Part shown: positions 1 through 64,000 of the stretch, in pieces | Layout of the letters: each line of letters begins with the position of its first letter | Position numbering within the stretch: the stretch's first letter is position 1 | DNA from: Escherichia coli | GTDB lineage: Bacteria > Pseudomonadota > Gammaproteobacteria > Enterobacterales > Enterobacteriaceae | Direction: 5' to 3' (one strand) | Assembly (NCBI RefSeq): GCF_050920415.1 | Contig: NZ_CP169309.1 | Length of the DNA: 64,000 nt | Notes under the pieces: model-generated | Databases searched by the model: none | Seen by the model: the letters and a program-made list of their open reading frames with translations, nothing else | Told to the model about the DNA's origin: nothing | Position numbers and translations under genes: made by a program

Positions 1-41
1 TCGACGGCGGCTTAAGTATGCCGCGCTTCTGAGGCTGAATC

Positions 42-884
42 ATGAGAGATCTGTTACAACGCCCGGATTTATTCAGTATCAATACTGCGACACTGGGCTA
101 TAAAACGCCGCTACCTGCCATTATTGATGCCTGCGCCGCACGCGGTATTGGCGCGATTGCCCCCTGGCGCAGGGAGTTGCAGGGTGAAGATCTCCAGCAA
201 ATCGCCCGCCAGCTTGCTGCCAGTAACATGAGCGTTTCCGGTTTGTGTCGTAGCACCTATTACACCGCGCCGACGCTGACGGAACGCAAACTGGCGATTG
301 ATGATAACCGCCGGGCGCTGGACGACGCCGCTGTACTGAACGCCGCCTGTTATATGCAGGTGGTTGGCGGTCTGCCAATGGGAACAAAAGATCTGTACGA
401 AGCACGGGAACAGGTGAAACAAGGGATTCGCCAGTTGCTGCCACATTCGAAAGAGGTCGGCGTGCCAATTGCACTGGAGCCACTGCACCCGATGACTGCT
501 GCCGATCGTTCTTGTCTGTGCACATTACGTCAGGCGCTGGACTGGTGTGATGAACTCGATCCCGATGGCGAATTTGGCCTCGGCGTGGCGGTAGATGTCT
601 ACCATGTCTGGTGGGACCCGGATCTCGCCAGTCAGATCCTGCGTGCCGGAAAACGCATCCTCGCGTTTCATGTTTCCGACTGGCTGGTGCCAACCACCGA
701 TTTAGTCAATGATCGGGGAATGCCGGGAGATGGCGTCATTAATATTCCCTCTATTCGTCGGCTGGTTGAAAACGCCGGATTTAATGGCGCTATTGAACTG
801 GAAATATTCTCGCCGTACTGGTGGCAGAAAGATATTAACAGCACGCTGGATATTAGCGTCGATCGCATCGCGCATTATTGCTAA
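42..884 (+). CDS. sugar-phosphate isomerase/epimerase-like TIM-barrel protein (xylose-isomerase-like fold), 280 aa
   Basis: ORF 42-884 with GAGG 7 nt upstream of ATG. Motifs such as AFHVSDW and IELEIFSP fit the xylose-isomerase-like TIM barrel family. In-frame stop at 30-32 excludes a longer N-terminus. First gene of a tightly packed plus-strand operon. Confidence 0.7.
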   Translation: MRDLLQRPDLFSINTATLGYKTPLPAIIDACAARGIGAIAPWRRELQGEDLQQIARQLAASNMSVSGLCRSTYYTAPTLTERKLAIDDNRRALDDAAVLNAACYMQVVGGLPMGTKDLYEAREQVKQGIRQLLPHSKEVGVPIALEPLHPMTAADRSCLCTLRQALDWCDELDPDGEFGLGVAVDVYHVWWDPDLASQILRAGKRILAFHVSDWLVPTTDLVNDRGMPGDGVINIPSIRRLVENAGFNGAIELEIFSPYWWQKDINSTLDISVDRIAHYC

Positions 885-893
885 GGAATGATC

Positions 894-1670
894 ATGAGTG
901 ACCAACCCGTTCTGTTCAGCAGAGCGGCGGCTTCCTGCCGCCTGACATTGAACCGTGAAGATAAATGTCATGCTATTAATGAAGAAATGATCGAATCTCT
1001 CGACCATTATTTAAATGAAATTGAAAACGACACCACATTACGATTAGTCGAATTAACGGCAACCGGCGATAAATTCTTTTGTGCGGGCGGCGATATTAAA
1101 TCGTGGTCAGCCTATTCGCCATTAGATATGGGCAGAAAATGGATTAAACGCGGCAATGACGTTTTTAATCGCCTGCGCAATTTACCTCAATTAACGGTTG
1201 CGAATCTCAACGGTCATACTATCGGCGGTGGTATTGAACTTGCCTTGTGCTGCGATATTCGTATTGCCCGCCCCAGTGCGAAATTCTCTAATCCGGAAGT
1301 AATGCTCGGCATGGTGCCTGGCTGGATGGGCATTGAACGCGTGCTTAATCAGGTCGGTCCGGTGGTCGGTCGCCAGATGCTGATGCTGGGTAAACGCCTG
1401 ACGGCGCAGGAAGCTCAGGCGGCGAATTTAATTGATGAAGTGGTAGAAAAAGAACAGGTGGAAAGCTGGATGGCGAATCAGTTAGCGCAGCTGGAAAAAT
1501 GCGGTCCGGTGGCGCTCGCACATATCAAGCAACTGATTCTGGCTCTAGAAAATAAACATGCTGATTACCCGCACCAGTTACTGGCTGGATTAATGTCCGC
1601 CACTCAGGATTGCCAGCAGGCGACGCGCGCATTTGCCGAAAAAAGTAGCGTGAGCTTCCAAAATCAATAA
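894..1670 (+). CDS. enoyl-CoA hydratase/isomerase (crotonase) family protein, about 258 aa
   Basis: Crotonase-fold motifs FCAGGDIKSW and GHTIGGGIELALCCDIRIA. AAGGA at 883-887 sits 6 nt before the ATG at 894; the ORF-track start at 888 would leave no spacer. Confidence 0.72.
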   Translation: MSDQPVLFSRAAASCRLTLNREDKCHAINEEMIESLDHYLNEIENDTTLRLVELTATGDKFFCAGGDIKSWSAYSPLDMGRKWIKRGNDVFNRLRNLPQLTVANLNGHTIGGGIELALCCDIRIARPSAKFSNPEVMLGMVPGWMGIERVLNQVGPVVGRQMLMLGKRLTAQEAQAANLIDEVVEKEQVESWMANQLAQLEKCGPVALAHIKQLILALENKHADYPHQLLAGLMSATQDCQQATRAFAEKSSVSFQNQ

Positions 1671-1679
1671 GGAAATTGT

Positions 1680-3221
1680 ATGCGTAAGATAACAACCGCC
1701 GAGACACTGGCGGCGCAAATTCAGGACGGCGCAACCATTGCCATTAGCGGTAATGGCGGCGGCATGGTGGAAGCGGACCATATTCTGGCTGCTATTGAAG
1801 CGCGTTTCCTGCAAACCGGACACCCGCGCGATCTGACATTAATCCACTCGCTGGGCATTGGCGATCGCGACTGCAAAGGCACTAACCGCTTCGCTCATGC
1901 AGATATGCTCAAACGCATCATTGCCGGACATTTTACCTGGTCGCCCAAGATGCAGGATCTGGTGAAAAACAATGCTATTGAAGCCTACTGCTTCCCTGGT
2001 GGCGTAATTCAGGCACTGCTGCGGGAGATCGGTGCCGGACGTCCAGGGCTTTTTACCCACGTTGGACTGGGATCGTTTGTTGATCCGCGCAACGGCGGCG
2101 GTAAGTCGAACGCCAGCACCACTGAGGATCTGGTAGAACTGATTGAAATCGACGGTGAAACCAAACTTCGTTATCGCCCTTTCAAAGTGGATTACGCGAT
2201 TTTGCGTGGCACTTATGCTGATCCGCGTGGCAACGTCAGCCTCGAAGAAGAGGCGATTGATATGGATAGCTATTCCATGGCGCTGGCAGCACACAACAGC
2301 GGCGGCAAAGTGTTCGTACAGGTGCGCGATGTGCTGGAAGCTGGTGCCATTGAACCACGCCGGGTCAAATTACCGGGCATTCTGGTTGATGGCATCGTTG
2401 AACACCGCGAACAACCACAAACCTATCTTGGCGGTTACGATCTGACCATTAGCGGTCAGCATCGCCGTCTAAGTTCTAACGACGCAATTGAACTGGTTAG
2501 TCATCCGGTGCGCCGCCTGATTGCCCGTCGGGCAGCACGCGAACTGGTAGCTGGCGCTTCAACCAACTTTGGCTTTGGCATTCCCGGCGGCATTCCTGGG
2601 GTTGCACTGCGCGAAGGCGTGCCTTATCAAAGTTTATGGCTGAGCGTCGAGCAAGGCGTGCATAACGGTATGATGCTGGATGATGCTCTGTTCGGCTGCG
2701 CCCGTAACGCCGATGCCATTATTCCATCACTCGATCAATTCGAATTCTACAGTGGCGGAGGGATCGATATCACCTTCCTCGGCATGGGAGAGATGGATCA
2801 GCATGGTAACGTCAACGTCTCCCATCTCAATGGCAATCTCATTGGCCCCGGCGGATTTCTCGAAATTGCGCAAAACGCCCGTAAAGTGGTGTTCTGTGGC
2901 ACGTTCGACGCCAAAGGTAGCAAGATTGATGTAACACCAGATGGCTTGCATATCGCCCAGTCAGGTCAAATCCCTAAACTGGTTACCCAGGTGGAAAAAA
3001 TCACTTTTAGCGCCGCCTACGCACAGCAAAGCGGTCAGGAAGTGTTGTATATCACTGAACGTGCAGTATTCCAGTTAACGGCAGAAGGCGTTGAATTAAT
3101 TGAAATCGCGCCGGGTGTGGAGATTGAACGCGACATTCTGCCGCATATGGCTTTCCGTCCAATTATCAATCAGCCACGCCTGATGGAAAGTAGCCTGTTT
3201 ACGCCGATGGAGGATGCATGA
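1680..3221 (+). CDS. CoA-transferase (family I, acetyl-CoA hydrolase/transferase-like), 513 aa
   Basis: ORF with TAAGGA 6 nt upstream. Size and Gly-rich N-terminal region (ISGNGGGM) resemble YdiF-type acyl-CoA:acetate CoA-transferases. Family call from memory, not searched. Confidence 0.6.
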   Translation: MRKITTAETLAAQIQDGATIAISGNGGGMVEADHILAAIEARFLQTGHPRDLTLIHSLGIGDRDCKGTNRFAHADMLKRIIAGHFTWSPKMQDLVKNNAIEAYCFPGGVIQALLREIGAGRPGLFTHVGLGSFVDPRNGGGKSNASTTEDLVELIEIDGETKLRYRPFKVDYAILRGTYADPRGNVSLEEEAIDMDSYSMALAAHNSGGKVFVQVRDVLEAGAIEPRRVKLPGILVDGIVEHREQPQTYLGGYDLTISGQHRRLSSNDAIELVSHPVRRLIARRAARELVAGASTNFGFGIPGGIPGVALREGVPYQSLWLSVEQGVHNGMMLDDALFGCARNADAIIPSLDQFEFYSGGGIDITFLGMGEMDQHGNVNVSHLNGNLIGPGGFLEIAQNARKVVFCGTFDAKGSKIDVTPDGLHIAQSGQIPKLVTQVEKITFSAAYAQQSGQEVLYITERAVFQLTAEGVELIEIAPGVEIERDILPHMAFRPIINQPRLMESSLFTPMEDA

Positions 3222-5299
3222 GTCAGCTTGATGACACCCTCCTTGATGCGCTGACGCACGTCACTTTCCCGAAGGGTTTTGTGTCAGCAGAGCCAGCGTC
3301 AATTGTCACGGTTGAAGATGTCGATTACCCGATCTGGCAAGTTGATGCGCTAGTCGTTGGTAGCGGCGCGGCAGGGCTGCGCGCAGCGGTTGAACTTAAG
3401 CGCCGCCAGCAAAATGTGCTGATCGCCACCGCCGGGTTATATATGGGGACATCGGCATGTTCTGGTTCCGATAAACAGACGCTGTTTACCGCCGCTACCG
3501 CGGGCAACGGCGATAACTTCGCTAAACTGGCGGAAGCACTGGCGAGCGGTGGGGCGATGGATCACGACACCGCTTATGTCGAAGCGGTAGGTTCTCTGCA
3601 CACTCTTGGCGGGTTGCAATATCTTGGTCTGGAATTACCGGAAGATCGCTATGGCGCAATTCTTCGTTATCAAACCGACCATGACGAAGCCGGGCGAGCA
3701 ACCTCGTGTGGGCCGCGTACTTCTCGCCTAATGGTGAAAGTATTGCTGGAGGAAGTGCAGCGTCTTGCCATACCACTACTGACCAGTGCAACGGTGATTA
3801 AGCTCCTGCATCAGCACGGAGAGAATGGCGAAGATCGCGTTGCGGGGGCTATTCTCGCAACCGGTTCCCGCGCCTATAACCCTTGGGGGCTGGCTATTGT
3901 GACGGCGCCCAATGTGGTACTGGCAACGGGCGGACCGGGCGAGCTTTATCGCGACAGTGTTTATCCACATAAATGCTTCGGCTCGCTGGGGCTGGCGCTG
4001 GAAGAAGGTCTGACGCTAACCAATCTGACCGAAAGCCAGTTTGGTATAGGCACGCCGCGCAGCACGTTTCCGTGGAATTTGTCCGGCACCTATGTACAGG
4101 TGATCCCATATATCTATTCCGTGGATGCCGGGGGCAACGAGTATAACTTCCTCGCAGATTACTATCGCACCACCCAGGAGCTGGCTTCAAACATCTTCCG
4201 TAAAGGCTATCAGTGGCCGTTTCACGCCACACGAGTGATGGATTTTGGCTCCAGCTTGTTAGATATGGCAGTAGCGCAAGAGCAGCAATCAGGGCGTCAG
4301 GTATTTATGGATTTCAATCGCAATCCTGAACCTGTGCCGGGTGACCTGCCGTTCTCATTAGATCGACTGGACGACGACGTTCGCGCGTATCTGGAAAATA
4401 ACGACGCTCTGGCACCATCGCCCATCGAACGACTGCAACGAATGAATCCGCTGTCTATCTCGCTGTATAAGATGCACGGTTACGATCTCACCACGCAGCC
4501 ATTGCAGTTTGCCATGAATAATCAGCATATGAATGGCGGCATTGAAGTGGATATCTGGGGGCAAACCTCCCTGTCCGGCTGTTTCGCCGTGGGGGAAGTT
4601 GCTGGCACACACGGCGTCACTCGCCCTGGTGGTGCGGCATTGAATGCCGGGCAGGTTTTTGCTGTTCGTCTGGCACGTTTTATTGGTTGCACGCAAAAGC
4701 GGTCCGTTGAGGATGATGTCGCGCAGCTAGTAGCCTCACCTCTGCATACAATCAGAGAAGTTATCGCTCAGGCACTGGCAAACGAGAACGGAATGACGCT
4801 GGCAACGGTAAAAGAAAAAATCCAGGCGCGAATGTCTGATTACGCGGGATTTATTTGCCATGCTGATAAAGTTCGTCACGCCGCCCGTGACGCCATGCTG
4901 TTAAATGAATTTGCGCAGCAACATGGTCTAACTATCAACCACGCCGGTGAAATTGCCGAGCTATTTATGTGGCGGCATATGGCATTAACATCCGCTGCGG
5001 TGTTAAGCCAGCTATCACATTATATTGATGCTGGCGGTGGTAGTCGTGGAGCGCGGATGATTATTGATCCACAAGGAGAATATCTTCCACAAACTCGTCG
5101 CGGCGCAATCGAAGATTGGCGTTTTCGCTCTGAACAAGCTGAAGATAAAAATCACAGACTAACTCTCTCCTTTTCACAAGGTTTATTTATTAATGAAATT
5201 AAGTTCTTGAGAAACTTACCGCATATTAAAGGTATTTACTTTGAGAAGAATTGGCCTGATTTTCTTAACGGAACAATTTATCAGACACGGCATGAATAA
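3218..5299 (+). CDS. FAD-dependent oxidoreductase, fumarate-reductase/succinate-dehydrogenase flavoprotein-like fold, 693 aa
   Basis: Start overlaps the upstream stop (ATGA) with GGAGGA RBS. Dinucleotide-binding motif VVGSGAAGLRAAVEL near the N-terminus and an ATGGPGELY segment typical of FAD-binding-2 enzymes. No signal peptide; the last ~250 aa are not recognisable. Confidence 0.62.
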   Translation: MSQLDDTLLDALTHVTFPKGFVSAEPASIVTVEDVDYPIWQVDALVVGSGAAGLRAAVELKRRQQNVLIATAGLYMGTSACSGSDKQTLFTAATAGNGDNFAKLAEALASGGAMDHDTAYVEAVGSLHTLGGLQYLGLELPEDRYGAILRYQTDHDEAGRATSCGPRTSRLMVKVLLEEVQRLAIPLLTSATVIKLLHQHGENGEDRVAGAILATGSRAYNPWGLAIVTAPNVVLATGGPGELYRDSVYPHKCFGSLGLALEEGLTLTNLTESQFGIGTPRSTFPWNLSGTYVQVIPYIYSVDAGGNEYNFLADYYRTTQELASNIFRKGYQWPFHATRVMDFGSSLLDMAVAQEQQSGRQVFMDFNRNPEPVPGDLPFSLDRLDDDVRAYLENNDALAPSPIERLQRMNPLSISLYKMHGYDLTTQPLQFAMNNQHMNGGIEVDIWGQTSLSGCFAVGEVAGTHGVTRPGGAALNAGQVFAVRLARFIGCTQKRSVEDDVAQLVASPLHTIREVIAQALANENGMTLATVKEKIQARMSDYAGFICHADKVRHAARDAMLLNEFAQQHGLTINHAGEIAELFMWRHMALTSAAVLSQLSHYIDAGGGSRGARMIIDPQGEYLPQTRRGAIEDWRFRSEQAEDKNHRLTLSFSQGLFINEIKFLRNLPHIKGIYFEKNWPDFLNGTIYQTRHE

Positions 5300-5319
5300 T
5301 ATTGCAAAGGTTAATCACT

Positions 5320-5796
5320 ATGCGAAATATAATCAGATCTATTAATTCATTGCTTTCCACATTGAACATTACCATTTTGGCAATTATTGTGATGTGCGTT
5401 ACATGGCAAGTAGTAGCACGATTTATCTTTAAAAGCCCCAGCATTTTTACAGATGAACTTAGTCGTTTACTATTTATTTGTCTTGGACTTTTTGGTGGTG
5501 CTTATACTGCCGGACAAAACCGACATCTGGCCATTGATCTTCTGCCAATGATGCTAAAAGGAAAATCCCGACGTTATTTATTCTTATGTATTCAGGCCAT
5601 TGTTATTCTTTTTGCCTCTATCATTATGGTTTATGGTGGCGGGTTATTAACACTGGACACATTTGATTCAGGGCAAACTTCTCCGGCTTTAGGCTGGCAG
5701 ATGGGATATATTTACATGAGCATTCCAATAAGTGGCATCCTTATTATTATATACACCATAGATACAGTTTTAACCGAACTTAAACAACCACTCTAA
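5320..5796 (+). CDS. TRAP transporter small permease (DctQ-like), about 158 aa
   Basis: Small hydrophobic multi-TM protein immediately upstream of DctM-like and DctP-like genes. ATG at 5320 with AAAGG 9 nt upstream is preferred over the TTG at 5302. AT-rich coding sequence. Confidence 0.6.
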   Translation: MRNIIRSINSLLSTLNITILAIIVMCVTWQVVARFIFKSPSIFTDELSRLLFICLGLFGGAYTAGQNRHLAIDLLPMMLKGKSRRYLFLCIQAIVILFASIIMVYGGGLLTLDTFDSGQTSPALGWQMGYIYMSIPISGILIIIYTIDTVLTELKQPL

Positions 5797-5818
5797 AATA
5801 AGTAGGGATGGAGAAAAC

Positions 5819-7120
5819 ATGGATTACTGGTTACCGATCATTGTGTTATTTGGTGCTTTCTTTTTTATGTTGGCATTAGGTGTTCCTATTGTCTATGCTA
5901 TTGGTTTATCAACACTGGCATCAATTACTACACAACTCGATTTCAACTCAGCGTTAAGTGTGGTTTCCCAAAAGTTAGCCTCCGGGTTAGATAGTTTTAC
6001 GTTGTTGGCAATCCCATTTTTTATTTTGTCTGGCAACATTATGAATCACGGAGGAATAGCGCGACGATTAATCAACTTTGCCCGAATTCTCGGCGGTCGT
6101 CTGCCAGGCTCACTTGCCCACTGTAATATTCTTGCCAATATGCTGTTCGGGGCAATTTCTGGTTCAGCCGTGGCTTCGGCGGCTGCGATGGGCGGCGTCA
6201 TGCATCCGCAACAGGTTAAAGAGGGCTACGACCCGGCATTCAGTACTGCAGTTAACGTTGCCTCTGCCCCGACGGGTTTGCTTATTCCACCCAGTAATAC
6301 GTTAATCGTCTATTCACTGGTCAGTGGTGGTACTTCTATTGCCGCACTGTTCCTGGCAGGATATGTCCCGGGAATTTTATTGGGCCTGGCGCTGATGACT
6401 GTGGCTGGTATTATCGCGGTACGCCGGGGTTATCCAAAACCAGAACGTCCGACTTTGCGCCAGGCTGGAGTGGCAATATGGATGGCGATCCCCAGTATTT
6501 TCCTGATTGTATTAATTATGGGTGGTGTACTAAGCGGTATTTTTACCCCGACAGAAGCATCTGCAATTGCGGTAATTTATACCCTTTTCCTTGCACTGGT
6601 TCTTTATCGTGAAATATCAGTTAAAGATTTACCTAAGATATTTCTGGAGTCCGTCATTACCACTGCAATTGTCTTGTTGTTAATTGGTTCTTCAATGGGA
6701 ATGTCATGGGCAATGTCAAACGCTGACGTTCCCTTCCTGATTCTCGATTTGCTTAACACTATTTCTGACAATCCAATAATCATCCTGCTTATTATCAATA
6801 TTATCCTGTTGATTATCGGCACATTTATGGATATGACACCGGCAGTACTGATTTTTACGCCGATATTTTTACCCGTTGTCACCGAACTGGGTATGGACCC
6901 GATTCACTTTGGTATTGTCATGGTACTGAACATGTGTATCGGTATTTGTACTCCGCCTGTAGGCAGTGTGTTATTTGTCGGTTGTAGTGTATCTAAATTA
7001 CCGATTAATAAAATTATCAAACCTATGCTGCCATTCTATGCCGTGATGGTATTGGTGCTGGCAATGGTTACCTATATTCCGCAAATCAGTATGGCATTGC
7101 CAAGAGCACTGGGCTACTGA
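5819..7120 (+). CDS. TRAP transporter large permease (DctM-like), 433 aa
   Basis: 433-aa polytopic membrane protein with the size and hydrophobicity pattern of DctM-family permeases. GGATGGAG RBS; positioned between Q-like and P-like genes. Confidence 0.7.
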   Translation: MDYWLPIIVLFGAFFFMLALGVPIVYAIGLSTLASITTQLDFNSALSVVSQKLASGLDSFTLLAIPFFILSGNIMNHGGIARRLINFARILGGRLPGSLAHCNILANMLFGAISGSAVASAAAMGGVMHPQQVKEGYDPAFSTAVNVASAPTGLLIPPSNTLIVYSLVSGGTSIAALFLAGYVPGILLGLALMTVAGIIAVRRGYPKPERPTLRQAGVAIWMAIPSIFLIVLIMGGVLSGIFTPTEASAIAVIYTLFLALVLYREISVKDLPKIFLESVITTAIVLLLIGSSMGMSWAMSNADVPFLILDLLNTISDNPIIILLIINIILLIIGTFMDMTPAVLIFTPIFLPVVTELGMDPIHFGIVMVLNMCIGICTPPVGSVLFVGCSVSKLPINKIIKPMLPFYAVMVLVLAMVTYIPQISMALPRALGY

Positions 7121-7172
7121 TATGCATTAACTGGCGGCACCTGCCGCCATATTTATTAGAAAAGGAACATCT

Positions 7173-8144
7173 ATGAAAATAAAAGTATCCGCTGGCATTA
7201 TCGGTGCTGTTCTTATGCTATCCGCAAGCCAGTCCTGGGCAGTAACATTAAAACTTAGCCATAATCAGGATAAATCTCATCCTGTTCATAAAGCGATGGA
7301 GTTCTTTGCGAAAAAGAGCAAAGAGTACTCTAACGGTGATATTACTATTCGTATTTATCCAAATGGAACATTGGGTACTCAACGAGAAACAATGGAGCTG
7401 ATTCGTTCTGGTGCTATTCCGCTGGTAAAAACCAATGCGGCGGAGATGGAAGCCTTCGAGAGTTCGTATAAAATATTTAGCCTGCCTTATTTGTTCCGCG
7501 ATCGTGATCATTATTATCAGGTCATGCAAGGCGATATCGGAAGGAAAATCCTCGACTCAACGAAAAGCAAAGGTTATTTCGGGCTGACTTTCTATGATGG
7601 AGGCGCCCGCAGTTTCTACGGTAATAAACCGGTACTGAAACCAGACGATCTGAAAGGCATGAAAGTCCGTGTCCAGCCAAGTCCTGGCGCAGTTGAAATG
7701 ATCAAAGTCATGGGCGGTAACCCGACGCCACTGGATTACGGCGAGCTGTATACGGCCTTACAGCAGGGCGTGGTCGATATGGCAGAAAACAGCGTGATGG
7801 CACTGACCACTATGCGTCACGGTGAAGTGGCAAAATCCTTTAGCCTTGATGAGCACACCATGGTGCCCGATGTGGTTCTGATGAGTAATGCTGCATTTGA
7901 TAAACTCAGCCCTGAAAATCAGGCAGTTATATTAAAAGCAGCGAAAGAATCGATGAGTTACATGAAGGAGTTATGGAGCGAGCAAGAGAAACAAGAATTT
8001 GCAAAACTGGATAAAATGGGCGTAAAAGTCTACCCGGTTGATAAAGCACCGTTTATCGAGAAAGTACAACCGATGTACGCAAACTTCGCTAAAGATAACC
8101 CTGCCCTTGCCCCAATGCTGGCTGATATTCAGGCGGCTAAGTAA
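7173..8144 (+). CDS. TRAP transporter periplasmic substrate-binding protein (DctP-like), 323 aa
   Basis: N-terminal signal peptide (MKIKVSAGIIGAVLMLSASQSWA), size typical of DctP-family binding proteins, AAAGGA RBS. Last gene of the operon, convergent with rplI. Confidence 0.7.
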   Translation: MKIKVSAGIIGAVLMLSASQSWAVTLKLSHNQDKSHPVHKAMEFFAKKSKEYSNGDITIRIYPNGTLGTQRETMELIRSGAIPLVKTNAAEMEAFESSYKIFSLPYLFRDRDHYYQVMQGDIGRKILDSTKSKGYFGLTFYDGGARSFYGNKPVLKPDDLKGMKVRVQPSPGAVEMIKVMGGNPTPLDYGELYTALQQGVVDMAENSVMALTTMRHGEVAKSFSLDEHTMVPDVVLMSNAAFDKLSPENQAVILKAAKESMSYMKELWSEQEKQEFAKLDKMGVKVYPVDKAPFIEKVQPMYANFAKDNPALAPMLADIQAAK

Positions 8145-8201
8145 TTACCTTCATGGGGCTGCTTATTGTGGCCCTTATCGATATCAGCAAGTGCTCGCTA
8201 T

Positions 8202-8236
8202 AAAAGCAAAACGCCGACCAATGGTCGGCGTTTTTA
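8202..8236. terminator. bidirectional rho-independent terminator between the TRAP operon and rplI
   Basis: Perfect 8-bp stem CGCCGACC/GGTCGGCG (8212-8219 and 8223-8230), flanked by an A-run at 8202-8211 and TTTTT at 8231-8235. Confidence 0.8.
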
Positions 8237-8255
8237 CGTCTCGTTGAATAACGAA

Positions 8256-8717
<462 letters not shown>

Positions 8718-8746
8718 TCAAAGTCGTATTAATGGACCGTGACCGA

Positions 8747-9293
<547 letters not shown>

Positions 9294-9299
9294 CAGAAA

Positions 9300-9713
<414 letters not shown>

Positions 9714-10022
9714 TTATTCAGCCTCCTGTCTGGGTCAGCCGAATCCCGGGGAGGCAAGGAACGTGTTAAAGGTCGGCTGAAAAATGACGCGTTATAGTAC
9801 TGACATACCCCGTTAAACTCAAGGCCAGCCGACAAATAAATCTCATCTTTCACCAAATCGTACTAACACGCTGATTTGAAGTTCATCACACTTCATCATG
9901 GTGTTTTTTTGAACAACTGCATCAGAAATGGTCACCATCAACTTCTTTATCATTGATTAAAATTAAATCAGAAGATCACCACAAGAGGAGAGCACACAAA
10001 GTCAGCCGTCGAGGAGGTATCT

Positions 10023-10298
10023 ATGTTCAGCCGTGTTTTAGCCCTTCTGGCTGTGCTTTTGCTAAGTGCAAATACATGGGCAGCCATTGAAATTAATAAC
10101 CACCAGGCCAGAAATATGGACGATGTGCAAAGCTTAGGCGTGATTTATATCAATCATAATTTCGCCACTGAAAGCGAAGCGCGTCAGGCATTAAATGAAG
10201 AGACAAATGCGCAGGGCGCAACGTACTACCACGTGATTCTGATGCGGGAACCGGGGAGTAACGGCAACATGCACGCCAGCGCGGATATTTATCGCTAG
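10023..10298 (+). CDS. yjfY: DUF1471-family small secreted protein YjfY
   Basis: 91-aa ORF with signal peptide (MFSRVLALLAVLLLSANTWA); GAGGAGG RBS; K-12 position between rpsF and ulaF. Confidence 0.9.
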   Translation: MFSRVLALLAVLLLSANTWAAIEINNHQARNMDDVQSLGVIYINHNFATESEARQALNEETNAQGATYYHVILMREPGSNGNMHASADIYR

Positions 10299-10338
10299 CA
10301 CCAGGTATAACCAACGAAACATTGCCATAGTTTGCTTT

Positions 10339-10363
10339 GCCCCCTTCTCAGGGGGCTTTTTTT
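10339..10363 (+). terminator. rho-independent terminator of yjfY
   Basis: Stem GCCCCC/GGGGGC (10339-10344 and 10351-10356) with a 6-nt loop, followed by TTTTTTT at 10357-10363. Confidence 0.8.
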
Positions 10364-10426
10364 GAAAAACGGCTGCGGACTTAGACCAGTTATCTCCCGA
10401 AGAAGGAAATTTCCGCAGCGCGTGTT

Positions 10427-11113
10427 TTACTTCTGCCCGTAATAGGCGTTAGGACCGTGCTTACGCATGAAGTGTTTATTCATGAGATAGCTGTCGATGT
10501 GATTCAGTTGTGGGTTAATGCCGCGGGCAATCCACGCCATTTTCGCCACTTCTTCCATCACCACCGCGTTATGCACCGCATCGTGAGCATCTTTCCCCCA
10601 GGCGAACGGCCCGTGCTGATACACCACAATTCCCGGCGTATGCAGCGGCTCGGCGTCACCCAGCGTTTCGATAATCACTTTGCCTGTGTTTAGCTCGTAT
10701 TCCCCCTGCACTTCTTCTTCACTTAACCCACGCGTACACGGGATATCGCCAAAGAAGTAGTCAGCATGCGTGGTGCCTAATGCCGGGATCGCCAGCCCCG
10801 CTTGCGCCCATGCGGTGGCATGCGTGGAATGGGTATGGACAATGCCGCCAAGCGACGGATAACGACGGTAGAGTTCAAGATGCGTCGCAGTGTCGGAAGA
10901 CGGACGATACTCCCCTTCCACCACCTTGCCGCTAATATCAACCACCACCATATCGTCTGCTTTCATGGTTTCGTAGGCGACACCGCTGGGCTTGATCACC
11001 ACCAGCCCGCGTTCGCGGTCAATGGCGCTGACGTTACCCCAGGTAAAGGTCACCAGCCCGTAACGCGGCAGATCCATGTTGGCTTCAAATACCTGCTGTT
11101 TCAGCTTTTGCAT
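10427..11113 (-). CDS. ulaF: L-ribulose-5-phosphate 4-epimerase UlaF
   Basis: 228-aa translation [36 protein letters not shown]...; last gene of the ulaABCDEF operon. Confidence 0.95.
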
Positions 11114-11967
11114 TATGCCGCCTCCACCATGCCTGCTTTAGCCATGCGCGCTTTCACCCAATCACGCGCTTTCGCCACTTCTGCCGCCGGGTCTTCCGCC
11201 GTTTCGCTCCACATCTCAATCAGGTACGGCCCGCAATAGCCACTCTGTTTGAGCGTTTCAAAGCAACGTTCGAAATCCACCACACCCTCGCCAAACGGCA
11301 CGTTTTTGAAGACGCCTGGTTTAGTGTCTTTCACATGCACCGCGACGATATGCCCGATTCCGGCCTGCAATTCCATCTGCACGTCGTTGTCCCACGCCGA
11401 CAAGTTGCCGATATCCGGGTAGAGCTGGAACCACGGGTTGTTAAGATAGTGCGCGTAACCCAGCGCCTTGCTGATGGAGTTCATCAACGGGTAATCCATG
11501 ATCTCCATTGCCAGCGTCACCTGCGCGCGGCTCGCCATCTCAACGCTCTCTTTCAGGCCGTCACGGAAACGACGACGCGTTTCGTTATTGGCTTCCTGAT
11601 AGTAAACGTCGTAGCCCGCCAGTTGGATCACGCGAATACCGACATCCTGGGCGAACTGGATAGCTTTTCGCATAATCTCAAGCCCCTGCGCCCGCACTGC
11701 GTCATCTTCGCTGCCCAGCGGGAAACGACGATGAGCAGAAAGGCACATGGATGGTACGCGCACGCCGGTTTCAACAATCGCGTTCACCAGCGCCAGACGC
11801 TGCTCGCGGCTCCAGTCAAGGCGCGAGAGGCGATCGTCCGTTTCATCTACCGACATCTCGACAAAATCGAAGCCTAACGTTTTTGCCAGTTGCAGCCGTT
11901 CCAGCCAGCACTCCCCGGCGGGGAGCGCTTTTTCGTAGATGCCAAGCGGGATTTGTTTGGACAACAT
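11113..11967 (-). CDS. ulaE: L-ribulose-5-phosphate 3-epimerase UlaE
   Basis: 284-aa translation [44 protein letters not shown]...; stop shares one nucleotide with the ulaF start. Confidence 0.95.
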
Positions 11968-11976
11968 ATCCGCTCC

Positions 11977-12627
11977 TTAGCCCCACAGTTCGGCGATGGA
12001 ACGTTTGAACTGACGCGCGGCTTCAACCGGAGAGGCGGCATCACGGATACTACGCCCAGCGATAAACACATGAATCGGAATGCCTTTGAACAGCGGCAGG
12101 TCTTCCAGCGCCAGGCCACCGGTGACGGTGACTTTGAAGCCCATATCGGAAAGACGTTTGATCGCGGTGATATCCGCTTCGCCCCACGCCACGCCTGCGG
12201 CCTGCGCGTCACGGCTGCGGTGATAAACCACCTGCTGGATACCTGCGTCGCGCCACTGCTGCGCCTGTTCCCAGGTCCAGTAACCGGTCAGTTCGATCTG
12301 CACGTCGCCATTAAACTCTTTTGCCACGTCCAGCGCGCCTTTGGCGGTGTTGATATCTGCACAGCAAATTACGGTCACCCAGTCAGCGTTGGCTTCAAAG
12401 CACATACGAGAAAGGATTTTTCCGGCATCGGCGATTTTGGCGTCTGCCAGCACGATTTTGTGCGGATAAAGCGCTTTCAGATCGCGAACCGCACGCACAC
12501 CTTCGCCCACGCACAGAATGGTGCCCACTTCGATAATGTCGACTTCTTCGGCAATCAGGCGAGTAGTTTCGTAGGCGCTAGCCATAGTCTGGTTGTCCAG
12601 CGCGACTTGCAACATCGGTAATGACAT
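11977..12627 (-). CDS. ulaD: 3-keto-L-gulonate-6-phosphate decarboxylase UlaD
   Basis: 216-aa product starting [13 protein letters not shown]... at the ATG at 12627 (AAGGAA RBS); the longer ORF-track start at 12780 has no RBS support. Confidence 0.93.
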
Positions 12628-12640
12628 TTTCAATTCCTTC

Positions 12641-13105
12641 TTAAGCAGCCGCGTTGGTGCGGTCAATGAGATCCAGGATTTCCTGCTCGGTACGGCAGGC
12701 GCGTAAACGGTCGAAATTCTCTTCATCTTCAAACAGGTTGACGATCTGCATGATGCCCACTTCCTGATGCGTGTTGGCATCGACCGCCGCCATCGTGATG
12801 AGGATATCCACCGGGTCGTTATCTTCGTGGTTGAACTCCAGCGGCTTTTTCAGCGTCACCAGCGCAAAACCGGTTTTCTTAACGCCCTCTTCCGGGCGAC
12901 CATGCGGCATTGCCAGGCCCGGTGCGAGCACAAAGTACGGACCGTGCTGTTCAACCGCATCCAGAATCGCCTGGTAGTAACGCGGCTCTACCACATCTGC
13001 CGCCACCAGCAGGTCAACGCCGATTTTCACTGCGTCCTGCCATGTCTCAGCTTCAGCCTGCAGACGGATAGATTTATTCTCCGCCAGCGAATCACGTAAT
13101 TTCAT
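12641..13105 (-). CDS. ulaC: ascorbate-specific PTS EIIA component UlaC
   Basis: 154-aa translation [29 protein letters not shown]... Confidence 0.94.
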
Positions 13106-13114
13106 AGGGCGCCC

Positions 13115-13420
13115 TTACTTCACGTCCTGCGGGAAATGTTCTTTGATCACTTCCAGCAGTTTCGGGCCAAAGTCAGCAGGAGAGAGCATGTTGCGCACGC
13201 CAACGACATATTTGTTGCCGGTCACGGTGATCTCGCCCGCGATGTGCGTAGAAGCGATGATGATATCCGCGCCGCTCAACTCGCTTTTGTATTCACCAAC
13301 CGCGCAGCTGTTTACCGTATGGTCGATGTTCGACTGGGTTAAAAACTGGTCCACTTTCATTTTCATGATCATGGAACTGCCTTGTCCGTTACCACACACA
13401 GCCAGAATACGTACGGTCAT
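13115..13420 (-). CDS. ulaB: ascorbate-specific PTS EIIB component UlaB
   Basis: 101-aa product starting [16 protein letters not shown]... at the ATG at 13420 with AAGGAG RBS. Confidence 0.93.
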
Positions 13421-13435
13421 AATCAAAACTCCTTA

Positions 13436-15187
<1,752 letters not shown>

Positions 15188-16252
15188 ATGAGTAAAGTGA
15201 AAAGTATCACCCGTGAATCCTGGATCCTGAGCACTTTCCCGGAGTGGGGTAGCTGGCTGAATGAAGAAATTGAACAAGAACAGGTAGCTCCTGGCACATT
15301 CGCGATGTGGTGGCTAGGCTGTACCGGGATCTGGCTGAAATCTGAAGGTGGCACCAACGTTTGCGTCGATTTCTGGTGTGGTACTGGCAAACAAAGTCAC
15401 GGTAACCCACTAATGAAACAGGGTCACCAGATGCAGCGCATGGCTGGCGTGAAAAAACTGCAACCGAACCTGCGTACCACCCCATTTGTTCTTGATCCGT
15501 TTGCGATTCGCCAGATCGACGCGGTACTGGCAACTCACGATCACAACGATCATATCGACGTCAACGTCGCTGCTGCCGTGATGCAGAACTGCGCTGATGA
15601 CGTGCCATTTATCGGGCCGAAAACCTGCGTGGATTTGTGGATTGGCTGGGGTGTGCCGAAAGAACGTTGCATCGTGGTCAAACCGGGCGATGTCGTTAAA
15701 GTGAAAGACATTGAAATTCATGCCCTTGACGCGTTTGACCGTACTGCACTGATCACTTTGCCTGCCGATCAAAAAGCGGCTGGCGTACTGCCAGACGGCA
15801 TGGACGATCGCGCGGTAAACTACCTGTTCAAAACGCCGGGCGGTACCCTGTATCACAGTGGCGATTCCCACTACTCTAACTACTATGCGAAGCACGGTAA
15901 CGAGCATCAGATCGACGTGGCATTAGGTTCATACGGTGAAAACCCACGTGGTATCACCGACAAAATGACCAGTGCTGATATCCTGCGTATGGCAGAAGCG
16001 CTGAATACAAAAGTGGTTATCCCGTTCCACCATGATATCTGGTCAAACTTCCAGGCCGATCCGCAAGAGATCCGCGTACTGTGGGAGATGAAAAAAGATC
16101 GCCTGAAGTATGGCTTCAAGCCGTTTATCTGGCAGGTCGGTGGCAAATTTACCTGGCCGCTGGATAAAGACAACTTCGAGTACCACTATCCACGCGGTTT
16201 TGACGATTGCTTCACCATTGAACCGGATCTGCCGTTCAAGTCGTTCCTGTAA
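15188..16252 (+). CDS. ulaG: L-ascorbate-6-phosphate lactonase UlaG (metallo-beta-lactamase fold)
   Basis: 354-aa product [23 protein letters not shown]... with HDHNDH metal-binding motif; start taken at the ATG at 15188 (AAGG 9 nt upstream) rather than 15182. Confidence 0.94.
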
Positions 16253-16265
16253 TCTGTCGTTTATA

Positions 16266-16297
16266 CCGGATGGCGTGGAGAAGTTCGCGCTATCCGG
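16266..16297. repeat. REP-like hairpin between ulaG and ulaR
   Basis: Imperfect inverted repeat CCGGATGGCG ... CGCTATCCGG resembling a REP palindromic unit. Confidence 0.35.
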
Positions 16298-16359
16298 CGT
16301 AGTATTTCCTGGCTATTTCAAATATCATCTAAAAAAATCAAATTTTATCGGAATAGCTC

Positions 16360-17115
16360 ATGACTGAAGCACAAAGACATCAAATTCTCCTGGAAATGCT
16401 CGCACAATTGGGCTTTGTGACCGTTGAGAAAGTCGTTGAGCGTCTGGGAATTTCGCCTGCTACCGCTCGACGCGATATCAATAAACTTGACGAAAGCGGC
16501 AAACTGAAAAAAGTGCGCAATGGCGCAGAAGCCATTACCCAGCAGCGCCCACGCTGGACGCCGATGAATCTGCATCAGGCGCAGAACCATGATGAAAAAG
16601 TACGTATCGCTAAAGCAGCCTCGCAGCTGGTTAATCCGGGCGAAAGCGTCGTCATCAACTGCGGTTCCACCGCGTTTCTGCTTGGGCGGGAAATGTGTGG
16701 CAAGCCAGTGCAAATCATTACTAATTATCTACCGCTGGCGAATTACCTGATCGATCAGGAGCATGACAGCGTGATTATCATGGGCGGCCAATACAACAAA
16801 AGCCAGTCCATCACCTTAAGTCCACAGGGCAGCGAAAACAGTCTCTATGCCGGGCACTGGATGTTTACCAGCGGCAAAGGACTGACCGCAGAAGGGTTGT
16901 ATAAAACCGATATGCTGACGGCAATGGCAGAGCAGAAGATGTTGAGCGTGGTAGGGAAACTGGTGGTACTGGTTGATAGCAGTAAGATCGGCGAACGTGC
17001 GGGGATGCTCTTTAGTCGTTCAGATCAAATCGATATGCTGATCACCGGCAAAAATGCTAACCCGGAAATCCTGCAACAACTGGAAGCGCAAGGGGTCAGC
17101 ATTCTGCGTGTTTAA
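16360..17115 (+). CDS. ulaR: DeoR-family transcriptional repressor UlaR
   Basis: 251-aa translation [49 protein letters not shown]... with an N-terminal HTH. Confidence 0.95.
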
Positions 17116-17861
17116 AGATGCTGGCGGAAAAATGTCACGGCGGTCTCTAACGCCTCGGGCGTAATGCGGTGACGCACGCCTGGCTGCCATGAACAGGTTA
17201 GCTGTTTATCCCGTCCCACCTCGCTTAAGGCCTGCTGCAAACGTAGTGATTCGTCGGCGGGGACGACATCATCGTCAAGGCCATGCCATAAGAGCAGAGG
17301 TCTGTTTCCCAACTCTTCCAGGTGGTTTGTCGCTTCCCACTCTGCCAGTGGCGCGATAATGTTATTAAATTCGTTCTGCTGTCCTGTCGTTTCAGATATC
17401 AGCGGTGGAAACAGTGAACGGGCGAGTGATGTAAAATAGCCCGATCCCATCATGCTGGCGGTACATTTCACCGTGGGGTAGCGAGCGGTAATTCCCAGAG
17501 CCGTCATCGCGCCCATCGATGCACCACCGATTGCCAGACGGTCATCAAGCAGCCAGTTTTCTTCAGCTACTGCCGCACGTAAAGTAATGAATTCCTGCAT
17601 ACTTTGTAGCAAGATTTGCCAAAATTGATTTAACCGCCGCGCTGCGTCGCCCCTAAAACGGCTACCGTGATCGGGCGCATCCGGCATGATCACCCGCAAA
17701 CCAGCCTGCGCCAGCGCAACGGCAAAATAGCTATACACCAGACTGGACGAAGTAAAGCCGTGATAAAAAATCACGCACGGTAACGGGGTATCTTTTTGCC
17801 CGACAGGATAAGCATGAAGAACGGGAATATCTGCCAGCACGCGCGAGTCTATTTCAATCAT
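17112..17861 (-). CDS. yjfP: alpha/beta-hydrolase esterase YjfP
   Basis: 249-aa translation [39 protein letters not shown]...; 3' end overlaps ulaR by 4 nt, convergent. Confidence 0.92.
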
Positions 17862-18042
17862 CTGTCTCTCCTTTTTGTCTGGTATGACATGAAGAAATCC
17901 TTAGCACAAGTTTCTGCTGGCGGTATTAGTTCATAATGTTGAGATGTGGGTTACGCTTTCATCACGTTTTCATTCGAAAATCGCGTACCAGGTAACAATT
18001 CGGGAACATTCCCCCAAAGTTAAATTAATAAGGCACTACACT

Positions 18043-18372
18043 ATGGTTAGCAGGAAACGTAATAGCGTTATTTACCGGTTTGCCAGTTTATTATTGGTGT
18101 TGATGTTAAGTGCCTGTAGCGCACTGCAAGGTACGCCACAGCCAGCACCGCCAGTAACGGACCATCCGCAAGAGATTCGCCGCGACCAGACGCAAGGGTT
18201 ACAGCGAATAGGTAGCGTAAGCACGATGGTTCGGGGTTCTCCGGATGACGCATTAGCAGAAATCAGAGCGAAAGCTGTCGCTGCAAAAGCTGATTATTAC
18301 GTTGTCGTCATGGTGGACGAAACCATCGTGACAGGACAGTGGTATTCACAAGCCATTTTGTACCGTAAATAA
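18043..18372 (+). CDS. bsmA: biofilm stress and motility lipoprotein BsmA (YjfO), DUF1471 family
   Basis: 109-aa product MVSRKRNSVIYRFASLLLVLMLSACSALQG... with a lipobox (LSAC); start at the ATG at 18043 rather than the ORF-track 17944. Confidence 0.9.
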   Translation: MVSRKRNSVIYRFASLLLVLMLSACSALQGTPQPAPPVTDHPQEIRRDQTQGLQRIGSVSTMVRGSPDDALAEIRAKAVAAKADYYVVVMVDETIVTGQWYSQAILYRK

Positions 18373-18520
18373 ATCAGACAACTTACATAGTCAGCTTTAC
18401 ATTGCTTTGCGTCCCTATGCGTTTACCTGTGCACAATAAATTACCAGCTGGAAGCTCGGGCGTTTATTACCGCGATGGAATGCCCTGCAACATGTGGGGA
18501 AACGAAAAATGGAGCTGACG

Positions 18521-18796
18521 ATGAAACAATTACTTGCCTCACCCTCGCTGCAATTAGTGACTTATCCTGCGAGCACCACGGCACAGTCTGCAGAATTCGC
18601 CAGTGCTGACTGCGTAACGGGCCTGAATGAAATAGGTCAGATCTCGGTTAGCAATATTTCAGGGGATCCGCAGGACGTGGAACGTATCGTGGCGTTAAAG
18701 GCCGATGAACAAGGTGCATCATGGTACCGCATTATTACCATGTACGAAGACCAGCAGCCTGATAACTGGCGCGTACAGGCGATCCTGTATGCGTGA
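18521..18796 (+). CDS. yjfN: DUF1471-family protein YjfN
   Basis: 91-aa product MKQLLASPSLQLVTYPASTTAQSAEFASADCVTG... with GGAG 6 nt upstream of the ATG at 18521. Confidence 0.9.
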   Translation: MKQLLASPSLQLVTYPASTTAQSAEFASADCVTGLNEIGQISVSNISGDPQDVERIVALKADEQGASWYRIITMYEDQQPDNWRVQAILYA

Positions 18797-18821
18797 GTGT
18801 CATCTACAGCAAATGAACAAT

Positions 18822-18852
18822 GCCGGATGCGGCACCTGTGCCTTATCCGGCC
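18822..18852. repeat. REP element
   Basis: GCCGGATGCGGCACCTGTGCCTTATCCGGCC matches the canonical E. coli REP palindromic unit; lies between yjfN and aidB. Confidence 0.75.
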
Positions 18853-18945
18853 AACAGTTCCTGAAATTTCATTGTGTTAGTTGATAACACGTAATGCTGC
18901 TGTTGCCATTATAAGACGCGCTAGCATCACATCTGGCTGACTCGT

Positions 18946-20571
18946 TTATAAACATACTCCCCCCGTCGCCCGCAGCAATAAATCATTCTGGATCTGCTCT
19001 GACAACCGCACGCCGCCGCGCGTATCAAACATCATCTGACACCACGCCTGCGCCATTGGCGGAGAGGCATATTTCAACATTTGCGCGCCGCAACCCAGCA
19101 GGAATAGCTGACGAGTAATCTCTCGCCCCATTTCTTCAGCTGGCTTACGCAGTTGCTGCTGCAAACGACGAACCGCGCGATCAAAATAGCGATCCTGTCC
19201 TTTCACTTCCACAAATGCTTCTGTCAGCAAATCGTATACCCCAGCCTGCTTATTGAGAACGCGCAGCACATCGAGGCACATAATATTGCCAGAACCTTCC
19301 CAGATGCTGTTCACTGGCATTTCCCGATAAAGTCGCGGTAGTTCGCTCTCTTCGCAATAGCCAATACCGCCCAGCACCTCCATCGCTTCAGCCACAAACG
19401 GAATGCCACGTTTGCAGATAACAAATTTCGCCGCAGGCGTAAATAAGCGCGCCCACAGGGCTTCTTTGGCATCGGCACGCCGATCCCACGCTCGCGCAAG
19501 ACGAAACAGCAACGCTGTTTGCCCTTCAAGTTGGAGCGCCATGCGGCTTAAGACATGACGCATCAAAGGCTGTTGGATCAATGGATTACCAAAAACATGG
19601 CGTTGATGGGCATGATAAATCGCCAGCGAAAATGCACGGCGCATCATGGCATGGCTACCCAGGGCGCAATCAAAACGCGTCATCCCACCCATTTTCAGGA
19701 TCAGACGAACTCCTTCCCCTTCCTGCCCCAACAACCAGCCAATGGCATCCTGAAACTCCACTTCGCAGCTGGCGTTAGAGCGATTACCCAGCTTATCTTT
19801 CAGCCGCTCGAGGCGAATCGCGTTGCGTTGCCCGTCAGGCAAAAAGCGCGGCACAAAAAAGCAGGACAAACCGCCCGTAGTCTGCGCCAGCACCAGATGC
19901 GCATCGCTTTGCGGCACCGAGAAAAACCATTTATGCCCCACCAGCCGATAAGAGCCATCGTCCAGACGCTCTGCGCGGGTAGTGTTGCTCATCACATCGG
20001 AACCGCCCTGCTTTTCCGTCATGCCCATGCCAATCAACAAACCGCGTTTTTGCCCACCTGGCAATAAGTGGGAATCGTAGCGATCGCTCAACAGCGGCGT
20101 GGTCCAGTCCTGAAACGGCGCGGGTAACATCTGTAACAGCAATGGCGTGGCGGCAAAGGTCATGGTTATCGGACATAACGACCCTGCCTCAACCTGTGCG
20201 TGCAACATAAAACGCGCCGCGCGCGCCACAAATGCGCCGGAGCGAGCGTCTTCTTCCCAGGCAAGATTGTGCACCCGATTGGTACATAGCGCCTGCATCA
20301 GCAAGTGCCAGGCGGGGTGAAAACGCACATCGTCCAGACGGCGTCCTTGCGCATCGTAGCGCAATAATTCAGGCGGATTCACATTCGCCAGCCGCCCCAG
20401 TTCAAGAGATTCAGCCGTTCCTAACTGCTGACCAATACTGGCGAGAAAATCGCTATCCCAGCCAGCACCTTCACGCGTTACCGCTTCGCAGAGCGCGCCA
20501 TCAGACAGGTATAAGTTGCTGTTATTTAATGGTATAGGTTGATTAAAAACGGTGTGAGTTTGCCAGTGCAC
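18946..20571 (-). CDS. aidB: adaptive-response protein AidB (acyl-CoA dehydrogenase family)
   Basis: 541-aa product starting (GTG) MHWQTHTVFNQPIPLNNSNLYLSDGAL...; GTG at 20571 with GGAGGGAG RBS 7 nt upstream; the ORF-track TTG/ATG extension is rejected. Confidence 0.93.
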   Translation of the reverse strand: MHWQTHTVFNQPIPLNNSNLYLSDGALCEAVTREGAGWDSDFLASIGQQLGTAESLELGRLANVNPPELLRYDAQGRRLDDVRFHPAWHLLMQALCTNRVHNLAWEEDARSGAFVARAARFMLHAQVEAGSLCPITMTFAATPLLLQMLPAPFQDWTTPLLSDRYDSHLLPGGQKRGLLIGMGMTEKQGGSDVMSNTTRAERLDDGSYRLVGHKWFFSVPQSDAHLVLAQTTGGLSCFFVPRFLPDGQRNAIRLERLKDKLGNRSNASCEVEFQDAIGWLLGQEGEGVRLILKMGGMTRFDCALGSHAMMRRAFSLAIYHAHQRHVFGNPLIQQPLMRHVLSRMALQLEGQTALLFRLARAWDRRADAKEALWARLFTPAAKFVICKRGIPFVAEAMEVLGGIGYCEESELPRLYREMPVNSIWEGSGNIMCLDVLRVLNKQAGVYDLLTEAFVEVKGQDRYFDRAVRRLQQQLRKPAEEMGREITRQLFLLGCGAQMLKYASPPMAQAWCQMMFDTRGGVRLSEQIQNDLLLRATGGVCL

Positions 20572-20588
20572 TGTGTCTCCCTCCATCA

Positions 20589-20620
20589 ATGGCAGTCACC
20601 CTTAGTATGGTCACTGCCAT
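20589..20620 (-). promoter_or_regulatory. 12-bp near-perfect inverted repeat in the aidB upstream region
   Basis: ATGGCAGTCACC (20589-20600) and GGTCACTGCCAT (20609-20620) form an 11/12 inverted repeat with an 8-bp spacer, about 20-50 nt upstream of the aidB start. Candidate operator or 5'-UTR hairpin. Confidence 0.4.
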
Positions 20621-20654
20621 GGATTCCTGACAGAAAGAGATTGCTAAAACATTC

Positions 20655-21818
20655 TTACCCAGCAATGTAATGCGGAACGAAACGTGAGGTGTCTTTGGTG
20701 ATCAGCGTGTTATCTTCACGGATTCCCATTCCGCACGCTTCATCATCGACAATCCAGCTACCGATGAGTGTGTAGCTATCGCCAAATCGCGGCAGAGGTT
20801 GAAACGCCTGATAGATCATCGGTTCATCGGCGTAATCACCCTCAGCGTGGTCAACGACGTTATTCTGACCGTCGAAAATGGTGACGTTTCCGCCTTCGCG
20901 TGAGTAGATCGGTTTACGCACATAGCTTTCGCCAGCGGCAATCTGCGGTTTTTCGCCATCAAACCAGGATGCAAGTAGGTTAGGATGACCAGGAAAGAAG
21001 CGCCAAAGCAGCGGCATTAACCCTTTGTTGCTCAAGATACTTTTCCATAACGGCTCCACCCATTGCTCGCGGCGCTTGCGCAGCAGAGGACCGTTATCGT
21101 CACGCATCATCCATTCCAGCGGATACAGCTTAAATGCACGCTGGATGACATTATCATCAAGATCGGTCAGTACACCGCCGACGCCCAAACCGAGATCTTC
21201 AATGTAGATAAACCGTGACTCCTGCCCAGCCTGCTGAGCGCAGTCCTGCAAGTACAGCACAGTACTCCTGTCTTCGTCGGTATCCTGACAACAGCAGAAA
21301 TAAAACGGTTCCCGACTGTAAAGCTCGCTAAAACGCGAAATCAGGCGTTCCTGAATGGCATTGTACTGATCGGCATCACGCGGAATAATGCCGCTACGCC
21401 GCGCATCTTCCAGCCACAGCCACTGGAAATAAGCCGATTCATACAACGAGGTTGGCGTATCGGCGTTGTACTCCAGCAGCTTCACCGGCGCATTGCCACA
21501 CCAGGCAAAATCCATCCGACCATACAGCGAAGGATCGCGTGCGCGCCAGCTTTCAGCGATCACATCCCAGTACAGCGGGGGGATCGCCAGTTGCGTCAGG
21601 ATTTCTTCGTCTTGAACCGCACGATCCACCACCTCAAGGCACATCTGATGCAGTTCCGCAGTTGGTTTTTCGATCTGCTCTTCTATCTGACGCAGAGTAA
21701 AGCGGTAAGCCCGACTCTCATCCCAATAGATTTCATTGTCGATGATATGAAAGTCGAAACCGTTGTCGGCGGCGATCTGGTCCAGATCCCGTCGTACAGG
21801 AACGTTGTGTCTCAGCAT
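20655..21818 (-). CDS. yjfC: glutathionylspermidine-synthase-like ATP-grasp protein YjfC
   Basis: 387-aa translation MLRHNVPVRRDLDQIAADNGFDFHIIDNEIYWDESRAYRF...; last gene of the yjfI-yjfC operon. Confidence 0.92.
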   Translation of the reverse strand: MLRHNVPVRRDLDQIAADNGFDFHIIDNEIYWDESRAYRFTLRQIEEQIEKPTAELHQMCLEVVDRAVQDEEILTQLAIPPLYWDVIAESWRARDPSLYGRMDFAWCGNAPVKLLEYNADTPTSLYESAYFQWLWLEDARRSGIIPRDADQYNAIQERLISRFSELYSREPFYFCCCQDTDEDRSTVLYLQDCAQQAGQESRFIYIEDLGLGVGGVLTDLDDNVIQRAFKLYPLEWMMRDDNGPLLRKRREQWVEPLWKSILSNKGLMPLLWRFFPGHPNLLASWFDGEKPQIAAGESYVRKPIYSREGGNVTIFDGQNNVVDHAEGDYADEPMIYQAFQPLPRFGDSYTLIGSWIVDDEACGMGIREDNTLITKDTSRFVPHYIAG

Positions 21819-21820
21819 GA

Positions 21821-22459
21821 TTAGCCTCCCCAGTGCCCACGGGCGCTGGAAGAACGACCATAGCCGCCGCGAGAAACAGTTGACGCTTTTCTGGTGGTAA
21901 AGCCGCCCGAGGAGTAAGACTCTTTTTTGCCAGAACCGGAGCGCCAGGAGTAATCACCGGAAGTATTGCGCCAGACGGGGCGGGAAGCAAATGAGGATCC
22001 ACCGCTGTTATAAACGAACGGCTCATCGCGATCTTTACGAATAACCCGGCTTAATAAAAATCCAGAAATGACCGGGATCCAACTCTGTTCAACATTGTCG
22101 TAGTAGCAATTTTCGTACTTAGACTGACAATTCTGCTGAGTCATATTCTTCGGAACATCGGCATAAAATGCCGCTTTGGCATTGTTCCAGCCATGAGCAC
22201 AGATATCTGAATTATTACCGTCATCAATACAATCCTGCACTGTCGAGTAAAACGTTCCGTCACCGTCGTTATCGACATCACCACTATCGCCACAACCTTT
22301 CAATACAAAAAAAGCTGCACCGCCCATTAGCGCCAACGTTAAGTATTTTTGTGCGTAGCGATTGCGTCGCGGCTCAAAAGGATTATTAGGTCTTCCAATG
22401 CGACTGATCGCTCCGTGACCAATTTTACTGTTATTTCTTGATTTGCGTTTTCTGGCCAT
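21821..22459 (-). CDS. yjfM: DUF1190-family protein YjfM
   Basis: 212-aa ORF, Gly/Ser-rich C-terminal half; 2-nt gap to yjfC. Confidence 0.9.
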   Translation of the reverse strand: MARKRKSRNNSKIGHGAISRIGRPNNPFEPRRNRYAQKYLTLALMGGAAFFVLKGCGDSGDVDNDGDGTFYSTVQDCIDDGNNSDICAHGWNNAKAAFYADVPKNMTQQNCQSKYENCYYDNVEQSWIPVISGFLLSRVIRKDRDEPFVYNSGGSSFASRPVWRNTSGDYSWRSGSGKKESYSSGGFTTRKASTVSRGGYGRSSSARGHWGG

Positions 22460-22468
22460 GATCGTCCA

Positions 22469-22867
22469 TTACCATGTCATACAAGCTGCGTTAAAAATAC
22501 CGCCAGCCAGCGCGGCGGTTCCCATAAACATTCCTGCTGCGGTATTGTGATTAATAATTTTTTCGCTTAATGCTGGCATATAAAGTCTGACGCCAGCAAA
22601 AACGAGTAACTGAATCACCAGTGCGATCCCGCCCCAGGCAAAATAATCCGGAATACTCACCGCATTGATTGCCGCACTAGATAATGGGATCACGTAACCC
22701 AACAATGTACCACTGAACGCCAGTGCCGCCGCGGTATTATTGTTTTTAATTAACTGCCATTCGTTGTGCGGTGTAATTTTGGAGTAGATAAACAGAAAAA
22801 TAATCACCATAGCCACGCCAATAAAAAAATAGGCGCTAAAGGCAAGAAGTGAATCCAGTATATGCAT
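22469..22867 (-). CDS. yjfL: DUF350-family inner-membrane protein YjfL
   Basis: 132-aa hydrophobic ORF MHILDSLLAFSAYFFIGVAMVIIFLFIYSKITPHNEW... Confidence 0.9.
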   Translation of the reverse strand: MHILDSLLAFSAYFFIGVAMVIIFLFIYSKITPHNEWQLIKNNNTAAALAFSGTLLGYVIPLSSAAINAVSIPDYFAWGGIALVIQLLVFAGVRLYMPALSEKIINHNTAAGMFMGTAALAGGIFNAACMTW

Positions 22868-22884
22868 CGTAAACGTCCTTGTAA

Positions 22885-23544
22885 TTAACCAATAATATGA
22901 AGTGATGTCAGTGGGATATCAACACCCAGTGCGCGCGAAAATAACCACTCCGGCTCGCCGAGATCGTTAAAAGATTCCTCACCATTTAACAGCAAATATT
23001 CACAGGTATCTTCGGTCACCTGCCGTTCATAGCCCATGGTAAAATTATGCACTTCCCATTTGGCGTGGTTTTGATTTTCAACTTTTTCCAGCATATAGAC
23101 GGGTTCGATATTCCCCGGTTCTTCGCTGTTAAAAAATCGCTGCCAGCGTTTTTCCTGCCAGTTTAATGTCATTGCCCCCATCGCTTTGGCGTTGATCGCT
23201 TCGCGCCAGTGGCTCTCTTTGCTGATACCGTAGCTCTCTTCATAGACAAAGAGCTTTATATCATCAATGTCATCAATATCTTCGCCGCCGGTGGTATTGA
23301 TTTGCAGAAATTCATCGCCCGAAGTGTAGTAGCGGAAAATCTGACTACCGCCGCCCAGATCGATGTGGCTGACAGCGGCTACCGTAAATTCTTCACCCGG
23401 CAGCGCAATCAGCAATTCATCTTCCAGCAAACGAAACGCTAACGTGTCGAGCGTAAAGCCGCTATTGAGATGAAGTCCCAGCGGGCCACGTGCGGTTACA
23501 GGTTTATCATCCTTACCAAACAGACGCTTGAAAAAACTTGTCAT
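22885..23544 (-). CDS. yjfK: DUF2491-family protein YjfK
   Basis: 219-aa translation MTSFFKRLFGKDDKPVTARGPLGLHLNSGF...; start ATG overlaps the stop of the upstream channel-like gene (ATGA) with GAGGGAAG RBS. Confidence 0.9.
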   Translation of the reverse strand: MTSFFKRLFGKDDKPVTARGPLGLHLNSGFTLDTLAFRLLEDELLIALPGEEFTVAAVSHIDLGGGSQIFRYYTSGDEFLQINTTGGEDIDDIDDIKLFVYEESYGISKESHWREAINAKAMGAMTLNWQEKRWQRFFNSEEPGNIEPVYMLEKVENQNHAKWEVHNFTMGYERQVTEDTCEYLLLNGEESFNDLGEPEWLFSRALGVDIPLTSLHIIG

Positions 23545-24611
23545 ATGCTTCCCTCAATGTCCTGCCATACCACTTCTTCAGCCAAAATACGGTTATTGCC
23601 AATAAGATGCAGCCACATACCGCCTTTAACTTCCGTTGCAATGACTGGATTCAGTTCCATTCCCCTACCATTTTTACAACTGCTTATTCCCAGGACGGTG
23701 GCATCATGATGAAGTTTCATATAATGCATCAATGCGCCATAACGCATCGAGGTAACCCGTTCAGGAATCGGTAAAACAAACCCCGTATCCCCCAGCATTG
23801 GATTCATAATCGATGCCACTGATTGAGATGAACCGGGATCTTGTATTGAACGGGAAAGTTGTTCTGCTGAAATATTTCGCACTATTTCAATACGTTGACA
23901 ATGAACCTCTAATAAACGAGCGTAGCGTTCATCTTCCAGATAAGCGACGATATGGCATCTTTCAGGAATAAAATCCGCCAGGGATAGTGCGGTCGTGAAC
24001 GTCTGCTCATCTGTTTGCGAAAAGATGATGACACTTTGGCAATTTGCCAGTCCCATGCGGGTATGTTCATGCGGATCATTAAAATTACTAATACGAATGA
24101 AATCGACCCAATTATTTCCAGGCATCGGATGTTGAATATCATCCCGCTCACACAAAAGTACCCGGCCAAATGCTCTTCGGGAATCAAACAACAATAATGA
24201 AATCATCTTTTCAGTCTGATGCCCGCGCCATCCAATGACCAGCATATGGTTGCGCAAATTGCTGTAGTCGCCCATTCCCGTCATTCCTTTCGCCAATATG
24301 TCTTGCACTAATGCAATGACTTTTCCCATTAAAGCGCCAAATAAACCAACACTCACAGGAATCTGCCAGAGCGCTGTGAACAGACGTCCCCCAACCGTTT
24401 GGGGTGTGATATCACCAAACCCCAGCGTTGATCCCACAACCGAGCAGTAATAAATAAAATTACTCAGTTGACCTACCAACGCCTCTTCATGCAACGCAGT
24501 TAACACCAGATAACAAAACAGATACTGTCCTGTAAATAATCCAGTCAATGCCGGCCAGGTAAGCCTGGAAAGGTGACGTCGGCAGGTTTTAATGATCCAG
24601 GAGAAGAACAT
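23541..24611 (-). CDS. putative 2-TM potassium-channel-like protein with a C-terminal RCK/TrkA-N-like domain, 356 aa; not in the K-12 gene order as I recall it
   Basis: Uninterrupted 1071-nt ORF between yjfJ and yjfK. Contains TM1 (residues ~21-45), a pore helix and K+-selectivity-filter-like TLGFGD (residues 62-67, nt 24411-24428), TM2 (~74-100), then a Rossmann-like HMLVIGWRGHQ... segment. Start overlaps the yjfJ stop (TAATG) and stop overlaps the yjfK start (ATGA). Appears AT-richer than its neighbours. Confidence 0.75.
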   Translation of the reverse strand: MFFSWIIKTCRRHLSRLTWPALTGLFTGQYLFCYLVLTALHEEALVGQLSNFIYYCSVVGSTLGFGDITPQTVGGRLFTALWQIPVSVGLFGALMGKVIALVQDILAKGMTGMGDYSNLRNHMLVIGWRGHQTEKMISLLLFDSRRAFGRVLLCERDDIQHPMPGNNWVDFIRISNFNDPHEHTRMGLANCQSVIIFSQTDEQTFTTALSLADFIPERCHIVAYLEDERYARLLEVHCQRIEIVRNISAEQLSRSIQDPGSSQSVASIMNPMLGDTGFVLPIPERVTSMRYGALMHYMKLHHDATVLGISSCKNGRGMELNPVIATEVKGGMWLHLIGNNRILAEEVVWQDIEGSI

Positions 24612-25309
24612 TACTCGCCCTGTTGGCGTTGCAGTCTTGCTAATACATCCTGGGCGCTACTTTTGTTGCTACCGCCAATTCCGGCTTCCGCCAGTTTTTC
24701 ATCAAGATCGCGACCATCTGCCACTTTTTCCAGCTGTGCGGCAGCATCCAGGCGAGCTTGACGTTCGGCCTGACGCGTTTGCAGACGCTTTAAGGATTCT
24801 GCCGCTGTCGAAACGCTGGAAGATGCGCCAACAGTAGAGGTCGTTACGGCCTGTTGTGCACGCTGCATGGCTTCAGTAGCTTTAACGACTTCCATTTGTT
24901 GCTCAAATTGAGCGATACGCTGTGCTGTCGCTGTAACCGCTTTTTCCACACCATCGCGAGAGACCTCCAGATTCGACAACACTTGCTCTTCAGCGGTAAT
25001 GAGATTCTCAAGACGGGCGATTTCTTCAGCAACTTCGTTAATCAACGACGGATTAACATTCTTGCTTAACGCTTCCAGCGCGCGAGCTTCCAGACTGGCT
25101 TTACGCTCACGTAAATCTTTCAGTTTATCGTTGCTCAATTTCACTCTTGCCAGTAGATCGACACGTGATTTACCGGCCTTATCCAGTTCTGCTTTGGCAT
25201 CGCGTATATGCTGTTCAAGCATTCTAACGCCCTGTGCTTCTTCAATGGATTCTTCCGCTTGCGAGATCACCGATTTACCCAGCGTAAATAAAGTTTTTAA
25301 AATTCCCAT
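24611..25309 (-). CDS. yjfJ: PspA/IM30-family protein YjfJ
   Basis: 232-aa coiled-coil-rich translation MGILKTLFTLGKSVISQAEESIEEAQGVRMLEQHIRDAKAELD... characteristic of the PspA/Vipp1 family. Confidence 0.93.
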   Translation of the reverse strand: MGILKTLFTLGKSVISQAEESIEEAQGVRMLEQHIRDAKAELDKAGKSRVDLLARVKLSNDKLKDLRERKASLEARALEALSKNVNPSLINEVAEEIARLENLITAEEQVLSNLEVSRDGVEKAVTATAQRIAQFEQQMEVVKATEAMQRAQQAVTTSTVGASSSVSTAAESLKRLQTRQAERQARLDAAAQLEKVADGRDLDEKLAEAGIGGSNKSSAQDVLARLQRQQGE

Positions 25310-25327
25310 AAATACCTGTCCTTGTAA

Positions 25328-25729
25328 TTAGTGTGAATATTCTTCTGTAATTTCAGCAAGATCCAAAGCGTTATCTACCAGCGTGGTTATTTCCAGCAGG
25401 ATATCTTCAAGAGAAGATTTAAGCGATAACGCCCCGAAAACAATGTAATACTCTTCCTCTTGCACGCTGGAGATCCCTACCGATGACAACGGCATCATCT
25501 TCTGATTTCTTAATAAGAAGGTATTAAATTCATCTGGATTGCTGATACTACTTACCGGACAAATAAAGGTTTCGATAATCATTTGGCGGGAAGTAAAAAG
25601 AATATTGATTTGCAAATCGCCATAATCATTCATTTTAATAATTAATGCGTTTTCATTATTTGTTATATCAATATTTTGTTCAGGTACAGTTTGCAGCGCC
25701 GTCGCCAGCGCCAACGGATTCCATGTCAT
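25328..25729 (-). CDS. yjfI: DUF2170-family protein YjfI
   Basis: 133-aa ORF MTWNPLALATALQTVPEQNIDITNNENALIIK...; first gene of the yjfI-yjfC operon, with an AT-rich promoter region upstream (25730-25808). Confidence 0.9.
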   Translation of the reverse strand: MTWNPLALATALQTVPEQNIDITNNENALIIKMNDYGDLQINILFTSRQMIIETFICPVSSISNPDEFNTFLLRNQKMMPLSSVGISSVQEEEYYIVFGALSLKSSLEDILLEITTLVDNALDLAEITEEYSH

Positions 25730-25808
25730 ATATTATTCCATATAAATTAAGTTTAAATATTAATAAAATGAATATTTGTAGTACGTAATTATCTTACCAG
25801 CTATAGAC

Positions 25809-25840
25809 AAAAAAAAACCATCCAAATATGGATGGTTTTT
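25809..25840 (-). terminator. rho-independent terminator downstream of rlmB (bidirectional form)
   Basis: Stem CCATCCA/TGGATGG (25818-25824 and 25829-25835), with a 9-nt A-run on one side (25809-25817) and TTTTT on the other (25836-25840). Confidence 0.8.
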
Positions 25841-25855
25841 CATAATTCAGAGAAA

Positions 25856-26587
25856 TTAGCTACGCTGGCGTACCGCTTCAAATAAGCAAATGCCTGTCGC
25901 CACAGAAACGTTCAGCGAAGAAACACTTCCTGCCATTGGGATGCTGATCAACTCATCGCAATGTTCACGGGTCAGGCGACGCATGCCTTCACCTTCTGCG
26001 CCCATCACCAGTGCCAGCCGTCCGGTCATTTTGCTCTGATAGAGCGTATGATCCGCCTCTCCTGCCGTACCGACGATCCAAATATTCTCTTCCTGCAACA
26101 TACGCATGGTGCGCGCCAGGTTAGTCACCCGAATCAGCGGAACGCTTTCTGCCGCGCCGCAGGCCACTTTTTTCGCCGTGGCGTTGAGCTGTGCGGAGCG
26201 ATCTTTCGGCACAATCACCGCATGAACGCCAGCGGCGTCCGCGCTGCGCAGGCACGCGCCGAGGTTGTGCGGATCGGTCACACCGTCGAGGATCAGCAGG
26301 AACGGTTGATCGAGCGAAGCGATCAGATCCGGCAGATCGTTTTCCTGATACTGACGTCCTGGCTTCACACGGGCGATAATGCCCTGATGCACGGCACCGT
26401 CGCTTTTCTCGTCGAGATATTGGCGGTTTGCCAGCTGGATAACCACGCCCTGGGACTCAAGGGCGTGAATCAGCGGCAACAGACGTTTATCTTCACGGCC
26501 TTTTAAAATAAAGACTTCCTGAAAACGTTCAGGGGCGCGCTCCAGCAGGGCCTGCACTGCGTGGATGCCGTAAATCATTTCACTCAT
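25856..26587 (-). CDS. rlmB: 23S rRNA (guanosine2251-2'-O)-methyltransferase RlmB
   Basis: 243-aa SpoU/TrmH-family translation [44 protein letters not shown]... Confidence 0.95.
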
Positions 26588-26611
26588 TAATGTACTCGTT
26601 GTTTACGTTTT

Positions 26612-26640
26612 GCCTGATGCGCTACGCTTATCAGGCCTAC
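26612..26640. repeat. REP element (first copy of a BIME-like pair)
   Basis: GCCTGATGCGCTACGCTTATCAGGCCTAC, in the rnr-rlmB intergenic region. Confidence 0.7.
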
Positions 26641-26675
26641 ATGATCCCTGCAATGTATTGAATTTGCGTGATTAT

Positions 26676-26710
26676 GTAGGCCGGATAAGGCGTTCACGCC
26701 GCATCCGGCA
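26676..26710. repeat. REP element (second, inverted copy)
   Basis: GTAGGCCGGATAAGGCGTTCACGCCGCATCCGGCA, inverted relative to the first copy. Confidence 0.7.
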
Positions 26711-26767
26711 TGAACAAAGCGCATTTTGTCAGCAATCTGACCCTCTTCTGTTTGAAGGGGGTAATGA

Positions 26768-29209
26768 TCACTCTGCCACTTTTTTCTTCGCCGCACGCTT
26801 CGCTTTAGTTGCAGCGGCTATTTTCTGCGTTTTCGCCGATGGCTTTTTCGCTTTTCTCGCGTCTTTCTTCGCCGCTTTCGGCTTCGGTTTTTTCTCGCCA
26901 CGGAAGGCGCTGTCTGGCTCAAAGTTTACCTTTTTACCGACCTGGCGACGCTTGCCACCTTTTTTACCTGCATCGCCTTTTTTCGCTTTCTCGCGCGCGG
27001 TTTTACCGACGTTGCGCGGTGCGCGTTCGCTGGAGATCAGGCTAAAGTCGATTTTGCGCTCGTCCATATTAACCGCTTCGACGCGCACTTCCACGCGATC
27101 GCCCAGGCGATAAGTCTGGCCGCTGGATTCACCCATCAGGCGTTGTCCTACCTGGTCAAAGCGATAGTAGTCATTGTCCAGAGAAGAGACATGGACCAGA
27201 CCATCGATGAACAAGTCATCCAGGCGAACAAAGAAGCCAAAACCAGTGACGCTGGAAATCACGCCTTTAAAGACGTTACCTACCTGGTCGAGCATGAAGT
27301 CACACTTCAGCCAGTCAGCCACATCGCGCGTTGCTTCGTCGGCACGACGTTCCGCCATCGAACAGTGCTGACCCAGTTGCAGCATTTCTTCCATCGAATA
27401 ATGGTAGCCGCCGGTTTCAGTGGTGTTGCCCTGATGCCCCTGCTCTTTCGCCAGCAGATACTTAATGGCGCGGTGTAGCGTCAGATCAGGATAACGACGA
27501 ATCGGCGAAGTAAAGTGCGCATAGGACTGCAATGCCAGACCGAAGTGACCGCGGTTTTCCGGATCGTAAATCGCTTGTTTCATCGAGCGCAACAGCATGG
27601 TTTGCAGCATTTCTGCGTCAGGACGGTCAGCAACCGATTCCAGCAGTTCCGCGTAGTCACGCGGTTCCGGCTTGTTACCGCCAGGCAATTCCAGCCCCAG
27701 TTCCGCCAGCACTGAACGGAAAGAGGTTATCGCTTCAGTGCTCGGCTTGTCGTGAATACGGAACAGTGCCGGTTCTTTGGCCTTCTCAACGAAACGCGCC
27801 GCCGAGATATTCGCCAGAATCATGCACTCTTCAATTAACTTGTGTGCGTCGTTACGCTGGGTCTGTTCGATACGCTCAATACGGCGTTCAGCGTTGAAAA
27901 TGAACTTCGCTTCTTCGCTCTCAAACGAGATCCCGCCGCGTTCTTCACGGGCTTTATCCAGCACTTTATAGAGGTTATGCAGCTCTTCGAGGTGCTTAAC
28001 CAGCGGGGAGTACTGCTCGCGCAGATCCTGATCGCCCTGCAGAATATGCCAGACTTTGGTGTAGGTCAGACGCGCGTGAGAGCTCATCACCGCTTCATAG
28101 AATTTGTAGCCCGTCAGGCGACCTTTCGACGAAATGGTCATCTCACACACCATACACAGGCGGTCTACCTGCGGGTTGAGCGAGCACAGGCCGTTAGAGA
28201 GCACTTCCGGCAGCATCGGGATAACCTGCGAAGGGAAGTACACCGACGTGCCACGGTTACGCGCTTCCCTGTCCAGCGGCGTTGGCGGACGCACATAGTA
28301 GCTGACGTCGGCAATCGCGACCCATAAACGCCAGCCGCCGCCGCGTTTTTTCTCGCAGTAAACTGCATCGTCAAAGTCACGGGCGTCTTCGCCATCAATG
28401 GTGACCAGCGGTAAATCGCGCAGATCGACACGGCCAGCTTTCGCCTCTTCCGGCACTTCTTCTTTCAGCCCGGCAACCTGTTGCTCAACAGCCTGCGGCC
28501 AGATGTACGGAATTTCATGGGTACGCAGGGCGATATCAACCGCCATGCCGGTGCCCATATTATCGCCCAGCACTTCGACGATTTTACCCACTGCTTTGGT
28601 ACGGCGAGTCGGGCGTTGGGTCAGTTCAACCACCACCACAAAGCCCATCCGCGCGCCCATGATCTGATCGGGCGGGATTAAGATATCGAAGCTCAAACGA
28701 CTGTCGTCAGGAACCACAAAGCCGACACCCGCTTCGGTAAAGTAGCGACCAACAATCTGGCTGGTTTTTGGCACCAGTACGCGGACAATACGCGCTTCAC
28801 GGCGGCCTTTACGGTCAGCGCCCAGCGGCTGCGCCAGCACCTGATCGCCATGAATGCATGTTTTCATCTGCTCGCTGGAGAGATACAAATCATCTTTACG
28901 TCCTTCAACCCGCAGAAAGCCGTAGCCATCACGGTGGCCAATAACGGTACCTTTCACCAGGTCGAGGCGTTCCGGCAGCGCATAGCACTGACGGCGAGTA
29001 AAGACCAGTTGACCATCGCGCTCCATCGCGCGCAGGCGGCGACGCAGGCCTTCAAGCTGCTCTTCGCCTTCAATGTGCAGTTCTACCGCCAGCTCATCAC
29101 GGCTGGCCGGTTTTTCACGTTTGGTTAAATGTTCGAGGATAAATTCCCGACTAGGGATGGGATTCGCGTATTTTTCAGCTTCGCGTTCCTGGAAAGGATC
29201 TTGTGACAT
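26768..29209 (-). CDS. rnr: ribonuclease R
   Basis: 813-aa product starting [23 protein letters not shown]... at the ATG at 29209 (GGAGG RBS), with a Lys-rich basic C-terminal tail. The ORF-track start at 29251 would overlap nsrR and is rejected. Confidence 0.95.
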
Positions 29210-29247
29210 CTCGGTTCCTCCGTTGTCATCTCTGATGAAGATTTTCG

Positions 29248-29673
29248 TCACTCCACCAGCAATAATTTATAAAGCGGTTGATTCTCTTCAACCAAATCGG
29301 CAAGCGTGTAGTTATCCAGTTCCGTAAGAAAACTTTGCACGGCCTTAGAAAGTGCCTGTTTCAACCGACAGGCAGGTGTAATGTGGCAAAACTCACTGCT
29401 GCAATTCACCAGCGATAAGGGCTCCAGCTCGCGCACCACATCACCAATACGTATCGCACTCGCCGGTTTACCCAGACGAATGCCGCCATTTTTTCCACGA
29501 ACAGCAGTCACGTAGCCGGCACGACTAAGTTGATTGATTATTTTGACCATATGATTACGGGAGACGCCGTAGACGTCAGTCACTTCAGAAATACTGGTCA
29601 TCCGCCCTTCTGGCAATGACGCCATGTAGATCAGCGCACGTAATCCGTAATCAGTGAAACTCGTTAACTGCAC
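29248..29673 (-). CDS. nsrR: nitric-oxide-sensing Rrf2-family repressor NsrR
   Basis: 141-aa translation [60 protein letters not shown]... Confidence 0.95.
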
Positions 29674-29877
29674 ATCAACCTCAAAAGGGAAAGCGGGAAA
29701 AAATACATTTATATTGATGATAAACCAGCCACAAGCTGTGTCGCTAATTTATTTCAGTTCGGGGAAGGAAAAAAGCGAGGATTTAACACTGTGTCGGATA
29801 GCATAATGGCTAACCCGACACAGCAATGTATCACACTGTTAGCCCGGCAGGCAAAATATCTGCCAGGCGTACCAGAA

Positions 29878-31179
<1,302 letters not shown>

Positions 31180-31279
31180 TCAAAATCACCGTTTGCTTAA
31201 AAATGGATTCTACCATCGCTTTTTCAGAGTTACAGCACTTTTTGCACTCAAAAATGACCTCGATCAGTCTGTTTTTTGT

Positions 31280-31477
31280 TCAGCCAATCGTTTTCCTCAA
31301 CATGTAGTAGACCACAACGCCCGCAACCACAAGTCCACCGCCAAAACGACGTAAAATATTATCGGGCAAATTGGTCATCGCAGCGATCATCTTCTTCCAT
31401 GCCTTCGGGTAAAGCATCGGCCCTAAACCTTCCAGCACCAAAACCAGGGCAAGCGCCAGCCAGATTGTCGAATTCAT
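31280..31477 (-). CDS. yjeT: DUF2065-family small membrane protein YjeT
   Basis: 65-aa hydrophobic ORF MNSTIWLALALVLVLEGLGPMLYPKAWKKMIAAM... Confidence 0.88.
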   Translation of the reverse strand: MNSTIWLALALVLVLEGLGPMLYPKAWKKMIAAMTNLPDNILRRFGGGLVVAGVVVYYMLRKTIG

Positions 31478-31558
31478 TCATTATCCTTATAGAAAAAGAA
31501 AACCACCGACATCCCTGAGGATGCGGTGGCTTTATTGACCTGTACCGCAGTCGTTATA

Positions 31559-32563
31559 TTAACGCGTTGCGGAAGTCGGCGTCTTCATGTAGCGGAAGAA
31601 ATCGCTGTCCGGGCTCATGACCATCACGTCCTGATTGCCGGAGAAGCTGTTCTCATAAGCACGCAGGCTACGGATGAATGCGTAGAAGTCCGGATCTTTA
31701 CTGAATGCATCAGCAAACAGTTTAGCTGCTTCTGCATCGCCTTCACCACGCATGATGCGGCCCTGACGCTCAGCTTCTGCCAACGTTCTGGTCACTTCAT
31801 AGTCGGCAGTCGCGCGCAGTTTTTCCGCTTCTTCCTGACCTTGTGAACGGTGACGACGTGCTACCGCTTCACGCTCGGCGCGCATACGGTTGTAGATCGC
31901 TTCAGACACCTCGGTCGGCAGGTTGATCTGCTTGATACGCACATCGACAACTTCAATACCCAGCGCCGCCATACTGTTCGGGTTGATGACCGGTACTTTA
32001 CCCTTCGTCTCAGCCGTTACGCGCTCTGCCGCTTCGGCAATGGCGTTATCTGCCGCCGGGGTAGTAACTTCATCTTCTGTACCCGCAGAACCGGAGTTCA
32101 GCGCGTCACGTACTTCCAGGGTCAGACGACCACGAGAATCGGTGACGATGTCTTTCACATCCAGACGACCAATTTCAGAACGCAGACGGTCAGAGAACTT
32201 ACGTTTCAACAGCACTTCCGCTTGCGAAATGTCGCCACCGCCCGTTGCCAGGTAGTAACGGCTAAAATCACTGATGCGCCATTTGATGTAAGAGTCGACG
32301 ATCAGGTCTTTCTTCTCTTTAGTCACAAAGCGGTCGGCCTGGTTGTCCATGGTCTGAATACGTGCATCAAGCATTTTCACCGTTTCAATGAACGGTATCT
32401 TGAAATGCAGACCCGGCTCATAAACCAGAGGTTTGTTGTCATCGTCACGCAGTACCTTACCAAAACGCAGCGTAATACCGCGCTCACCTTCTTTGACGAC
32501 AAAGACAGACATGTAAAGCACTACCAGCACGATGATGATAATCGCGATAACTGACTTACGCAT
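31559..32563 (-). CDS. hflC: FtsH protease modulator HflC
   Basis: 334-aa SPFH-domain protein MRKSVIAIIIIVLVVLYMSVFVVKEGERGITLRFGKVLRDD... Confidence 0.96.
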   Translation of the reverse strand: MRKSVIAIIIIVLVVLYMSVFVVKEGERGITLRFGKVLRDDDNKPLVYEPGLHFKIPFIETVKMLDARIQTMDNQADRFVTKEKKDLIVDSYIKWRISDFSRYYLATGGGDISQAEVLLKRKFSDRLRSEIGRLDVKDIVTDSRGRLTLEVRDALNSGSAGTEDEVTTPAADNAIAEAAERVTAETKGKVPVINPNSMAALGIEVVDVRIKQINLPTEVSEAIYNRMRAEREAVARRHRSQGQEEAEKLRATADYEVTRTLAEAERQGRIMRGEGDAEAAKLFADAFSKDPDFYAFIRSLRAYENSFSGNQDVMVMSPDSDFFRYMKTPTSATR

Positions 32564-32565
32564 CG

Positions 32566-33825
32566 TTATTCCCCCTGACGCTGGTAGTCGTTACGCTGCG
32601 CGTTAGCGCGGCGTTGGTCCATAATATCGCCCTGACTGGTGGACGACGTGTTGCTTGCACCACTGGTTGTGGAGGAAGAGGCTGGCGGCAGACGCAGCAG
32701 ATTGCTGGCACCGTTATCGCTCTTCGCCGCAGGGGCATTGCCACCTTTCAGCATCTGGTCTAACGGCAGAACCATCAGGTTGCCACCTTTATCGTTAACC
32801 AGCACTTTGCGGGTGTTGCCCAACACTTTTTCCATCGTCTCGATATACAGACGCTCGCGGGTAATTTCCGGCGCAGCTTTATATTCCGGCAGAAGTTTAG
32901 CAAAGCGTGCCACTTCACCCTGGGCTTCCAGGATAGTCTGAGCCTTGTACGCACGCGCCTCTTCGAGGATACGTTGCGCCTGACCGTTCGCACGCGGCTG
33001 AACTTCGTTGGTATACGCTTCTGCTTCACGAATGTATTGCTGTTCGTTTTCACGCGCGGCAATCGCATCGTCAAACGCCGCTTTTACTTCTTCCGGCGGA
33101 CGAGCTGCCTGGAAGTTGACGTCCAGCAGAGTGATACCCATGTCATACGGACGAATCGTCTCTTCCAGTTCGCGCTGAGTATCGCTACGAATCACGGTAC
33201 GACCTTCCGTCAGAATGCGGTCCATGGTGTATTTACCGATAACCCCACGCAGGGCGCTGTCGGTAGCCTGACGCAGGCTGTCATCCGGACTGGTCACGCT
33301 ATACAGATATTTTTCCGGATTGGTGACGCGGTACTGTACGTTCATCTCAACGCGCACCACGTTTTCGTCCGACGTCAGCATCACACCGGAAGCAGCCAGT
33401 TCACGCACGGCTTCCACGTTCACCGGTTTGACTTCGTCGATAAACGTCGGTTTCCAGTTCAGACCCGGCTCAACCAGATGGCTGAATTTACCAAAGCGTG
33501 TTACCACGCCGCGTTCGGCTTCTTTAATGGTGTAGAAACCACTGGCCGCCCAAATAATGACAATCGCTGCCGCTGCGATGGTAACGACACGACCGCCAAG
33601 CTGCGGGCGCGGGCCTTGCGATGAATTACCACCGCCAGATCCGGTGCCTTTACCGCCGCCCAGACCACCGAGCTTTTTGCTCAGTTTGCGGAAGATATCA
33701 TCTAAATCAGGTGGCCCTTGATCGCGACCGCCTTTGTTTCCATTTCCCTCAGAGTTGCCGCCAGGTTTGCTGCTTCCCCACGGGTCGCGGTCTTGTCCGT
33801 TATTACCGGGCTGATTCCACGCCAT
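32566..33825 (-). CDS. hflK: FtsH protease modulator HflK
   Basis: 419-aa SPFH-domain protein with a Gly-rich N-terminus; 2-nt gap to hflC. Confidence 0.96.
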   Translation of the reverse strand: MAWNQPGNNGQDRDPWGSSKPGGNSEGNGNKGGRDQGPPDLDDIFRKLSKKLGGLGGGKGTGSGGGNSSQGPRPQLGGRVVTIAAAAIVIIWAASGFYTIKEAERGVVTRFGKFSHLVEPGLNWKPTFIDEVKPVNVEAVRELAASGVMLTSDENVVRVEMNVQYRVTNPEKYLYSVTSPDDSLRQATDSALRGVIGKYTMDRILTEGRTVIRSDTQRELEETIRPYDMGITLLDVNFQAARPPEEVKAAFDDAIAARENEQQYIREAEAYTNEVQPRANGQAQRILEEARAYKAQTILEAQGEVARFAKLLPEYKAAPEITRERLYIETMEKVLGNTRKVLVNDKGGNLMVLPLDQMLKGGNAPAAKSDNGASNLLRLPPASSSTTSGASNTSSTSQGDIMDQRRANAQRNDYQRQGE

Positions 33826-33910
33826 GTTTGTGCTCCATATTTGTTATGCGGTGATCCCTGTTGTCTTTCGACGCCAGAGGATATGACTCCACGCTTCAGA
33901 CGCTACGCCG

Positions 33911-35191
33911 TTAGATCAAGTAATCGATCAACGCCGGTTCTTGTTTGCAGAGGCGACGCCAGTCAACGATCGGCATACGAACTTGCAGACTTACGCTGCC
34001 GTCCTCCTCCATCCACTCTTTTTCTATTGCCTGAAGCTGATAAAAACGACTTCTCAGACGCCCTTCCTGCGGCGGCAGACGCAATGTATGCTGCGCCACC
34101 TCGCCGGAAAGACGCTCCGTCAAAGCCTGAAAAAGCTGTGGTATCCCCGCTCCGGTCTGCGCAGAAAGCCAGACACGGATCGGTTTGTTCTCTTCGTCCC
34201 GATCAATACGCGGTTCAAAATCTTCCAGCATATCGATCTTGTTCATCACCAGCAGGGTTGGGATCTCGTGAGCATCGATCTCTTCAAGAACCGTATTCAC
34301 CGCTTCGATGTTTTCTTGTACTCGCACATCTGCCGCGTCAATGACGTGCAGCAGCAATGTGGCTTGCCGCGTCTCTTGTAACGTGGCTTTAAATGCCGCC
34401 ACCAGATCGTGCGGCAGGTGGCGAATAAACCCTACGGTATCTGCCAGCACGGTTTCACCGACATCCGCGACGTCAATACGCCGCAACGTCGGGTCGAGGG
34501 TGGCAAACAACTGGTCTGCCGCATAGACCCGCGCTTCGGTGATGCGATTGAAAAGGGTAGATTTACCGGCGTTGGTATATCCCACCAGCGAAACAGTAGG
34601 AACGTCGGCTTTGATACGCGATTGCCGCCCCTGCTCACGCTGTTTTTCAACTCTTTCCAGGCGCGACTGTATCTGCACGATGCGATTACGCAACAAACGA
34701 CGGTCGGTTTCGAGCTGGGTTTCACCCGGACCACGCAAACCGATCCCGCCTTTCTGTCTTTCAAGGTGGGTCCAGCCACGCACCAGGCGCGTAGCCAGAT
34801 GGCGCAACTGCGCCAGCTCAACCTGCAACTTACCCTCATGGGTACGCGCACGTTGGGCGAAAATATCTAAAATAAGGCCGGTGCGGTCGATAACACGACA
34901 CTCGCACAAACGCTCCAGGTTACGCTCTTGCGCCGGGCTCAGGGCATGGTCAAAAAGAACGACCGAAGCACCCGTCGCTTTGACAGCTTCCGCAATTTCA
35001 ACTGCTTTACCTTCACCTACAAAATACTTTGGGTGCGGCGCTTTACGGCTACCGGTAATCACCTGCAATGCTTCGACACCGGCGGAAGAGACCAGAGATT
35101 CAAACTCCTGGAGGTCTTCCATATCTTTGTCTTGCGTAAAATAGATGTGTACCAGTACCGCCTGCTCACCAGCATCATAACGGTCAAACAA
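33911..35191 (-). CDS. hflX: ribosome-associated GTPase HflX
   Basis: 426-aa translation with G-domain motifs ([21 protein letters not shown]). Confidence 0.96.
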
Positions 35192-35267
35192 GCGTATAAC
35201 CCTCTAAATAGATCAGCGGGGAACGCAGGATCGCTGGCTCCCCGTGTAAAAAAAACAGCATGAAACC

Positions 35268-35588
<321 letters not shown>

Positions 35589-35661
35589 TTATATGCTTAT
35601 TTGTACTTTGAACCTTTCGATTCTGAAAAAATTGCGCACGATACGTCTCAATTGTACACAT

Positions 35662-36612
35662 TCAGCCTGCGATAGCACCAACAACCTGTAATACTTCGTC
35701 ACGCGCCTGTTCTGGTTTTTCACTGTCAAGCCAGTGAACCCCTTCCCAACCACGCAGCCAGGTTATCTGCCGCTTCGCCAACTGTCTCGTGGCGCAAACA
35801 CCTCGATAAACCATTTCATCGTATGAGATTTCGCCTTCAAGGTAAGACCACATCTGGCGATAACCCACACAACGAATGGAAGGCAAGTCCGTATGCAAAT
35901 CTCCTCGGGCAAAAAGCGCCCGGACTTCTGCTTCAAAACCTGAAGCCAACATCTGATGAAAACGCTGCTCAATTCGTTGATGGAGCAGTTCACGGCTCGC
36001 CGGGGCGATGGCGAACTGATGCACCTGATACGGTAGAGCGTCTCCTGACGTTTGCGTCAGTTCCGTTAAAGTTTTACCCGAAATGAAAAAAACTTCCAGT
36101 GCCCGGGAAAGCCTTTGTGGATCATTTGGATGAATCCTTGCTGCCGCAACCGGATCTACCTCCTGAAGTTGACGATGCAATGACTCCCAACCTTGCTCTG
36201 CCGCCTGTTGCTCAATTCTGGCCCGTACTTCGGGGTCTGCCGACGGTAGCGGCGACAACCCTTCCAGCAATGCCTTGAAATACAACATCGTACCGCCCAC
36301 TAATAGTGGGATCCGCCCCGCCGCGGTGATATCGGCCATTTCCGCCAGCGCATCGCGGCGAAAATCAGCGGCCGAATAAGCCTGCGACGGATCGCGAATA
36401 TCCAGCAATCGGTGCGGCGCGGCGAGTAACTCTTCAGCGTTCGGCTTCGCCGTCCCGATATCCATCCCTTTGTAAATAAGGGCAGAATCAACGCTTATCA
36501 ACTCTACTGGTAAAATTTTACGCAGCTCAATGGCTAACGCCGTTTTACCGGAGGCCGTCGGCCCCATCAAAAAAATCGCCTTAGGCAGGCTCGCCTTACT
36601 GATATCACTCAT
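35662..36612 (-). CDS. miaA: tRNA dimethylallyltransferase MiaA
   Basis: 316-aa translation with P-loop GPTASGKT; the 3' part of the gene is known to carry hfq promoters, not individually resolved here. Confidence 0.96.
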
Positions 36613-38452
36613 CTTTCAGGGCTTTTATCGCCGGATGTAAATCAACAGATTGTAACAGCCCACCCGGCGGCGTTTTCACAAGTTGCGGACATAACCGTTC
36701 CACGTCCGCCAGCAGGGTGATGGCCTGTGCCATTGACCACTGCGCATGTTCGCTCATCAGATTTCGTGCAATCCACTGCGCAATATTGCCAGGTTCGAAT
36801 ACGGACTGCTTCGCCAGGTAGCCTATCAGTTCAGGAATCAAGATTTGTAAATTTTGTTGGCGTAAGGGTAAAGGCACGGCCCTGATGGTCACATACTGTG
36901 CATCGGACTGGAAATCAATACCCAATTCCGCCAGGGCAGACTGCGCTTTTTCTAATGCCGATTTTTCTTCGCCAGAAACTTTTAGCCGCAACGGAATAAG
37001 CAACGGCTGGGCGCAAACTGGCGTTTCACCCGGCGTCAACTGCGCCTGACGCAGCCAACGTTCTGCCACTGGCAGGGCTAAAAGTGAAATGTTGCCGTCG
37101 CGCTCCAGCAACGCACAGTCGGAATGGACGATAGTCAGTACCCGACCAAAACTCTGACTGTTCGCCGCAAGCGCTGGCTCCTGCGGTTCAGGTGCTTTTG
37201 GTTTTTGCATCGGCGCAGGCGTTTGCAAAAGCTGGCGATACACTTCACCTTGCTGTTTCTGGTAGCCTGGCTGCGCATTTGGCCAGGGGGCAGCCGGACG
37301 ACTGCCTGAGGCGGGCGCAGGAGTGTAGCGCGGAGCTACTGGCTCACGAACTGCCGGTTCAGCAAAATGATTGCGCCCCGCCGCCACGCGGTTTTCCGGG
37401 ATGGCGCGCGGTGCGGGTTGTGGTTCATCGTCCAGCGGTAGCGGCGTTTCCAGTTGCTGTTGTAGCACGCTCAGCACGCCCTGATAGATAAAGTCATGCA
37501 CCAGACGCGACTGATGGAAACGCACTTCGTGTTTGGCAGGGTGCACGTTGACGTCCACCTGATGTGGGTCGATCTCCAGATACAGCACAAATGCCGGTTG
37601 CTGATCGGCCCCCAGTTTGTCTTCACAGGCCTGGCGGATCGCGTGATTGATCAGGCGATCGCGCATCATGCGACCATTCACGTAGCAATACTGAATTTCT
37701 GCCAGTGTGGGCGTGGTGTGGTTTGGATCTGCCACCCAACCGCGCAGCGTGAGATCGCCGTGCTGCCATTCAATCGCCAGCGCATGTTCGAGAAAAGCGG
37801 TGCCGCAAATCGCGCCTAAACGCCGTTCTTTTTGCCCGCCTTCCGGCACTGCGCGGTACTGGCGAACTATTTTGCCGTTATGCGACAGATTGATAGTGAC
37901 GTCGAAACGCGCCAGCGCAATGCGGCGGATGATTTCATCAATATGGTTAAATTCGGTTTTCTCGGTACGCAGGAATTTGCGCCGCGCCGGGGTATTGTAG
38001 AACAGATCCAGCACTTCCAGCGTCGTTCCCACCGGATGCGCCGCCGGTTTAACCGTCACGTCCATATCGCGCCCTTCGGCATACGCTTGCCATGCCTCCT
38101 GCTGCTCTGCGGTGCGCGAAGTGAGCGTCAGACGGGAAACTGAACTGATACTCGCCAGCGCCTCACCGCGGAACCCCAGGCTGATAATAGCTTCGAGATC
38201 GTCCAGAGAGGCGATCTTACTGGTAGCATGACGCGCCAGCGCCAGCGCCAGTTCATCTTTTTTGATACCGCAGCCGTTATCACGAATGCGGATAAGTTTC
38301 GCCCCACCGCGTTCGATATCAATATCAATACGCGTCGCACCCGCATCGAGGCTGTTTTCCACCAGTTCTTTGACTACCGACGCAGGTCGCTCGACCACCT
38401 CACCTGCGGCAATCTGGTTCGCCAGTTGTGGCGGTAAGACCTGAATTGGCAT
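36605..38452 (-). CDS. mutL: DNA mismatch repair protein MutL
   Basis: 615-aa product starting [39 protein letters not shown]... at the ATG at 38452; 3' end overlaps miaA by 8 nt. Confidence 0.96.
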
Positions 38453-38461
38453 CAATCATCC

Positions 38462-39799
38462 TTAGTTTGGCAGCGTGCGATCTGGCGTCGTCACCGTGCT
38501 GGCCGTTTGTGCCGTTGCCCCCTGCGGCGCAGATTGCATCGGATGCGCAAGGAAATAATTGCGCAGGCCTTTGTAAATGGCTTCTGCCAGCTGTTGTTGG
38601 TAATCGTCGCTCGCCAGCAAACGTTCTTCGCTGTTGTTGCTGATAAAACCGGTTTCGACCAGTACTGATGGGATATCCGGCGAACGCAGAACGCCAAGGC
38701 TGGCATGTTCTGGTCGACGTTTATGAATTTCGCCGATGCGTTGCAACTGACTGATCATACTGGTCGCCACATCATACCCTACCCGCTGGGAATGACCGAA
38801 CTGTAAATCCAGCACCGCCTGGCTTAAATAGGGGTCAGACTGACTGTTCGCCAGCACATCGCCCGCTCCGCCCAGCAGCTCCGACTGTTTCTCATGCTGC
38901 TCCAGCCAGCTGGCCATTTCGCTGTTGGCGCGACGGTTAGAGAGCACCCATACGGAAGCGCCAGTCGCACTGCGGTTCGGTGCGGCATCAGCGTGAATCG
39001 AGACGAGGAAATTGGCGTTTTGCTTACGTGCCACATCGCTGCGCCCCATTACCGAGATAAAGTAATCCCCGTCACGGGTTAAAACGCCCTTAAACATCGG
39101 ATCATCATTGAGTAAAGTACGCAATTTACGTGCGATGGCGATGGTGACATTTTTCTCCCGCGTACCACCAGGGCCGATAGCGCCAGGATCCTGACCGCCG
39201 TGTCCGGCATCAATAGCGATGATAATTTTATCGCCTGTGTTAGCCGTCGCGCGCGCTGCCGGACGCGTTACCGTATTACTGCTGATAACACCCGTAGTGC
39301 GGTTACTTTCCGTTTTAAACGGATTGCGCGCCGGTTCGCTGACGCGCGGTGCGACAACCGCAGGCGTTTCAACGCGCTTCGCAACCACTGGCGGCGGTGG
39401 AGGCGGTGGCGGCGCATCAGCGTTAATCGTAAAGACGACAGTGTAATTGCTACCATTCTGCCGCTTCACCGCTTCGGTTTTACCGTTTTCGGTGAGATCG
39501 ACCACCAGCCGTAGCGTTTGTGCATCTTTAGGCGTTCCAGAGCGAATCGCCTTCACCAGATTATTACCGCTGAACAACAACGGTAGCCCCTGAATCACGC
39601 CCGTTTGTTTGATATCGAGCGCCACGGTGCGTTTGTTTTGATGGCTAAACGCGTAATCAGGATCGCCAGTAAAACTCAATGTTATTCGCGCCTGTTGATT
39701 ACCGTTAGAAACCTGAATATCAGAGAGCGTAGCGGCGCCAGCCTGCGCGCACAGCAGCAGCAACGTCGCTACCAACCAATTTCTGATGCGATACATCAT
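38462..39799 (-). CDS. amiB: N-acetylmuramoyl-L-alanine amidase AmiB
   Basis: 445-aa product starting [29 protein letters not shown]... (signal peptide), with an eight-proline run at residues 130-137 (nt 39389-39412). Confidence 0.95.
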
Positions 39800-39817
39800 C
39801 CCGCCACCTTTCAAAGG

Positions 39818-41796
<1,979 letters not shown>

Positions 41797-41798
<2 letters not shown>

Positions 41799-42936
41799 GT
41801 CAGAGCCCCTCGATCTCAATCAGTTAGCGCAAAAAATTAAACAGTGGGGGCTGGAACTGGGCTTTCAGCAGGTAGGTATTACCGATACCGATCTCAGCGC
41901 GTCCGAGCCCAAACTGCAAGCATGGCTGGACAAACAATACCACGGCGAAATGGACTGGATGGCGCGTCACGGTATGCTGCGCGCTCGCCCCCATGAGTTA
42001 TTGCCTGGTACGCTGCGCGTCATCAGCGTGCGGATGAATTACCTTCCTGCTAACGCCGCATTTGCCAGCACGCTGAAAAACCCCAAACTCGGCTATGTAA
42101 GTCGTTATGCGTTGGGCCGTGACTATCACAAACTTCTGCGCAACCGACTCAAAAAGCTGGGCGAGATGATTCAGCAACATTGTGTTTCGCTGAATTTTAG
42201 ACCGTTTGTCGATTCTGCGCCTATTCTCGAGCGCCCGTTAGCTGAAAAAGCAGGTCTTGGCTGGACAGGTAAGCACTCACTTATCCTCAATCGCGAGGCC
42301 GGTTCGTTCTTCTTTTTAGGTGAATTACTGGTCGATATTCCGCTGCCCGTGGATCAACCGGTCGAGGAAGGATGCGGTAAATGCGTGGCCTGTATGACGA
42401 TTTGCCCGACCGGCGCCATCGTCGAGCCATATACCGTCGATGCTCGCCGCTGTATCTCTTATCTCACCATTGAACTGGAAGGGGCGATCCCGGAAGAGCT
42501 GCGTCCATTGATGGGAAACCGTATTTACGGTTGCGATGACTGCCAGCTTATCTGCCCGTGGAATCGCTATTCGCAACTCACTAAAGAAGACGATTTCAGC
42601 CCGCGCAAACCACTACACGCACCGGAACTCATTGAGTTATTCGCCTGGAGTGAAGAGAAGTTTTTAAAAGTCACGGAAGGTTCGGCGATTCGCCGTATAG
42701 GTCACCTGCGTTGGCTGCGTAATATCGCCGTGGCATTAGGCAATGCCCCCTGGGATAAAACGATTTTGACAGCGCTGGAAAGTCGTAAAGGTGAGCACCC
42801 ACTTCTTGATGAGCACATAGCGTGGGCGATTGCGCAGCAAATCGAGAGGCGAAATGCGTGCGTCGTAGAGGTACAACTACCGAAAAAACAGCGTCTGGTT
42901 CGGGTGATTGAAAAAGGGTTACCGCGTGACGCCTGA
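41797..42936 (+). CDS. queG: epoxyqueuosine reductase QueG
   Basis: 379-aa product starting MSEPLDLNQLAQKIKQWGLELGF... with 4Fe-4S Cys motifs (CGKCVACMTICP, CDDCQLICPWN); ATG at 41797 is divergent from nnr and overlaps its start codon. Confidence 0.93.
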
Positions 42937-43205
42937 TTCATCCACAGCTTGTGAATAAAAATAAAAACGCATTGCAATTCAAGGCGAATAAAATCGTCAA
43001 GTGATCGACTCGACAAAACGAGATCTTAATTTTCAACCTATATATCAATAAGTTAAAAAAATACTATTCACCGTGCGAAGTTTCTTTGAAATTAAGATTA
43101 CGACATGAGGCTGTGGATAACTCTGTTTACAAGAGTTTGTCAGAGACAACAAAAACCAGCAATAACGCATCGCGTCGCTGTGGATATTTTATTGAGAGAA
43201 GAATT

Positions 43206-43281
<76 letters not shown>

Positions 43282-43316
43282 TTGGGTGGTCTGTGCTTTG
43301 CAGCACTTTCAAATTT

Positions 43317-43392
<76 letters not shown>

Positions 43393-43449
43393 GTACTGCT
43401 TAATTTTGCTTTCGTAATTTTCGCATTTCTGCGTCGTTACGGGAGGCGC

Positions 43450-43477
43450 ATTATACGAGAAATCTTTCCCTCTGCAA
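43450..43477 (-). promoter_or_regulatory. candidate sigma70 promoter of the tRNA-Gly operon
   Basis: On the minus strand, TTGCAG (43472-43477), a 16-nt spacer, then a perfect TATAAT (43450-43455) followed by a GC-rich discriminator (GCGCCTCCC); an A/T tract lies upstream. Confidence 0.55.
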
Positions 43478-43602
43478 CCCCCCTAAAAAAATTTTTTTGA
43501 GTTTTTATCTCAAGTGCTGAAATTATCAGCAAGACGTTCAATTTAGCGTCAAAATCACGCCGCCGCAAGTGGATTCCGGCGCTTACGTGACCAGGAAAAA
43601 TT

Positions 43603-44148
43603 TTACAGCTTGATAAAATGCTCGCGGTAGTAAGCCAGTTCTGCCACCGACTCACGGATATCATCCATCGCCTGATGCGTCCCCTGCTTGGTAAAGCCGT
43701 CAAGAATTTCCGGCTTCCAGCGGCGCGCCAGCTCTTTCAGTGTGCTGACATCCAGATAACGGTAGTGGAAGTAGGCTTCCAGCTCCGGCATGTATTTAAA
43801 CAGGAAGCGACGATCCTGGCCGATGCTGTTACCGCAAATCGGCGATTTTCCCGCAGGCACCCACTGTTTTAAGAATTCGAGCGTTGCCAGTTCAGCTTCA
43901 CGATCGCCCATTGTGCTCGCTTTCACGCGCTCCACCAGCCCGCTGGCGGTATGGGTGCGCACGTTCCAGTCATCCATCAGCGCCAGCTGTTCATCAGACT
44001 GGTGTACTGCAATGGTCGGCCCTTCTGCCAGAATATTCAGGTTGGCATCGGTCACCAGCGTGGCAATCTCAATAATGCGATCGCGCTCGGGATCCAGACC
44101 GGTCATCTCAAGATCGATCCAAATCAGGTTGTTTTCATTGGCACTCAT
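43603..44148 (-). CDS. orn: oligoribonuclease
   Basis: 181-aa product starting [29 protein letters not shown]... at the ATG at 44148; the ORF-track extension is rejected. Confidence 0.95.
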
Positions 44149-44242
44149 GCTATTTTCCACCCATTCACAGTGACTATATTGATCCACAATTGCGTGTATC
44201 ATAGATGTTTTGCCCATCAGGGGCGACCAGGAGTCAGTACGA

Positions 44243-45295
44243 TTGAGTAAAAATAAACTCTCCAAAGGCCAGCAGCGCCGCGTGAACGCCAATCACCAGC
44301 GTCGTCTTAAAACGTCTAAGGAGAAGCCCGACTACGACGACAATCTGTTTGGCGAGCCTGATGAAGGTATCGTCATCAGCCGCTTTGGTATGCACGCTGA
44401 TGTGGAATCCGCCGATGGCGACGTTCACCGCTGCAATATTCGCCGTACCATCCGTTCGCTGGTGACCGGCGATCGCGTAGTCTGGCGTCCGGGTAAACCG
44501 GCGGCAGAAGGCGTAAATGTCAAAGGGATCGTGGAAGCGGTGCATGAGCGCACCTCAGTGTTGACGCGCCCGGATTTCTACGACGGTGTGAAACCCATTG
44601 CTGCCAACATCGACCAGATTGTCATTGTCTCCGCGATTTTGCCGGAGCTGTCGCTCAATATTATCGACCGTTACCTGGTGGCCTGCGAAACCTTGCAGAT
44701 TGAGCCGATTATTGTGCTCAACAAGATAGACCTGCTGGACGACGAAGGCATGGAATTCGTCAACGAGCAGATGGATATCTACCGCAATATCGGTTATCGC
44801 GTATTGATGGTTTCCAGCCATACTCAGGATGGACTGAAACCGCTGGAAGAGGCGTTGACCGGGCGCATCAGTATTTTTGCCGGGCAGTCTGGCGTCGGCA
44901 AATCCAGCCTGCTGAACGCGTTGCTGGGGCTGCAAAAAGAGATCCTGACCAACGACGTCTCGGATAACTCGGGGCTTGGTCAGCACACCACGACTGCCGC
45001 GCGGCTGTATCACTTCCCGCACGGCGGTGATGTGATTGATTCCCCAGGTGTGCGTGAGTTTGGTCTCTGGCATCTGGAACCGGAACAAATTACTCGGGGT
45101 TTTGTCGAATTCCATGACTACTTAGGTCTGTGTAAATATCGCGATTGCAAACACGATACCGATCCGGGCTGCGCTATCCGGGAAGCAGTTGAGGAAGGGA
45201 AAATCGCGGAAACCCGTTTCGAAAACTATCACCGTATTCTGGAAAGCATGGCGCAGGTAAAAACGCGTAAAAACTTTTCTGATACGGATGACTGA
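44243..45295 (+). CDS. rsgA: small-subunit ribosome biogenesis GTPase RsgA
   Basis: 350-aa product (TTG start) [23 protein letters not shown]... with CCAGGAG RBS upstream of the TTG at 44243; Walker [10 protein letters not shown]. Confidence 0.92.
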
Positions 45296-45338
45296 CAATT
45301 AAGCTAACCGTCGTTAGAATCGTCCCCTTTTTTTCAGG

Positions 45339-45358
45339 ATCCGGCATGTAGGCCGGAT
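45339..45358. repeat. REP-like palindrome between rsgA and psd
   Basis: ATCCGGCATGTAGGCCGGAT, a near-perfect palindrome with the CCGGATC-type ends of REP units. Confidence 0.45.
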
Positions 45359-45391
45359 CAGGAACGACAAAACAATGGCCTGGAGGCTACC

Positions 45392-46360
45392 TTGTTAAAT
45401 TCATTTAAACTTTCGCTACAGTACATTCTGCCGAAATTATGGCTTACTCGCCTGGCGGGTTGGGGCGCAAGCAAGCGGGCAGGATGGCTGACAAAACTGG
45501 TTATCGATCTGTTCGTTAAATACTACAAGGTCGACATGAAAGAGGCGCAAAAGCCGGACACCGCCAGCTACCGCACCTTTAACGAATTCTTTGTCCGTCC
45601 GCTGCGTGACGAAGTACGCCCAATCGATACCGATCCTAATGTACTGGTCATGCCTGCCGATGGCGTTATCAGCCAGTTAGGTAAAATCGAAGAAGATAAA
45701 ATCCTGCAAGCTAAAGGCCACAACTACAGCCTCGAAGCTCTGCTGGCAGGGAACTATCTGATGGCGGATCTTTTCCGTAACGGTACGTTTGTGACCACTT
45801 ACCTCTCTCCGCGTGACTACCACCGCGTGCACATGCCGTGCAACGGTATTCTGCGTGAGATGATCTATGTGCCGGGCGATCTCTTCTCCGTTAACCATCT
45901 CACCGCTCAGAACGTGCCGAATCTGTTTGCCCGTAACGAACGCGTGATCTGCCTGTTCGATACCGAATTTGGCACGATGGCGCAGATTCTGGTCGGGGCG
46001 ACGATTGTTGGCAGCATTGAAACTGTCTGGGCGGGCACCATTACGCCGCCGCGCGAAGGCATCATCAAGCGCTGGACCTGGCCTGCCGGAGAAAACGACG
46101 GTTCAGTGGCGCTGCTGAAAGGCCAGGAAATGGGTCGCTTTAAACTCGGCTCTACCGTTATCAACCTGTTTGCACCGGGTAAAGTTAATCTGGTTGAGCA
46201 ACTGGAAAGCCTGTCTGTCACGAAAATTGGTCAGCCGCTGGCAGTATCTACCGAAACCTTTGTTGCGCCAGACGCAGAACCTGCCCCGCTTCCTGCCGAA
46301 GAGATCGAGGCAGAACACGACGCCAGCCCATTGGTTGACGACAAAAAAGACCAGGTCTAA
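45392..46360 (+). CDS. psd: phosphatidylserine decarboxylase proenzyme
   Basis: 322-aa product [32 protein letters not shown]...; apparent TTG start at 45392 with TGGAGG RBS. Confidence 0.94.
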
Positions 46361-46381
46361 TCCATCAAAGGAAACGCTGAC

Positions 46382-49300
46382 GTGCGCCTGATTATCACTT
46401 TTCTGATGGCCTGGTGCCTCAGTTGGGGGGCGTACGCCGCGACGGCCCCCGATAGTAAACAAATCACCCAGGAACTGGAGCAGGCAAAAGCGGCGAAACC
46501 CGCGCAGCCGGAAGTCGTAGAGGCACTCCAGTCCGCCTTAAATGCGCTTGAGGAACGAAAAGGTTCCCTTGAGCGCATCAAGCAATATCAAGAAGTCATT
46601 GATAATTACCCGAAACTTTCCGCTACTCTGCGCGCGCAATTAAACAACATGCGTGACGAGCCGCGCAGCGTATCGCCGGGAATGTCTACCGACGCGCTGA
46701 ATCAGGAAATTCTCCAGGTCAGCAGCCAGTTGCTGGATAAGAGCCGTCAGGCCCAGCAGGAACAGGAACGTGCCCGCGAGATTGCCGATTCGCTGAATCA
46801 ATTACCGCAACAGCAAACCGACGCTCGCCGTCAGTTGAATGAAATCGAGCGGCGGCTGGGAACACTTACCGGCAATACCCCGCTTAATCAGGCACAAAAT
46901 TTCGCGTTGCAATCTGACTCTGCACGACTGAAGGCGCTCGTTGATGAACTGGAATTGGCGCAGCTGTCTGCCAATAACCGCCAGGAATTAGCGCGTTTAC
47001 GCTCAGAGCTGGCGGAAAAAGAGAGCCAGCAGCTGGATGCATATTTGCAGGCCTTGCGTAATCAGTTGAACAGCCAACGTCAGCTTGAGGCGGAGCGGGC
47101 GCTGGAAAGCACCGAACTTCTGGCGGAAAACAGTGCCGATTTGCCGAAAGATATCGTCGCGCAATTCAAAATTAACCGCGAGCTGTCGGCGGCGTTGAAT
47201 CAACAGGCGCAGCGGATGGATCTCGTTGCCTCGCAACAGCGTCAGGCTGCCAGCCAGACGTTACAGGTCCGGCAGGCGTTGAATACGCTGCGTGAACAAT
47301 CACAATGGCTGGGATCGTCCAACCTACTCGGTGAAGCGTTGCGGGCGCAGGTGGCACGGCTGCCGGAAATGCCAAAACCACAACAGCTTGATACCGAAAT
47401 GGCGCAGTTGCGTGTGCAACGGTTACGTTATGAGGATCTGCTCAATAAACAGCCGCTGCTACGGCAAATCCATCAGGCAGACGGTCAGCCGCTGACCGCC
47501 GAGCAAAACCGTATTCTGGAAGCACAGCTACGCACTCAGCGTGAGTTGCTGAACTCATTGTTGCAGGGTGGTGACACGTTACTGCTGGAGCTGACCAAGT
47601 TGAAAGTCTCCAACGGGCAACTGGAAGATGCGCTGAAAGAAGTGAATGAAGCGACGCACCGCTACCTGTTCTGGACTTCTGACGTGCGCCCGATGACCAT
47701 CGCCTGGCCGCTGGAGATCGCTCAGGATCTGCGTCGTCTCATTTCGCTGGACACCTTCAGTCAGTTGGGCAAAGCCAGCGTAATGATGCTGACCAGCAAA
47801 GAGACGATTTTGCCGCTGTTTGGCGCGTTGATTCTGGTCGGTTGCAGTATTTACTCACGCCGCTATTTCACCCGTTTTCTTGAACGTTCGGCGGCGAAAG
47901 TCGGCAAAGTGACTCAGGATCACTTCTGGCTGACGTTGCGCACCCTTTTCTGGTCGATTCTCGTCGCATCACCGCTACCGGTGCTGTGGATGACGCTGGG
48001 TTACGGCTTGCGCGAGGCGTGGCCTTATCCGCTGGCGGTCGCAATTGGTGATGGCGTAACGGCCACCGTACCGCTGCTGTGGGTAGTGATGATTTGCGCC
48101 ACCTTTGCCCGTCCGAACGGCTTGTTTATCGCTCATTTCGGCTGGCCACGCGAACGGGTTTCCCGGGGGATGCGTTACTACCTGATGAGCATCGGGCTTA
48201 TTGTGCCGCTGATTATGGCGCTGATGATGTTCGATAACCTCGACGACCGTGAATTCTCCGGTTCGCTGGGACGGCTTTGTTTTATCCTCATTTGCGGTGC
48301 GCTGGCGGTGGTCACCCTCAGCCTGAAAAAGGCCGGCATTCCGTTGTATCTCAACAAAGAAGGCAGCGGCGACAACATTACCAACCATATGCTGTGGAAC
48401 ATGATGATTGGCGCGCCGTTGGTTGCCATTCTGGCGTCGGCGGTGGGTTATCTGGCAACGGCGCAGGCGCTGTTAGCGAGGCTTGAAACCTCGGTTGCCA
48501 TCTGGTTCCTGCTACTGGTGGTTTATCACGTTATCCGCCGCTGGATGCTGATCCAACGCCGCAGGCTGGCGTTTGACCGGGCGAAGCATCGCCGGGCAGA
48601 GATGTTAGCGCAGCGTGCGCGTGGCGAAGAGGAAGCGCATCATCACAGTAGCCCGGAAGGGGCAATTGAAGTCGATGAAAGTGAAGTCGATCTCGATGCC
48701 ATCAGTGCACAATCCTTGCGGCTGGTGCGCTCAATCCTGATGTTGATCGCCCTACTTTCAGTCATTGTGCTGTGGTCAGAAATCCATTCCGCTTTCGGCT
48801 TCCTCGAAAATATTTCGCTGTGGGATGTCACTTCCACGGTACAGGGCGTGGAAAGCCTGGAGCCGATTACCCTCGGTGCGGTGCTAATTGCCATTCTGGT
48901 GTTTATCATCACCACGCAGCTGGTGCGCAACCTGCCCGCGCTGCTGGAACTGGCGATTTTGCAGCACCTCGATTTAACGCCGGGTACCGGCTACGCCATC
49001 ACCACCATCACCAAATATCTATTGATGCTGATTGGCGGGCTGGTAGGTTTCTCGATGATTGGTATTGAGTGGTCGAAATTACAGTGGCTGGTCGCCGCGC
49101 TCGGTGTTGGTCTGGGCTTTGGTTTGCAGGAAATTTTCGCCAACTTTATCTCTGGCCTGATCATCCTGTTCGAAAAACCGATTCGCATTGGCGATACGGT
49201 GACGATCCGCGATCTCACCGGTAGTGTGACGAAAATTAACACCCGCGCCACCACCATCAGCGACTGGGACCGCAAAGAAATTATCGTGCCGAACAAGGCG

Positions 49301-49705
49301 TTTATTACCGAGCAGTTTATCAACTGGTCGCTCTCTGACTCGGTCACGCGCGTGGTGTTGACGATTCCGGCCCCTGCCGATGCCAACAGTGAAGAAGTGA
49401 CGGAAATCCTGCTCACCGCAGCGCGTCGCTGCTCGCTGGTGATCGACAACCCGGCGCCGGAAGTCTTCCTGGTGGATCTGCAGCAGGGGATTCAGATTTT
49501 CGAGCTGCGTATTTACGCCGCTGAGATGGGTCACCGTATGCCGCTACGCCATGAGATCCACCAGCTGATTCTGGCTGGCTTCCACGCCCACGGTATCGAT
49601 ATGCCATTCCCGCCCTTCCAGATGCGTCTGGAAAGCCTCAACGGTAAACAAACGGGGAGAACATTAACTTCTGCGGGCAAAGGTCGTCAGGCAGGAAGTT
49701 TGTAA
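46382..49705 (+). CDS. mscM: miniconductance mechanosensitive channel MscM (YjeP)
   Basis: 1107-aa product with signal peptide, long Gln-rich coiled-coil periplasmic region, multi-TM domain and MscS-like C-terminal domain; GTG start at 46382 with AAGGA RBS. Confidence 0.94.
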   Translation: MRLIITFLMAWCLSWGAYAATAPDSKQITQELEQAKAAKPAQPEVVEALQSALNALEERKGSLERIKQYQEVIDNYPKLSATLRAQLNNMRDEPRSVSPGMSTDALNQEILQVSSQLLDKSRQAQQEQERAREIADSLNQLPQQQTDARRQLNEIERRLGTLTGNTPLNQAQNFALQSDSARLKALVDELELAQLSANNRQELARLRSELAEKESQQLDAYLQALRNQLNSQRQLEAERALESTELLAENSADLPKDIVAQFKINRELSAALNQQAQRMDLVASQQRQAASQTLQVRQALNTLREQSQWLGSSNLLGEALRAQVARLPEMPKPQQLDTEMAQLRVQRLRYEDLLNKQPLLRQIHQADGQPLTAEQNRILEAQLRTQRELLNSLLQGGDTLLLELTKLKVSNGQLEDALKEVNEATHRYLFWTSDVRPMTIAWPLEIAQDLRRLISLDTFSQLGKASVMMLTSKETILPLFGALILVGCSIYSRRYFTRFLERSAAKVGKVTQDHFWLTLRTLFWSILVASPLPVLWMTLGYGLREAWPYPLAVAIGDGVTATVPLLWVVMICATFARPNGLFIAHFGWPRERVSRGMRYYLMSIGLIVPLIMALMMFDNLDDREFSGSLGRLCFILICGALAVVTLSLKKAGIPLYLNKEGSGDNITNHMLWNMMIGAPLVAILASAVGYLATAQALLARLETSVAIWFLLLVVYHVIRRWMLIQRRRLAFDRAKHRRAEMLAQRARGEEEAHHHSSPEGAIEVDESEVDLDAISAQSLRLVRSILMLIALLSVIVLWSEIHSAFGFLENISLWDVTSTVQGVESLEPITLGAVLIAILVFIITTQLVRNLPALLELAILQHLDLTPGTGYAITTITKYLLMLIGGLVGFSMIGIEWSKLQWLVAALGVGLGFGLQEIFANFISGLIILFEKPIRIGDTVTIRDLTGSVTKINTRATTISDWDRKEIIVPNKAFITEQFINWSLSDSVTRVVLTIPAPADANSEEVTEILLTAARRCSLVIDNPAPEVFLVDLQQGIQIFELRIYAAEMGHRMPLRHEIHQLILAGFHAHGIDMPFPPFQMRLESLNGKQTGRTLTSAGKGRQAGSL

Positions 49706-49735
49706 GGTCTTTGTGGCCGGATGAACCCATCCGGC

Positions 49736-50050
49736 TCACAAGCAAAACTGATAGCGCAGAAAAAACTGCCACAACCAGTAGCCGAAAATAGCCAGGGCGG
49801 TGGCGTACATAAACCAGCCGCGTTTTTTTCGCCACAAAGCGAACCAGAGAAAAGGGAAAAAGAGCGGTAACGTCATTATCACACCGACATCGCGAGTATC
49901 GTCATCTTCGAGATACATCAAAACATCACAGACGTTGTTAATCCCGCGTCCATCAATCATCCACTCTTTGTCCAGCGCGGAGGTAATGGTTATCCAGAGG
50001 AACGCCACAATGAACCAGATGCAGCACAAGACAAACATGCGCGCACTCAT
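49736..50050 (-). CDS. yjeO: inner-membrane protein YjeO
   Basis: 104-aa hydrophobic ORF MSARMFVLCCIWFIVAFLWITITSALDKEWMIDGRG... Confidence 0.88.
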   Translation of the reverse strand: MSARMFVLCCIWFIVAFLWITITSALDKEWMIDGRGINNVCDVLMYLEDDDTRDVGVIMTLPLFFPFLWFALWRKKRGWFMYATALAIFGYWLWQFFLRYQFCL

Positions 50051-50147
50051 GAGATAATCGGTCGCTTAATTTCGCTATAGCGCATACGAAATCCCGCTAA
50101 TTCCCTGTCATTGCGCCCTATCGTCAGGCAGACGATAGGGCATCGGG

Positions 50148-51650
50148 TTATTCCACCGCCCACTGCGGATTTTTTGCCACTCTGCTGCAATAGTTCTGGT
50201 AAATCGCCATCGCTAACAGCGAGAAGAAGACAGGGCCGCCAATCATCCACAATGTGCTGTCCCAGTCTCCGGCTTCAACCACAGGTTGAATGATGGTGAA
50301 GACGTTCGCAAATGTCACCACCAGTACGACAACCACTGTCGCAATCATTGCCGACATATGTGTTTTGAAAATCACAAACGGTCTGTCGAGATCCTGACGT
50401 GCTTTAAAGAACGGGAAAGCCAGTGCAAGGAACAGGTAAGGAAGCGTCATAGACACGTTCGCCATCAGCGTTAGCTTGTTAAAGAATGCCGATGCGGTGC
50501 CACCACCAAACGAAACCAGCAGGATGAAGACAGTAACCAACCCGCACTGCATCCACATGGCGATAGACGGCATGCCCATCGCATTCAGCCGCGTCATCGG
50601 TTCCGGCCACAACGCTTTCGGCGTCCCCTGGATGATAGCTTTCAACGGTGAATAGCAAAGCGTAAAGAACGCGCCAGTGTAAGCGAGGAACATCGAAAGC
50701 CCGGTAATACGCGCAAACCATACACCCAGCGACAATGACGCTTCAGGTGACAAATGCAGTGCGTTACCCAGCGTCAACCCGAGGCTCTTCATCAGCACAT
50801 AGGTAATATTGCCAAGGTTAACGGAACCATTACTTAATACCTGCTGCCAGTTTGTGCTGACGCCCCATAAAAATATTGCCAGCGAATAACCGATTGAAAT
50901 AACAATAGCGGCAAAAACAATACCTTTGGCAAAGTTCTTTTCTGGATTTTCCGTTTTATCGACCAGACCACCAACCGCTTCAATTCCGCCATAGGCAAAA
51001 ATAGCAAATACCACAAACGATAGCATTGCCAGACCGGACTGATAACCTGGATTCGGTGATGTCAGGAAATTAATATCCTGCGCGAAATGCCCACCATTTA
51101 ATAACAAAATAGTAATGCTTACTAACAGCAATACTAAATTAAGACACATTACTGCAATACCGCCCACCGCAGTAATACGGGCAATTTTATTAATCCCTTT
51201 TGAAGCAACGACGGTGACCAGAATCATCCATGCCACTGCCAGCAGACCAACCACCTGCGTAGGTTCCAGTCCGGCAATACGCCAGTGCTGGGTCATGTCG
51301 CTACCGTAGAGAAATGTTGAGAACGGTACCCAAACTTTCGCGGAGGTGCTCACCATCCAGATGATATAAGAGGAAAACCACATAAACGTACCAATGAAGG
51401 CAAAACGTGGTCCGACACTATTATTCATCCAGGAATAGATACCGCCTTCTTCTTTGCGATACGCAGCGCCCATTTCAGCCATCATTAAGGCGAATGGAAT
51501 AAAGAATAACAATGCAGAAAATATATAAAAGGGAATCGCACTATAACCCATTAAGTAATAAGCCGATGGGCTATTGGCAAATCCAAATACAGAAGTAAAG
51601 ATCATCAATATGAGCCCTATCAGACTCATCTTTTTTATCGTGTGAGGCAT
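50148..51650 (-). CDS. yjeM: APC-family amino-acid transporter YjeM
   Basis: 500-aa polytopic membrane protein starting MPHTIKKMSLIGLILMIFTSVFGF... at the ATG at 51650. Confidence 0.93.
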   Translation of the reverse strand: MPHTIKKMSLIGLILMIFTSVFGFANSPSAYYLMGYSAIPFYIFSALLFFIPFALMMAEMGAAYRKEEGGIYSWMNNSVGPRFAFIGTFMWFSSYIIWMVSTSAKVWVPFSTFLYGSDMTQHWRIAGLEPTQVVGLLAVAWMILVTVVASKGINKIARITAVGGIAVMCLNLVLLLVSITILLLNGGHFAQDINFLTSPNPGYQSGLAMLSFVVFAIFAYGGIEAVGGLVDKTENPEKNFAKGIVFAAIVISIGYSLAIFLWGVSTNWQQVLSNGSVNLGNITYVLMKSLGLTLGNALHLSPEASLSLGVWFARITGLSMFLAYTGAFFTLCYSPLKAIIQGTPKALWPEPMTRLNAMGMPSIAMWMQCGLVTVFILLVSFGGGTASAFFNKLTLMANVSMTLPYLFLALAFPFFKARQDLDRPFVIFKTHMSAMIATVVVVLVVTFANVFTIIQPVVEAGDWDSTLWMIGGPVFFSLLAMAIYQNYCSRVAKNPQWAVE

Positions 51651-51869
51651 GAAACCATCCTTCATTTCAGCGCGTGTCTAAAACGCGCCCACTGAACTGC
51701 ACTACCCTATCATTGAGTGGGCAGCGTAAAAACCAATACAGAATTGATACCTGGATGATATCAAATATCCAGTCTTAAATTGTGGCCTTTAGCGGAAAAA
51801 TGAAAACATATGCTACAGAATGGCGCTCATCACGCCATTCTTCGCGGTTAATTCAGTAATTTTTCAGAA

Positions 51870-52847
51870 TTATGCCCGGTCAACGCTAAAGGCGATGACT
51901 TCAGCCAGTGTCTCCGCACCCAGCGCCAACATCACCAGACGATCAACGCCTAATGCCACGCCGGAACAGTCAGGCATACCGACTTTCAAGGCTTCAATAA
52001 GATTCTCGTCAATGGGGTGCTGCGGCAAACCGCGCGCCGCGCGCTTACGGTTATCTTGTTCAAAACGTTGTTGCTGCTCACGGGCATCCGTCAATTCATG
52101 GAAACCATTCGCCAGCTCAATACCTTTATAATAAACCTCAAAGCGTTCAGCGACCCGATGATCTTCGGTACTGATTTGCGCCAGTGATGCCTGGCTGGCC
52201 GGAAAGTGGTACACAAAGGTCGGTTTTTCTTTGCCAATATTTGGCTCTACGCCAAAGGTAAACAGCAGTTGTAGCAGCGTGTCGCGGTCTTCTTCGGTAT
52301 CGGCAACGTTGCTCAAATCCAGTTTCGCTGCCACTTCCCGCAGTTGCGTTTTGTCGGCAGAGAGCGGGTCAATTTCCAGATAACGCAAGAAAGCTTGTTG
52401 ATAAGAAAGACTTTCTGCTGCCGGGCAGTCCAGCACCTGTTGCAAGAGATCGTCCACCTCGTTCATCAACCGGTACATATCATAGTGCGGTCGATACCAC
52501 TCAAGCATAGTGAACTCAGGGTTGTGATAACGCCCCATCTCTTCATTACGGAAGCTGCGGCACAGCTGGAATACCGGCCCACAACCGGCAACCAGCAGGC
52601 GTTTCATGTGGTATTCCGGGCTGGTCATTAACCAGAGATTCATCCCCTGCGAATGCCCGGGGCCAACGAAACGCGTCTCAAACGGGACCAAATGAATATC
52701 GGTTACCGTCGCCTGGCTCATACAAGGCGTCTCCACCTCCAGCACTCCACGATCGGCAAAGAAACGACGGATCTCCGCCATAATCGCCGCGCGTTTTAAT
52801 AAGTTAGGAATGGATGCGCTCGGCTGCCAGGATGCCGTTTCGCTCAT
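51870..52847 (-). CDS. epmA: EF-P lysine-34 lysyltransferase EpmA (PoxA)
   Basis: 325-aa class-II LysRS-like product starting [41 protein letters not shown]... at the ATG at 52847. Confidence 0.94.
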
Positions 52848-53025
52848 AGTTAAATCTCCATTTTTTGACAAGGGCACGAAGTCTACTCGCAACGCGGCGG
52901 CAAGACAAATTTTACGCAGGTATCAATCAACGGTGGGCGGTGACTAAAAAAAGCACGATCTGATGGTTTAGTAATTAAATTAATCATCTTCAGTGATAAT
53001 TTAGCCCTCTTGCGCACTAAAAAAA

Positions 53026-53039
53026 TCGATCTCGTCAAA
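53026..53039 (+). promoter_or_regulatory. FNR binding site of the frdABCD promoter
   Basis: TCGATCTCGTCAAA matches the FNR consensus TTGAT-N4-ATCAA and is centred about 41 bp upstream of the predicted start site; a -10-like TATACT lies at 53061-53066. Confidence 0.7.
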
Positions 53040-53171
53040 TTTCAGACTTATCCATCAGACTATACTGTTGTACCTATAAAGGAGCAGTGGAATAGCGTTC
53101 GCAGACCGTAACTTTCAGGCACTTACCCTGAAGTACGGGGCTGTGGGATAAAAACAATCTGGAGGAATGTC

Positions 53172-54972
53172 GTGCAAACCTTTCAAGCCGATCTTGCCAT
53201 TGTAGGCGCCGGTGGCGCGGGATTACGTGCTGCAATTGCTGCCGCGCAGGCAAATCCAAATGCAAAAATCGCACTAATCTCAAAAGTATACCCTATGCGT
53301 AGCCATACCGTTGCTGCAGAAGGGGGCTCCGCCGCTGTCGCGCAGGATCATGACAGCTTCGAATATCACTTTCACGATACAGTAGCGGGTGGCGACTGGT
53401 TGTGTGAGCAGGATGTCGTGGATTATTTCGTCCACCACTGCCCAACCGAAATGACCCAACTGGAACTGTGGGGATGCCCATGGAGCCGTCGCCCGGATGG
53501 TAGCGTCAACGTACGTCGCTTCGGCGGCATGAAAATCGAGCGTACCTGGTTCGCCGCCGATAAGACCGGCTTCCATATGCTGCACACGCTGTTCCAGACC
53601 TCTCTGCAATTCCCGCAGATCCAGCGTTTTGACGAACATTTCGTGCTGGATATTCTGGTTGATGATGGTCATGTTCGCGGCCTGGTAGCAATGAACATGA
53701 TGGAAGGCACGCTGGTGCAGATCCGTGCTAACGCGGTCGTTATGGCTACCGGCGGTGCAGGTCGCGTTTATCGTTACAACACCAACGGCGGCATCGTTAC
53801 CGGTGACGGTATGGGTATGGCGCTAAGCCACGGCGTTCCGCTGCGTGACATGGAATTCGTTCAATATCACCCAACTGGTCTGCCAGGTTCCGGTATCCTG
53901 ATGACCGAAGGCTGCCGCGGTGAAGGCGGTATTCTGGTCAACAAAAATGGCTACCGTTATCTGCAAGATTACGGCATGGGTCCGGAAACTCCACTGGGCG
54001 AGCCGAAAAACAAATATATGGAACTGGGTCCACGCGACAAAGTTTCTCAGGCCTTCTGGCACGAATGGCGTAAAGGCAACACCATCTCCACACCGCGTGG
54101 CGATGTGGTTTATCTCGACCTGCGTCACCTCGGCGAGAAAAAACTGCATGAACGTCTGCCGTTCATCTGCGAACTGGCGAAAGCGTACGTTGGCGTCGAT
54201 CCGGTTAAAGAACCGATTCCAGTACGTCCGACCGCACACTACACCATGGGCGGTATCGAAACCGATCAGAACTGTGAAACCCGCATTAAAGGTCTGTTCG
54301 CCGTGGGTGAATGTTCCTCTGTTGGTCTGCACGGCGCAAACCGTCTGGGCTCCAACTCCCTGGCGGAACTGGTGGTCTTCGGTCGTCTGGCCGGTGAACA
54401 AGCGACAGAACGTGCAGCAACTGCCGGTAATGGCAACGAAGCGGCAATTGAAGCGCAGGCAGCTGGCGTTGAACAACGTCTGAAAGATCTGGTTAACCAG
54501 GATGGCGGCGAAAACTGGGCGAAGATCCGCGACGAAATGGGCCTGGCAATGGAAGAAGGTTGCGGTATCTACCGTACGCCGGAACTGATGCAGAAAACCA
54601 TCGACAAGCTGGCTGAGCTACAGGAACGCTTCAAGCGCGTGCGCATCACCGACACCTCCAGCGTGTTCAACACCGACCTGCTCTACACCATTGAACTGGG
54701 CCACGGTCTGAACGTTGCTGAATGTATGGCGCACTCTGCAATGGCACGTAAAGAGTCTCGCGGCGCGCACCAGCGCCTGGACGAAGGTTGCACCGAGCGT
54801 GACGACGTCAACTTCCTCAAACACACCCTCGCCTTCCGCGATGCTGATGGCACTACTCGCCTGGAGTACAGCGACGTGAAGATTACTACGCTGCCGCCAG
54901 CTAAACGCGTTTACGGTGGCGAAGCGGATGCAGCCGATAAGGCGGAAGCAGCCAATAAGAAGGAGAAGGCGA

Positions 54973-54980
<8 letters not shown>
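53172..54980 (+). CDS. frdA: fumarate reductase flavoprotein subunit
   Basis: 602-aa product (GTG start, GGAGGA RBS) [29 protein letters not shown]... Confidence 0.97.
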
Positions 54981-56113
<1,133 letters not shown>

Positions 56114-56123
56114 GGAGCCTGAG

Positions 56124-57679
<1,556 letters not shown>

Positions 57680-57690
57680 AATTTCATCGG

Positions 57691-57713
57691 GTCCGAATTT
57701 TCGGACATTTTTC
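57691..57713 (+). terminator. rho-independent terminator of ampC
   Basis: Stem GTCCGA/TCGGAC with a 4-nt loop (57691-57706), followed by ATTTTT. Confidence 0.75.
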
Positions 57714-57768
57714 TCCGCTTTTCCTTGCTGTCATCTACACTTAGAAAAAAACCAGTAAGGAAACATTT

Positions 57769-58302
57769 ATGCGCCTGCTCCCTCTCGTTGCCGCAGCGAC
57801 AGCTGCATTCCTGGTCGTTGCCTGCAGTTCTCCTACGCCGCCGCGTGGCGTGACAGTAGTGAATAATTTCGACGCCAAACGTTATCTCGGTACCTGGTAT
57901 GAGATTGCCCGTTTTGATCACCGCTTTGAACGTGGACTGGAAAAAGTCACCGCAACATACAGTCTGCGGGATGATGGCGGCCTGAATGTCATTAATAAAG
58001 GCTATAATCCTGACAGAGAAATGTGGCAGCAGAGTGAAGGGAAAGCGTACTTTACCGGCGCACCAACTCGCGCTGCGCTGAAAGTGTCATTCTTTGGTCC
58101 TTTCTATGGCGGTTATAACGTTATTGCACTCGATCGGGAATACCGCCATGCGCTGGTTTGCGGCCCGGACCGCGACTACCTGTGGATACTCTCCCGCACG
58201 CCAACCATTTCTGACGAAGTGAAACAGGAAATGCTGGCAGTCGCGACCCGGGAAGGGTTTGATGTCAGTAAGTTTATTTGGGTACAGCAGCCCGGTAGTT
58301 AG
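57769..58302 (+). CDS. blc: outer-membrane lipocalin Blc
   Basis: 177-aa ORF with lipoprotein signal peptide (LVVACSS lipobox) [35 protein letters not shown]... Confidence 0.95.
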
Positions 58303-58616
58303 TGAGTGCTGAGTTTCAGACCAATAATCCCCAATACGATTAACGCCAGGCTCGCCAGGCGCATCGGGTTAGCGGACTCACCGAGCAGCACAATACCGGT
58401 GATGGCCGCGCCGACTGCGCCAATACCCGTCCACACGGCATAAGCTGTCCCTACTGGTAACGATTTCATCGCCCAGGCAAGTAGCGCCATACTGACAATC
58501 ATCGCCGTCACGGTAATAACACTTGGCGTCAAACGACTAAAGCCGTGGGTATATTTCAGGCCAACGGCCCATACCACTTCCAGCAGGCCAGCAATAACTA
58601 AGATAATCCAGGACAT
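58299..58616 (-). CDS. gdx: SMR-family guanidinium exporter Gdx (SugE)
   Basis: 105-aa product starting [26 protein letters not shown]... at the ATG at 58616 (GGAG RBS); convergent 4-nt overlap with blc. The ORF-track N-terminal extension is actually the riboswitch leader. Confidence 0.94.
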
Positions 58617-58634
58617 ATCAGGCTCCGGAGAATT

Positions 58635-58677
58635 GGGGCCGTCCCCGGTGAAAAGAGGCGTTTGCAGGTCGTCCTGC
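58635..58677 (-). promoter_or_regulatory. guanidine-II riboswitch (mini-ykkC motif) in the gdx leader
   Basis: Two tandem hairpins with ACGR loops on the minus-strand RNA: GCAGG-ACGA-CCUGC (58664-58677) and GGGG-ACGG-CCCC (58635-58646), separated by 17 nt and sitting just upstream of the gdx RBS. Confidence 0.8.
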
Positions 58678-58748
58678 AAAGCTGATGGTTGAACGGGTAT
58701 TTTGCCAGGTGGCAGGGGAATTTCAACTATTACCTTAGTGACTATCGC

Positions 58749-58783
58749 AAAAAAACAAACGGCACGACACAGCTGTCGTACCG
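58749..58783 (-). terminator. rho-independent terminator downstream of ecnB
   Basis: Stem CGGCACGACA/TGTCGTACCG with one mismatch (58760-58769 and 58774-58783), followed on the minus strand by a U-run (plus-strand A-run 58749-58756). Confidence 0.7.
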
Positions 58784-58790
58784 TTATTGC

Positions 58791-58937
58791 TTATTGCTGT
58801 GCTTTTGTTGCTGCACCAGAAATCGCGTTACCGCCATCAGAGATATCTTCACCAACGCCACGCGTGGTGTTGCAGGCAGTTAATACTGTTGAAAGCACCA
58901 GAACAGAAAAGATCGCTGCAATTGTCTTCTTCACCAT
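58791..58937 (-). CDS. ecnB: entericidin B (bacteriolytic small lipoprotein)
   Basis: Hand-translated 48-aa [51 protein letters not shown] with lipobox LTAC; absent from the ORF track (shorter than its cutoff). Confidence 0.9.
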
Positions 58938-59047
58938 AACGTCTTCCTTTTAGGTAATGTTATTTATGTTTGCCTATAGCAAATTAATAATAGACAACAT
59001 CGCCAAAAATGATGGAAATCTGATGATTTTTCGGAAGAGAAGAAAAA

Positions 59048-59173
59048 TTAGCTGGCAGCGCGGGAGATGGAGTTGCCGAGATGTTTGATATCTTCGCCGA
59101 AACCGCGAGCGGTGTTACAGCCCGTGAGCAGCGTGCTGGCAAGCAAAACAAGAACGATAAGGCGTTTCATCAT
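59048..59173 (-). CDS. ecnA: entericidin A (antidote small lipoprotein)
   Basis: Hand-translated 41-aa [44 protein letters not shown] with lipobox LTGC; absent from the ORF track. Confidence 0.9.
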
Positions 59174-59228
59174 CTCTGACCAGAATAAGTGAGTGATGGT
59201 GCAGCCAACAGGCCGCACCAAAACCGCA

Positions 59229-59795
59229 TTACTTCACGCGAGAGACGTATTCACCAGAGCGGGTATCCACTTTGATGACTTCGCCGATCTGCACGAACAG
59301 CGGAACTTTAACCACAGCGCCAGTAGACAGGGTAGCCGGTTTGCCGCCAGTACCTGCGGTATCCCCTTTCAGGCCTGGATCGGTATCAACGATTTCCAGT
59401 TCAACAAAGTTCGGCGGAGTAACGGAGATCGGCTGACCATTCCACAGAGTTACGATACACTCTGCCTGATCCAGCAACCATTTAGCGTTGTCGCCAATTG
59501 CTTTTGCATCAGCAGACAGTTGCTCGAAAGTTTCGTTGTTCATGAAGTGCCAGAACTCACCGTCGTTGTACAGGTAAGTCAGGTTCATATCGACAACATC
59601 AGCGCCTTCAGCGGAATCAGTAGATTTGAAGGTTTTTTCTACGCGAGTACCGGTCAGCAGACGACGCAGTTTAACGCGAGCAAATGCCTGGCCTTTACCC
59701 GGTTTTACGAATTCACTCGCTTCAACCGCGTAAGGTTCGCCGTCTAACATGATTTTAAGACCAGCACGAAAATCGTTGCTATAGTACGTTGCCAT
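59229..59795 (-). CDS. efp: elongation factor P
   Basis: 188-aa translation [46 protein letters not shown]... (Lys34 modification site in KPGKGQA). Confidence 0.97.
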
Positions 59796-59836
59796 AAGGC
59801 CCTCTGAAATTTGTTAATTGGTAGCTAAGCCACAAA

Positions 59837-60865
59837 ATGGCGCATATTGTAACCCTAAATACCCCATCCAGAGAAGATTGGTTAACGCAACTTGCCGATG
59901 TTGTGACCGATCCTGATGAACTTCTGCGTCTTTTGAATATAGACGCGGACGAAAAACTGTTGGCCGGACGCAGCGCCAAAAAGCTGTTTGCCCTGCGTGT
60001 TCCCCGCTCATTTATCGATCGCATGGAGAAAGGCAATCCGGACGATCCACTTTTGCGTCAGGTACTTACCTCGCAAGATGAGTTTGTCGTCGCGCCCGGA
60101 TTCTCCACCGACCCGCTGGAAGAACAGCACAGCGTAGTGCCTGGTTTGTTGCATAAATACCACAACCGGGCGCTATTGCTGGTCAAAGGCGGCTGTGCGG
60201 TAAATTGCCGTTATTGCTTTCGTCGCCATTTCCCGTATGCCGAAAATCAGGGCAACAAGCGAAACTGGCAGACGGCACTTGAGTATGTTGCAGCGCATCC
60301 GGAACTGGACGAGATGATTTTCTCCGGCGGCGATCCGCTGATGGCGAAAGATCACGAGCTGGACTGGTTGCTCACACAACTGGAAGCCATCCCGCATATC
60401 AAACGTCTGCGGATTCACAGCCGTCTGCCGATTGTGATCCCGGCACGCATCACAGATGCGCTGGTCGAACGCTTTTCACATTCTACGCTGCAAATCTTGC
60501 TGGTGAATCACATCAACCATGCCAATGAGGTAGATGAAACATTCCGCCAGGCGATGGCTAAGTTGCGCCGGGTAGGCGTTACTTTGCTGAACCAGAGCGT
60601 TCTGTTACGTGGTGTGAACGATAACGCACAAACGCTGGCAAACCTGAGTAATGCGTTGTTCGATGCGGGCGTGATGCCGTATTACCTGCATGTGCTCGAT
60701 AAAGTACAGGGCGCGGCGCATTTTATGGTGAGTGATGACGAAGCACGGCAGATTATGCGTGAGCTGCTGACGCTGGTATCTGGATATATGGTGCCGAAAC
60801 TGGCGCGCGAGATTGGCGGCGAACCCAGCAAAACGCCGCTGGATCTCCAGCTACCCCAGCAGTAA
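59837..60865 (+). CDS. epmB: EF-P beta-lysylation enzyme EpmB (lysine 2,3-aminomutase-like radical SAM protein)
   Basis: 342-aa translation with radical-SAM CxxxCxxC motif (CAVNCRYCFRRH); divergent from efp. Confidence 0.95.
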   Translation: MAHIVTLNTPSREDWLTQLADVVTDPDELLRLLNIDADEKLLAGRSAKKLFALRVPRSFIDRMEKGNPDDPLLRQVLTSQDEFVVAPGFSTDPLEEQHSVVPGLLHKYHNRALLLVKGGCAVNCRYCFRRHFPYAENQGNKRNWQTALEYVAAHPELDEMIFSGGDPLMAKDHELDWLLTQLEAIPHIKRLRIHSRLPIVIPARITDALVERFSHSTLQILLVNHINHANEVDETFRQAMAKLRRVGVTLLNQSVLLRGVNDNAQTLANLSNALFDAGVMPYYLHVLDKVQGAAHFMVSDDEARQIMRELLTLVSGYMVPKLAREIGGEPSKTPLDLQLPQQ

Positions 60866-61099
60866 CTGATTAAACAGGGAAGTTTAATCTTTGCACGTTG
60901 CATAACCTTTAATTATTCATATACATTGCTGTTATTACTTTTTATATAACCAACACCAATAATTAACCTTTCTTTTCTGTTTATATAGAGTGAGCACGGC
61001 TATTTATGTTATTTTAACAACTATTACTACCAAGCCCATTTATCTGGCTTATAAATTAAAATTAATTATTTAATTGAGAAATGGTTAGGGAGAACCTAC

Positions 61100-61969
61100 A
61101 TGGCCATAAGCATCAAGGGTGTTAATACCGGTGTTATTCGCAAGAGTAATAATTTCATTGCACTGGCGCTGAAAATTAAAGAGCCTCGCAATAAAGAATC
61201 GTTGTTCTTTCTGTCTGTCATGGAACTGCGCGACCTGCTGATTGCGCTGGAAAGCCGTCTGCATCAAAAGCATAAACTGGATGCTGCAGCACGCCTTCAG
61301 TATGAGCAAGCTCGCGATAAAGTCATTAAGAAAATGGCAGAAAATATCCCAGAAATTCTGGTTGATGAGCTTAAAAATGCCGATATTAATCGTCGAGTTA
61401 ACACGCTGGAACTTACCGATAATCAGGGTGAAAATCTTACCTTCGTATTAACGCTACATGACGGTAGCAAATGTGAGTTAGTCATCAATGAGTTGCAGAT
61501 TGAAATGCTGGCGCGAGCAATCATTCATGCAATTAATAATGCGGAAATGCGTGAACTGGCATTACGTATTACCTCACTGTTAGATTTCCTGCCGTTATAC
61601 GACGTTGACTGCCAGGACAATGGCAATCTGGAATATGACACCTATTCCCAACCAGAATGGAAACATAACTTGTTCAACCATTATCTGGCAGTGCTTTATC
61701 GCTTTAAAGATGAAAATGGCAAAGAGCAATTTAGCGGCGCGGTGGTGAAAACGCGTGAAGCAACGCCGGGTAAAGAAGTGGAGGCGATCACTCGCCGAAT
61801 GCTTGATTTCAGCCCTAGACTGAAAAAACTCGCGGGTGTGCCATGTCAGGTCTATGTTCGCACCGTAGCGGCAAATAACACCCAACCGCTAACCCAGGAT
61901 CAATGCTTACGCGCGCTGCATCACTTACGTGTTCAGTCCATCAGCAAAAGTGCACCACAAGCGAAATAA
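61100..61969 (+). CDS. yjeJ: uncharacterized protein YjeJ
   Basis: 289-aa ORF MAISIKGVNTGVIRKSNNFIALALKIKEPRNKESLFF...; AT-rich gene preceded by a very AT-rich 234-bp intergenic region. Confidence 0.88.
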   Translation: MAISIKGVNTGVIRKSNNFIALALKIKEPRNKESLFFLSVMELRDLLIALESRLHQKHKLDAAARLQYEQARDKVIKKMAENIPEILVDELKNADINRRVNTLELTDNQGENLTFVLTLHDGSKCELVINELQIEMLARAIIHAINNAEMRELALRITSLLDFLPLYDVDCQDNGNLEYDTYSQPEWKHNLFNHYLAVLYRFKDENGKEQFSGAVVKTREATPGKEVEAITRRMLDFSPRLKKLAGVPCQVYVRTVAANNTQPLTQDQCLRALHHLRVQSISKSAPQAK

Positions 61970-62018
61970 TCTCATCTTTGCTAATGCGAGGCTGGAGTCA
62001 TCCAGCCTCTGAATCACA

Positions 62019-62372
62019 TCAATTCGGGCACTTATATACCTGGCCGATAATCTGGCTATCCGTCGGGACAAAACTGGACAACATTCCCTGCGACGGGCTG
62101 CTGATACCATAAATCACGTTACCACCCATTGCCGCTGCCTGGTTGCGCAGATCGTTTGCCGCACCACGCATAGAACCGCCTTCTTCACCGTGTTGCCCGG
62201 AAAGCCAGTTACTTTGCTTACCTGTCGCAGTACCAATCAACTGGCACTCTGCGCCTGGCTGCTCGTCCACAATGCGTACACTCTGACCGGCAGCACTCAA
62301 TTCGTTGCTGGAGCTACAACCCGCCATCAGTAGCGCGGCACCGACAATCCCTGCTAAGTATTTTACGTGCAT
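62019..62372 (-). CDS. yjeI: lipoprotein YjeI (DUF4156)
   Basis: 117-aa product starting MHVKYLAGIVGAALLMAGCSSSN... (lipobox LMAGC) at the ATG at 62372. Confidence 0.9.
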   Translation of the reverse strand: MHVKYLAGIVGAALLMAGCSSSNELSAAGQSVRIVDEQPGAECQLIGTATGKQSNWLSGQHGEEGGSMRGAANDLRNQAAAMGGNVIYGISSPSQGMLSSFVPTDSQIIGQVYKCPN

Positions 62373-62446
62373 GTTATTCCCCATAATCAATGAGCTGGAC
62401 GCCACTCGCGTCGTCCGTGTCTGAATCTTATACTAGAAAGATGACC

Positions 62447-62480
62447 AAAAGAAAAACCCCCAGACATTTCTGCCCGGGGG
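62447..62480 (-). terminator. rho-independent terminator of the groES-groEL operon
   Basis: GC-rich hairpin (CCCCCAG ... CTG-CCC-GGGGG, 62457-62480) followed on the minus strand by a U-rich tract (plus-strand AAAAGAAAAA, 62447-62456), directly after the groL stop codon. Confidence 0.75.
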
Positions 62481-62509
62481 TTTGTTTATTTCTGCGAGGT
62501 GCAGGGCAA

Positions 62510-64000
<1,491 letters not shown>

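Follow-up and report, generated by a model that had tools for sequence, protein, structure and literature searches.

The carnitine operon of Escherichia coli, caiTABCDE, brings together the uptake of a hydroxy acid, CoA transfer, beta-elimination by a crotonase and a flavin step on an enoyl compound. The operon described here appears to do likewise, probably also passing CoA from product back to substrate, yet its parts differ: a family I YdiF-like transferase stands in place of the family III CaiB, and an FrdA/NadB-like flavoprotein in place of CaiA with its acyl-CoA-dehydrogenase fold; the CaiC ligase and betaine antiporter are absent; an SDR and a TIM-barrel enzyme are added; and the transporters point to a sugar acid rather than a betaine. 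The Ashwell and Kdu hexuronate pathways (ExuT, UxaC, UxuAB/UxaAB, KduI/KduD, KdgK and Eda) have homologous transporters, their isomerase, keto-reductase and dehydration roles are plausibly paralleled here, and relatives of our operon are linked to KdgK- and Eda-like genes. UxaC, UxuA/B, UxaA/B and KduI are, however, all missing from the operon, in which the CoA-transferase/crotonase pair would fill the dehydratase role and the flavoprotein is additional.

Soluble FAD_binding_2 reductases, including K. pneumoniae NADH:fumarate, V. harveyi acrylate, urocanate and methacrylate reductases, have the same catalytic domain and fold as this flavoprotein. Their non-fumarate members likewise keep one His/Arg carboxylate pair in an otherwise altered site, and an OYE-like domain is fused in a distant relative of the E. 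coli protein, which itself differs in having no OYE, FMN_bind or cytochrome module and in its context of sugar-acid catabolism. That an enterobacterium can break down a sugar acid in the form of its CoA thioester has a precedent in 2-deoxy-D-ribonate, which Klebsiella michiganensis degrades via deoxyribonyl-CoA (PMC6365646). That route lies at another locus and uses a CoA synthetase, a hydroxyacyl-CoA dehydrogenase, a thiolase and a glycerate kinase, with no flavoprotein, TIM barrel or crotonase.

Operon layout and control region

The window analysed, a 64,000-nucleotide stretch of an E. coli genome (NZ_CP169309.1), holds the last seven of the eight operon genes; a divergent TetR gene lies beyond its edge. 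The features are:

1..32, plus strand: 3' end of the SDR gene, first of the operon (RefSeq CDS at 11241-12032 of L001, equal to window -759..32)
42..884, plus strand: xylose-isomerase-like TIM-barrel protein, 280 aa (Pfam AP_endonuc_2)
894..1670 (alternative start 888), plus strand: crotonase-family enoyl-CoA hydratase, 258 aa (NCBIfam models)
1680..3221, plus strand: family I CoA-transferase of the YdiF/Pct/FadX type, 513 aa (YdiF match)
3218..5299, plus strand: stand-alone FrdA/SdhA/NadB-like flavoprotein, 693 aa (Pfam FAD_binding_2)
5320..5796 (alternative start 5302), plus strand: TRAP small membrane subunit DctQ, 158 aa (RefSeq CDS, YiaM model)
5819..7120, plus strand: TRAP large membrane subunit DctM, 433 aa (TIGR00786)
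7132..7149, plus strand: candidate attenuator or mRNA-stability hairpin between dctM and dctP (terminator-like scan)
7173..8144, plus strand: TRAP solute-binding protein DctP with signal peptide, 323 aa (TIGR00787)
8208..8234, either strand: palindromic bidirectional terminator common to dctP (plus) and rplI (minus) (stem with A/T runs)
8256-8705, minus strand: rplI (ORF listing)

The ORF listing of the window confirmed the seven plus-strand genes and their spacing. All seven match RefSeq CDSs in NZ_CP169399, a 100% identical E. coli genome, and the RefSeq starts at 894 and 5320 yield the same gaps as the first-pass annotation had given (9, 9, -4, 20, 22 and 52 nt). Its suspicion that the operon begins upstream was borne out by the SDR and TetR genes found there, which raise its count of seven genes to eight plus a regulator. 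The TAA at nt 13-15, which it had taken as the end of an upstream frame, lies in another frame; the SDR gene starts 760 nt upstream of the window and stops with TGA at 30-32, in frame 3. All eight genes of the operon run in the same direction, separated by 9-52-nt gaps except for a single 4-nt overlap, where the flavoprotein start overlaps the CoA-transferase stop; they share a single terminator, with a 12-bp stem (7 GC pairs) and A and T runs on either side. In the GC-rich hairpin after dctM, 6 of the 7 stem pairs are GC and a T-rich tail comes next; this hairpin possibly acts as an attenuator or mRNA-stability element.

The divergent regulator upstream of the SDR gene is full-length YtfA. 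Its best match, to the acyl-CoA-sensing FadR, is weak (44 bits) and says little. The control region contains a 22-bp palindrome (ATCAACCAACT/AGATGGTTGAT) that is unchanged in E. coli, Klebsiella and Salmonella, while the rest of the spacer is ~80% identical; a conserved CRP-like site, TGTGA-N6-TC(G/A)CA, lies immediately upstream of it, and no FNR site of the form TTGAT-N4-ATCAA occurs in this region. The best reading of these motifs is that the operon would be under CRP and YtfA control.

Enzymes and transporters

Each gene family named in the first-pass annotation was upheld by Pfam, NCBIfam or structure matches. It had matched no named operon, and this stands: none of the enzymes reaches a function-implying NCBIfam equivalog cut-off naming a reaction, and neither literature searches nor AFDB/PDB comparisons yielded a published characterisation. 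The SDR (263 aa) belongs to NF009386/PRK12745 (420.6 bits, cut-off 250) and scores only 117 bits on KduD-type models, whose cut-offs are about 339-430. The TIM barrel matches AP_endonuc_2 (E 2.9e-37) and, among PDB entries, best the uncharacterised SMc04130 entries 3ju2/3qc0 (290 bits); matches to IolO, Hyi, FrlC and OtnI are weak (<=28 bits), and those to dehydroshikimate dehydratase or IolE models absent. We regard it as a putative keto-sugar-acid isomerase/epimerase.

The crotonase matches many enoyl-CoA hydratase models at about 1e-44, the best being short-chain enoyl-CoA hydratase (152.7 bits, under every equivalog cut-off), and its translation retains both catalytic Glu motifs, GGGIELAL and NPEVMLG. 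The CoA-transferase aligns with YdiF (2ahu) over its full length (391 bits), its Glu324 aligning with YdiF Glu333, which we take to be the catalytic residue; for FadX the score is 385 bits (cut-off 750). Transferases of the YdiF type are known to act on short-chain acyl groups.

The AF2 model of the flavoprotein (pLDDT 91.2) superimposes on FrdA/SdhA in Foldseek with TM 0.66-0.79 at 15-18% identity, in line with its first description as FRD/SDH-like. No named or solved relative was found, all its AFDB relatives being unnamed. Active-site comparison showed that His437/Arg469 correspond to the retained FrdA His355/Arg390; equivalents of FrdA His232/Arg287 are missing, so a fumarate/succinate enzyme was ruled out. 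The protein further carries a family-specific insertion, in which FxKGYQWP is invariant, and ends in an additional domain of about 80 aa; within the module, conservation is highest for this component. Its family (417 representatives at E<=1e-30) occurs across phyla beside sugar-acid genes, namely PfkB KDG-type kinases, Eda-like aldolases, Gfo/Idh/MocA and SDR dehydrogenases, GH28 and LacI/GntR regulators, and often with the crotonase/CoA-transferase pair. This pair adjoins the flavoprotein gene in gamma-, beta- and alphaproteobacteria, and the triad of all three is found again in other phyla; in Tropicimonas the place of the family I enzyme is taken by a family III transferase of the CaiB/Frc type. 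These recurrences bear out the caiABCD-like logic proposed in the first pass. In Brenneria, Pseudescherichia and Mangrovibacter, however, whose flavoproteins are 57-59% identical, the order is SDR-(Gfo)-TIM-FAD-MFS with no CoA enzyme, and an enoyl-CoA, suggested earlier as the substrate, is therefore not required.

DctM (461 bits, cut-off 268) and DctP (247.8 bits, cut-off 175) exceed the thresholds of TIGR00786 and TIGR00787, securing the earlier TRAP assignment; DctQ matches the YiaM model weakly (E 9e-10), and its K. huaxiensis orthologue has Pfam DctQ. The best PDB matches of DctP are 4ovr, 4x8r, 4n8y and 4n15 (E 1e-73 to 1e-68), and its identity to glucuronate/galacturonate binders of known crystal structure is 37-41%; the ligand is glucuronate in 4X8R and galacturonate in 4N8Y (PMC11668362). 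It carries the Arg146/Arg166/Asn206 carboxylate/alpha-hydroxyl triad and is assigned to a predicted hexuronate-binding subfamily. Binding proteins of canonical Vibrio and Aeromonas glucuronate clusters are 54-58% identical to it: the V. cholerae and A. veronii homologues sit in DctPQM-UxuB-UxaC-KdgK-Eda clusters with UxuA, and in V. cholerae with a beta-glucuronidase as well. Operon-linked binding proteins differ from these at Met203, Ser207 and Val208, beside the ligand-binding Asn206, so the actual ligand may be something other than a common uronate. An alternative MFS transporter, found in other E. coli genomes, shares 47% identity with ExuT and falls within the sugar-acid ACS subfamily. 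For both cassettes, the nearest relatives that are characterised or assigned by context carry glucuronate/galacturonate; judged by this homology, both point to a hexuronate-like substrate, narrowing the "organic acid" of the first pass.

A proposed route and its alternatives

We tentatively suggest, at somewhat less than even confidence, that the operon breaks down a hexuronate-like sugar acid outside the classical UxaC/Uxu/Uxa route, by an undescribed route using CoA thioesters and a flavoenzyme. The acid would be imported by the TRAP or ExuT-like MFS transporter and converted by the family I CoA-transferase to its CoA thioester, from acetyl-CoA or the product thioester. Since a uronyl- or aldonyl-CoA is formally a 2,3-dihydroxyacyl-CoA, the crotonase could take off the beta-hydroxyl to give an unsaturated or 2-keto-3-deoxy acyl-CoA, following CaiB/CaiD logic in place of a classical sugar-acid dehydratase. 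The FrdA-like flavoprotein, with one His/Arg carboxylate clamp kept and the fumarate-specific residues lost, may oxidise or reduce a C-C bond adjoining the carboxyl group; the TIM barrel and SDR may play KduI/KduD- or UxaC/UxuB-like roles, and a KDG-type keto-deoxy acid would be delivered to KdgK/Eda. The weakest link is the flavoprotein step: an isomerase, a reductase and a dehydratase suffice to turn uronate into KDG, which leaves the flavoprotein without an assigned necessity.

Close relatives without any CoA enzyme also mean that the substrate of the CoA pair may be a downstream fragment and not the sugar acid itself. In such a split pathway, which we consider unlikely, the SDR, TIM barrel and flavoprotein would convert the acid without CoA, and the pair would process a later short hydroxy- or enoic acid (3-hydroxypropionate, 3-hydroxybutyrate or lactate-like, for example), assisted by a housekeeping thiolase or reductase. 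The transferase is about equally near two short-chain acyl-CoA transferases, YdiF and FadX, and the crotonase is nearest short-chain Crt-type hydratases; moreover, the pair accompanies MaoC, an acryloyl-/butyryl-CoA-dehydrogenase-like ACAD and EtfAB in one betaproteobacterium, and an aldehyde dehydrogenase in Rhodobacteraceae. However, the E. coli operon has no aldolase, lyase or hydrolase to release a fragment, and the transferase/flavoprotein overlap suggests linked steps. That translational coupling, the gene order of the triad and its Tropicimonas version would suit a Cai-like anaerobic electron sink, in which the acid is CoA-activated and crotonase-dehydrated, the flavoprotein gets rid of reducing equivalents by reducing the enoyl-CoA or enoate, and the product, now dehydroxylated, leaves the cell or is used further. 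FAD_binding_2 domains are indeed the reducing module of NADH:fumarate and NADH:acrylate reductases, in which an OYE-like domain oxidises NADH (bioRxiv 10.1101/2022.01.20.477176). The family member P0146 is a natural OYE+FAD_binding_2 fusion, and OYE or OYE-GltD genes adjoin the SDR-FAD pair in 9 Planctomycete-type loci, so the reductase direction stays possible. In E. coli, this first-pass option finds no direct support: the operon encodes no donor of the OYE, FMN_bind, cytochrome or ETF kind, its cytoplasmic flavoprotein is without the Arg that serves as proton donor in fumarate reductases, a CRP-like rather than an FNR-like site stands in the control region, and the SDR and TIM-barrel genes, with the kinase and aldolase neighbours of relatives, argue for carbon assimilation. 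We rate it, too, as improbable.

A chance smaller still goes to a Kgu-like 2-keto-aldonate route, with the flavoprotein as a cytoplasmic alpha-hydroxy-acid (aldonate/uronate) dehydrogenase yielding a 2-keto sugar acid, the TIM barrel as a KguE-like epimerase, the SDR as keto-reductase and the CoA enzymes as accessories. The genes that typically flank the flavoprotein gene in relatives encode an NAD-dependent dehydrogenase and a PfkB kinase, to which a D-2-hydroxyacid dehydrogenase and a LacI regulator are sometimes added, a neighbourhood that mirrors Pseudomonas kguE-kguK-kguT-kguD/ptxS; the retained carboxylate clamp and the NadB-type chemistry at C-alpha established for the superfamily agree with this. 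The kinase and 2-hydroxyacid dehydrogenase are nevertheless absent from the E. coli operon, and the strictly co-inherited transferase/crotonase pair is left unexplained. Very improbable, finally, is the degradation or dehydroxylation of a hydroaromatic or other cyclic (quinate/shikimate-type) carboxylate via CoA esters. CoA activation with an SDR, a crotonase and a flavoenzyme does resemble shikimate-to-cyclohexanecarboxyl-CoA chemistry, the Brenneria variant uses a PcaK-like aromatic-acid MFS (369 bits), and dehydroshikimate and inosose dehydratases are among the xylose-isomerase-like barrels, but our TIM barrel matches neither of the corresponding models, both E. coli transporters are of the hexuronate type, and relatives adjoin KDG-type kinases, aldolases and pectin hydrolases.

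Distribution and ancestry

The operon enzymes are present in over half of the complete E. coli genomes (3,117 of 5,426). The TRAP cassette (1,445 genomes) and the MFS transporter with yjfZ (1,670) are mutually exclusive among these carriers. Genomes with the MFS variant have yjfZ as well as the operon, so the MFS-plus-yjfZ position is taken by the TRAP cassette alone, and the first-pass placement of the whole operon where K-12 has yjfZ holds for no more than that cassette. Klebsiella and Salmonella carry the same operon between ytfB and rplI, and all that K-12 retains is 133 codons from the 3' end of ytfA and a 100-bp remnant of the SDR gene. The contrast originally drawn with K-12, of an operon in the place of yjfZ and ytfA, is thereby reversed: gene order indicates that the operon is ancestral at the ytfB-rplI site rather than an insertion, and that K-12 carries a deletion remnant.

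Organization and control of the operon

Profile searches bore out all the gene families proposed in the first-pass annotation (AP_endonuc_2, crotonase, family I CoA-transferase, FAD_binding_2 and DctQ/DctM/DctP). The seven plus-strand genes, with gaps of 9, 9, -4, 20, 22 and 52 nt, are matched by open reading frames that coincide with RefSeq coding sequences of the 100% identical E. coli genome MFDS1022581 (NZ_CP169399, locus L001). This genome also confirmed that the operon starts upstream of the window: a 263-aa SDR gene enters it, and its frame stops at nt 30-32, rather than at 13-15 as first read, 9 nt before the TIM-barrel gene. Extending further upstream revealed a divergent 215-aa TetR-family gene, encoding YtfA, that overlaps the end of ytfB. 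The unit therefore consists of this TetR gene and, diverging from it, SDR-TIM-ECH-CoAT-FAD-DctQ-DctM-DctP.

Features of the operon and its flanks (window coordinates unless stated otherwise)
L001 11130-11173 (827-870 nt upstream of window position 1): CRP-like site and palindrome; predicted YtfA operator sequence ATCAACCAACTAGATGGTTGAT
42-884, plus strand: TIM barrel (TIM)
894-1670, plus strand: crotonase (ECH)
1680-3221, plus strand: CoA-transferase (CoAT)
3218-5299, plus strand: flavoprotein (FAD)
5320-5796, plus strand: DctQ
5819-7120, plus strand: DctM
7132-7149, plus strand: GC-rich hairpin with T-rich tail, inside the operon in the dctM/dctP spacer
7173-8144, plus strand: DctP
8208-8234, both strands: palindromic terminator that ends dctP and rplI alike
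8256-8705, minus strand: rplI, next after the operon

YtfA has the features of a TetR-type repressor, namely Pfam TetR_N and TetR_C_29 domains (in its orthologues), a divergent gene and a palindrome in the spacer. The latter, a 22-bp palindrome with perfect arms (ATCAACCAACT/AGATGGTTGAT) between the TetR and SDR genes, shows no variation among E. coli, Klebsiella oxytoca and Salmonella, while the remaining spacer is ~80% conserved. Directly upstream of the palindrome lies a conserved CRP-like site, which reads TGTGATCATTATCGCA in E. coli; its K. oxytoca and Salmonella counterpart is GTGA-N6-TCACA. We predict that the palindrome is the YtfA operator and the CRP-like site a catabolite-activation site. 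The control region contains no FNR-type site, and an Rfam search for a riboswitch or leader RNA returned no match. Matches in a sigma-70 promoter scan were as frequent in shuffled sequence, and we therefore claim no promoter. Within the operon, the hairpin between dctM and dctP could modulate binding-protein expression or mRNA stability. Two E. coli protein representatives, P0024 (1,078 aa) and P0031 (1,043 aa), are predicted CoAT-flavoprotein fusions across the ATGA overlap at 3218-3221, which could reflect a frameshift, a sequencing artefact or a real fusion.

Ancestry of the locus and exchange of its transporter

Comparison of the loci indicates that the operon is ancestral at this site, that K-12 carries a deletion, and that only the transporter cassette looks exchanged. 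The ytfB-rplI interval houses the same operon in K. oxytoca, K. huaxiensis and Salmonella enterica, and flavoprotein orthologues are present also in E. albertii, E. marmotae and Citrobacter. The K-12 “pseudogene” ytfA (3588-4096 of the K-12 locus, L002) corresponds to the C-terminal 133 residues of the operon’s TetR protein, with 97% identity. Compared with E. coli CE10, K-12 is missing ~7.9 kb, from TetR codon 82 to ~100 bp past the last operon gene; the sole remnant of the deleted stretch is a 100-bp relic of the SDR gene, 80% identical, beside ytfA. The ytfA fragment and this relic therefore indicate that K-12 derived from a form carrying an MFS transporter gene and yjfZ. A previous survey reported ytfA as a TetR gene of some E. 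coli and of all examined E. albertii and E. fergusonii strains (PMC6790063). We rejected a horizontally acquired or mobile island in view of the synteny in three genera and the K-12 deletion relics; no integrase is annotated at the L001 locus.

The ECH-CoAT-FAD segment was found in 3,117 of 5,426 complete E. coli genomes, and over half of all sequenced E. coli carry the operon, among them B strains and numerous extraintestinal pathogenic lineages. The TRAP cassette occurs in 1,445 of the complete genomes, and a 425-aa MFS gene followed by yjfZ in 1,670. Since these sum to 3,115, against 3,117 carriers, the two cassettes are alternatives. The earlier suggestion that the operon stands in place of yjfZ thus holds for the TRAP cassette only: genomes of the MFS form have yjfZ as well as the operon, and so only the TRAP cassette occupies the yjfZ position. 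Klebsiella also has both cassette forms.

The junction at which the cassettes are exchanged falls in the final ~80 codons of the flavoprotein gene. A hypervariable stretch of low G+C (37-45%), window positions 4721-5900, spans the 3′ end of this gene and dctQ and is only 68-82% identical to other E. coli alleles, against mostly 86-98% in other parts of the operon. The C-terminus of the window’s flavoprotein resembles the MFS allele yet is joined to the TRAP cassette, and the gene is therefore a mosaic. The MFS proteins encoded at the same slot in CE10 (L088 9484-10761) and K. oxytoca (L090 12128-13405) are only 51% identical; the enzymes are far more conserved, with the flavoproteins of E. coli and K. 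oxytoca ~79% identical. The slot has apparently seen more than one exchange of transporter. The TRAP/MFS swap offers a clean natural system of transporter exchange within a fixed pathway.

The window strain differs unusually strongly from typical E. coli such as WG5 and CE10: across window positions 1-12000 and flanks the divergence is mostly 1-10% (~7% on average), with the flanks mostly 90-99% identical (~93% on average), and at L001 8000-24000 it reaches the housekeeping genes fklB and ytfB and the ula genes. Identity of at least 99% over the enzyme genes was seen in only four of the 5,426 complete genomes. The strain could be a member of a divergent or cryptic Escherichia lineage.

Substrate class, enzymes and the flavoprotein family

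Profiles confirmed all three TRAP components: DctM (TIGR00786, 461 bits, cut-off 268), DctP (TIGR00787, 248 bits, cut-off 175; NF037995, 251 bits, cut-off 50) and DctQ (YiaM model, E 9e-10); the K. huaxiensis orthologues carry Pfam DctQ/DctM/DctP. The solved structures nearest to DctP are 4ovr, 4x8r, 4n8y and 4n15/4ln5 (E 1e-73 to 1e-68, 37-41% identity), of which 4X8R has glucuronate as its ligand and 4N8Y galacturonate (PMC11668362). The Arg/Arg/Asn triad that binds the carboxylate and alpha-hydroxyl in TRAP binding proteins (PMC11668362) is present in DctP as Arg146, Arg166 and Asn206, invariant in the binding-protein alignment. The closest DctP homologues outside the operon, in Vibrio cholerae and Aeromonas veronii (54-58% identity), sit in DctP/DctQM-UxuB-UxaC-KdgK-Eda clusters with UxuA, and in Vibrio the cluster includes a GH2 beta-glucuronidase too. 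On the relatives of the binding protein we rejected a C4-dicarboxylate reading. The alternative MFS transporter falls in the sugar-acid ACS subfamily and shares 47% full-length identity with ExuT, which carries hexuronates in E. coli. Two unrelated uptake systems that stand in for each other in one operon thus both suggest a hexuronate-like substrate.

Operon-linked binding proteins differ from those of the glucuronate clusters at Met203, Ser207 and Val208, beside Asn206. The DctP ligand could therefore be a variant instead of glucuronate proper, as would be sensible given that carriers also have the classical pathway.

The first-pass annotation could match no named operon, and this stands: NCBIfam models gave generic or sub-threshold matches for the nine proteins, and the only pass, that of the SDR (NF009386, 420.6 bits, cut-off 250), carries only the legacy label “3-ketoacyl-ACP reductase”. 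We found no functional description of the operon in the literature or databases searched. A KduD/UxuB-type reductase was rejected for the SDR, as the KduD models scored 101-117 bits against cut-offs of 339-430. The TIM barrel (AP_endonuc_2) is ~50% similar to rhizobial structures that lack characterization and shows only faint similarity to keto-sugar-acid epimerases/isomerases; in a PDB sequence search, the relatives of both proteins were uncharacterized structural-genomics entries. The crotonase, whose orthologues carry Pfam ECH_1, falls under every equivalog cut-off (best NCBIfam 152.7 bits), and its translation keeps both catalytic glutamates of true hydratases (GGGIELAL, NPEVMLG). The CoA-transferase has both family I halves fused (Pfam CoA_trans in orthologues) and aligns with YdiF end to end (391 bits over residues 6-508), placing its Glu324 opposite Glu333, which we take to be the catalytic glutamate of YdiF.

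The flavoprotein has a FAD_binding_2 fold with capping and helical domains (Pfam E 1e-25). Its confidently predicted model (pLDDT 91.2) has an FrdA/SdhA-like architecture, with Foldseek TM scores of 0.66-0.79 to FrdA. It has no close solved or named relative: PDB matches are distant FrdA/NadB proteins, and AFDB50 neighbours are all unnamed. Alignment with E. coli FrdA and NadB revealed that the covalent-FAD histidine is absent. At the positions of FrdA His232 and the proton donor Arg287 the flavoprotein has Gly and Asn, whereas His355/Arg390 are retained as His437/Arg469. A family-specific insertion, FxKGYQWP, has invariant F327, K329, G330, W333 and P334. Given these differing active-site residues, the flavoprotein is not a fumarate, succinate or aspartate enzyme, and filing it as FRD, SDH or NadB was rejected on its incomplete dicarboxylate site, its low score (best NCBIfam 126.6 bits, cut-off 718) and the lack of any Fe-S subunit gene at the locus. 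It probably still holds one carboxylate in place next to the flavin. [quoted passage not shown]

Members of the flavoprotein family occur widely in Planctomycetota, Verrucomicrobiota, Lentisphaerota, Rhodobacteraceae and enterobacteria. We inspected the neighbourhoods of the best 80 of 589 confirmed relatives, one genome per species, calling and clustering the neighbours and annotating the recurrent ones.

Neighbourhood patterns among the best 80 of 589 flavoprotein relatives (percentages are flavoprotein identity to E. coli; a slash follows the TetR gene)
Pattern a, Escherichia, Klebsiella and Salmonella, >75%: full operon
Pattern b, Brenneria, 57-59%: TetR / SDR-TIM-FAD-MFS, without CoA enzymes
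Pattern b, Pseudescherichia/Mangrovibacter, 57-59%: TetR / SDR-Gfo-TIM-MFS-FAD, without CoA enzymes
Pattern b, Lentisphaeria, Opitutae, Planctomycetes and betaproteobacteria, 52-57%: Gfo+TIM+SDR+FAD, without CoA enzymes
Pattern c, one betaproteobacterium, Pseudovibrio, several Rhodobacteraceae and Tropicimonas, 52-59%: CoAT/ECH pair adjoins the flavoprotein
Pattern c, the betaproteobacterium: CoAT-ECH-TRAP-MaoC-ACAD-EtfBA-TIM-FAD
Pattern c, several Rhodobacteraceae: Gfo-FAD-KdgK-like-CoAT-ECH-ALDH with sugar ABC transporter and GMC oxidoreductases
Pattern c, Tropicimonas sp. IMCC6043 (L038 1457-5528): ECH, family III Frc/CaiB-like transferase and FAD, contiguous and in E. coli order
Pattern d, Planctomycetes/Phycisphaerae, 37-41%: PRK12745-type SDR, Eda-like aldolase, KDG-kinase-like, BNR and GH28, also OYE or OYE-GltD flavoproteins

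Gene order among these 80 relatives indicates that the SDR-flavoprotein pair is the conserved core, set among sugar-acid genes, and that the CoAT/crotonase pair is a recurrent add-on, always as a unit. The Pseudovibrio CoAT is 64% identical to that of E. coli, and in Tropicimonas the arrangement indicates that the family I transferase is displaced non-orthologously by a family III enzyme. OYE or OYE-GltD genes lie beside the SDR-flavoprotein pair in nine Planctomycete-type loci (L064, L067, L075, L077, L079-L082 and L084). In the distant relative P0146 (1,084 aa), a metagenomic representative, an OYE-like Oxidored_FMN domain is naturally fused to a member of the flavoprotein family. In soluble fumarate and acrylate reductases, an OYE-like domain oxidizes NADH and FAD_binding_2 reduces the enoate (bioRxiv 10.1101/2022.01.20.477176). 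The fusion and these nine loci hint that the family can take electrons from NAD(P)H.

A candidate pathway and its significance

A uronyl- or aldonyl-CoA is in chemical terms a 2,3-dihydroxyacyl-CoA, and a true crotonase could therefore eliminate its beta-hydroxyl. Such a beta-elimination would yield a 2-keto-3-deoxy (or 4,5-unsaturated) skeleton, as arises from metal-dependent dehydratases or polysaccharide lyases, and the CoA would be passed on by the CoA-transferase, a logic shared with CaiB/CaiD and carnitine. KduI/KduD- or UxaC/UxuB-like steps towards KDG would then fall to the TIM barrel and SDR, and the housekeeping KdgK and Eda would consume the KDG. We infer this overall CoA-dependent sugar-acid scheme tentatively, as a quite possible account. 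The scheme is weakest at the flavoprotein, which uronate-to-KDG conversion does not need for its balance, and we could assign this enzyme no role in a simple uronate-to-KDG scheme. The flavoprotein may reduce a 4,5-unsaturated uronate, to our knowledge the only natural alpha,beta-unsaturated sugar acid, and the OYE fusions favour this reductase direction. By analogy with NadB, which oxidizes at the carbon beside a carboxylate, it may instead perform such an oxidation, or it may alter a non-standard uronate in its oxidation state or its stereochemistry. A more specific version, which we consider rather unlikely, is a new CoA-dependent hexuronate-type route in which the CoAT/crotonase pair would take the place of the classical sugar-acid dehydratase and beta-eliminate the 4-hydroxyl of uronyl-CoA. 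In this version a new family of stand-alone FrdA-like enzymes would catalyse a flavin-dependent C4-C5 redox reaction on a (4,5-unsaturated) uronate, the first of its kind to be known.

Several rival explanations compete with the CoA-dependent sugar-acid scheme. The operon could serve as an anaerobic electron sink; the CRP-like site and the lack of both an FNR-type site and an electron-donor module argue, short of proof, for carbon catabolism in E. coli. The CoA steps could also act on a downstream fragment, the pathway could follow a kgu-like 2-keto-aldonate route, or the substrates could be hydroaromatic acids. With caiTABCDE the operon shares only the crotonase superfamily: CaiB is a family III transferase, CaiA has an acyl-CoA-dehydrogenase fold and CaiT is an antiporter, whereas the operon has a family I transferase, a different flavoprotein fold and TRAP/MFS transport, making it Cai-like in its proposed working and not a member. 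The deoxyribonate acyl-CoA cluster of K. michiganensis was dismissed as a different locus with different enzymes.

The sequence as such is not new, since the genes already carry generic annotations in thousands of genomes; rather, known enzyme superfamilies are combined in an arrangement that matches no characterized pathway. This is an ordinary-looking catabolic operon whose chemistry we so far infer. It nevertheless represents a complete, regulated eight-gene pathway of E. coli, Salmonella and Klebsiella, missing from the K-12 reference and apparently unstudied. With its substrate identified, models of gut colonization would gain a nutrient niche, the K-12 pseudogene ytfA would be explained and a reaction would be assigned to an orphan family of flavoenzymes comprising hundreds of 50%-identity clusters in polysaccharide-degrading bacteria. 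CoA-dependent dehydration, if true, would be a new solution to sugar-acid dehydration.

What the first reader, a model, noticed from the sequence alone, without database searches (positions are those of the whole stretch)
3218..5299. Unusually long FRD-like flavoprotein with an unassigned ~250-aa C-terminal region
The N-terminal ~450 residues carry the dinucleotide-binding GxGxxG motif (VVGSGAAGLRAAVEL) and other features of fumarate-reductase/aspartate-oxidase/KstD-type FAD enzymes. The protein continues for roughly 250 more residues that I cannot assign. There is no signal peptide and no companion iron-sulfur or membrane-anchor subunit gene in the operon, so it is probably a soluble single-subunit enzyme.
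Basis: partly seen in the sequence, partly recalled or inferred. Interest (0 to 1): 0.45.

Follow-up and report, generated by a model that had tools for sequence, protein, structure and literature searches.

The report
Orphan SdhA-like flavoprotein, ordinary C-terminus
The gene is a real, soluble relative of the fumarate-reductase flavoprotein whose "unassigned" tail is just the normal end of that protein fold; what is still unknown is its substrate, which the surrounding genes suggest is an acidic sugar taken up by some E. coli strains.

Summary
The ORF (3218-5299, +, 693 aa) and its GxGxxG motif are real. The claim that made it a finding is not: the last ~220 residues are the ordinary helical and C-terminal domains of the SdhA/FrdA/NadB fold. 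A family profile aligns them to E. coli FrdA 341-563 and pig SdhA 349-601. hhalign against the FrdA in this same window gives 99.3% probability over query 39-646. An AlphaFold model (pLDDT 92) matches FrdA end to end (TM 0.79). A length of 693 aa lies within the family range (540-722).

The protein does belong to a large, uncharacterised clade with no Fe-S or anchor partner. In it the fumarate-reductase catalytic residues are replaced; only the Arg390 equivalent is kept. There is no histidine for covalent FAD.

In E. coli it sits in a TetR-controlled accessory island between ytfB and rplI, in about 27% of complete genomes. The gene order is SDR, TIM barrel, crotonase, YdiF-like CoA-transferase, flavoprotein, TRAP transporter.

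Both transporter types found with this island, and the contexts of relatives, point to an acidic sugar substrate. The reaction itself remains inferred.

Verdict: an ordinary architecture and an uncharacterised subfamily. Modest interest.

The parts
1..32 (+). Last 32 nt of the first operon gene, an SDR of the NF009386/PRK12745 '3-ketoacyl-ACP reductase' type. The gene starts upstream of the window, and a divergent TetR regulator lies further upstream.
   Evidence: RefSeq annotation of the identical locus L001. Pfam adh_short_C2. The orthologous SDRs in L018 and L079 reach 354 and 316 bits on NF009386, cut-off 250.
42..884 (+). Xylose-isomerase-like TIM barrel (AP_endonuc_2) of the SMc04130 type; reaction unknown.
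   Evidence: Pfam 129 bits. PDB 3qc0/3ju2 at 1e-85. The AF2 model (pLDDT 88) matches 3ju2 at TM 0.91-0.93; the next-best matches are IolI, the QuiC1-type fusion protein 5hmq and ketose epimerases.
888..1670 (+). Enoyl-CoA hydratase (crotonase) with both catalytic glutamates. The RefSeq start is at 894.
   Evidence: Pfam ECH_1 156 bits. Motifs GGGIELALCCD and NPEV read from the translation. Annotation.
1680..3221 (+). Fused class-I CoA-transferase, a YdiF paralogue. Its stop overlaps the flavoprotein start by 4 nt.
   Evidence: Pfam CoA_trans. NCBIfam FadX-like 385 bits. PDB 2ahu (YdiF) 4.5e-116.
3218..5299 (+). The flavoprotein ORF: 693 aa, SdhA/FrdA/NadB fold, orphan clade.
3218..3343 (+). 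N-terminal extension (aa 1-42) that precedes the Rossmann motif. It is conserved in the relatives that are 52-59% identical.
   Evidence: tblastn matches start at query residues 1-8 in L015-L053. The AF2 model shows a helix at 6-13 and strands at 28-41.
3344..4042 (+). FAD-binding domain, first part, plus the first capping segment (aa 43-275). It contains GSGAAG and the family motif GTSxxxGSDKQT. No histidine occupies the FrdA His44 position.
4043..4519 (+). Divergent capping-domain segment (aa 276-434) with family-invariant residues G276, S289, G290, K329, G330, W333, P334, S345, S346, D349 and R405. FrdA H232, T244 and R287 are replaced here.
   Evidence: HMM alignments to PDB chains break across this segment. 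Invariant columns. Residue map.
4520..4702 (+). FAD-binding domain, second part (aa 435-495). It holds QHxNGG (Q436 at the FrdA H355 position) and GTHGVTRPGG (R469 = FrdA R390).
4703..5032 (+). Helical domain (aa ~496-605), equivalent to FrdA ~415-516.
   Evidence: NCBIfam TfrA model aligns query 412-597 to model positions 322-504. Profile versus PDB. hhalign. AF2 helices 501-521, 528-542, 549-568 and 576-604.
5033..5296 (+). C-terminal domain (aa ~606-693) with the SRG motif (S609-R610-G611, matching FrdA ESRG) and a small beta-sheet.
5302..5796 (+). TRAP transporter small permease (DctQ). The RefSeq start is at 5320.
5819..7120 (+). TRAP transporter large permease (DctM).
7173..8144 (+). TRAP solute-binding protein. 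Its closest solved relatives are D-glucuronate and D-galacturonate binders.
   Evidence: Ligands of 4N8Y, 4X8R, 4N91 and 4MHF are taken from PMC11668362 and PMC7660916.

Best explanation
The ORF encodes a cytoplasmic, single-subunit flavoprotein with the complete four-domain SdhA/FrdA/NadB architecture: FAD-binding, capping, helical and C-terminal domains. Its FAD is predicted to be non-covalent.

It belongs to a large, uncharacterised clade that never has an Fe-S or membrane-anchor partner. In this clade the dicarboxylate-binding and proton-transfer residues of fumarate reductase are replaced. Only the arginine that holds the carboxylate next to flavin N5 (FrdA R390 = R469) is kept, together with a conserved Gln-His pair.

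It is therefore not a fumarate reductase or an aspartate oxidase. Most likely it is a soluble FAD-dependent dehydrogenase, or in reverse an ene-reductase. It would transfer a hydride between flavin N5 and the carbon next to the carboxylate of an imported acidic sugar-like compound of hexuronate or aldonate type. That means either oxidation of the alpha-hydroxy carbon, as NadB does at C-alpha, or alpha,beta-dehydrogenation, as SdhA does. The reduced flavin would be re-oxidised by a diffusible acceptor, as in NadB.

It works with the co-conserved SDR, which would handle keto/hydroxy interconversion, and the SMc04130-type TIM barrel, which would act as a keto-acid isomerase, epimerase or dehydratase. 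In Escherichia, Klebsiella and Salmonella a YdiF-like CoA-transferase and a true crotonase take a downstream acid to the CoA level.

Shown here: the fold, the domain assignment, the residue replacements, the orphan status, the operon, the island and its distribution, and the transporter types. Inferred: the substrate class, the reaction chemistry, the electron acceptor and the order of steps.
For: Fold and C-terminus. NCBIfam TfrA, NadB and SdhA models align out to residue ~597. BLASTP to the FrdA in this window covers query 225-608. The family profile matches FrdA 341-563 and pig SdhA 349-601. hhalign gives 99.3% probability over query 39-646 against FrdA 3-558. The AF2 model has pLDDT 92, and the top Foldseek hit is FrdA 5vpn_A (E 6e-31, TMt 0.79, 666 columns).

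Not a canonical enzyme. Every NCBIfam equivalog scores far below its cut-off, e.g. TfrA 127 bits against 718 and NadB 98-105 against 453-639. FrdA H44, H232, T244, R287 and H355 map to T78, G276, Q294, S345 and Q436, while R390 maps to the invariant R469. Residues 75-97 contain no histidine.

Orphan clade. There are 417 clusters at 50% identity with E<1e-30, typically ~600-700 aa. No FrdB homologue and no ferredoxin motif lies beside any member.

Sugar-acid link. The TRAP binding protein's best PDB relatives are glucuronate and galacturonate binders, and it keeps R146, R166 and N206. The same island in Klebsiella and Salmonella carries an ACS-family MFS of the 'D-galactonate transporter' subfamily instead (314-317 bits). 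Relatives sit beside KDG-kinase-type PfkB and KDPG-aldolase genes, UxaB/UxaE/UxaC/UxaA, GFO/IDH/MocA, GMC oxidoreductases and sugar ABC transporters.

Conserved partners. The SDR is present in 33 of 76 loci across phyla. In relatives 45-59% identical the cluster is TetR|SDR|(GFO)|TIM|transporter|FAD.
Against: No member of the clade has been characterised in anything I could search, so the chemistry is inferred from family-level analogy.

Gene contexts are heterogeneous. CoA-transferase, crotonase or MaoC, and acyl-CoA dehydrogenase with ETF recur with this protein in at least five lineages. The flavoprotein is also translationally coupled to the CoA-transferase here. A thioester substrate is therefore not excluded.

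Many members occur in strict anaerobes. There an NadB-like re-oxidation by O2 is impossible and the electron partner is unknown.

Keeping a single arginine is weak evidence for a free carboxylate. The binding-protein residue mapping rests on a constant numbering offset to a protein whose sequence I did not hold. E. coli already has the Uxa/Uxu route for glucuronate and galacturonate, so the true substrate must be something else.
Confidence: 0.5

Rival explanations
1. The flavoprotein works on a CoA thioester. It would be an enoyl-CoA reductase or acyl-CoA alpha,beta-dehydrogenase that replaces an acyl-CoA dehydrogenase in a beta-oxidation-like cycle: the transferase activates the acid, the flavoprotein desaturates or reduces it, the crotonase hydrates or dehydrates it, and the SDR oxidises or reduces the 3-position.
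For: There is a 4-nt overlap with the YdiF-like CoA-transferase. The crotonase has both catalytic glutamates. The SDR falls in a '3-ketoacyl reductase' family. CoA-transferase recurs next to the flavoprotein in a Clostridia MAG (L079), a Desulfobacterales MAG (L067) and Devosia (L040); MaoC with an acyl-CoA dehydrogenase and ETF recurs in L020 and L067. Proteins that fuse CoA_trans and FAD_binding_2 exist (P0024, P0031).
Against: Only about 6 of 76 non-redundant loci carry any CoA enzyme, whereas the SDR, and in closer relatives the TIM barrel, GFO, kinase and aldolase, recur without one. The 45%-identical relative has the same operon minus the crotonase and transferase. No SdhA-fold enzyme that I know of uses a CoA ester, and the carboxylate-binding arginine is invariant. 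L020 and L067 already encode their own acyl-CoA dehydrogenases.
Confidence: 0.22
2. It is a KstD-like desaturase that acts next to a ketone rather than next to a carboxylate. The SDR or GFO enzyme would first make a 3-keto sugar, anhydro-sugar or cyclitol. The flavoprotein would then introduce a conjugated C=C, and the TIM barrel would hydrate or isomerise the enone.
For: It co-occurs with a 383-aa GFO/IDH/MocA dehydrogenase whose weak matches are to inositol and levoglucosan dehydrogenases, with GMC oxidoreductases and with sugar ABC transporters. The TIM barrel's structural neighbours include IolI and the 3-keto-glucoside epimerase YcjR. From my own knowledge, KstD shares the FAD_binding_2 family. 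OYE-type ene-reductases are frequent neighbours in the 35-40% clade.
Against: The protein has the SdhA-type helical and C-terminal domains and the invariant R469, not the KstD architecture. The profile match to KstD (7p18) is marginal, at 1.8e-05 over the N-terminal motif only. The E. coli, Klebsiella and Salmonella transporters are carboxylate types.
Confidence: 0.15
3. It is simply an extra fumarate reductase / succinate dehydrogenase flavoprotein or L-aspartate oxidase paralogue, as some database names say ('succinate dehydrogenase flavoprotein subunit').
For: It has the same fold. Some sources name homologues this way.
Against: The catalytic and substrate residues are replaced: H232G, R287S, H355Q, T244Q, and no His44. 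All equivalog models score far below their cut-offs. There is no FrdB/SdhB partner in any locus. The genome already has frdABCD in this same window.
Confidence: 0.03

Closest known systems
E. coli fumarate reductase flavoprotein FrdA and succinate dehydrogenase SdhA (complex II flavoprotein)
   Same: The full four-domain fold, including the helical and C-terminal domains. The GxGxxG FAD site, the Arg390-equivalent (R469) and the C-terminal SRG motif are all present. Foldseek TM is 0.79 and hhalign probability is 99.3%.
   Different: Sequence identity is 16-22%. There is no His44, so no covalent FAD. H232, T244, R287 and H355 are replaced. There is no Fe-S subunit or membrane anchor. There is a 38-42 aa N-terminal extension, and the capping domain is longer and rebuilt with its own invariant motifs.
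L-aspartate oxidase NadB
   Same: It is soluble, single-subunit and predicted to bind FAD non-covalently. It has the same fold, including the helical domain. NadB gives the best profile-to-PDB E-value (1chu, 8e-30). It offers a plausible model for re-oxidation of the flavin by a diffusible acceptor.
   Different: NadB models score 98-105 bits against cut-offs of 453-639. NadB keeps the His/Arg catalytic set that this protein lacks (established knowledge of NadB; the replacements are shown). The genomic context is catabolic, not NAD biosynthesis.
Thiol:fumarate reductase subunit TfrA of methanogens (best NCBIfam hit)
   Same: It is the highest-scoring curated model (126.6 bits) and aligns through the helical domain (query 412-597).
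   Different: The score is far below the cut-off of 718. There is no TfrB-like Fe-S partner, the host is bacterial, and the fumarate-binding residues are replaced.
Soluble flavocytochrome-c-type 2-enoate reductases and KstD (Fcc3, urocanate reductase UrdA, 3-ketosteroid dehydrogenase)
   Same: They show the same principle: a FAD_binding_2 enzyme re-tuned to a non-fumarate substrate, working without complex-II partners. The N-terminal FAD domain matches weakly.
   Different: By my own knowledge of their architecture, those enzymes lack the SdhA-type helical and C-terminal domains. TIGR01813 scores 36.6 bits against a cut-off of 285. They keep the His/Arg/Arg fumarate-type set or have their own catalytic residues. 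UrdA-type enzymes receive electrons through FMN or haem domains, which are absent here.

Membership tests
SdhA/FrdA/NadB-fold flavoproteins (FAD_binding_2 plus helical C-terminal domain) | N-terminal GxGxxG dinucleotide-binding motif, and Pfam FAD_binding_2 above the gathering score | tested here: met
   VVGSGAAGL at residues 45-53. PF00890 scores 93.9 bits against 20.4, over residues 43-475.
SdhA/FrdA/NadB-fold flavoproteins (FAD_binding_2 plus helical C-terminal domain) | Helical domain and C-terminal domain following the FAD domain | tested here: met
   Pfam PF02910 does not hit the query and hits only 2 of 48 relatives. However, NCBIfam models, the profile-to-PDB search, hhalign and the AF2 model with Foldseek all align residues ~476-646 to these domains.
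Fumarate reductase / succinate dehydrogenase flavoprotein (functional FrdA/SdhA) | Histidine for 8-alpha-N3-histidyl covalent FAD (FrdA His44) | tested here: not met
   It aligns to T78 by hhalign, or to S84 in the NadB-anchored alignment. There is no His anywhere in residues 75-97.
Fumarate reductase / succinate dehydrogenase flavoprotein (functional FrdA/SdhA) | Substrate-binding and catalytic set His232, Thr244, Arg287, His355, Arg390 | tested here: not met
   The equivalents are G276, Q294, S345, Q436 and R469, so only the last is conserved. The alignment inside the capping domain is of lower confidence.
Fumarate reductase / succinate dehydrogenase flavoprotein (functional FrdA/SdhA) | Adjacent Fe-S subunit and membrane-anchor genes | tested here: not met
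   None is present in the operon. There is no FrdB homologue and no CxxCxxCxxxC neighbour in 92 loci.
Fumarate reductase / succinate dehydrogenase flavoprotein (functional FrdA/SdhA) | Score above the curated NCBIfam cut-offs | tested here: not met
   TIGR01812 scores 87 bits against 567; PRK09231 scores 43.7 against 854.
L-aspartate oxidase (NadB) | Score above the curated NadB cut-offs | tested here: not met
   TIGR00551 scores 98.4 bits against 452.75; PRK07804 scores 104.9 against 639.
L-aspartate oxidase (NadB) | Soluble, single-subunit, non-covalent FAD | tested here: met
   There is no partner gene, no signal peptide and no His44 equivalent. Whether the FAD is actually non-covalent needs the protein.
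Flavocytochrome-c-type soluble fumarate/enoate reductases | Score above the TIGR01813 cut-off, with an architecture lacking the SdhA helical domain | tested here: not met
   It scores 36.6 bits against 285.45, and the helical domain is present.
Enzymatic activity (any of the above) | Measured substrate turnover and flavin linkage | not testable with these tools
   This needs purified protein.

The most novel reading that the evidence does not exclude
The protein is the E. coli representative of a widespread, never-characterised clade of partner-less SdhA-fold flavoproteins with a rebuilt active site. This clade would catalyse a new FAD-dependent reaction on acidic sugars, for example oxidation at the carbon next to the carboxylate of a hexuronate or aldonate, or reduction of a cyclic 2-enoate. 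The ytfB-rplI island would then be an undescribed accessory catabolic route in Enterobacteriaceae that joins sugar-acid chemistry to CoA-thioester chemistry.
Probability: 0.3. Interest if true: 0.55.

Novelty: new member of a known kind. Interest (0 to 1): 0.3.

Why it matters
As stated, the finding (a novel C-terminal region) does not hold, so it has no architectural significance.

The residual value is in annotation and metabolism. Thousands of genomes carry this clade under the names 'FAD-binding protein' or, wrongly, 'succinate dehydrogenase flavoprotein subunit'.

About a quarter of complete E. coli genomes, and also Klebsiella oxytoca-group and some Salmonella genomes, carry it in a conserved, regulated island with a high-affinity acid transporter. 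Identifying the substrate would add a strain-variable nutrient niche for enteric bacteria and a new reaction type for the SdhA fold.

Tried and rejected
1. Literature. Ten full-text searches found no characterisation of the protein, the island or the SMc04130-type TIM barrel. They covered the ytfB/rplI island, gene-set keywords, PDB codes 7VPF, 3QC0 and 3JU2, S. meliloti locus tags, shikimate/cyclohexanecarboxylate and dihydroshikimate. The one 'rplI + island' hit (KguS/KguR, PMC3694859) concerns a different island, between tyrB and aphA.

2. Hydroaromatic-acid hypothesis. I considered a quinate/shikimate substrate: a YdiF paralogue, a TIM barrel resembling the QuiC1-type fusion protein 5hmq, a PcaK-like MFS in Brenneria, and an acyl-CoA dehydrogenase like cyclohexanecarbonyl-CoA dehydrogenase in L020. 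I did not adopt it. The Klebsiella and Salmonella transporter is of the ACS sugar-acid type, the TRAP binding protein keeps the hexuronate-contact residues, and relatives sit with KDG kinase and aldolase genes. It is not excluded.

3. TIM-barrel function. I tried to learn it by structure prediction and a PDB fold search. The three close structures are all structural-genomics or 'putative sugar isomerase' entries.

4. The afdb50 fold library was not available.

5. The Vetting et al. TRAP-screen paper could not be fetched. Ligand identities were taken instead from PMC7660916 and PMC11668362.

6. Pfam alone cannot settle the C-terminus, because PF02910 misses it. That is why the region looked unassigned.

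Full report
**Observation.**
The window carries an ATG-started ORF at 3218-5299 (+), 693 codons plus stop. The motif VVGSGAAGLRAAVEL lies at residues 45-59. Pfam FAD_binding_2 covers residues 43-475 at 93.9 bits, against a gathering score of 20.4. The window is 100% identical to the chromosome of E. coli MFDS1022581, where the same CDS is annotated WP_000080364.1, 'FAD-dependent oxidoreductase'. The gene is therefore real and intact. Close homologues exist across Escherichia (86-98% identity), Klebsiella oxytoca-group (79%) and Salmonella (77%).

**The C-terminal region.**
This is the point that made it a finding, and it does not hold. Pfam's Succ_DH_flav_C model misses the query and hits only 2 of 48 family members, which explains why the region looked unassigned. 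Every more sensitive test assigns it.
- NCBIfam TfrA, NadB and SdhA models align out to residue ~597.
- BLASTP against the genuine FrdA, which happens to lie in this same window (53172-54980), aligns query 225-608 with FrdA 181-512.
- A profile built from 48 family representatives (33-55% identity, alignment A1) matches E. coli FrdA 341-563 and pig SdhA 349-601 with its positions 394-635 of 661.
- hhalign of that profile against FrdA gives 99.3% probability over 513 columns, query 39-646 against FrdA 3-558.
- An AlphaFold2 model (pLDDT 92, pTM 0.93) matches FrdA and SdhA chains end to end. The best match is 5vpn_A, with E 6e-31, TM 0.79 normalised to FrdA and 666 alignment columns.
- The model's helices at 501-604, followed by a small sheet at 614-663, are the helical and C-terminal domains of the fold.

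The 91-residue excess over FrdA breaks down as about 36 residues at the N-terminus, about 52 internal (mainly in the capping domain) and 3 at the C-terminus. Solved family members range from 540 to 722 residues, so 693 is unremarkable.

**What is unusual.**
The divergent part is the capping domain and the active site, not the tail. HMM alignments to solved structures break across residues ~276-400. Yet this segment holds many of the family's invariant residues: G276, S289, G290, P297, K329, G330, W333, P334, S345, S346, D349 and R405.

Mapped on FrdA, the covalent-FAD histidine H44 falls on T78. In the NadB-anchored alignment it falls on S84. Residues 75-97 contain no histidine at all. The other catalytic positions map as follows:
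- H232 to G276
- T244 to Q294
- R287 (the proton shuttle) to S345
- H355 to Q436, with an invariant H437 next to it
- R390 to the invariant R469, the only one conserved

The alignment inside the capping domain is of lower confidence.

All curated NCBIfam equivalogs score far below their cut-offs. Examples are TfrA at 127 bits against 718, NadB at 98-105 against 453-639, and SdhA/FrdA at 87 against 567. The protein therefore has the SdhA/FrdA/NadB fold but is not a fumarate reductase, succinate dehydrogenase or aspartate oxidase.

**Family.**
An exhaustive HMMER search found 417 clusters (at 50% identity) with E<1e-30. Most are ~600-700 aa and align over the full length. Members occur in these groups:
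- Enterobacterales
- Rhizobiales
- Rhodobacteraceae
- Planctomycetota, Verrucomicrobiota and Lentisphaerota
- anaerobic Bacillota
- Aminicenantes
- Desulfobacterales
- a Lokiarchaeota MAG

Names in the source databases are generic ('FAD-binding protein') or borrowed ('succinate dehydrogenase flavoprotein subunit'). No neighbour ORF in any of the 92 loci examined resembles FrdB, and none of the ORFs directly flanking the 82 family members carries a ferredoxin-type cysteine motif. The clade is consistently without a partner.

**Context in E. coli.**
The ORF is the fifth gene of a tightly packed operon. The gene order is:
- SDR, whose last 32 nt are window 1-32
- TIM barrel, 42-884
- crotonase, 888/894-1670
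- YdiF-like CoA-transferase, 1680-3221, overlapping the flavoprotein start by 4 nt
- flavoprotein, 3218-5299
- TRAP Q, M and P, 5302/5320-8144

A divergent TetR gene lies upstream. The island sits between ytfB and rplI. It is present at 80% or more coverage in 1442 of 5426 complete E. coli genomes. Klebsiella and Salmonella carry the same island at the same site, but with an MFS transporter in place of the TRAP system.

The crotonase has both catalytic glutamates. The transferase matches YdiF at 4.5e-116. The TIM barrel is 50% identical to the uncharacterised S. meliloti protein SMc04130.

**Context elsewhere.**
I clustered the neighbours of 76 non-redundant family loci. The most frequent partners are:

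| Partner | Loci |
|---|---|
| SDR of the NF009386/PRK12745 family | 33 |
| 383-aa GFO/IDH/MocA dehydrogenase (PDB 3oqb) | 23 |
| LacI regulator | 19 |
| GMC oxidoreductase | 18 |
| Sugar ABC-transporter ATPase | 17 |
| OYE-type flavoprotein | 14 |
| KDPG-aldolase-like | 13 |
| SMc04130-type TIM barrel | 10 |
| PfkB kinases | 9 + 6 |

- A 45%-identical relative has TetR|SDR|FAD|TIM|TRAP, which is the E. coli operon without the two CoA genes.
- Other Enterobacterales (Pseudescherichia, Phytobacter, Escherichia sp. ESNIH1) have TetR|SDR|GFO|TIM|MFS|FAD.
- More distant members sit beside Eda and KdgK-type genes or a full UxaB/UxaE/UxaC/UxaA set.
- CoA enzymes recur only in a minority of loci: L079, L067, L040 and L020.

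**Substrate class.**
Two independent transporter types point to an acidic sugar.

First, the E. coli TRAP binding protein's closest solved relatives (E 1e-62 to 6e-73) are 4OVR, 4X8R, 4N8Y, 4N15 and 4N91. The papers I could read give the ligands:
- 4N8Y binds galacturonate (PMC11668362).
- 4X8R binds glucuronate (PMC11668362).
- 4N91 binds D-glucuronate (PMC7660916).
- 4MHF/4MIJ (Bpro_3107), also among the PDB hits at 2.5e-60, binds both (PMC7660916).

The window protein keeps R146, R166 and N206. Their spacing is the same as R150, R170 and N210, which that paper gives as the D-glucuronate contacts. N31, Q32 and D233 are also kept, and Q70 stands in place of Glu74. This mapping assumes a constant numbering offset and is therefore an inference.

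Second, the MFS that replaces the TRAP system in Klebsiella and Salmonella belongs to the ACS subfamily, 'D-galactonate transporter' (314-317 bits).

**Mechanism (inferred).**
The retained arginine, with the Gln-His pair, probably positions a substrate carboxylate so that the adjacent carbon faces flavin N5, as in the whole family. The rebuilt capping domain would then accommodate a polyhydroxylated remainder instead of a second carboxylate.

The reaction is most likely one of two kinds. One is oxidation at the alpha carbon, NadB-like, turning a 2-hydroxy acid into a 2-keto acid. The other is alpha,beta-dehydrogenation or enoate reduction, SdhA/FrdA-like.

The SDR, and in some relatives a D-2-hydroxyacid dehydrogenase, would interconvert keto and hydroxy groups. 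The TIM barrel's weak NCBIfam matches are to keto-acid isomerases and epimerases such as IolO, Hyi and OtnI, so it would move or invert a carbonyl. In enterics, the 3-ketoacid-type CoA-transferase and the crotonase would process a downstream acid.

With no Fe-S partner, the flavin is presumably re-oxidised by a diffusible acceptor, as in NadB. For the strictly anaerobic members the partner is unknown. I put about 0.5 on this general picture. I put about 0.22 on a CoA-thioester substrate, about 0.15 on a KstD-like desaturation next to a ketone, and about 0.03 on a canonical fumarate or aspartate enzyme.

**Novelty and verdict.**
The architecture is ordinary, and the feature as first described is explained away. 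What remains is an uncharacterised, widespread subfamily of a well-known fold, in a strain-variable catabolic island. None of the ten literature searches found a characterisation. I rate it 'new member of a known kind', interest 0.3.

Noticed in passing
window 53172-55707: The genuine fumarate reductase genes frdA (53172-54980) and frdB (54973-55707) lie in the same window. I used them as an internal comparator. The window therefore holds both the canonical enzyme and its divergent orphan relative.
   Followed up: yes
window 1-8144; loci L001, L093, L094: The operon is an accessory island inserted between ytfB and rplI, present in 1442 of 5426 complete E. coli genomes. Klebsiella oxytoca-group and Salmonella carry the same enzyme genes at the same site, but with an ACS-family MFS transporter and an extra EamA gene instead of the TRAP system. 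This is a transporter swap within one island.
   Followed up: partly
proteins P0024 (1078 aa) and P0031 (1043 aa): Database proteins exist that join a CoA_trans domain to the flavoprotein. Because the two genes overlap by ATGA, a single indel would fuse them. I did not check whether these are real fusions or frameshift or annotation artefacts.
   Followed up: no
window 8166-8732 and 8732-9064 (+): Two plus-strand ORFs of 188 and 110 aa have no Pfam or NCBIfam hit and lie antisense to rplI, rpsR and priB as annotated in RefSeq. They are almost certainly not genes.
   Followed up: partly
window 888 vs 894, and 5302 vs 5320: RefSeq starts the crotonase at 894 and the TRAP small permease at 5320, downstream of the first possible start codons listed by the ORF finder.
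   Followed up: no
L020 3327-10109; L067; L079: In a betaproteobacterial genome the flavoprotein and TIM barrel follow TRAP genes, a MaoC hydratase, an acyl-CoA dehydrogenase (best matches acryloyl-CoA reductase and cyclohexane-1-carbonyl-CoA dehydrogenase) and EtfBA. Desulfobacterales and Clostridia MAGs also combine the flavoprotein with YdiF-like transferases. The recurring CoA link is unexplained by the sugar-acid reading.
   Followed up: partly
L058, L069 (Phycisphaerae): Planctomycete members sit in SDR | KDPG-aldolase-like | BNR_4 (PF15892) | flavoprotein clusters. The role of the BNR_4 protein is unknown to me.
   Followed up: no
L017, L018, L019 and L026 (TIM barrel not detected in L019): Other Enterobacterales carry a paralogous cluster, TetR|SDR|GFO/IDH/MocA (383 aa, equal to PDB 3oqb)|TIM|MFS|FAD, at a different chromosomal site next to gltBD-like genes. 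In effect, the GFO gene occupies the place of the crotonase and CoA-transferase genes.
   Followed up: partly

Follow-up and report, generated by a model that had tools for sequence, protein, structure and literature searches.

Uptake of sialic acid proceeds, depending on the bacterium, via the MFS carrier NanT, the TRAP system SiaPQM or ABC systems. Among TRAP transporters, YiaMNO of Escherichia coli K-12 is dedicated to 2,3-diketo-L-gulonate and is encoded within a catabolic operon, while hexuronate-type TRAP systems are associated with uxa/uxu genes in Vibrionaceae. Two solved binding-protein chains of the latter type, 4x8r and 4n8y, have glucuronate and galacturonate, respectively, as their ligands (PMC11668362).

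The locus analyzed here is located in a 64,000-nucleotide stretch of E. coli chromosomal DNA, referred to below as the window, which is 100% identical to NZ_CP169399.1, and harbors a further set of TRAP genes, Q, M and P. Based on the comparative evidence presented in the following sections, the segment at about 5281-8200 is probably an exchangeable TRAP transporter module, located at the 3' end of a conserved operon which occupies the ytfB-rplI interval.

A nine-gene operon in the ytfB-rplI interval

The ytfB-rplI interval of the window is occupied by a nine-gene accessory operon, of which the TRAP genes (5320-8144) represent the final three. According to the gene table and the Pfam/NCBIfam domains, the gene order is TetR, SDR, xylose-isomerase-like TIM barrel (isomerase), enoyl-CoA hydratase, CoA-transferase, FAD oxidoreductase and Q-M-P. 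The features of its 3' part are as follows:

3218..5299, + strand: FAD-dependent oxidoreductase gene, the last enzyme gene, 693 aa (Pfam FAD_binding_2)
5320..5796, + strand: Q, TRAP small membrane subunit of the DctQ family, 158 aa (PF04290, E = 3e-31, 131 of 132 profile positions covered)
5797..5818, + strand: Q-M spacer, 22 nt long in the window and extended to 42 nt by a 20-nt insertion in the common E. coli allele (alignment)
5819..7120, + strand: M, TRAP large membrane subunit of the DctM family, 433 aa (PF06808, E = 5e-119, full length)
7162..7166, + strand: Shine-Dalgarno-like AAGGA, read from the sequence, 6 nt ahead of the P start codon and conserved in E. coli and in locus L016
7173..8144, + strand: P, TRAP substrate-binding protein of the DctP family, 323 aa (PF03480, E = 2e-84)

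The profiles for DctQ, DctM and DctP confirm three separate subunits of the DctPQM type. M exceeds the cut-off of TIGR00786 (461 bits versus 268), whereas its match to the YiaN model (E = 3e-86, 290 bits) falls below the 800-bit cut-off; on these scores, M is a paralogue of YiaN and not its orthologue. P exceeds the cut-offs of TIGR00787 and NF037995, and its N-terminus, MKIKVSAGIIGAVLMLSASQSWA, which ends in SWA, was judged by eye to be signal peptide-like. The closest solved chains to P are 4ovr, 4x8r and 4n8y (PDB matches, E = 1e-69 to 6e-73), and the KVRVQ motif of P, which contains R166, aligns with KIRVQ of 4ovr; R166 may, therefore, be the arginine which clamps the substrate carboxylate, the counterpart of Arg147 in SiaP. 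That the genes follow a Q-M-P order with the binding-protein gene last had been recognized from the DNA letters and is correct, yet it is unremarkable, since yiaM-yiaN-yiaO of K-12 are ordered alike.

Among P homologues, identity falls from at least 76% to at most 60% outside this operon (Vibrio, Psychromonas, Morganella and others). Beyond the operon, the TRAP genes have their nearest relative in a hexuronate-utilisation cluster of Aliivibrio (L007, 42.5% GC), the P and M proteins of which are 55% and 68% identical, respectively, to those of the window, and in which P and QM are surrounded by genes for UxaC, UxuA, a mannitol-dehydrogenase-family protein, a PfkB kinase and KDPG aldolase.

The operon is conserved across enterobacteria but uncharacterised. 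The ytfB-rplI site holds the enzyme genes in Escherichia, Salmonella and Klebsiella alike; NCBIfam gives the enzymes generic names only, a PDB sequence search with the FAD oxidoreductase returned no relative at E <= 1e-10, and searches of the accessible literature found no description of the island or of a transporter swap (TRAP/MFS) at this locus.

Of 5426 complete E. coli genomes, 1480 (approximately a quarter) carry the TRAP genes, and the E. coli alleles of the operon are unusually divergent, at 92-94% identity over its length. Both properties are consistent with a recent horizontal acquisition of the entire nine-gene island, enzymes and transporter together, with the step in GC content described below reflecting heterogeneity of the donor. 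Such an origin is, however, highly improbable, as the same site is filled in Salmonella, Klebsiella, E. albertii and E. marmotae, and K-12, which lacks the island, retains a 102-nt SDR fragment as well as the pseudogene ytfA, equivalent to the 3' portion of the TetR gene. These remnants point to loss of the operon and not its original absence, and they explain ytfA as the leftover of the operon's TetR regulator. Furthermore, the annotation of the ytfB-rplI interval lists none of the integrase, transposase, IS-element or tRNA genes which would be expected of a mobile genomic island, and the island borders are common to loci of another transporter type (see below) and to the K-12 deletion variant. 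Recent acquisition of the island as a whole is thus contradicted by synteny and by the K-12 remnants.

Base composition and proposed exchange of the transporter genes

The sequence-only reading held the TRAP genes to be markedly AT-richer than the four enzyme genes upstream, and suggested a mosaic origin. The compositional part of this claim was borne out by per-gene values. Q (GC 0.367, GC3 0.31) is the most AT-rich gene of the window; the values are 0.443 and 0.43 for M and 0.452 and 0.46 for P, compared to a GC of 0.485-0.546 and a GC3 of 0.49-0.57 for the enzyme genes; the segment 5281-8200 has a GC content of 0.432 versus 0.534 for positions 1-4650. An AT-richness of Q, M and P relative to the enzyme genes is shared by all enterobacterial lineages which carry them, namely, besides E. 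coli, Klebsiella huaxiensis (L010) and lineages L013 and L016. In the window, the difference persists when GC3 is corrected for amino-acid composition with the codon usage of the window's own core genes, the resulting deficit being -0.29 for Q, -0.17 for M, -0.095 for P and -0.01 to -0.08 for the enzyme genes. Among the 39 core genes of the window, the corrected value has a standard deviation of 0.074 and a minimum of -0.178; Q is the sole TRAP gene beyond this range, M is positioned at its edge and P is low in its first third only.

Composition by itself is ambiguous and is no proof of foreign origin, because the AT-rich tract starts about 630 nt upstream of the cassette junction, and does so in loci without TRAP genes too. 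It begins inside the FAD-oxidoreductase gene at about 4650 and deepens from about 5100. The 3' part of this gene (about 4651-5280) is both AT-rich (GC 0.449) and hypervariable, with 52-86% identity between the window and the common E. coli allele across 4650-5830, and a drop in GC3 over its last 69 codons was apparent in 10 of 10 loci compared, irrespective of cassette type.

It may accordingly be asked whether the low GC content is historical at all. Membrane-protein amino acids, the weak codon bias of genes with low expression, or a mutational or selective bias acting locally on the operon's 3' end might produce it in TRAP genes which had always belonged to the operon. The low GC1 and GC2 of Q and M are as hydrophobic proteins would give, P as a whole lies within the core-gene range, and the AT-rich 3' end of the FAD-oxidoreductase gene is shared by all loci of both cassette types. 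The MFS genes which occupy the same slot elsewhere are likewise somewhat AT-richer than the enzyme genes, with a smaller drop. TRAP GC3 also follows host GC, from 0.31-0.46 in E. coli to 0.60-0.70 in L013 and about 0.8 in L012, and a gene- or position-specific bias could, therefore, contribute. In L012 the enzymes occur together with Q-M and the GC step is absent, so that the association of TRAP and enzyme genes may be old. Against a purely non-historical explanation, the GC3 deficit outlasts the amino-acid correction, Q exceeds every core gene, and ulaA, itself a membrane gene, has the highest GC3 in the window. As a complete account it is unlikely, and it is largely refuted by the alternation of MFS and TRAP genes with sharp homology breakpoints and by discordant synonymous divergence, as detailed below.

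Orthologous loci were collected through protein searches and contig look-ups; a scan of genome contigs with exact peptide patterns of P recovered four loci, such patterns being escaped by diverged orthologues. The segment exchanged between these loci and its right-hand boundary are as follows:

5281..8200, + strand: TRAP transporter cassette, the segment swapped for an MFS gene in sister species, as delimited by homology breakpoints
8208..8234, no strand assigned: hairpin AAAACGCCGACC-AAT-GGTCGGCGTTTT, a bidirectional terminator which separates P from the convergent rplI, just outside the right junction of the cassette

TRAP-type loci are found at this site in K. huaxiensis, L013 and L016. A single MFS gene takes the place of Q-M-P, in the same operon and at the same site, in a few E. 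coli (among them L017), Salmonella enterica (L018), Klebsiella oxytoca (L019), E. marmotae (L023) and E. albertii (L024). Relative to the last two, homology of the window extends over positions 1-5280, with enzyme genes about 89-90% identical across 5.3 kb, and returns at 8199-8203; homology to K-12 restarts at 8203, and the corresponding breakpoints in Klebsiella are at positions 7810 and 11049 of L010. The operon-end terminator hairpin at 8208-8234 is conserved in every locus compared. Two MFS types, only about 50% identical to each other, occupy the slot, and these genes match best to the D-galactonate-transporter subfamily model, scoring below its cut-off.

At synonymous sites, the TRAP genes have diverged further than the adjacent enzyme genes. 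Between L016 and L010, dS is 0.42 for the CoA-transferase gene and saturated for Q, M and P, and it is 0.92 for Q between the two E. coli allele classes. A recent transfer of the TRAP genes among enterobacterial genera was rejected, as synonymous sites are saturated between all TRAP-type lineages. The suggested mosaic origin is, in this way, supported mainly by comparison with other genomes (MFS genes in the same slot and discordant dS), while composition alone leaves it ambiguous.

We, therefore, favor the exchangeable module as the explanation of this locus. A TRAP module of the sugar-acid type, drawn from an AT-richer gene pool, would have displaced an MFS carrier, or have been displaced by one, presumably via recombination in the flanking sequences and not through a mobile element. 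Both module types would import the same carboxylate. Q, M and P are predicted to be co-transcribed with the enzyme genes, P capturing the substrate in the periplasm and handing it over to the QM membrane unit.

A broader proposal, which we regard as tentative and possible at best, is that the 3' end of the operon constitutes a standing cassette-exchange site, at which at least three modules (TRAP Q-M-P and two MFS types) alternate behind one enzyme set in Escherichia and Klebsiella. The left arm for recombination would be the final 200-600 nt of the FAD-oxidoreductase gene, which are AT-rich and evolve fast, and the right arm the rplI terminator region. The enzyme set might specify a CoA-dependent route, as yet undescribed, by which a carboxylate of sugar-acid-like or carbocyclic type is processed; a quinate/shikimate-type compound may be named as an example of the substrate by way of speculation. 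Both transporter types point towards a sugar-acid-like carboxylate, thus providing two independent hints as to the substrate. The locus also advises caution, in that a transporter gene alone is a poor guide to substrate or ancestry.

The stem-loop in the M-P spacer

A 6-bp GC stem had been reported in the 52-nt gap between M and P from the sequence alone, with the suggestion that it could serve as an internal processing or stability element. The stem is real and, at 7 bp (six GC pairs, loop ACCT), is one pair longer than claimed:

7132..7149, + strand: stem-loop TGGCGGC-ACCT-GCCGCCA in the M-P spacer (-14.1 kcal/mol, z = -4.3 versus shuffles), listed by the terminator-like scan
7150..7159, + strand: interrupted U-rich tail TATTTATTAG, directly after the stem

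The tail (UAUUUAUU, UAUUUAUUAG) has six U in its first 8 nt, with interruptions, and scores 2.62, compared to values of 3.9 and 4.7 obtained for two of the window's gene-end terminators; the composite terminator score is marginal at about +6. The hairpin is located between M and P within one co-oriented module, 23 nt ahead of the P start codon, and does not close a transcription unit. Perfect stems of 7 bp which include six or more GC pairs are found at four positions of the 64 kb, the remaining three being gene-end terminators, and a Markov random model yields about 2.75 such stems per 64 kb, which corresponds to about 0.002 for the M-P spacer. A REP/BIME or other dispersed palindromic repeat was rejected, as the hairpin is the sole zero-mismatch match in the window; a 116-nt query spanning the spacer matched a median of one place per genome in 1461 genomes.

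Every E. coli or E. coli-like sequence examined carries the hairpin, with differences in the 5' flank and in the loop (ACCT, TCCT or ATCT); one E. coli assembly, L015, was used for the spacer only, as its fragmented gene calls look like assembly errors or decay. It is missing from the M-P spacers of the orthologous TRAP-type loci L010, L013 and L016, which fold at -1.3 to -4.7 kcal/mol. Within E. coli, no compensatory change or covariation was seen in the stem, and an uncompensated G-to-A change, present in 3 of 12 metagenome contigs and in two complete genomes picked as the most divergent at the spacer, shortens it to 5 bp (-9.4 kcal/mol). One of the 14 stem positions and 4 of the 34 flanking positions are variable, which gives no evidence of constraint. 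Rfam returned sub-threshold chance matches only, none of them at the hairpin, and a scan of metagenome DNA around the P ribosome-binding site returned E. coli-like sequences exclusively and, thus, no further lineage for covariation. The conservation among orthologues and the compensatory changes which characterize a conserved cis-regulatory RNA were, accordingly, not observed at this hairpin, and the suggested role as a processing or stability element was not upheld; the absence of the hairpin from orthologous loci is the very outcome that the sequence-only reading had named as refuting it.

A functional RNA which controls how much binding protein is made relative to the membrane subunits, be it a signal for RNase processing or for stability, or a regulated attenuator, is rather unlikely. 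Its attraction lies in a stem-loop that is strong and locally improbable, occupies the only sizeable spacer of the cassette, persists in all E. coli alleles despite loop and 5'-flank differences, and belongs to a class whose other three members in the window are terminators. The absence from the three orthologous spacers, the uncompensated stem variant, the distribution of variable sites, the lack of an Rfam match and the interrupted U-tract with its marginal terminator score all argue to the contrary.

The same 18-bp palindrome, TGGCGGCACCTGCCGCCA, might instead act at the DNA level as a protein-binding site, such as an operator serving the island's TetR regulator or an internal promoter of P. 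It is perfect in the window allele and its variation is mostly central, as is common in operators. This reading is nevertheless very improbable, since the TetR-SDR promoter region harbors no similar palindrome and has a different inverted repeat (ATCAACCA-N6-TGGTTGAT), the palindrome is missing from orthologous loci which retain the same TetR gene, and the G-to-A variant destroys its symmetry. The operator was rejected on the basis of the differing promoter-region repeat, and an internal sigma-70 promoter because no sigma-70-like site was found in or beside the spacer.

The stem-loop is, by its distribution, specific to the E. coli lineage; it adds little, and any function is putative. It arose in that lineage and has the form of a weak intrinsic terminator, so that its effect, if any, would most likely be to stop part of the transcription or to protect the 3' end of a transcript ending after M. 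Transporters usually need their binding protein in excess, however, and a terminator ahead of P would lower P relative to QM, the opposite of that usual excess. The stem-loop does not belong to the design of the cassette.

Comparison with described systems

The hairpin resembles Rho-independent (intrinsic) terminators, including the three gene-end terminators of the window, and attenuating hairpins within operons in its 7-bp GC-rich stem, 4-nt loop and U-rich stretch. It is unlike such terminators in that its U-tract is interrupted and in its intra-operon position before a gene which the transporter needs, its lack of conservation and its weakening by a common variant.

The transporter genes share with YiaMNO of K-12 their number, the Q-M-P order, the setting in a catabolic operon and the species. 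YiaMNO is, in contrast, a paralogue encoded at another locus, is present in island-less K-12, and has a yiaN-yiaO spacer of 12 nt which is hairpin-free.

The hexuronate-type TRAP systems (Vibrionaceae uxa/uxu; 4x8r and 4n8y) are the closest sequence relatives outside the operon, in a context of classical hexuronate catabolism. They differ in gene order, being arranged as P-Q-M or with P divergent from QM, and in their linkage to UxaC/UxuA-type enzymes and not to a CoA-transferase, hydratase and FAD oxidoreductase.

The locus represents a natural example of one catabolic operon equipped with unrelated uptake systems across sister species, and even within a species, and should be useful for studying the recruitment and swapping of transporters. 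It resembles the non-orthologous displacement of sialic-acid transporters, in that related genomes supply a single pathway through transporters of unrelated families, in the present case TRAP versus two MFS types. Unlike that case, the alternation described here occurs within genera (Escherichia and Klebsiella), at one fixed site and with junctions that can be mapped.

The ytfB-rplI accessory operon

The first 8.3 kb of the window is 100% identical to the corresponding sequence of E. coli strain MFDS1022581 (NZ_CP169399.1). In it, the three TRAP transporter genes, DctQ (Q), DctM (M) and DctP (P), close an accessory cluster bounded by ytfB and rplI.

Features of the operon (coordinates are window positions)
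Head of cluster, divergent: TetR-family regulator gene (gene annotation)
After the TetR gene: 3-ketoacyl-ACP-reductase-like SDR (gene annotation)
42-884: xylose-isomerase-like TIM-barrel protein (gene annotation)
894-1670: enoyl-CoA hydratase (gene annotation)
1680-3221: CoA-transferase (gene annotation)
3218-5299: FAD-dependent oxidoreductase, 693 aa (gene annotation)
5320-5796: Q, TRAP transporter small permease (annotated in NZ_CP169399.1)
5819-7120: M, TRAP large permease (annotated in NZ_CP169399.1)
7173-8144: P, TRAP substrate-binding protein (annotated in NZ_CP169399.1)
8208-8234: terminator common to the operon and rplI

Pfam searches confirmed DctQ, DctM and DctP domains in Q, M and P, thus bearing out the Q-M-P order described in the sequence-only reading, and recovered the expected domains in the enzyme genes, while NCBIfam provided no specific functional name for any transporter or enzyme gene. 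The order itself is ordinary, since it is shared by yiaM-yiaN-yiaO, the sole TRAP system of E. coli K-12, in which a 12-nt gap precedes the binding-protein gene. The TRAP genes are present in 1480 of 5426 complete E. coli genomes, among which the window allele is rare (18 genomes with 95% identity or more across these genes).

An inverted repeat, ATCAACCA-N6-TGGTTGAT, is located in the TetR-SDR intergenic region just 5′ of the window start (locus L001, 5152-5173); its position in the divergent promoter region makes it a candidate operator for the TetR regulator. Set beside the observed domain content, gene order, rplI-shared terminator, alternation of modules and junctions, the following working of the operon is proposed. 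Transcription would start at the TetR-controlled promoter, pass through the five enzyme genes and continue into Q, M and P; P would be exported to the periplasm, where it would capture a carboxylate substrate and hand it to the QM unit, and the imported acid would then be processed by the CoA-transferase, FAD oxidoreductase, hydratase, SDR and TIM-barrel enzymes. No pathway for this enzyme set, whose flavoprotein is FrdA/NadB-like, was found in the libraries or literature, and its resemblance to a beta-oxidation-like route for a sugar-acid-like or carbocyclic carboxylate is speculation.

Alternation of TRAP and MFS modules

Searches with the binding protein returned orthologues at 76 to 86% identity confined to a few lineages, the next matches (at most 60%) being from Vibrio, Psychromonas, Photobacterium, Morganella, Providencia and others. 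The FAD-oxidoreductase search returned 76 to 92% identical proteins in Escherichia marmotae, Escherichia albertii, Salmonella enterica, Klebsiella oxytoca, Klebsiella grimontii and Citrobacter tructae, none of which was recovered in the binding-protein search. This mismatch is explained by the loci themselves: a single MFS gene (~425 aa) takes the place of Q-M-P after the enzyme genes at the ytfB-rplI site in Salmonella (L018), K. oxytoca (L019), E. marmotae (L023), E. albertii (L024) and L017, a rare type of E. coli (2 of 5426 complete genomes). In L017, no enoyl-CoA hydratase gene was called, and a gene for a MaoC-like dehydratase lies 3′ of the MFS gene. Q-M-P occupies the same operon site in Klebsiella huaxiensis (L010) and in two further enterobacterial lineages (L013 and L016), so that the genera Escherichia and Klebsiella each include both versions. 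The MFS alternatives comprise two forms that are ~50% identical, one of Escherichia type (L017, L023 and L024) and one of Salmonella/K. oxytoca type (L018 and L019).

Window positions 1-5280 align at 89 to 90% identity with the loci of E. marmotae and E. albertii, the left breakpoint being 20 nt 5′ of the FAD-oxidoreductase stop codon, and alignment restarts at 8199-8203, just 5′ of the rplI terminator. These breakpoints delimit an exchanged segment of ~5281-8200, almost exactly the TRAP interval (5320-8144) that had been singled out from sequence alone. Between K. huaxiensis and K. oxytoca, alignment is lost 235 nt before the oxidoreductase stop codon and regained at the 3′ end of the following gene. 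In K-12, which is without the operon, homology to the window resumes at 8203, the same right junction. The K-12 ytfA pseudogene (MG1655 4427694-4428095) corresponds to the 3′ part of the TetR gene (L001 4382-4784), a 102-nt SDR gene fragment matching L001 5330-5431 is retained, and yjfZ stands at the operon position; from these remnants, the operon appears to have been lost in K-12.

The related loci support an interpretation of the TRAP genes as a transporter cassette swapped with an MFS gene. The mosaic origin formerly suggested for this operon is thus upheld and sharpened, the decisive evidence being the related loci and not base composition.

Within E. coli, the FAD-oxidoreductase 3′ end and Q fall into two deeply diverged allele classes, both equally AT-rich. 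The window allele is 52 to 86% identical to the common allele (L003 and L004) across positions 4650-5830 (L003 7650-8850), and the remainder of the operon is 94 to 100% identical. The dS of Q between these alleles is 0.92, and a 20-nt indel separates the two classes in the Q-M spacer. At its 3′ end, the window oxidoreductase gene resembles the MFS-type alleles of Escherichia more closely than it does the common TRAP-type allele; this and the divergence across 4650-5830 indicate that the junction region is itself a patchwork of recombined segments.

Base composition and the hairpin preceding P

The TRAP genes had been described as AT-richer than the enzyme genes, which is correct by GC, GC3 and amino-acid-corrected GC3. 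For the latter, the GC3 expected for each gene was derived from its amino acid content, with codon usage taken from 39 core genes of the window (their corrected deficit: standard deviation 0.074, minimum -0.178). As the low GC3 survives this correction, it is not an artefact of hydrophobic amino acids.

Base composition of the TRAP and enzyme genes
Q: GC 0.367; GC3 0.31; corrected GC3 deficit -0.29
M: GC 0.443; GC3 0.43; corrected GC3 deficit -0.17
P: GC 0.452; GC3 0.46; corrected GC3 deficit -0.095
Four enzyme genes: GC 0.485-0.546; GC3 0.49-0.57; corrected GC3 deficit -0.01 to -0.08

Q is the only one of these genes that is a true outlier against the genome background. The segment 5281-8200 has a GC content of 0.432, versus 0.534 for positions 1-4650; the AT-rich tract starts within the FAD-oxidoreductase gene, not at a gene boundary (GC3 deficits of -0.17 for 4651-5125 and -0.24 for 5126-5296), and varies farther downstream, where the middle of M and the final two-thirds of P are near normal. 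A GC3 drop in the last 69 oxidoreductase codons was observed in 10 of 10 loci compared, with either cassette, and the MFS genes are likewise somewhat AT-richer than the enzyme genes. In all enterobacterial hosts, the TRAP genes lie ~4 to 19 points below the enzymes in total GC and ~4 to 28 points in GC3, lagging behind the enzymes yet following host GC; this lag is absent from a distant operon in an organism of 63.5% GC (L012). Because synonymous sites are saturated, the simple picture of a recent, not yet equilibrated import is insufficient; there must be a contribution from a bias that is local or gene-specific, or from repeated import out of an AT-richer allele pool.

The core-annotated genes from yjfM to yjfI (21821-25729), including a potassium-channel-family gene at 23541-24611, have GC3 deficits of -0.09 to -0.18, almost those of M; low GC3 is therefore insufficient by itself as a mark of foreign origin here. 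Codon-position GC patterns of genes past ~43.7 kb (orn, rsgA, psd and mscM) are shifted under NZ_CP169399.1 coordinates, which suggests an indel between the window and that sequence near the tRNA-Gly genes (~42900-43750).

The GC hairpin noticed in the M-P gap is real, with a 7-bp stem (TGGCGGC-ACCT-GCCGCCA, 7132-7149; -14.1 kcal/mol, z = -4.3) followed by UAUUUAUUAG. Perfect 7-bp stems with at least six GC pairs occur at four places in the window, the other three being gene-end terminators with clean U-tracts, and a random model predicts ~2.75 per 64 kb and ~0.002 for the M-P spacer. This rarity and terminator company render a chance origin unlikely and the hairpin terminator-like; its tail score is 2.62, versus 3.9 to 4.7 for true terminators, and its composite terminator score (~+6) is marginal. 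All E. coli and E. coli-like sequences examined carry it, nine of them taken from genome collections and twelve from metagenome contigs, with loop variants ACCT, TCCT and ATCT. The corresponding M-P spacers of the L016, K. huaxiensis and L013 orthologues lack it and fold at only -1.3 to -4.7 kcal/mol, an outcome that the sequence-only reading, which proposed an internal processing or stability element, had named as refuting. No compensatory stem change was found within the E. coli sequences examined; an uncompensated G-to-A change in the 5′ arm, carried by strains 504211 and B7A and by 3 of the 12 metagenome contigs, leaves 5 bp at -9.4 kcal/mol. A REP-like element was rejected, the hairpin being single-copy. 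Neither an Rfam family match nor a promoter-like site near the hairpin was found, and the TetR-SDR promoter region harbors a different palindrome and no counterpart. In our reading, the stem-loop has the form of a terminator and originated within the E. coli lineage; its effect may be partial termination, or protection of the 3′ end of a transcript ending after M. Found only in E. coli, it is not part of the conserved design of the cassette.

In E. coli strain cS76a, an IS1A copy (L022 3069-3865, at ~7153 of the window) is inserted immediately 3′ of the hairpin and separates M from the P ribosome-binding site, presumably uncoupling P from the operon.

Divergence and relatives of the transporter genes

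Between genera, synonymous sites of the TRAP genes are saturated (pS 0.74 to 0.83) and the adjacent enzyme genes are less diverged; between L016 and L010, the CoA-transferase dS is 0.42, with Q, M and P saturated. In comparison with L012, the enzymes are 41 to 62% identical, M is 86% and P 76% identical, and the TRAP proteins overall are 63 to 86% identical to those of E. coli. Such divergence and identities support separate histories for the TRAP and enzyme genes. L012 (Logan contig, 10001-20134) encodes a MaoC-like dehydratase and the same enzyme set, then Q-M; its P is inverted, convergent to Q-M and flanked on both sides by terminator-like hairpins.

The MFS genes hit TIGR00893, the subfamily model for D-galactonate transporters, with scores under the cut-off, and the nearest solved binding proteins to P include 4x8r and 4n8y, whose ligands are glucuronate and galacturonate, respectively (PMC11668362). 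The closest TRAP relative outside this operon type, on an Aliivibrio contig of 42.5% GC (P 55% and M 68% identical), lies among UxaC, UxuA, a mannitol-dehydrogenase-family reductase, a PfkB kinase and KDPG aldolase, a classical hexuronate cluster, in which P is divergent from QM, unlike the Q-M-P arrangement of E. coli. Hexuronate-type TRAP relatives and the galactonate-type MFS model thus both point to a sugar-acid-like carboxylate, which fits TRAP and MFS modules that would be functionally equivalent, interchangeable uptake cassettes. More interesting than the exchange itself is the question beside it, namely, the role of the conserved enzyme set and the reason its uptake module is so readily exchanged; as a transporter cassette swap, the locus represents a well-delimited new example of a known phenomenon.

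Follow-up and report, generated by a model that had tools for sequence, protein, structure and literature searches.

The clustered DUF1471 genes yjfY, bsmA and yjfN of Escherichia coli: a probable ancient bsmA-yjfN tandem duplication beside a separate family member

YjfY, BsmA and YjfN, small alpha+beta envelope proteins that diverged long ago, belong to the DUF1471 (YhcN/BhsA) family, which is confined to Enterobacterales, and their genes lie close together in the stretch of DNA analysed here, a window of 64,000 nucleotides. The history that we consider probable is that bsmA and yjfN stem from an ancient tandem duplication, that yjfY is a separate member of the family, and that the ula regulon is behind the 9-kb spread of the three genes.

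Results

Layout and conservation of the locus

The 10-kb stretch harbouring the three genes belongs to the E. coli chromosome; it is 100% identical to NZ_CP169399.1, and 5425 of the 5426 complete E. coli genomes contain it. The region flagged in the original prediction begins exactly at the yjfY start (10023) and finishes at the yjfN stop (18796). The gene order is rpsF (leftward), yjfY (rightward), the ula regulon, yjfP (leftward), bsmA and yjfN (both rightward) and aidB (leftward), with the following features:

10023-10298, + strand: yjfY (RefSeq), coding for a DUF1471 protein of 91 aa whose signal peptide is of the classical Sec type
10427-17115, no single strand: ula regulon (ulaFEDCBA, ulaG, ulaR; annotation), a facultative block of ~7 kb between yjfY and yjfP-bsmA-yjfN
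17112-17861, - strand: yjfP (annotation), an esterase gene divergent from bsmA and its constant left neighbour
18043-18372, + strand: bsmA (yjfO; RefSeq), coding for a 109-aa lipoprotein with a signal helix, a lipobox, a Pro-rich linker and a DUF1471 domain
18521-18796, + strand: yjfN (RefSeq 'DUF1471 family protease activator YjfN'), coding for a soluble 91-aa DUF1471 protein whose N-terminal export signal is weakly hydrophobic
18815-18852, no strand: REP-like palindromic element between the convergent yjfN and aidB

The trio belongs to the core genome of E. coli, with each gene found in no fewer than 5417 of 5426 genomes, and all three have orthologs at the same position, with 55-99% identity, across the Enterobacteriaceae sampled. 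Separated by a 148-bp spacer, bsmA and yjfN remain head-to-tail neighbours in 79 of the 80 loci, which range from Escherichia to Franconibacter and Buttiauxella, and yjfP adjoins bsmA within Enterobacteriaceae as well as in more distant loci. As for the REP-like stretch, it contains an indel relative to K-12, with a terminator-like hairpin and weak, sub-threshold matches to Rfam naRNA4 on both strands.

Family membership and targeting signals

YjfY, BsmA and YjfN score 69.4, 56.9 and 63.3 bits, respectively, against Pfam PF07338 (YdgH_BhsA-like = DUF1471), far above its cut-off of 27 bits, in agreement with RefSeq and with the initial description of three small (91-109 aa) DUF1471 proteins within 9 kb. 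BsmA also reaches 152.7 bits against its NCBIfam equivalog model, whose cut-off is 100 bits. The AF2 model of BsmA (pLDDT 88 overall, >95 across the domain) has YdgH domains I and III, SrfN, RcsF and YahO as its top PDB matches. When 1.84 billion proteins are clustered at 50% identity, the whole family accounts for only 505 clusters.

Pairwise protein identity within the trio is 27-30% or undetectable, and BLASTP gave no alignment between YjfY and YjfN. Nevertheless, since the Pfam profile and hhalign (probabilities of 97.8% for BsmA-YjfN, 95.2% for YjfY-YjfN and 86.6% for YjfY-BsmA) establish the homology of all three, the pairwise comparison reveals detectable similarity throughout.

The N-termini had been described as two plain signal peptides and one with a lipobox, which fits YjfY and BsmA only. 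YjfY is a predicted exported protein with a classical signal peptide, MFSRVLALLAVLLLSANTWA/A, whose cleavage is predicted after TWA at residue 20 and whose hydropathy maximum is 3.44. In BsmA, residues 22-25 (codons 18106-18117) form the lipobox L-S-A-C, and a lipobox is present in 77 of 77 orthologs; the protein is predicted to be a tethered lipoprotein, probably sorted to the outer membrane. In contrast, the N-terminus of Escherichia YjfN, MKQLLASPSLQLVTYPASTTA/QS, has a best 9-residue hydropathy of 1.19, compared with 2.0-3.4 for the other nine E. coli paralogs and a median of 2.06 for YjfN orthologs, and its signal peptide thus appears unusually polar. YjfN is an exported, soluble periplasmic protein. 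It ends in ...AILYA, and a Y-A/V end is found in 68 of 69 orthologs, as opposed to YRK or YR in BsmA and YjfY.

Expression signals

Each gene has sequence elements of its own:

9875-9890, - strand: CRP site TGTGATGAACTTCAAA, located between rpsF and yjfY and 133-148 bp ahead of the yjfY ATG
10011-10017, + strand: yjfY Shine-Dalgarno GAGGAGG, visible in the sequence 5 nt before the ATG
10339-10363, + strand: yjfY intrinsic terminator from a terminator scan, GCCCCC-loop-GGGGGC followed by a T run
17925-18042, + strand: conserved non-coding block upstream of bsmA (alignment of 20 genera, indels not multiples of three), with the inverted repeats TTTTC-ATTC-GAAAA (17967-17980) and GGGAACATTCCC (18002-18013)
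18396-18410, - strand: CpxR-box-like motif GCAAAGCAATGTAAA in the bsmA-yjfN spacer, with one mismatch to GTAAA-N5-GTAAA
18432-18437, + strand: -10-like hexamer CACAAT, conserved in the alignment, of a putative yjfN promoter
18438-18509, + strand: pair of hairpins in the yjfN leader, at about 18438-18465 and 18483-18499, on either side of a conserved GCGATGGA at 18472-18479
18511-18514, + strand: yjfN Shine-Dalgarno GGAG, from the sequence, 6 nt upstream of the ATG at 18521

With its strong ribosome-binding site, CRP site and terminator, yjfY is equipped independently of its neighbours. The CRP site matches exactly the yjfY/rpsF site listed in a CRP ChIP-seq study of ETEC H10407 (PMC4287617), and the terminator hairpin persists beside yjfP in relatives devoid of ula. 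The open reading frame list offers longer versions of bsmA (from 17944) and of yjfN (from a GTG at 18494), neither of whose upstream extensions is conserved as coding. Furthermore, the yjfN GGAG is kept in Salmonella and Buttiauxella, where an overlapping upstream in-frame ATG is not.

A search of the window with the CpxR-box pattern returned 5 matches where 2.95 are expected, which is not significant alone; the motif upstream of yjfN is near-invariant across 20 genera. The CpxR iModulon includes yjfN and not bsmA, although the same study did not class yjfN as a direct CpxR target (PMC7657598). Cpx may thus control yjfN via the conserved box. A simple sigma-70 scan found no promoter. As for the leader hairpins, 58 and 48 unique orthologous segments, each folded separately, had median z values of -1.7 and -1.5, and RNAalifold on a MAFFT alignment of the leader found nothing.

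BsmA and YjfN as probable sister subfamilies

BLASTP aligns BsmA and YjfN with 30% identity (E 4e-8), and the best paralog for the BsmA ortholog profile is YjfN, with 32.7 bits against 19.8 for the next one. The two group as sisters in 60% and 71% of bootstraps, and YhcN+YjfN do so in 2%, in trees that are neighbour-joining only and based on ~67 alignable columns at 20-35% identity; such values lend the sisterhood moderate, not decisive, support. YjfY appears no closer to BsmA and YjfN than to SrfN, YdgH and YhcN. Its profile gives SrfN (21.6 bits) and YdgH domain 1 (20.5 bits) as best paralogs and only 10.7 bits for BsmA; it is sister to SrfN in 52% of bootstraps, and a clade of all three neighbours appears in 9-11% only.

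The ula regulon and distant loci

The original prediction had the three genes scattered through the ula/aidB neighbourhood, which is misleading, as they form a compact cluster split by a facultative regulon. Among 69 related loci, 16 lack the ula genes; in 14 of these, the trio spans ~2 kb (2.0-2.2 kb) with only yjfP in between. The 9-kb spread in E. coli is therefore due to the ula regulon sitting between yjfY and yjfP. Remnants of the ulaR 3' end are found in two loci (L086 and L033).

The position of bsmA and yjfN is constant, between yjfP and aidB. In distant Enterobacterales, whose AidB proteins are 64-71% identical, the arrangement is yjfP-bsmA-aidB with a single DUF1471 gene in five loci (L093-L097), whereas two others (L091 and L099) have bsmA and a yjfN-like gene whose product carries a normal signal peptide and ends in Y-R. 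No yjfY was found between rpsF and yjfP in the distant loci with bsmA or with both genes. The fixed position and these one- and two-copy states fit an ancient in-place tandem duplication of bsmA and yjfN, even though the one-copy state could equally reflect a loss of yjfN. The idea of local duplication in the original prediction thus finds reasonable support for this pair, from their scores, bootstraps and shared position, but not for yjfY.

Alternative histories

Serial local duplications might have given rise to all three genes, yjfY being the older copy that drifted furthest. The clustering is non-random (P ~0.001 in a simulation of 3 of 10 random loci falling within 8774 bp of a 5.22-Mb genome), the genes are on one strand and, without ula, next to one another save for yjfP. 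Moreover, the segment between two invariant alanines has 20 residues in YjfY, BsmA, YjfN and the YdgH domains, compared with 17 in the other six subfamilies, and the hhalign probability for YjfY-YjfN is high. The common length leaves room for a shared ancestry of yjfY with its neighbours. Nevertheless, ydgH, with the same long segment, is located elsewhere in the genome, and the nearest relatives of YjfY (SrfN, YdgH domain 1 and YhcN), the rarity of the three-member clade and the distant loci devoid of yjfY all run against such a series, which we regard as unlikely.

More doubtful still is a history without local duplication, in which each gene came in on its own, by transposition or transfer, and the three are neighbours by chance or owing to a permissive insertion region by the rpsF operon. 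The low identities within the trio would agree with it, and cassettes have indeed entered the region, namely ula, an MCP gene in one distant locus (L096) and an insert of ~2 kb between yjfN and aidB in Enterobacter. In addition, E. coli YjfN is by score marginally nearer to YhcN than to BsmA (40 versus 33 bits by BLASTP with E. coli sequences only, 34.1 versus 28.6 bits with profiles, and 51.6 versus 50.4 with NCBIfam models). However, distant BsmA-like proteins reach 34-48 bits on the YjfN profile, at least the 34.1 bits of E. coli YhcN, and thereby connect the two subfamilies. The improbability of chance clustering, the conserved head-to-tail arrangement and the bootstrap values also argue against independent arrivals. 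Finally, other neighbouring DUF1471 genes are mutual closest paralogs, which makes local duplication the usual mode of the family, as argued in PMC4092069.

A recent duplication or gene conversion within E. coli, for which proximity is the sole argument, is refuted by identities of at most 30%, by the same-position orthologs across Enterobacteriaceae and by the core status of the genes.

Discussion

We thus favour an ancient bsmA-yjfN duplication with yjfY as a separate member. Judging from the 27-30% identity and from an arrangement kept across the Enterobacteriaceae sampled, any duplication within the trio would be ancient. Most probably, a bsmA-type lipoprotein gene was first located between yjfP and aidB, and was copied in tandem long before the Enterobacteriaceae radiation. 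We infer that the downstream copy became yjfN, in which case its product would have shed the lipobox and Pro-rich tether, yielding a soluble periplasmic protein. Within Enterobacteriaceae, its C-terminus would then have changed from Y-R to Y-A/V, and a Cpx-type envelope-stress promoter of its own would have been acquired or kept. The two proteins would thus have diverged, with BsmA retaining its lipobox and tether, and YjfN having a different end and its own promoter region. As for yjfY, it would be a separate family member that came to lie between rpsF and yjfP and whose closest relatives are SrfN and YdgH.

The assignment of the trio to a stress-response family agrees with the literature. 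Knockout phenotypes in biofilm formation and peroxide stress are reported for bsmA. YjfN has a specific role according to the literature, being a 'suicide activator' whose hydrophobic C-terminal alanine activates DegP/DegQ and which is itself consumed (PMC12096828).

Several known systems invite comparison. In K-12, ybiJ and mcbA are likewise DUF1471 neighbours, 3.9 kb apart and mutual best paralogs (60 bits), and the Salmonella yhcN-ycfR-like genes are another such pair a few kb apart (PMC4092069). Unlike these, bsmA and yjfN are directly head-to-tail and far more diverged (33 bits), and their products differ in C-terminus and in targeting, one being a lipoprotein and the other soluble. BsmA resembles the outer-membrane stress-sensor lipoprotein RcsF in its lipobox, its Pro-rich disordered linker and a small alpha+beta domain that shares its fold. 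The BsmA model matches the RcsF structures 2l8y and 2y1b at target-normalised TM-scores of 0.57-0.66, and a resemblance between the DUF1471 and RcsF folds is already published (PMC4092069; PMC12096828). Nevertheless, sequence identity is ~15-17%, and mature BsmA has the lipidated cysteine only, whereas RcsF has redox-active disulfides according to the literature; RcsF is a structural analogue of BsmA and not a family member. YjfN is reminiscent of CpxP, the Cpx-induced DegP adaptor, as both are small, periplasmic, Cpx-associated modulators of DegP proteolysis, but their folds are unrelated. When the two were tested side by side, YjfN and not CpxP enabled CsgA degradation by DegP and DegQ in vitro (bioRxiv 10.1101/2024.12.25.630354).

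With their size of ~90 aa, N-terminal export signal and alpha+beta fold, the three proteins agree with the DUF1471/YhcN/BhsA-McbA family as described in 2014, and nothing fundamental differs. Eletsky et al. already listed YjfY, YjfO/BsmA and YjfN as subfamilies among 10 E. coli paralogs of a family restricted to Enterobacterales, and took the neighbouring positions of yjfN and yjfO to indicate that the family expanded via gene duplication (PMC4092069). As these are well-known genes, among which an ancient side-by-side duplication seems likely for bsmA and yjfN only, the locus represents ordinary, already described biology. To the 2014 account we add the ula regulon as the separator of yjfY, the one- and two-copy states between yjfP and aidB in distant taxa, two classes of the family defined by the 20- or 17-residue segment, and the grouping of YjfY with SrfN rather than with its neighbours.

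Gene content and family membership

A stretch of about 10 kb around yjfY, bsmA (yjfO) and yjfN matches the E. coli MFDS1022581 chromosome with 100% identity and is found in 5425 of 5426 complete E. coli genomes. The three belong to the core gene set (at least 5417 of the 5426 genomes carry them) and are annotated in RefSeq as follows:

10023-10298, + strand, yjfY, 91 aa
18043-18372, + strand, bsmA, 109 aa
18521-18796, + strand, yjfN, 91 aa

The interval 10023-18796 of the original prediction runs exactly from the yjfY start to the yjfN stop, and its description of the products as small (91-109 aa) DUF1471 proteins holds. All three exceed the gathering score (27 bits) of Pfam PF07338 (YdgH_BhsA-like, former DUF1471), with 69.4 bits for YjfY, 56.9 for BsmA and 63.3 for YjfN, and match the full 55-position model with their C-terminal parts. 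Each differs from its K-12 counterpart by one residue (BsmA is identical at 108 of 109 positions), and BsmA scores 152.7 bits against the NCBIfam BsmA equivalog NF011433 (cut-off 100). All ten K-12 family genes were located, namely yahO, rclB, ybiJ, mcbA, bhsA, ydgH, yhcN, yjfN, bsmA and yjfY. The clustering of three of them is real, as ten loci placed at random in a 5.2-Mb genome would bring three within 8.8 kb of each other with a probability of about 0.001.

The DUF1471 family comprises 505 clusters (50% identity) in 1.84 billion proteins and is restricted to Enterobacterales; the named loci with family members are nearly all from Enterobacteriaceae. A record titled Chryseobacterium sp. 18061 (our comparison locus L049) contains a typical enterobacterial rplI-yjfY-ula-yjfP-bsmA-yjfN-aidB locus, almost the same as that of 'Citrobacter sp. 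18056' from the same study, and this assembly is probably mislabelled or contaminated.

No solved structure exists for YjfY, BsmA or YjfN. The AlphaFold model (AF2) of BsmA (mean pLDDT 88, above 95 in the domain) shows a signal helix (residues 4-28) joined by an extended, Pro-rich linker to an alpha+beta domain that is predicted with confidence (42-108). Its top Foldseek matches are 2m2j, 4evu, 2ma8, 2jna and 2ma4 (target-normalised TM-score at most 0.79), the closest solved structures being YdgH domains I and III, SrfN, RcsF and YahO. BsmA is predicted to adopt a compact alpha+beta fold like those of SrfN, YahO and the YdgH domains.

Export signals and start codons

Two plain signal peptides and one lipobox had been proposed for the trio, which is correct for YjfY and BsmA but not for YjfN in Escherichia. 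YjfY carries a classical signal peptide of the Sec type (MFSRVLALLAVLLLSANTWA/A, the slash marking the cleavage site). The N-terminus of BsmA shows a positive charge and a hydrophobic helix, followed by the lipobox L-S-A-C at residues 22-25. A lipobox, defined as [LVI][ASTVI][GAS]C following a hydrophobic h-region, is present in 77 of 77 BsmA orthologs and in every distant BsmA-like protein examined (P0134, P0130, P0058, P0099, P0093 and P0142). Lipoproteins without Asp at position +2 are sorted to the outer membrane in a Lol-dependent manner. As BsmA has Ser as residue +2 (replaced by Thr or Gln in a few orthologs), we infer that the protein, presumably lipidated, is sorted to the outer membrane.

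The Escherichia YjfN N-terminus (MKQLLASPSLQLVTYPASTTA/QS) keeps an A-x-A-type cleavage site (TTA/Q), but Pro, Gln, Ser and Tyr occur within the h-region of this signal peptide (residues 1-21, 18521-18583), and its maximal 9-residue hydropathy is 1.19, compared with 2.0-3.4 in the other nine paralogs and a median of 2.06 among YjfN orthologs. In most other genera this N-terminus looks normal (MKRSLALTSLLLSAGLVSTTA/QS), and the mature N-terminus, QSAEFASADCVTGLNEIG, is almost invariant. The polar signal is common to the sampled Escherichia (E. coli, E. albertii, E. whittamii and two further Escherichia sp.), with 1-2 substitutions, and is thus a genus-conserved feature rather than a strain defect.

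A GGAG 6 nt ahead of ATG 18521 supports this codon as the yjfN start, and the motif is kept even where an overlapping upstream in-frame ATG is missing. Longer open reading frames, bsmA from 17944 and yjfN from GTG 18494, were rejected, their upstream parts not being conserved as coding sequence. In the E. albertii type strain NBRC 107761 (L017, 8002-8331), bsmA has in-frame stops at codons 43 and 99 and is probably a pseudogene; the adjoining yjfN is intact.

Synteny and the facultative ula regulon

Using BsmA as an anchor and one genome per species, we sampled 80 loci. The gene order is rplI-rpsR-priB-rpsF (leftward), yjfY (rightward), the ula regulon (ulaFEDCBA leftward, ulaG and ulaR rightward), yjfP (leftward), bsmA and yjfN (both rightward) and aidB (leftward). 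This rplI-to-aidB order occurs in Escherichia, Salmonella, Citrobacter, Enterobacter, Klebsiella, Raoultella and Kluyvera, and also in Lelliottia, Leclercia, Trabulsiella, Buttiauxella, Pluralibacter and Franconibacter. The two genes bsmA and yjfN, on the + strand and separated by 148 bp in the window, follow each other directly in 79 of the 80 loci.

Of the 69 loci in which both yjfY and yjfP are visible, 16 lack the ula regulon (L029, L033, L039, L047, L053, L054, L056, L066, L073, L075, L077, L078, L081, L082, L083 and L086), and the presence of ula varies even inside Buttiauxella, Kluyvera, Citrobacter and Enterobacter. In 14 of these 16 loci, yjfY and yjfP converge at a distance of 69-174 bp, usually with the same yjfY terminator in the spacer, and the trio spans 2.0-2.2 kb. 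As the trio is that compact without ula, its 9-kb spread in E. coli reflects the ula regulon and not a dispersal of paralogs, and the picture of genes scattered through the ula/aidB neighbourhood is misleading. Two ula-less loci retain 3' remnants of ulaR, corresponding to its last 17-24 codons (L086, E 3e-8; L033, E 8e-5), which identifies their loss of ula as a secondary deletion.

The wider window departs from K-12 in several places. Adjoining rplI, an accessory cluster (1-8144) encodes a sugar-phosphate isomerase, an enoyl-CoA hydratase, a CoA transferase, an FAD oxidoreductase and a TRAP transporter (small permease, large permease and substrate-binding protein), where K-12 has yjfZ/ytfA. 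Within the yjfIJKLMC cluster, a gene for a 356-aa potassium-channel-family protein (23541-24611, - strand) lies between yjfK and yjfJ, a position occupied in K-12 by a 50-bp spacer only. Region 9756-21800 is about 95% identical to K-12 DNA across ula, yjfP, aidB and yjfC, down to 90% in some 250-bp windows, while bsmA-yjfN (98-100%) and the ribosomal genes (99-100%) are closer; the window YjfP is just 88-91% identical to other Escherichia YjfP proteins. This region may stem from a divergent lineage or be a recombined segment.

Relationships among the three paralogs

Similarity is detectable in all three pairs, as expected of the paralogs that had been predicted, although YjfY and YjfN are linked by profiles alone. 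BLASTP aligned BsmA with YjfN (30% identity, E 4e-8) and YjfY with BsmA (27% identity, E 6e-5, partly across the signal peptides) and gave no alignment between YjfY and YjfN. With profiles made from orthologs in 80 related genomes, hhalign returned 97.8% for BsmA-YjfN, 95.2% for YjfY-YjfN and 86.6% for YjfY-BsmA.

Comparison with all E. coli paralogs separates YjfY from the other two. The best match of the BsmA profile is YjfN (32.7 bits, the next at 19.8). That of the YjfN profile is YhcN, marginally ahead of BsmA (34.1 versus 28.6 bits). The YjfY profile ranks SrfN first (21.6 bits), followed by YdgH domain 1 (20.5), YhcN (16.6), YjfN (14.5) and BsmA (10.7). Independent NCBI models gave the same picture. 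In subfamily-level neighbour-joining trees built from a sample of the whole family, BsmA and YjfN are sisters in 60% of bootstraps with Kimura distances and in 71% with BLOSUM-score distances and added distant members. The latter tree groups YhcN with YjfN in 2% and YjfY with SrfN in 52% of bootstraps. A clade of BsmA, YjfN and YjfY appears in 11% (Kimura) and 9% (BLOSUM-score) of bootstraps. By profile scores, trees and BLASTP, YjfY is no closer to BsmA and YjfN than to family members from other parts of the genome.

A rare character complicates this picture. Two invariant alanines enclose 20 residues in YjfY, BsmA and YjfN, and mostly also in the three YdgH domains, versus 17 in YahO, YbiJ, McbA, BhsA, YhcN and RclB. 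The trio thus belongs to one structural class, but shares it with ydgH, which is encoded elsewhere in the genome.

A probable ancient tandem pair and a separate neighbour

Beyond Enterobacteriaceae, in loci whose AidB is just 64-71% identical to that of E. coli, the yjfP-aidB spacer occurs in two states. Loci L093-L097 have a single bsmA-type lipoprotein gene, whereas in L091 and L099 a bsmA-type gene is followed by a 91-aa yjfN-like gene whose product has a normal signal peptide and a Y-R end. No yjfY was found between rpsF and yjfP in L093, and a 69-aa open reading frame at the yjfY position of L096 was rejected, as it does not encode a DUF1471 protein. The distant proteins bridge the two subfamilies, the BsmA-like ones scoring 34-48 bits on the YjfN profile and the YjfN-like ones 32-42 bits on the BsmA profile.

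Together with the slot states and the trees, these scores are the best evidence for a duplication in place, and it seems reasonably probable that bsmA and yjfN arose by an ancient tandem duplication. The one-copy slots may nevertheless reflect a loss of yjfN rather than the ancestral state. The local duplication originally proposed for all three genes is retained as probable for bsmA-yjfN, whereas a local origin of yjfY, though conceivable, appears unsupported by its sequence relationships, with SrfN as its best-scoring relative and the trio clade at 9-11%. Nothing in the origin of the trio is recent.

Regulation and non-coding elements

The upstream elements of the three genes differ, suggesting that each is regulated in its own way. 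The conserved or annotated non-coding features are:

9693-9777, - strand, RpsF leader (RF02893, Rfam 110 bits)
9875-9890, CRP site in the rpsF-yjfY divergent intergenic region, upstream of yjfY, identical to the yjfY/rpsF site of ETEC ChIP-seq
17925-18042, non-coding block preceding bsmA, with very strong conservation in 20 genera
17967-17980, inverted repeat TTTTC-ATTC-GAAAA in this block
18002-18013, inverted repeat GGGAACATTCCC in this block
18396-18410, CpxR-box-like motif TTTACAYTGCTTTGC in the bsmA-yjfN spacer, nearly invariant
bsmA-yjfN spacer, between the CpxR-like box and the hairpins, conserved -10-like CACAAT
18396-18509 (region), two hairpins of the yjfN leader, between CACAAT and the ribosome-binding site, with pairing kept despite sequence turnover between genera
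18815-18852, REP-like palindrome in the yjfN-aidB spacer (18797-18945), which has an indel relative to K-12

The yjfN-aidB spacer contains an additional insert of about 2 kb in Enterobacter, Lelliottia and Leclercia. The gene yjfY comes with a strong ribosome-binding site and a terminator of its own; the rpsF-yjfY intergenic stretch is just 90% identical to K-12, compared with 99-100% for the flanking ribosomal genes. Upstream of bsmA, CTACACT directly precedes the ATG, with no conserved Shine-Dalgarno sequence there. An RcsB-type box (GGA-N4-TCC) and a sigma-E or sigma-32 promoter were considered for the conserved block and dropped, as flanks and spacing fit poorly, and searching the literature on Rcs control of bsmA yielded nothing useful. 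Simple sigma-70 scans found no promoter upstream of yjfY, bsmA or yjfN. At a permissive threshold, Rfam gave the RpsF leader and weak REP/naRNA4-like matches alone, and the non-coding regions of bsmA and yjfN matched no family.

In the bsmA-yjfN spacer, the two hairpins have median z-scores of -1.7 and -1.5, but RNAalifold, run on the MAFFT-aligned leader sequences, predicted next to no consensus structure (-0.07 kcal/mol). A claim of covariation is weak, as the hairpins emerge only from folding of individual sequences between conserved anchors. The 18396-18509 element may serve either as a structured leader of yjfN or as a 3' element of bsmA. The scan for intrinsic terminators detected none between the two genes, and read-through from bsmA to yjfN may occur; we claim neither an operon nor its absence.

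The gene yjfN belongs to the CpxR iModulon and bsmA does not, although yjfN is not scored as a direct target (PMC7657598). A CpxR consensus search of the window gave 5 matches versus 2.95 expected, which is not significant; since the box alone does not stand out, we infer Cpx control of yjfN through it only tentatively. Perfect GTAAA-N5-GTAAA matches occur at 45257-45271 and 59694-59708. One is located upstream of mscM and of the gene for phosphatidylserine decarboxylase (annotated asd; psd in K-12), both in the published CpxR regulon, and the other in the efp/ecnA region.

The YjfN C-terminus and a possible stepwise neofunctionalisation

BsmA ends in Y-R-K and retains its lipobox and linker, whereas YjfN lacks both and ends in ...AILYA. 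A Y-A or Y-V end is found in 68 of 69 Enterobacteriaceae YjfN orthologs, in contrast with the Y-R end of the distant YjfN-like proteins. K-12 YjfN is described as a DegP 'suicide activator' for which binding, activation and cleavage are reported (PMC12096828; bioRxiv 10.1101/2024.12.25.630354), and its C-terminal Ala is named as the feature by which it activates DegP while being consumed itself (Kim 2018, per PMC12096828). DegP and DegQ need YjfN for CsgA degradation in vitro (bioRxiv 10.1101/2024.12.25.630354). The YjfN of the window, which differs from that of K-12 by a single signal-peptide substitution (A18T), carries the published activator determinant, a hydrophobic C-terminal residue.

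It is tempting to speculate, though we regard this as a rather doubtful scenario, that the yjfP-aidB spacer is a small 'birth site' in which neofunctionalisation can be traced stepwise, ending in the change from Y-R to Y-A by which YjfN would have become a protease activator. The one-copy state would have comprised the tethered BsmA lipoprotein alone, and the two-copy state would have added a soluble YjfN-like protein whose signal peptide is normal and which ends in Y-R, as is usual in the family. In Enterobacteriaceae, the YjfN end would then have become Y-A/V, a DegP PDZ ligand, along with acquisition of a Cpx-type promoter and a structured leader. Lastly, the YjfN signal peptide would have turned unusually polar in Escherichia, possibly slowing or tuning export. 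If this is true, a generic envelope domain became a protease activator through a switch of one C-terminal residue, and the Y-R homologs of distant taxa should not activate DegP.

Comparison with previous knowledge

The DUF1471 family, with about 12 subfamilies and ten E. coli paralogs, its fold and its resemblance to RcsF were described by Eletsky et al. in 2014 (PMC4092069). The same work explicitly cites the yjfN/yjfO adjacency as consistent with expansion by gene duplication. BsmA is described as influencing biofilm formation under stress, and YjfY is uncharacterised. The genes, the family, the paralog count and the adjacency are thus already known from the literature and standard annotation, and the original prediction was a correct reading of them. 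As such, the trio matters little for discovery, and the biochemical role of the DUF1471 domain, a long-recognised question, is not made more tractable by this locus alone. What our analysis adds to the published picture is a corrected evolutionary reading, namely one probable ancient tandem pair and a separate neighbour rather than a local three-fold expansion, the attribution of the 9-kb spread to a facultative ula regulon, and a cheap, testable route to how YjfN gained its DegP-activating C-terminus and Cpx-type control.

What the first reader, a model, noticed from the sequence alone, without database searches (positions are those of the whole stretch)
18822..26710. REP/BIME elements at several intergenic sites
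Canonical REP-type palindromes occur between yjfN and aidB (18822-18852) and as an inverted pair between rnr and rlmB (26612-26640 and 26676-26710). Weaker REP-like palindromes lie outside this span, between ulaG and ulaR and between rsgA and psd. They are useful strain markers.
Basis: partly seen in the sequence, partly recalled or inferred. Interest (0 to 1): 0.15.

Follow-up and report, generated by a model that had tools for sequence, protein, structure and literature searches.

The report
Ordinary E. coli REP/BIME repeats

Summary
The window is E. coli chromosome. A Y-type REP lies at 18821-18855 between the convergent genes yjfN and aidB. Between rnr and rlmB a Z1 REP (26612-26640) and a Y REP (26676-26710) face each other. 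Both match the consensus perfectly; shuffled sequence gives none.

Refinements:
- **rnr-rlmB element.** It is a canonical BIME-1 (Y, L linker, Z1). Five copies at unrelated loci share the architecture and an invariant L core.
- **yjfN-aidB site.** Citrobacter has an intact Z2+Y pair at the same position, so this is a degraded ancestral BIME. Its Y unit has GTTG instead of GTAG.
- **Strain variation.** The full BIME-1 occurs in 3842 of 5426 complete genomes; the rest carry a single, different palindrome. The long yjfN-aidB allele occurs in only 19-22 genomes.
- **The two "weaker" palindromes** (ulaG-ulaR, rsgA-psd) are real hairpins but single-copy, so they are not shown to be REPs.

The likely function is inferred, not tested. 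As RNA, the hairpins would protect the upstream message or attenuate transcription inside the rnr-rlmB operon. As DNA, the L linker would bind IHF. This is already known biology and of low interest.

The parts
18821..18855 (-). Y-type REP between yjfN and aidB. Read on the - strand it is GTTG-GCCGGATAAGGCACAGGTGCCGCATCCGGCA. The stem starts 25 nt after the yjfN stop codon.
   Evidence: 27/34 to the Y consensus, with outer arms 12/12 and 13/14. Hairpin of -20 kcal/mol. Median 14 related places per genome. The K-12 orthologue is also a REP, with GTAG intact and a compensatory G-C to A-T change in the inner stem.
18856..18901 (.). Locus-specific 46-nt spacer between the Y unit and the decayed Z2 unit. 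It is not an L linker.
   Evidence: Local alignment to L scores no better than shuffles (p 0.27-0.8). The spacer is partly deleted in the K-12-type allele.
18902..18938 (-). Decayed Z2-type REP lying 7 nt downstream of the aidB stop codon (18946-18948). Read in the aidB sense it is AGCCAGATGTGATGCTAGCGCGTCTTATAATGGCAAC.
   Evidence: 28/36 to the Z2 consensus, the top hit in the window, against a background maximum of 22 (mean 9.1, sd 2.6). The Z2 consensus itself was verified as 40 or more copies per genome. It aligns position for position with an intact Z2 REP in Citrobacter. Hairpin of -13.1 kcal/mol. Present in only 19 of 5426 genomes.
26612..26640 (-). Z1 REP of the BIME-1. Read on the - strand it is GTAGGCCTGATAAGCGTAGCGCATCAGGC. 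It ends 24 nt upstream of the rlmB start codon.
   Evidence: 29/29 to the Z1 consensus. Hairpin of -11.5 kcal/mol.
26641..26675 (-). L linker of the BIME-1. Read in the rnr sense it is ATAATCACGCAAATTCAATACATTGCAGGGATCAT. It contains an IHF-like motif, ATTCAATACATTG, at 26651-26663 (-).
   Evidence: L alone recurs at a median of 7 places per genome, up to 20. The core AAATTCAATAnATTGC is invariant in 5 paralogous copies. The IHF consensus is matched at 12 of 13 positions.
26676..26710 (+). Y REP of the BIME-1. Read on the + strand it is GTAGGCCGGATAAGGCGTTCACGCCGCATCCGGCA. It lies 57 nt downstream of the rnr stop codon.
   Evidence: 34/34 to the Y consensus, none in shuffles. Hairpin of -21.3 kcal/mol.
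26711..26724 (.). Flanking motif shared by BIME-1 copies. Read in the rnr sense it is (G)TGCGCTTTGTTCA, immediately 5' of the Y unit.
   Evidence: Conserved in 5 of 5 paralogous BIME-1 loci.
26740..26762 (-). Neighbouring hairpin that is not a REP, 5 nt after the rnr stop codon (ACCCCCUUCAAACAGAAGAGGGU). It is not part of the BIME.
   Evidence: Folds at -9.7 kcal/mol. Retained in K-12, in the short-allele strains and in E. albertii.

Best explanation
These are ordinary members of the E. coli REP/BIME repeat system.

**Identity (shown).** The rnr-rlmB element is a single-copy BIME-1: a Y REP and a Z1 REP in inverse orientation around the conserved L linker, inside the rnr-rlmB co-transcript. 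The yjfN-aidB element is the eroded remnant of an ancestral Y+Z2 BIME between two convergent genes.

**Origin (inferred from published work).** Such elements are spread and rearranged by the REP-associated tyrosine transposase, TnpA-REP (RAYT). That enzyme needs the GTAG tetranucleotide and the stem mismatch. The rnr-rlmB units keep both. The yjfN-aidB units carry GTTG, so they are probably inert relics.

**Function (inferred, not tested here).** Once transcribed, the GC-rich hairpins would act as barriers to 3'-to-5' exonucleases and as weak attenuators. That would stabilise the upstream rnr, yjfN and aidB message segments and lower expression of rlmB relative to rnr. On DNA, the L linker would be an IHF binding site.
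For: **Identity as REPs.**
- Exact or near-exact consensus matches, with none expected by chance.
- The two Y units are the top inverted repeat of the whole window.
- High copy number in 5425 of 5426 genomes.
- Extragenic location.

**BIME-1 classification.** Five paralogous loci (ybiA-rhlE, rnpB-yhaC, tsx-yajD, lpdA-yacH, mgtA-ridA) show the same Y-L-Z1 order and an invariant L core. L alone recurs at a median of 7 places per genome. This fits the published definition of BIME-1 as z1 plus y, single copy, with a long conserved L linker that frequently carries an IHF site (PMC3333891).

**Ancestral Y+Z2 pair at yjfN-aidB.** Shown by the alignment with E. albertii and two Citrobacter genomes.

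**RNA structure.** The rnr-rlmB intergenic RNA folds at -67.7 kcal/mol, z = -6.1. The aidB-sense intergenic RNA has z = -3.3.

**Transcription.** rnr and rlmB lie in one operon in K-12 RNA-seq data (PMC4161252). No sigma-70-like promoter was found in the spacer, and no canonical terminator overlaps the REPs.

**Published functions.** REP roles in mRNA stabilisation, termination, and IHF, gyrase and Pol I binding are summarised in PMC3333891. REP-containing mRNAs are degraded by RNase R together with PNPase (PMC12320835).
Against:
- The IHF motif matches at only 12 of 13 positions, and such matches are no more frequent in the window than in shuffles (63 against 52 +/- 7).
- About 29% of E. coli genomes do without the BIME-1 at rnr-rlmB, and more than 99% lack the complete Z2 remnant. 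These particular sequences are therefore dispensable, which fits neutral or selfish DNA as well as it fits a regulatory role.
- The REP units at rnr and yjfN start more than 15 nt from the stop codons, which is outside the range reported for translational down-regulation (PMC12306157, citing Liang et al. 2015).
Confidence: 0.93

Rival explanations
1. The elements are real REPs or BIMEs but have no function at these loci. They would be neutral or selfish relics of RAYT-mediated spread, tolerated in permissive intergenic gaps.
For: - Both sites are presence/absence polymorphic within E. coli.
- The yjfN-aidB pair is visibly decaying: GTAG has become GTTG, the Z2 unit is 28/36, and its 3' half is deleted in most strains.
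- Other genera carry unrelated palindromic repeats, or none, in the rnr-rlmB gap.
Against: - Every allele and nearly every genus examined keeps some stable palindrome between rnr and rlmB.
- The inner-stem difference from K-12 at 18834/18839 is compensatory and preserves the pairing.
- Published work shows that REP hairpins do affect mRNA decay in general (PMC3333891, PMC12320835).
Confidence: 0.4
2. The palindromes are ordinary Rho-independent terminators or locus-specific regulatory hairpins, not members of a repeat family.
For: - They are GC-rich stem-loops located after stop codons.
- A weak terminator-like pattern overlaps the 18819-18836 arm on the - strand.
- This description does fit the two outlying hairpins (ulaG-ulaR and rsgA-psd), which are single-copy.
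Against: - For the four units inside the finding, the matches to repeat consensus sequences are exact or highly significant, and the families occur at tens of sites per genome.
- No T-run follows the REP stems at rnr-rlmB.
Confidence: 0.02
3. The resemblance is due to chance palindromes in GC-rich sequence.
For: None beyond the short length of the units.
Against: - 0 of 100 shuffles give a match.
- The scores are 7 to 10 standard deviations above the window background.
- Orthologous REPs are present in K-12, E. albertii and Citrobacter.
Confidence: 0.005

Closest known systems
BIME-1 (also called RIP or RIB elements; Y REP, L linker, Z1 REP) of E. coli, as defined by Bachellier/Gilson and summarised in Ton-Hoang et al. 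2012 (PMC3333891)
   Same: Composition (Y plus Z1 in inverse orientation), a 35-nt L linker with the conserved core, the shared flanking motif, a single copy at the locus, and GTAG plus the stem mismatch in both units. It aligns with paralogous copies at five other loci.
   Different: Nothing in the architecture. Within the Z1 unit this strain matches the consensus exactly, whereas K-12 differs from it at 3 positions. IHF binding was not tested.
BIME-2 and atypical BIMEs (Y plus Z2 REPs with short S linkers, usually tandemly amplified)
   Same: The yjfN-aidB site pairs a Y unit with a Z2 unit, tail to tail. The Citrobacter sp. FP75 orthologue has an intact Z2-type unit, a 7-nt linker and a Y-like unit.
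   Different: Here the Z2 unit is decayed (28/36). The spacer is 46 nt and locus-specific. There is only one pair, not a tandem array. Both units have GTTG or CAAC in place of GTAG or CTAC.
REP hairpins as mRNA 3' stabilisers and attenuators (for example malE-malF); substrates of PNPase with RhlB and of RNase R
   Same: Transcribed intergenic position, either within an operon or after a gene's 3' end; stable GC-rich stem-loops; no T-run.
   Different: No expression data exist for these particular loci. The effect is inferred from established knowledge and from PMC3333891 and PMC12320835.

Membership tests
E. coli REP (Y, Z1, Z2 types) | Imperfect palindrome of 30-40 nt able to form a stem-loop | tested here: met
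   The units are 29-37 nt, the arms are 86% complementary, and the free energies run from -11.5 to -21.3 kcal/mol.
E. coli REP (Y, Z1, Z2 types) | Sequence match to a type consensus | tested here: met
   Y 34/34 and 27/34, Z1 29/29, Z2 28/36, against background maxima of 21, 19 and 22. The consensus strings were recalled from memory, then checked. The Z2 string occurs at 40 or more places per genome at 100% identity. The Y and Z1 units recur in 5 paralogous loci.
E. coli REP (Y, Z1, Z2 types) | Conserved GTAG tetranucleotide 5' of the stem foot | tested here: met
   Met for both rnr-rlmB units: GTAG at 26676-26679 (+), and CTAC at 26637-26640 (+). Not met for the yjfN-aidB units in this strain: GTTG for the Y unit (CAAC at 18852-18855) and GTTG at 18902-18905 for the Z2 remnant. 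The K-12 and E. albertii orthologues of the Y unit have GTAG.
E. coli REP (Y, Z1, Z2 types) | Mismatch or bulge in the stem, required for TnpA-REP binding | tested here: met
   Read directly from the sequence and from the fold. AA opposite GC in the Y units and an AA bulge in Z1 (structures). The requirement itself is described in PMC3333891.
E. coli REP (Y, Z1, Z2 types) | High copy number, dispersed, extragenic | tested here: met
   14 to 40 or more places per genome in 5425 of 5426 genomes; all four units are intergenic.
E. coli REP, as applied to the ulaG-ulaR (16266-16297) and rsgA-psd (45338-45359) palindromes | Repetition in the genome | tested here: not met
   Median of 1 place per genome, at the same blastn settings that give 14 for the yjfN-aidB REP (against 53). 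The ulaG-ulaR hairpin has GTAG on the wrong (3') side of the stem. The rsgA-psd hairpin scores 20/34 to Y, within background.
BIME-1 | One Y and one Z1 REP in inverse orientation | tested here: met
BIME-1 | Long, conserved L linker between the two REPs | tested here: met
   The 35-nt linker recurs at a median of 7 places per genome. Its core is invariant in 5 paralogous copies.
BIME-1 | Single copy at the locus, not tandemly amplified | tested here: met
   There is one Y-L-Z1 unit in the 180-bp spacer.
BIME-1 | IHF binding to L | not testable with these tools
   The motif ATTCAATACATTG matches WATCAANNNNTTR at 12 of 13 positions, but the motif count across the window is not above chance. Binding is a published property of the family (PMC3333891) and was not measured here.
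BIME-2 | Y plus Z2 with a short S linker, in tandem copies | tested here: not met
   Y plus decayed Z2 are present, but the spacer is 46 nt, there is a single pair, and no tandem array exists. The element is better described as the relic of an ancestral Y+Z2 BIME.

The most novel reading that the evidence does not exclude
The BIME-1 just downstream of rnr could form a feedback loop. RNase R is one of the two exonucleases that clear REP-containing mRNA fragments, and its own message ends in, or is processed at, a double REP structure. RNase R abundance could therefore tune the stability of the rnr 3' region and the rnr:rlmB ratio. The roughly 29% of strains that carry the short allele would then be naturally rewired. 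Different genera keep different palindromic repeats at this same spot, which is compatible with selection for a hairpin there. It is equally compatible with the site simply being permissive.
Probability: 0.06. Interest if true: 0.4.

Novelty: already known. Interest (0 to 1): 0.1.

Why it matters
It matters little for biology. REP and BIME elements have been known for about 40 years, and both sites have REPs at the same positions in K-12.

The practical value is in annotation and typing:
- The rnr-rlmB gap is dimorphic in E. coli: BIME-1 in about 71% of complete genomes, a single other palindrome in about 29%.
- The yjfN-aidB allele seen here marks a rare haplotype (19-22 of 5426 genomes). That haplotype also shows the highest similarity to this window across the surrounding 9.5 kb.

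The yjfN-aidB site is also a tidy example of how a BIME erodes, through loss of GTAG, deletion of half a unit, and compensatory stem changes.

Tried and rejected
- **Rfam scan of the whole window.** It found no family covering the REPs, only the RpsF leader, two tRNAs and a guanidine-II riboswitch. REPs do not appear among the Rfam matches, so this is uninformative.
- **K-12 RefSeq annotation.**
- **Fuzzy regex search with indels.** It timed out and was replaced by Hamming scans.
- **RepRanger paper supplements.** They hold no REP coordinate table.
- **Two literature searches.** They found no open-access paper on a REP at rnr-rlmB or on the Liang/Deutscher gene list.
- **Is the 46-nt yjfN-aidB spacer a decayed L linker?** Rejected (p 0.27-0.8).
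- **IHF motif as independent evidence.** Rejected as uninformative.
- **REPs as intrinsic terminators or promoters.** No convincing signal.
- **The short-allele palindrome at rnr-rlmB as a high-copy REP type.** Only 1-2 places per genome.
Full report
**What the window is.** The stretch 18000-27500 is 100% identical to E. coli strain MFDS1022581 and 98.3-98.6% identical to the next-best genomes listed. It matches 5425 of 5426 complete E. coli genomes. The window is not that exact strain, because single-base differences and a difference at the tRNA-Gly cluster exist. Gene positions come from that record: yjfN 18521-18796 (+), aidB 18946-20571 (-), rlmB 25856-26587 (-), rnr 26768-29209 (-).

**Checking the observation.**
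- A search with the Y-type REP consensus finds 26676-26709 (-) with no mismatch, and no match in 100 shuffles.
- An ungapped scan of both strands of the whole window with three consensus strings gives Y 34/34 at 26676-26709 and 27/34 at 18822-18855. It gives Z1 29/29 at 26612-26640. Background maxima are 21 and 19.
- Without any prior consensus, the longest inverted repeat in the entire 64 kb is the pair 18820-18856 / 26675-26711 (I1).
- Each unit folds into a stable hairpin.

**A fourth unit that was missed.** The same scan gives a Z2-type match of 28/36 at 18902-18937 (-). This is the best Z2 score in the window (background maximum 22, mean 9.1, sd 2.6), and it lies 7 nt after the aidB stop codon. 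I had recalled the Z2 consensus from memory, so I checked it. It occurs at 100% identity in 5404 records and at 40 or more places per genome, the counting cap.

Orthologous spacers settle the question. Citrobacter werkmanii and Citrobacter sp. FP75 both have an intact Z2-type REP at the same position after aidB; in FP75 a short linker and a Y-like REP follow it. E. albertii keeps the 3' half of the Z2 unit. K-12 and the E. coli reference genome in the species collection have lost the 3' half of Z2 and part of the spacer (a gap of about 34-36 bp).

The yjfN-aidB site is therefore a decayed ancestral Y+Z2 BIME, and this window holds the most complete version seen in Escherichia. The 46-nt spacer is not related to the BIME-1 L linker.

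The Y unit here differs from K-12 in two ways. Its inner stem carries a compensatory G-C to A-T change. Its tag reads GTTG instead of GTAG.

**The rnr-rlmB element is a BIME-1.** The published definition is z1 plus y, single copy, separated by a long, well-conserved L linker that frequently carries an IHF site, with GTAG 5' of each stem foot and a stem mismatch (PMC3333891).
- The 35-nt linker alone, without REP arms, recurs at a median of 7 and up to 20 places per genome.
- I fetched five paralogous copies, from genomes where the best linker match was not at rnr-rlmB: ybiA-rhlE, rnpB-yhaC, tsx-yajD, lpdA-yacH and mgtA-ridA.
- The alignment shows the same Y-L-Z1 order, an invariant core AAATTCAATAnATTGC, and a shared flanking motif 5' of the Y unit.
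- The IHF consensus is matched at 12 of 13 positions at 26651-26663 (-). Such matches are no more frequent in the window than in shuffles, so the IHF claim rests on family membership and the literature.

**Family size.**
- The divergent Y unit at yjfN-aidB finds a median of 14 related places per genome.
- Both are stable hairpins (-24.7 and -18.5 kcal/mol) and are conserved in K-12.
- The ulaG-ulaR hairpin has GTAG on the wrong side of the stem. The rsgA-psd hairpin scores within background against Y.

I therefore do not file these two as REPs.

**Variation between strains.**
- At rnr-rlmB, 3842 of 5426 genomes have the full element. The others have a spacer 90 bp shorter. In it, the Y unit, L and Z1 are replaced by one palindrome, GTAGGCCGGGCAAGCGTGGCGCTCCCGGC. 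That palindrome is exact or nearly exact in about 1580 genomes and otherwise occurs only 1-2 times per genome.
- E. albertii has the BIME-1 at this site. Citrobacter has a single GCCGGGC-type palindrome. Several other genera have one or two CCCTCTCC...GGAGAGGG palindromes.
- At yjfN-aidB, only 22 genomes cover at least 80% of the window's allele. Only 19 hold the 95 bp specific to it. These are largely the same strains that give the best matches over the whole 9.5 kb.

The 'strain marker' remark is therefore correct.

**How it most likely works.**
- *Shown:* identity, architecture, copy number, the predicted folds, and location inside a transcribed spacer. rnr and rlmB are in one operon in K-12 RNA-seq data (PMC4161252). 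No promoter-like site, and no T-run terminator on the REPs, was found. The whole rnr-rlmB spacer RNA folds at -67.7 kcal/mol with z = -6.1.
- *Inferred from published work on the family:* the hairpins impede 3'-to-5' exonucleases and partly attenuate transcription. This would favour the upstream gene segment (rnr over rlmB; the 3' ends of yjfN and aidB). L binds IHF. TnpA-REP, which needs GTAG and the stem mismatch, is the agent that spread and rearranges these units (PMC3333891). The GTTG units at yjfN-aidB are probably no longer substrates.
- *Translation:* down-regulation has been reported only for REPs within 15 nt of a stop codon (PMC12306157). The yjfN REP starts after a 25-nt gap and the rnr REP after 57 nt, so that effect is not expected there. 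Only the weak Z2 remnant, 7 nt from the aidB stop, is in range.

**Main rival.** The alternative reading is that these copies do nothing at these loci. The polymorphism and the visible decay support that view. The persistence of some hairpin at rnr-rlmB in nearly every lineage, and the compensatory stem change, argue mildly against it.

**A speculative point.** RNase R, together with PNPase, degrades REP-containing mRNAs (PMC12320835), and its own gene is followed by a BIME-1. A feedback loop is conceivable but entirely untested.

**Verdict.** This is a correct, well-located observation of already known elements. The refinements are the BIME-1 classification, the decayed Y+Z2 relic, the allele frequencies, and the two outliers not being REPs. 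Interest is low.

Noticed in passing
window 23541-24611 (- strand): A 1071-bp 'potassium channel family protein' gene lies between yjfJ and yjfK. K-12 MG1655 has only a 50-bp gap there. It is a strain-variable gene inside the otherwise conserved yjfI-yjfC cluster.
   Followed up: no
window 43206-43281 and 43317-43392 (- strand): There are two identical tRNA-Gly(GCC) genes 111 bp apart. K-12 has three (glyV, glyX, glyY). In the closest record, MFDS1022581, the second annotated tRNA-Gly lies 122 bp further along than in the window (43439-43514). The tRNA array varies in copy number between close strains.
   Followed up: partly
window 1-8144: A cluster next to rplI encodes a sugar-phosphate isomerase, an enoyl-CoA hydratase, an acyl-CoA transferase, an FAD oxidoreductase and a TRAP transporter. 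K-12 has yjfZ-ytfA-ytfB at that position. It is probably an accessory metabolic island.
   Followed up: no
L016, L018-L021, L024, L029 (rnr-rlmB spacers of other Enterobacteriaceae): Each genus carries its own kind of palindromic repeat in the rnr-rlmB gap. Citrobacter has GCCGGGC...GCCCGGC. Enterobacter, Pluralibacter, Pseudocitrobacter and others have CCCTCTCC...GGAGAGGG, sometimes in two copies. The site seems to attract or retain hairpin repeats.
   Followed up: partly
window 16266-16297 and 45338-45359: Two stable single-copy hairpins with REP-like half-sites. One lies 13 nt after the ulaG stop codon, the other inside the rsgA-psd spacer. The rsgA-psd hairpin is at least 99% identical in 4498 genomes. 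They could be locus-specific mRNA stabilisers or very old REP relics.
   Followed up: partly
window 58634-58680 (-) and 9693-9777 (-): Rfam finds a guanidine-II (mini-ykkC) riboswitch and the RpsF leader. Both are expected E. coli features and are unrelated to the finding.
   Followed up: no
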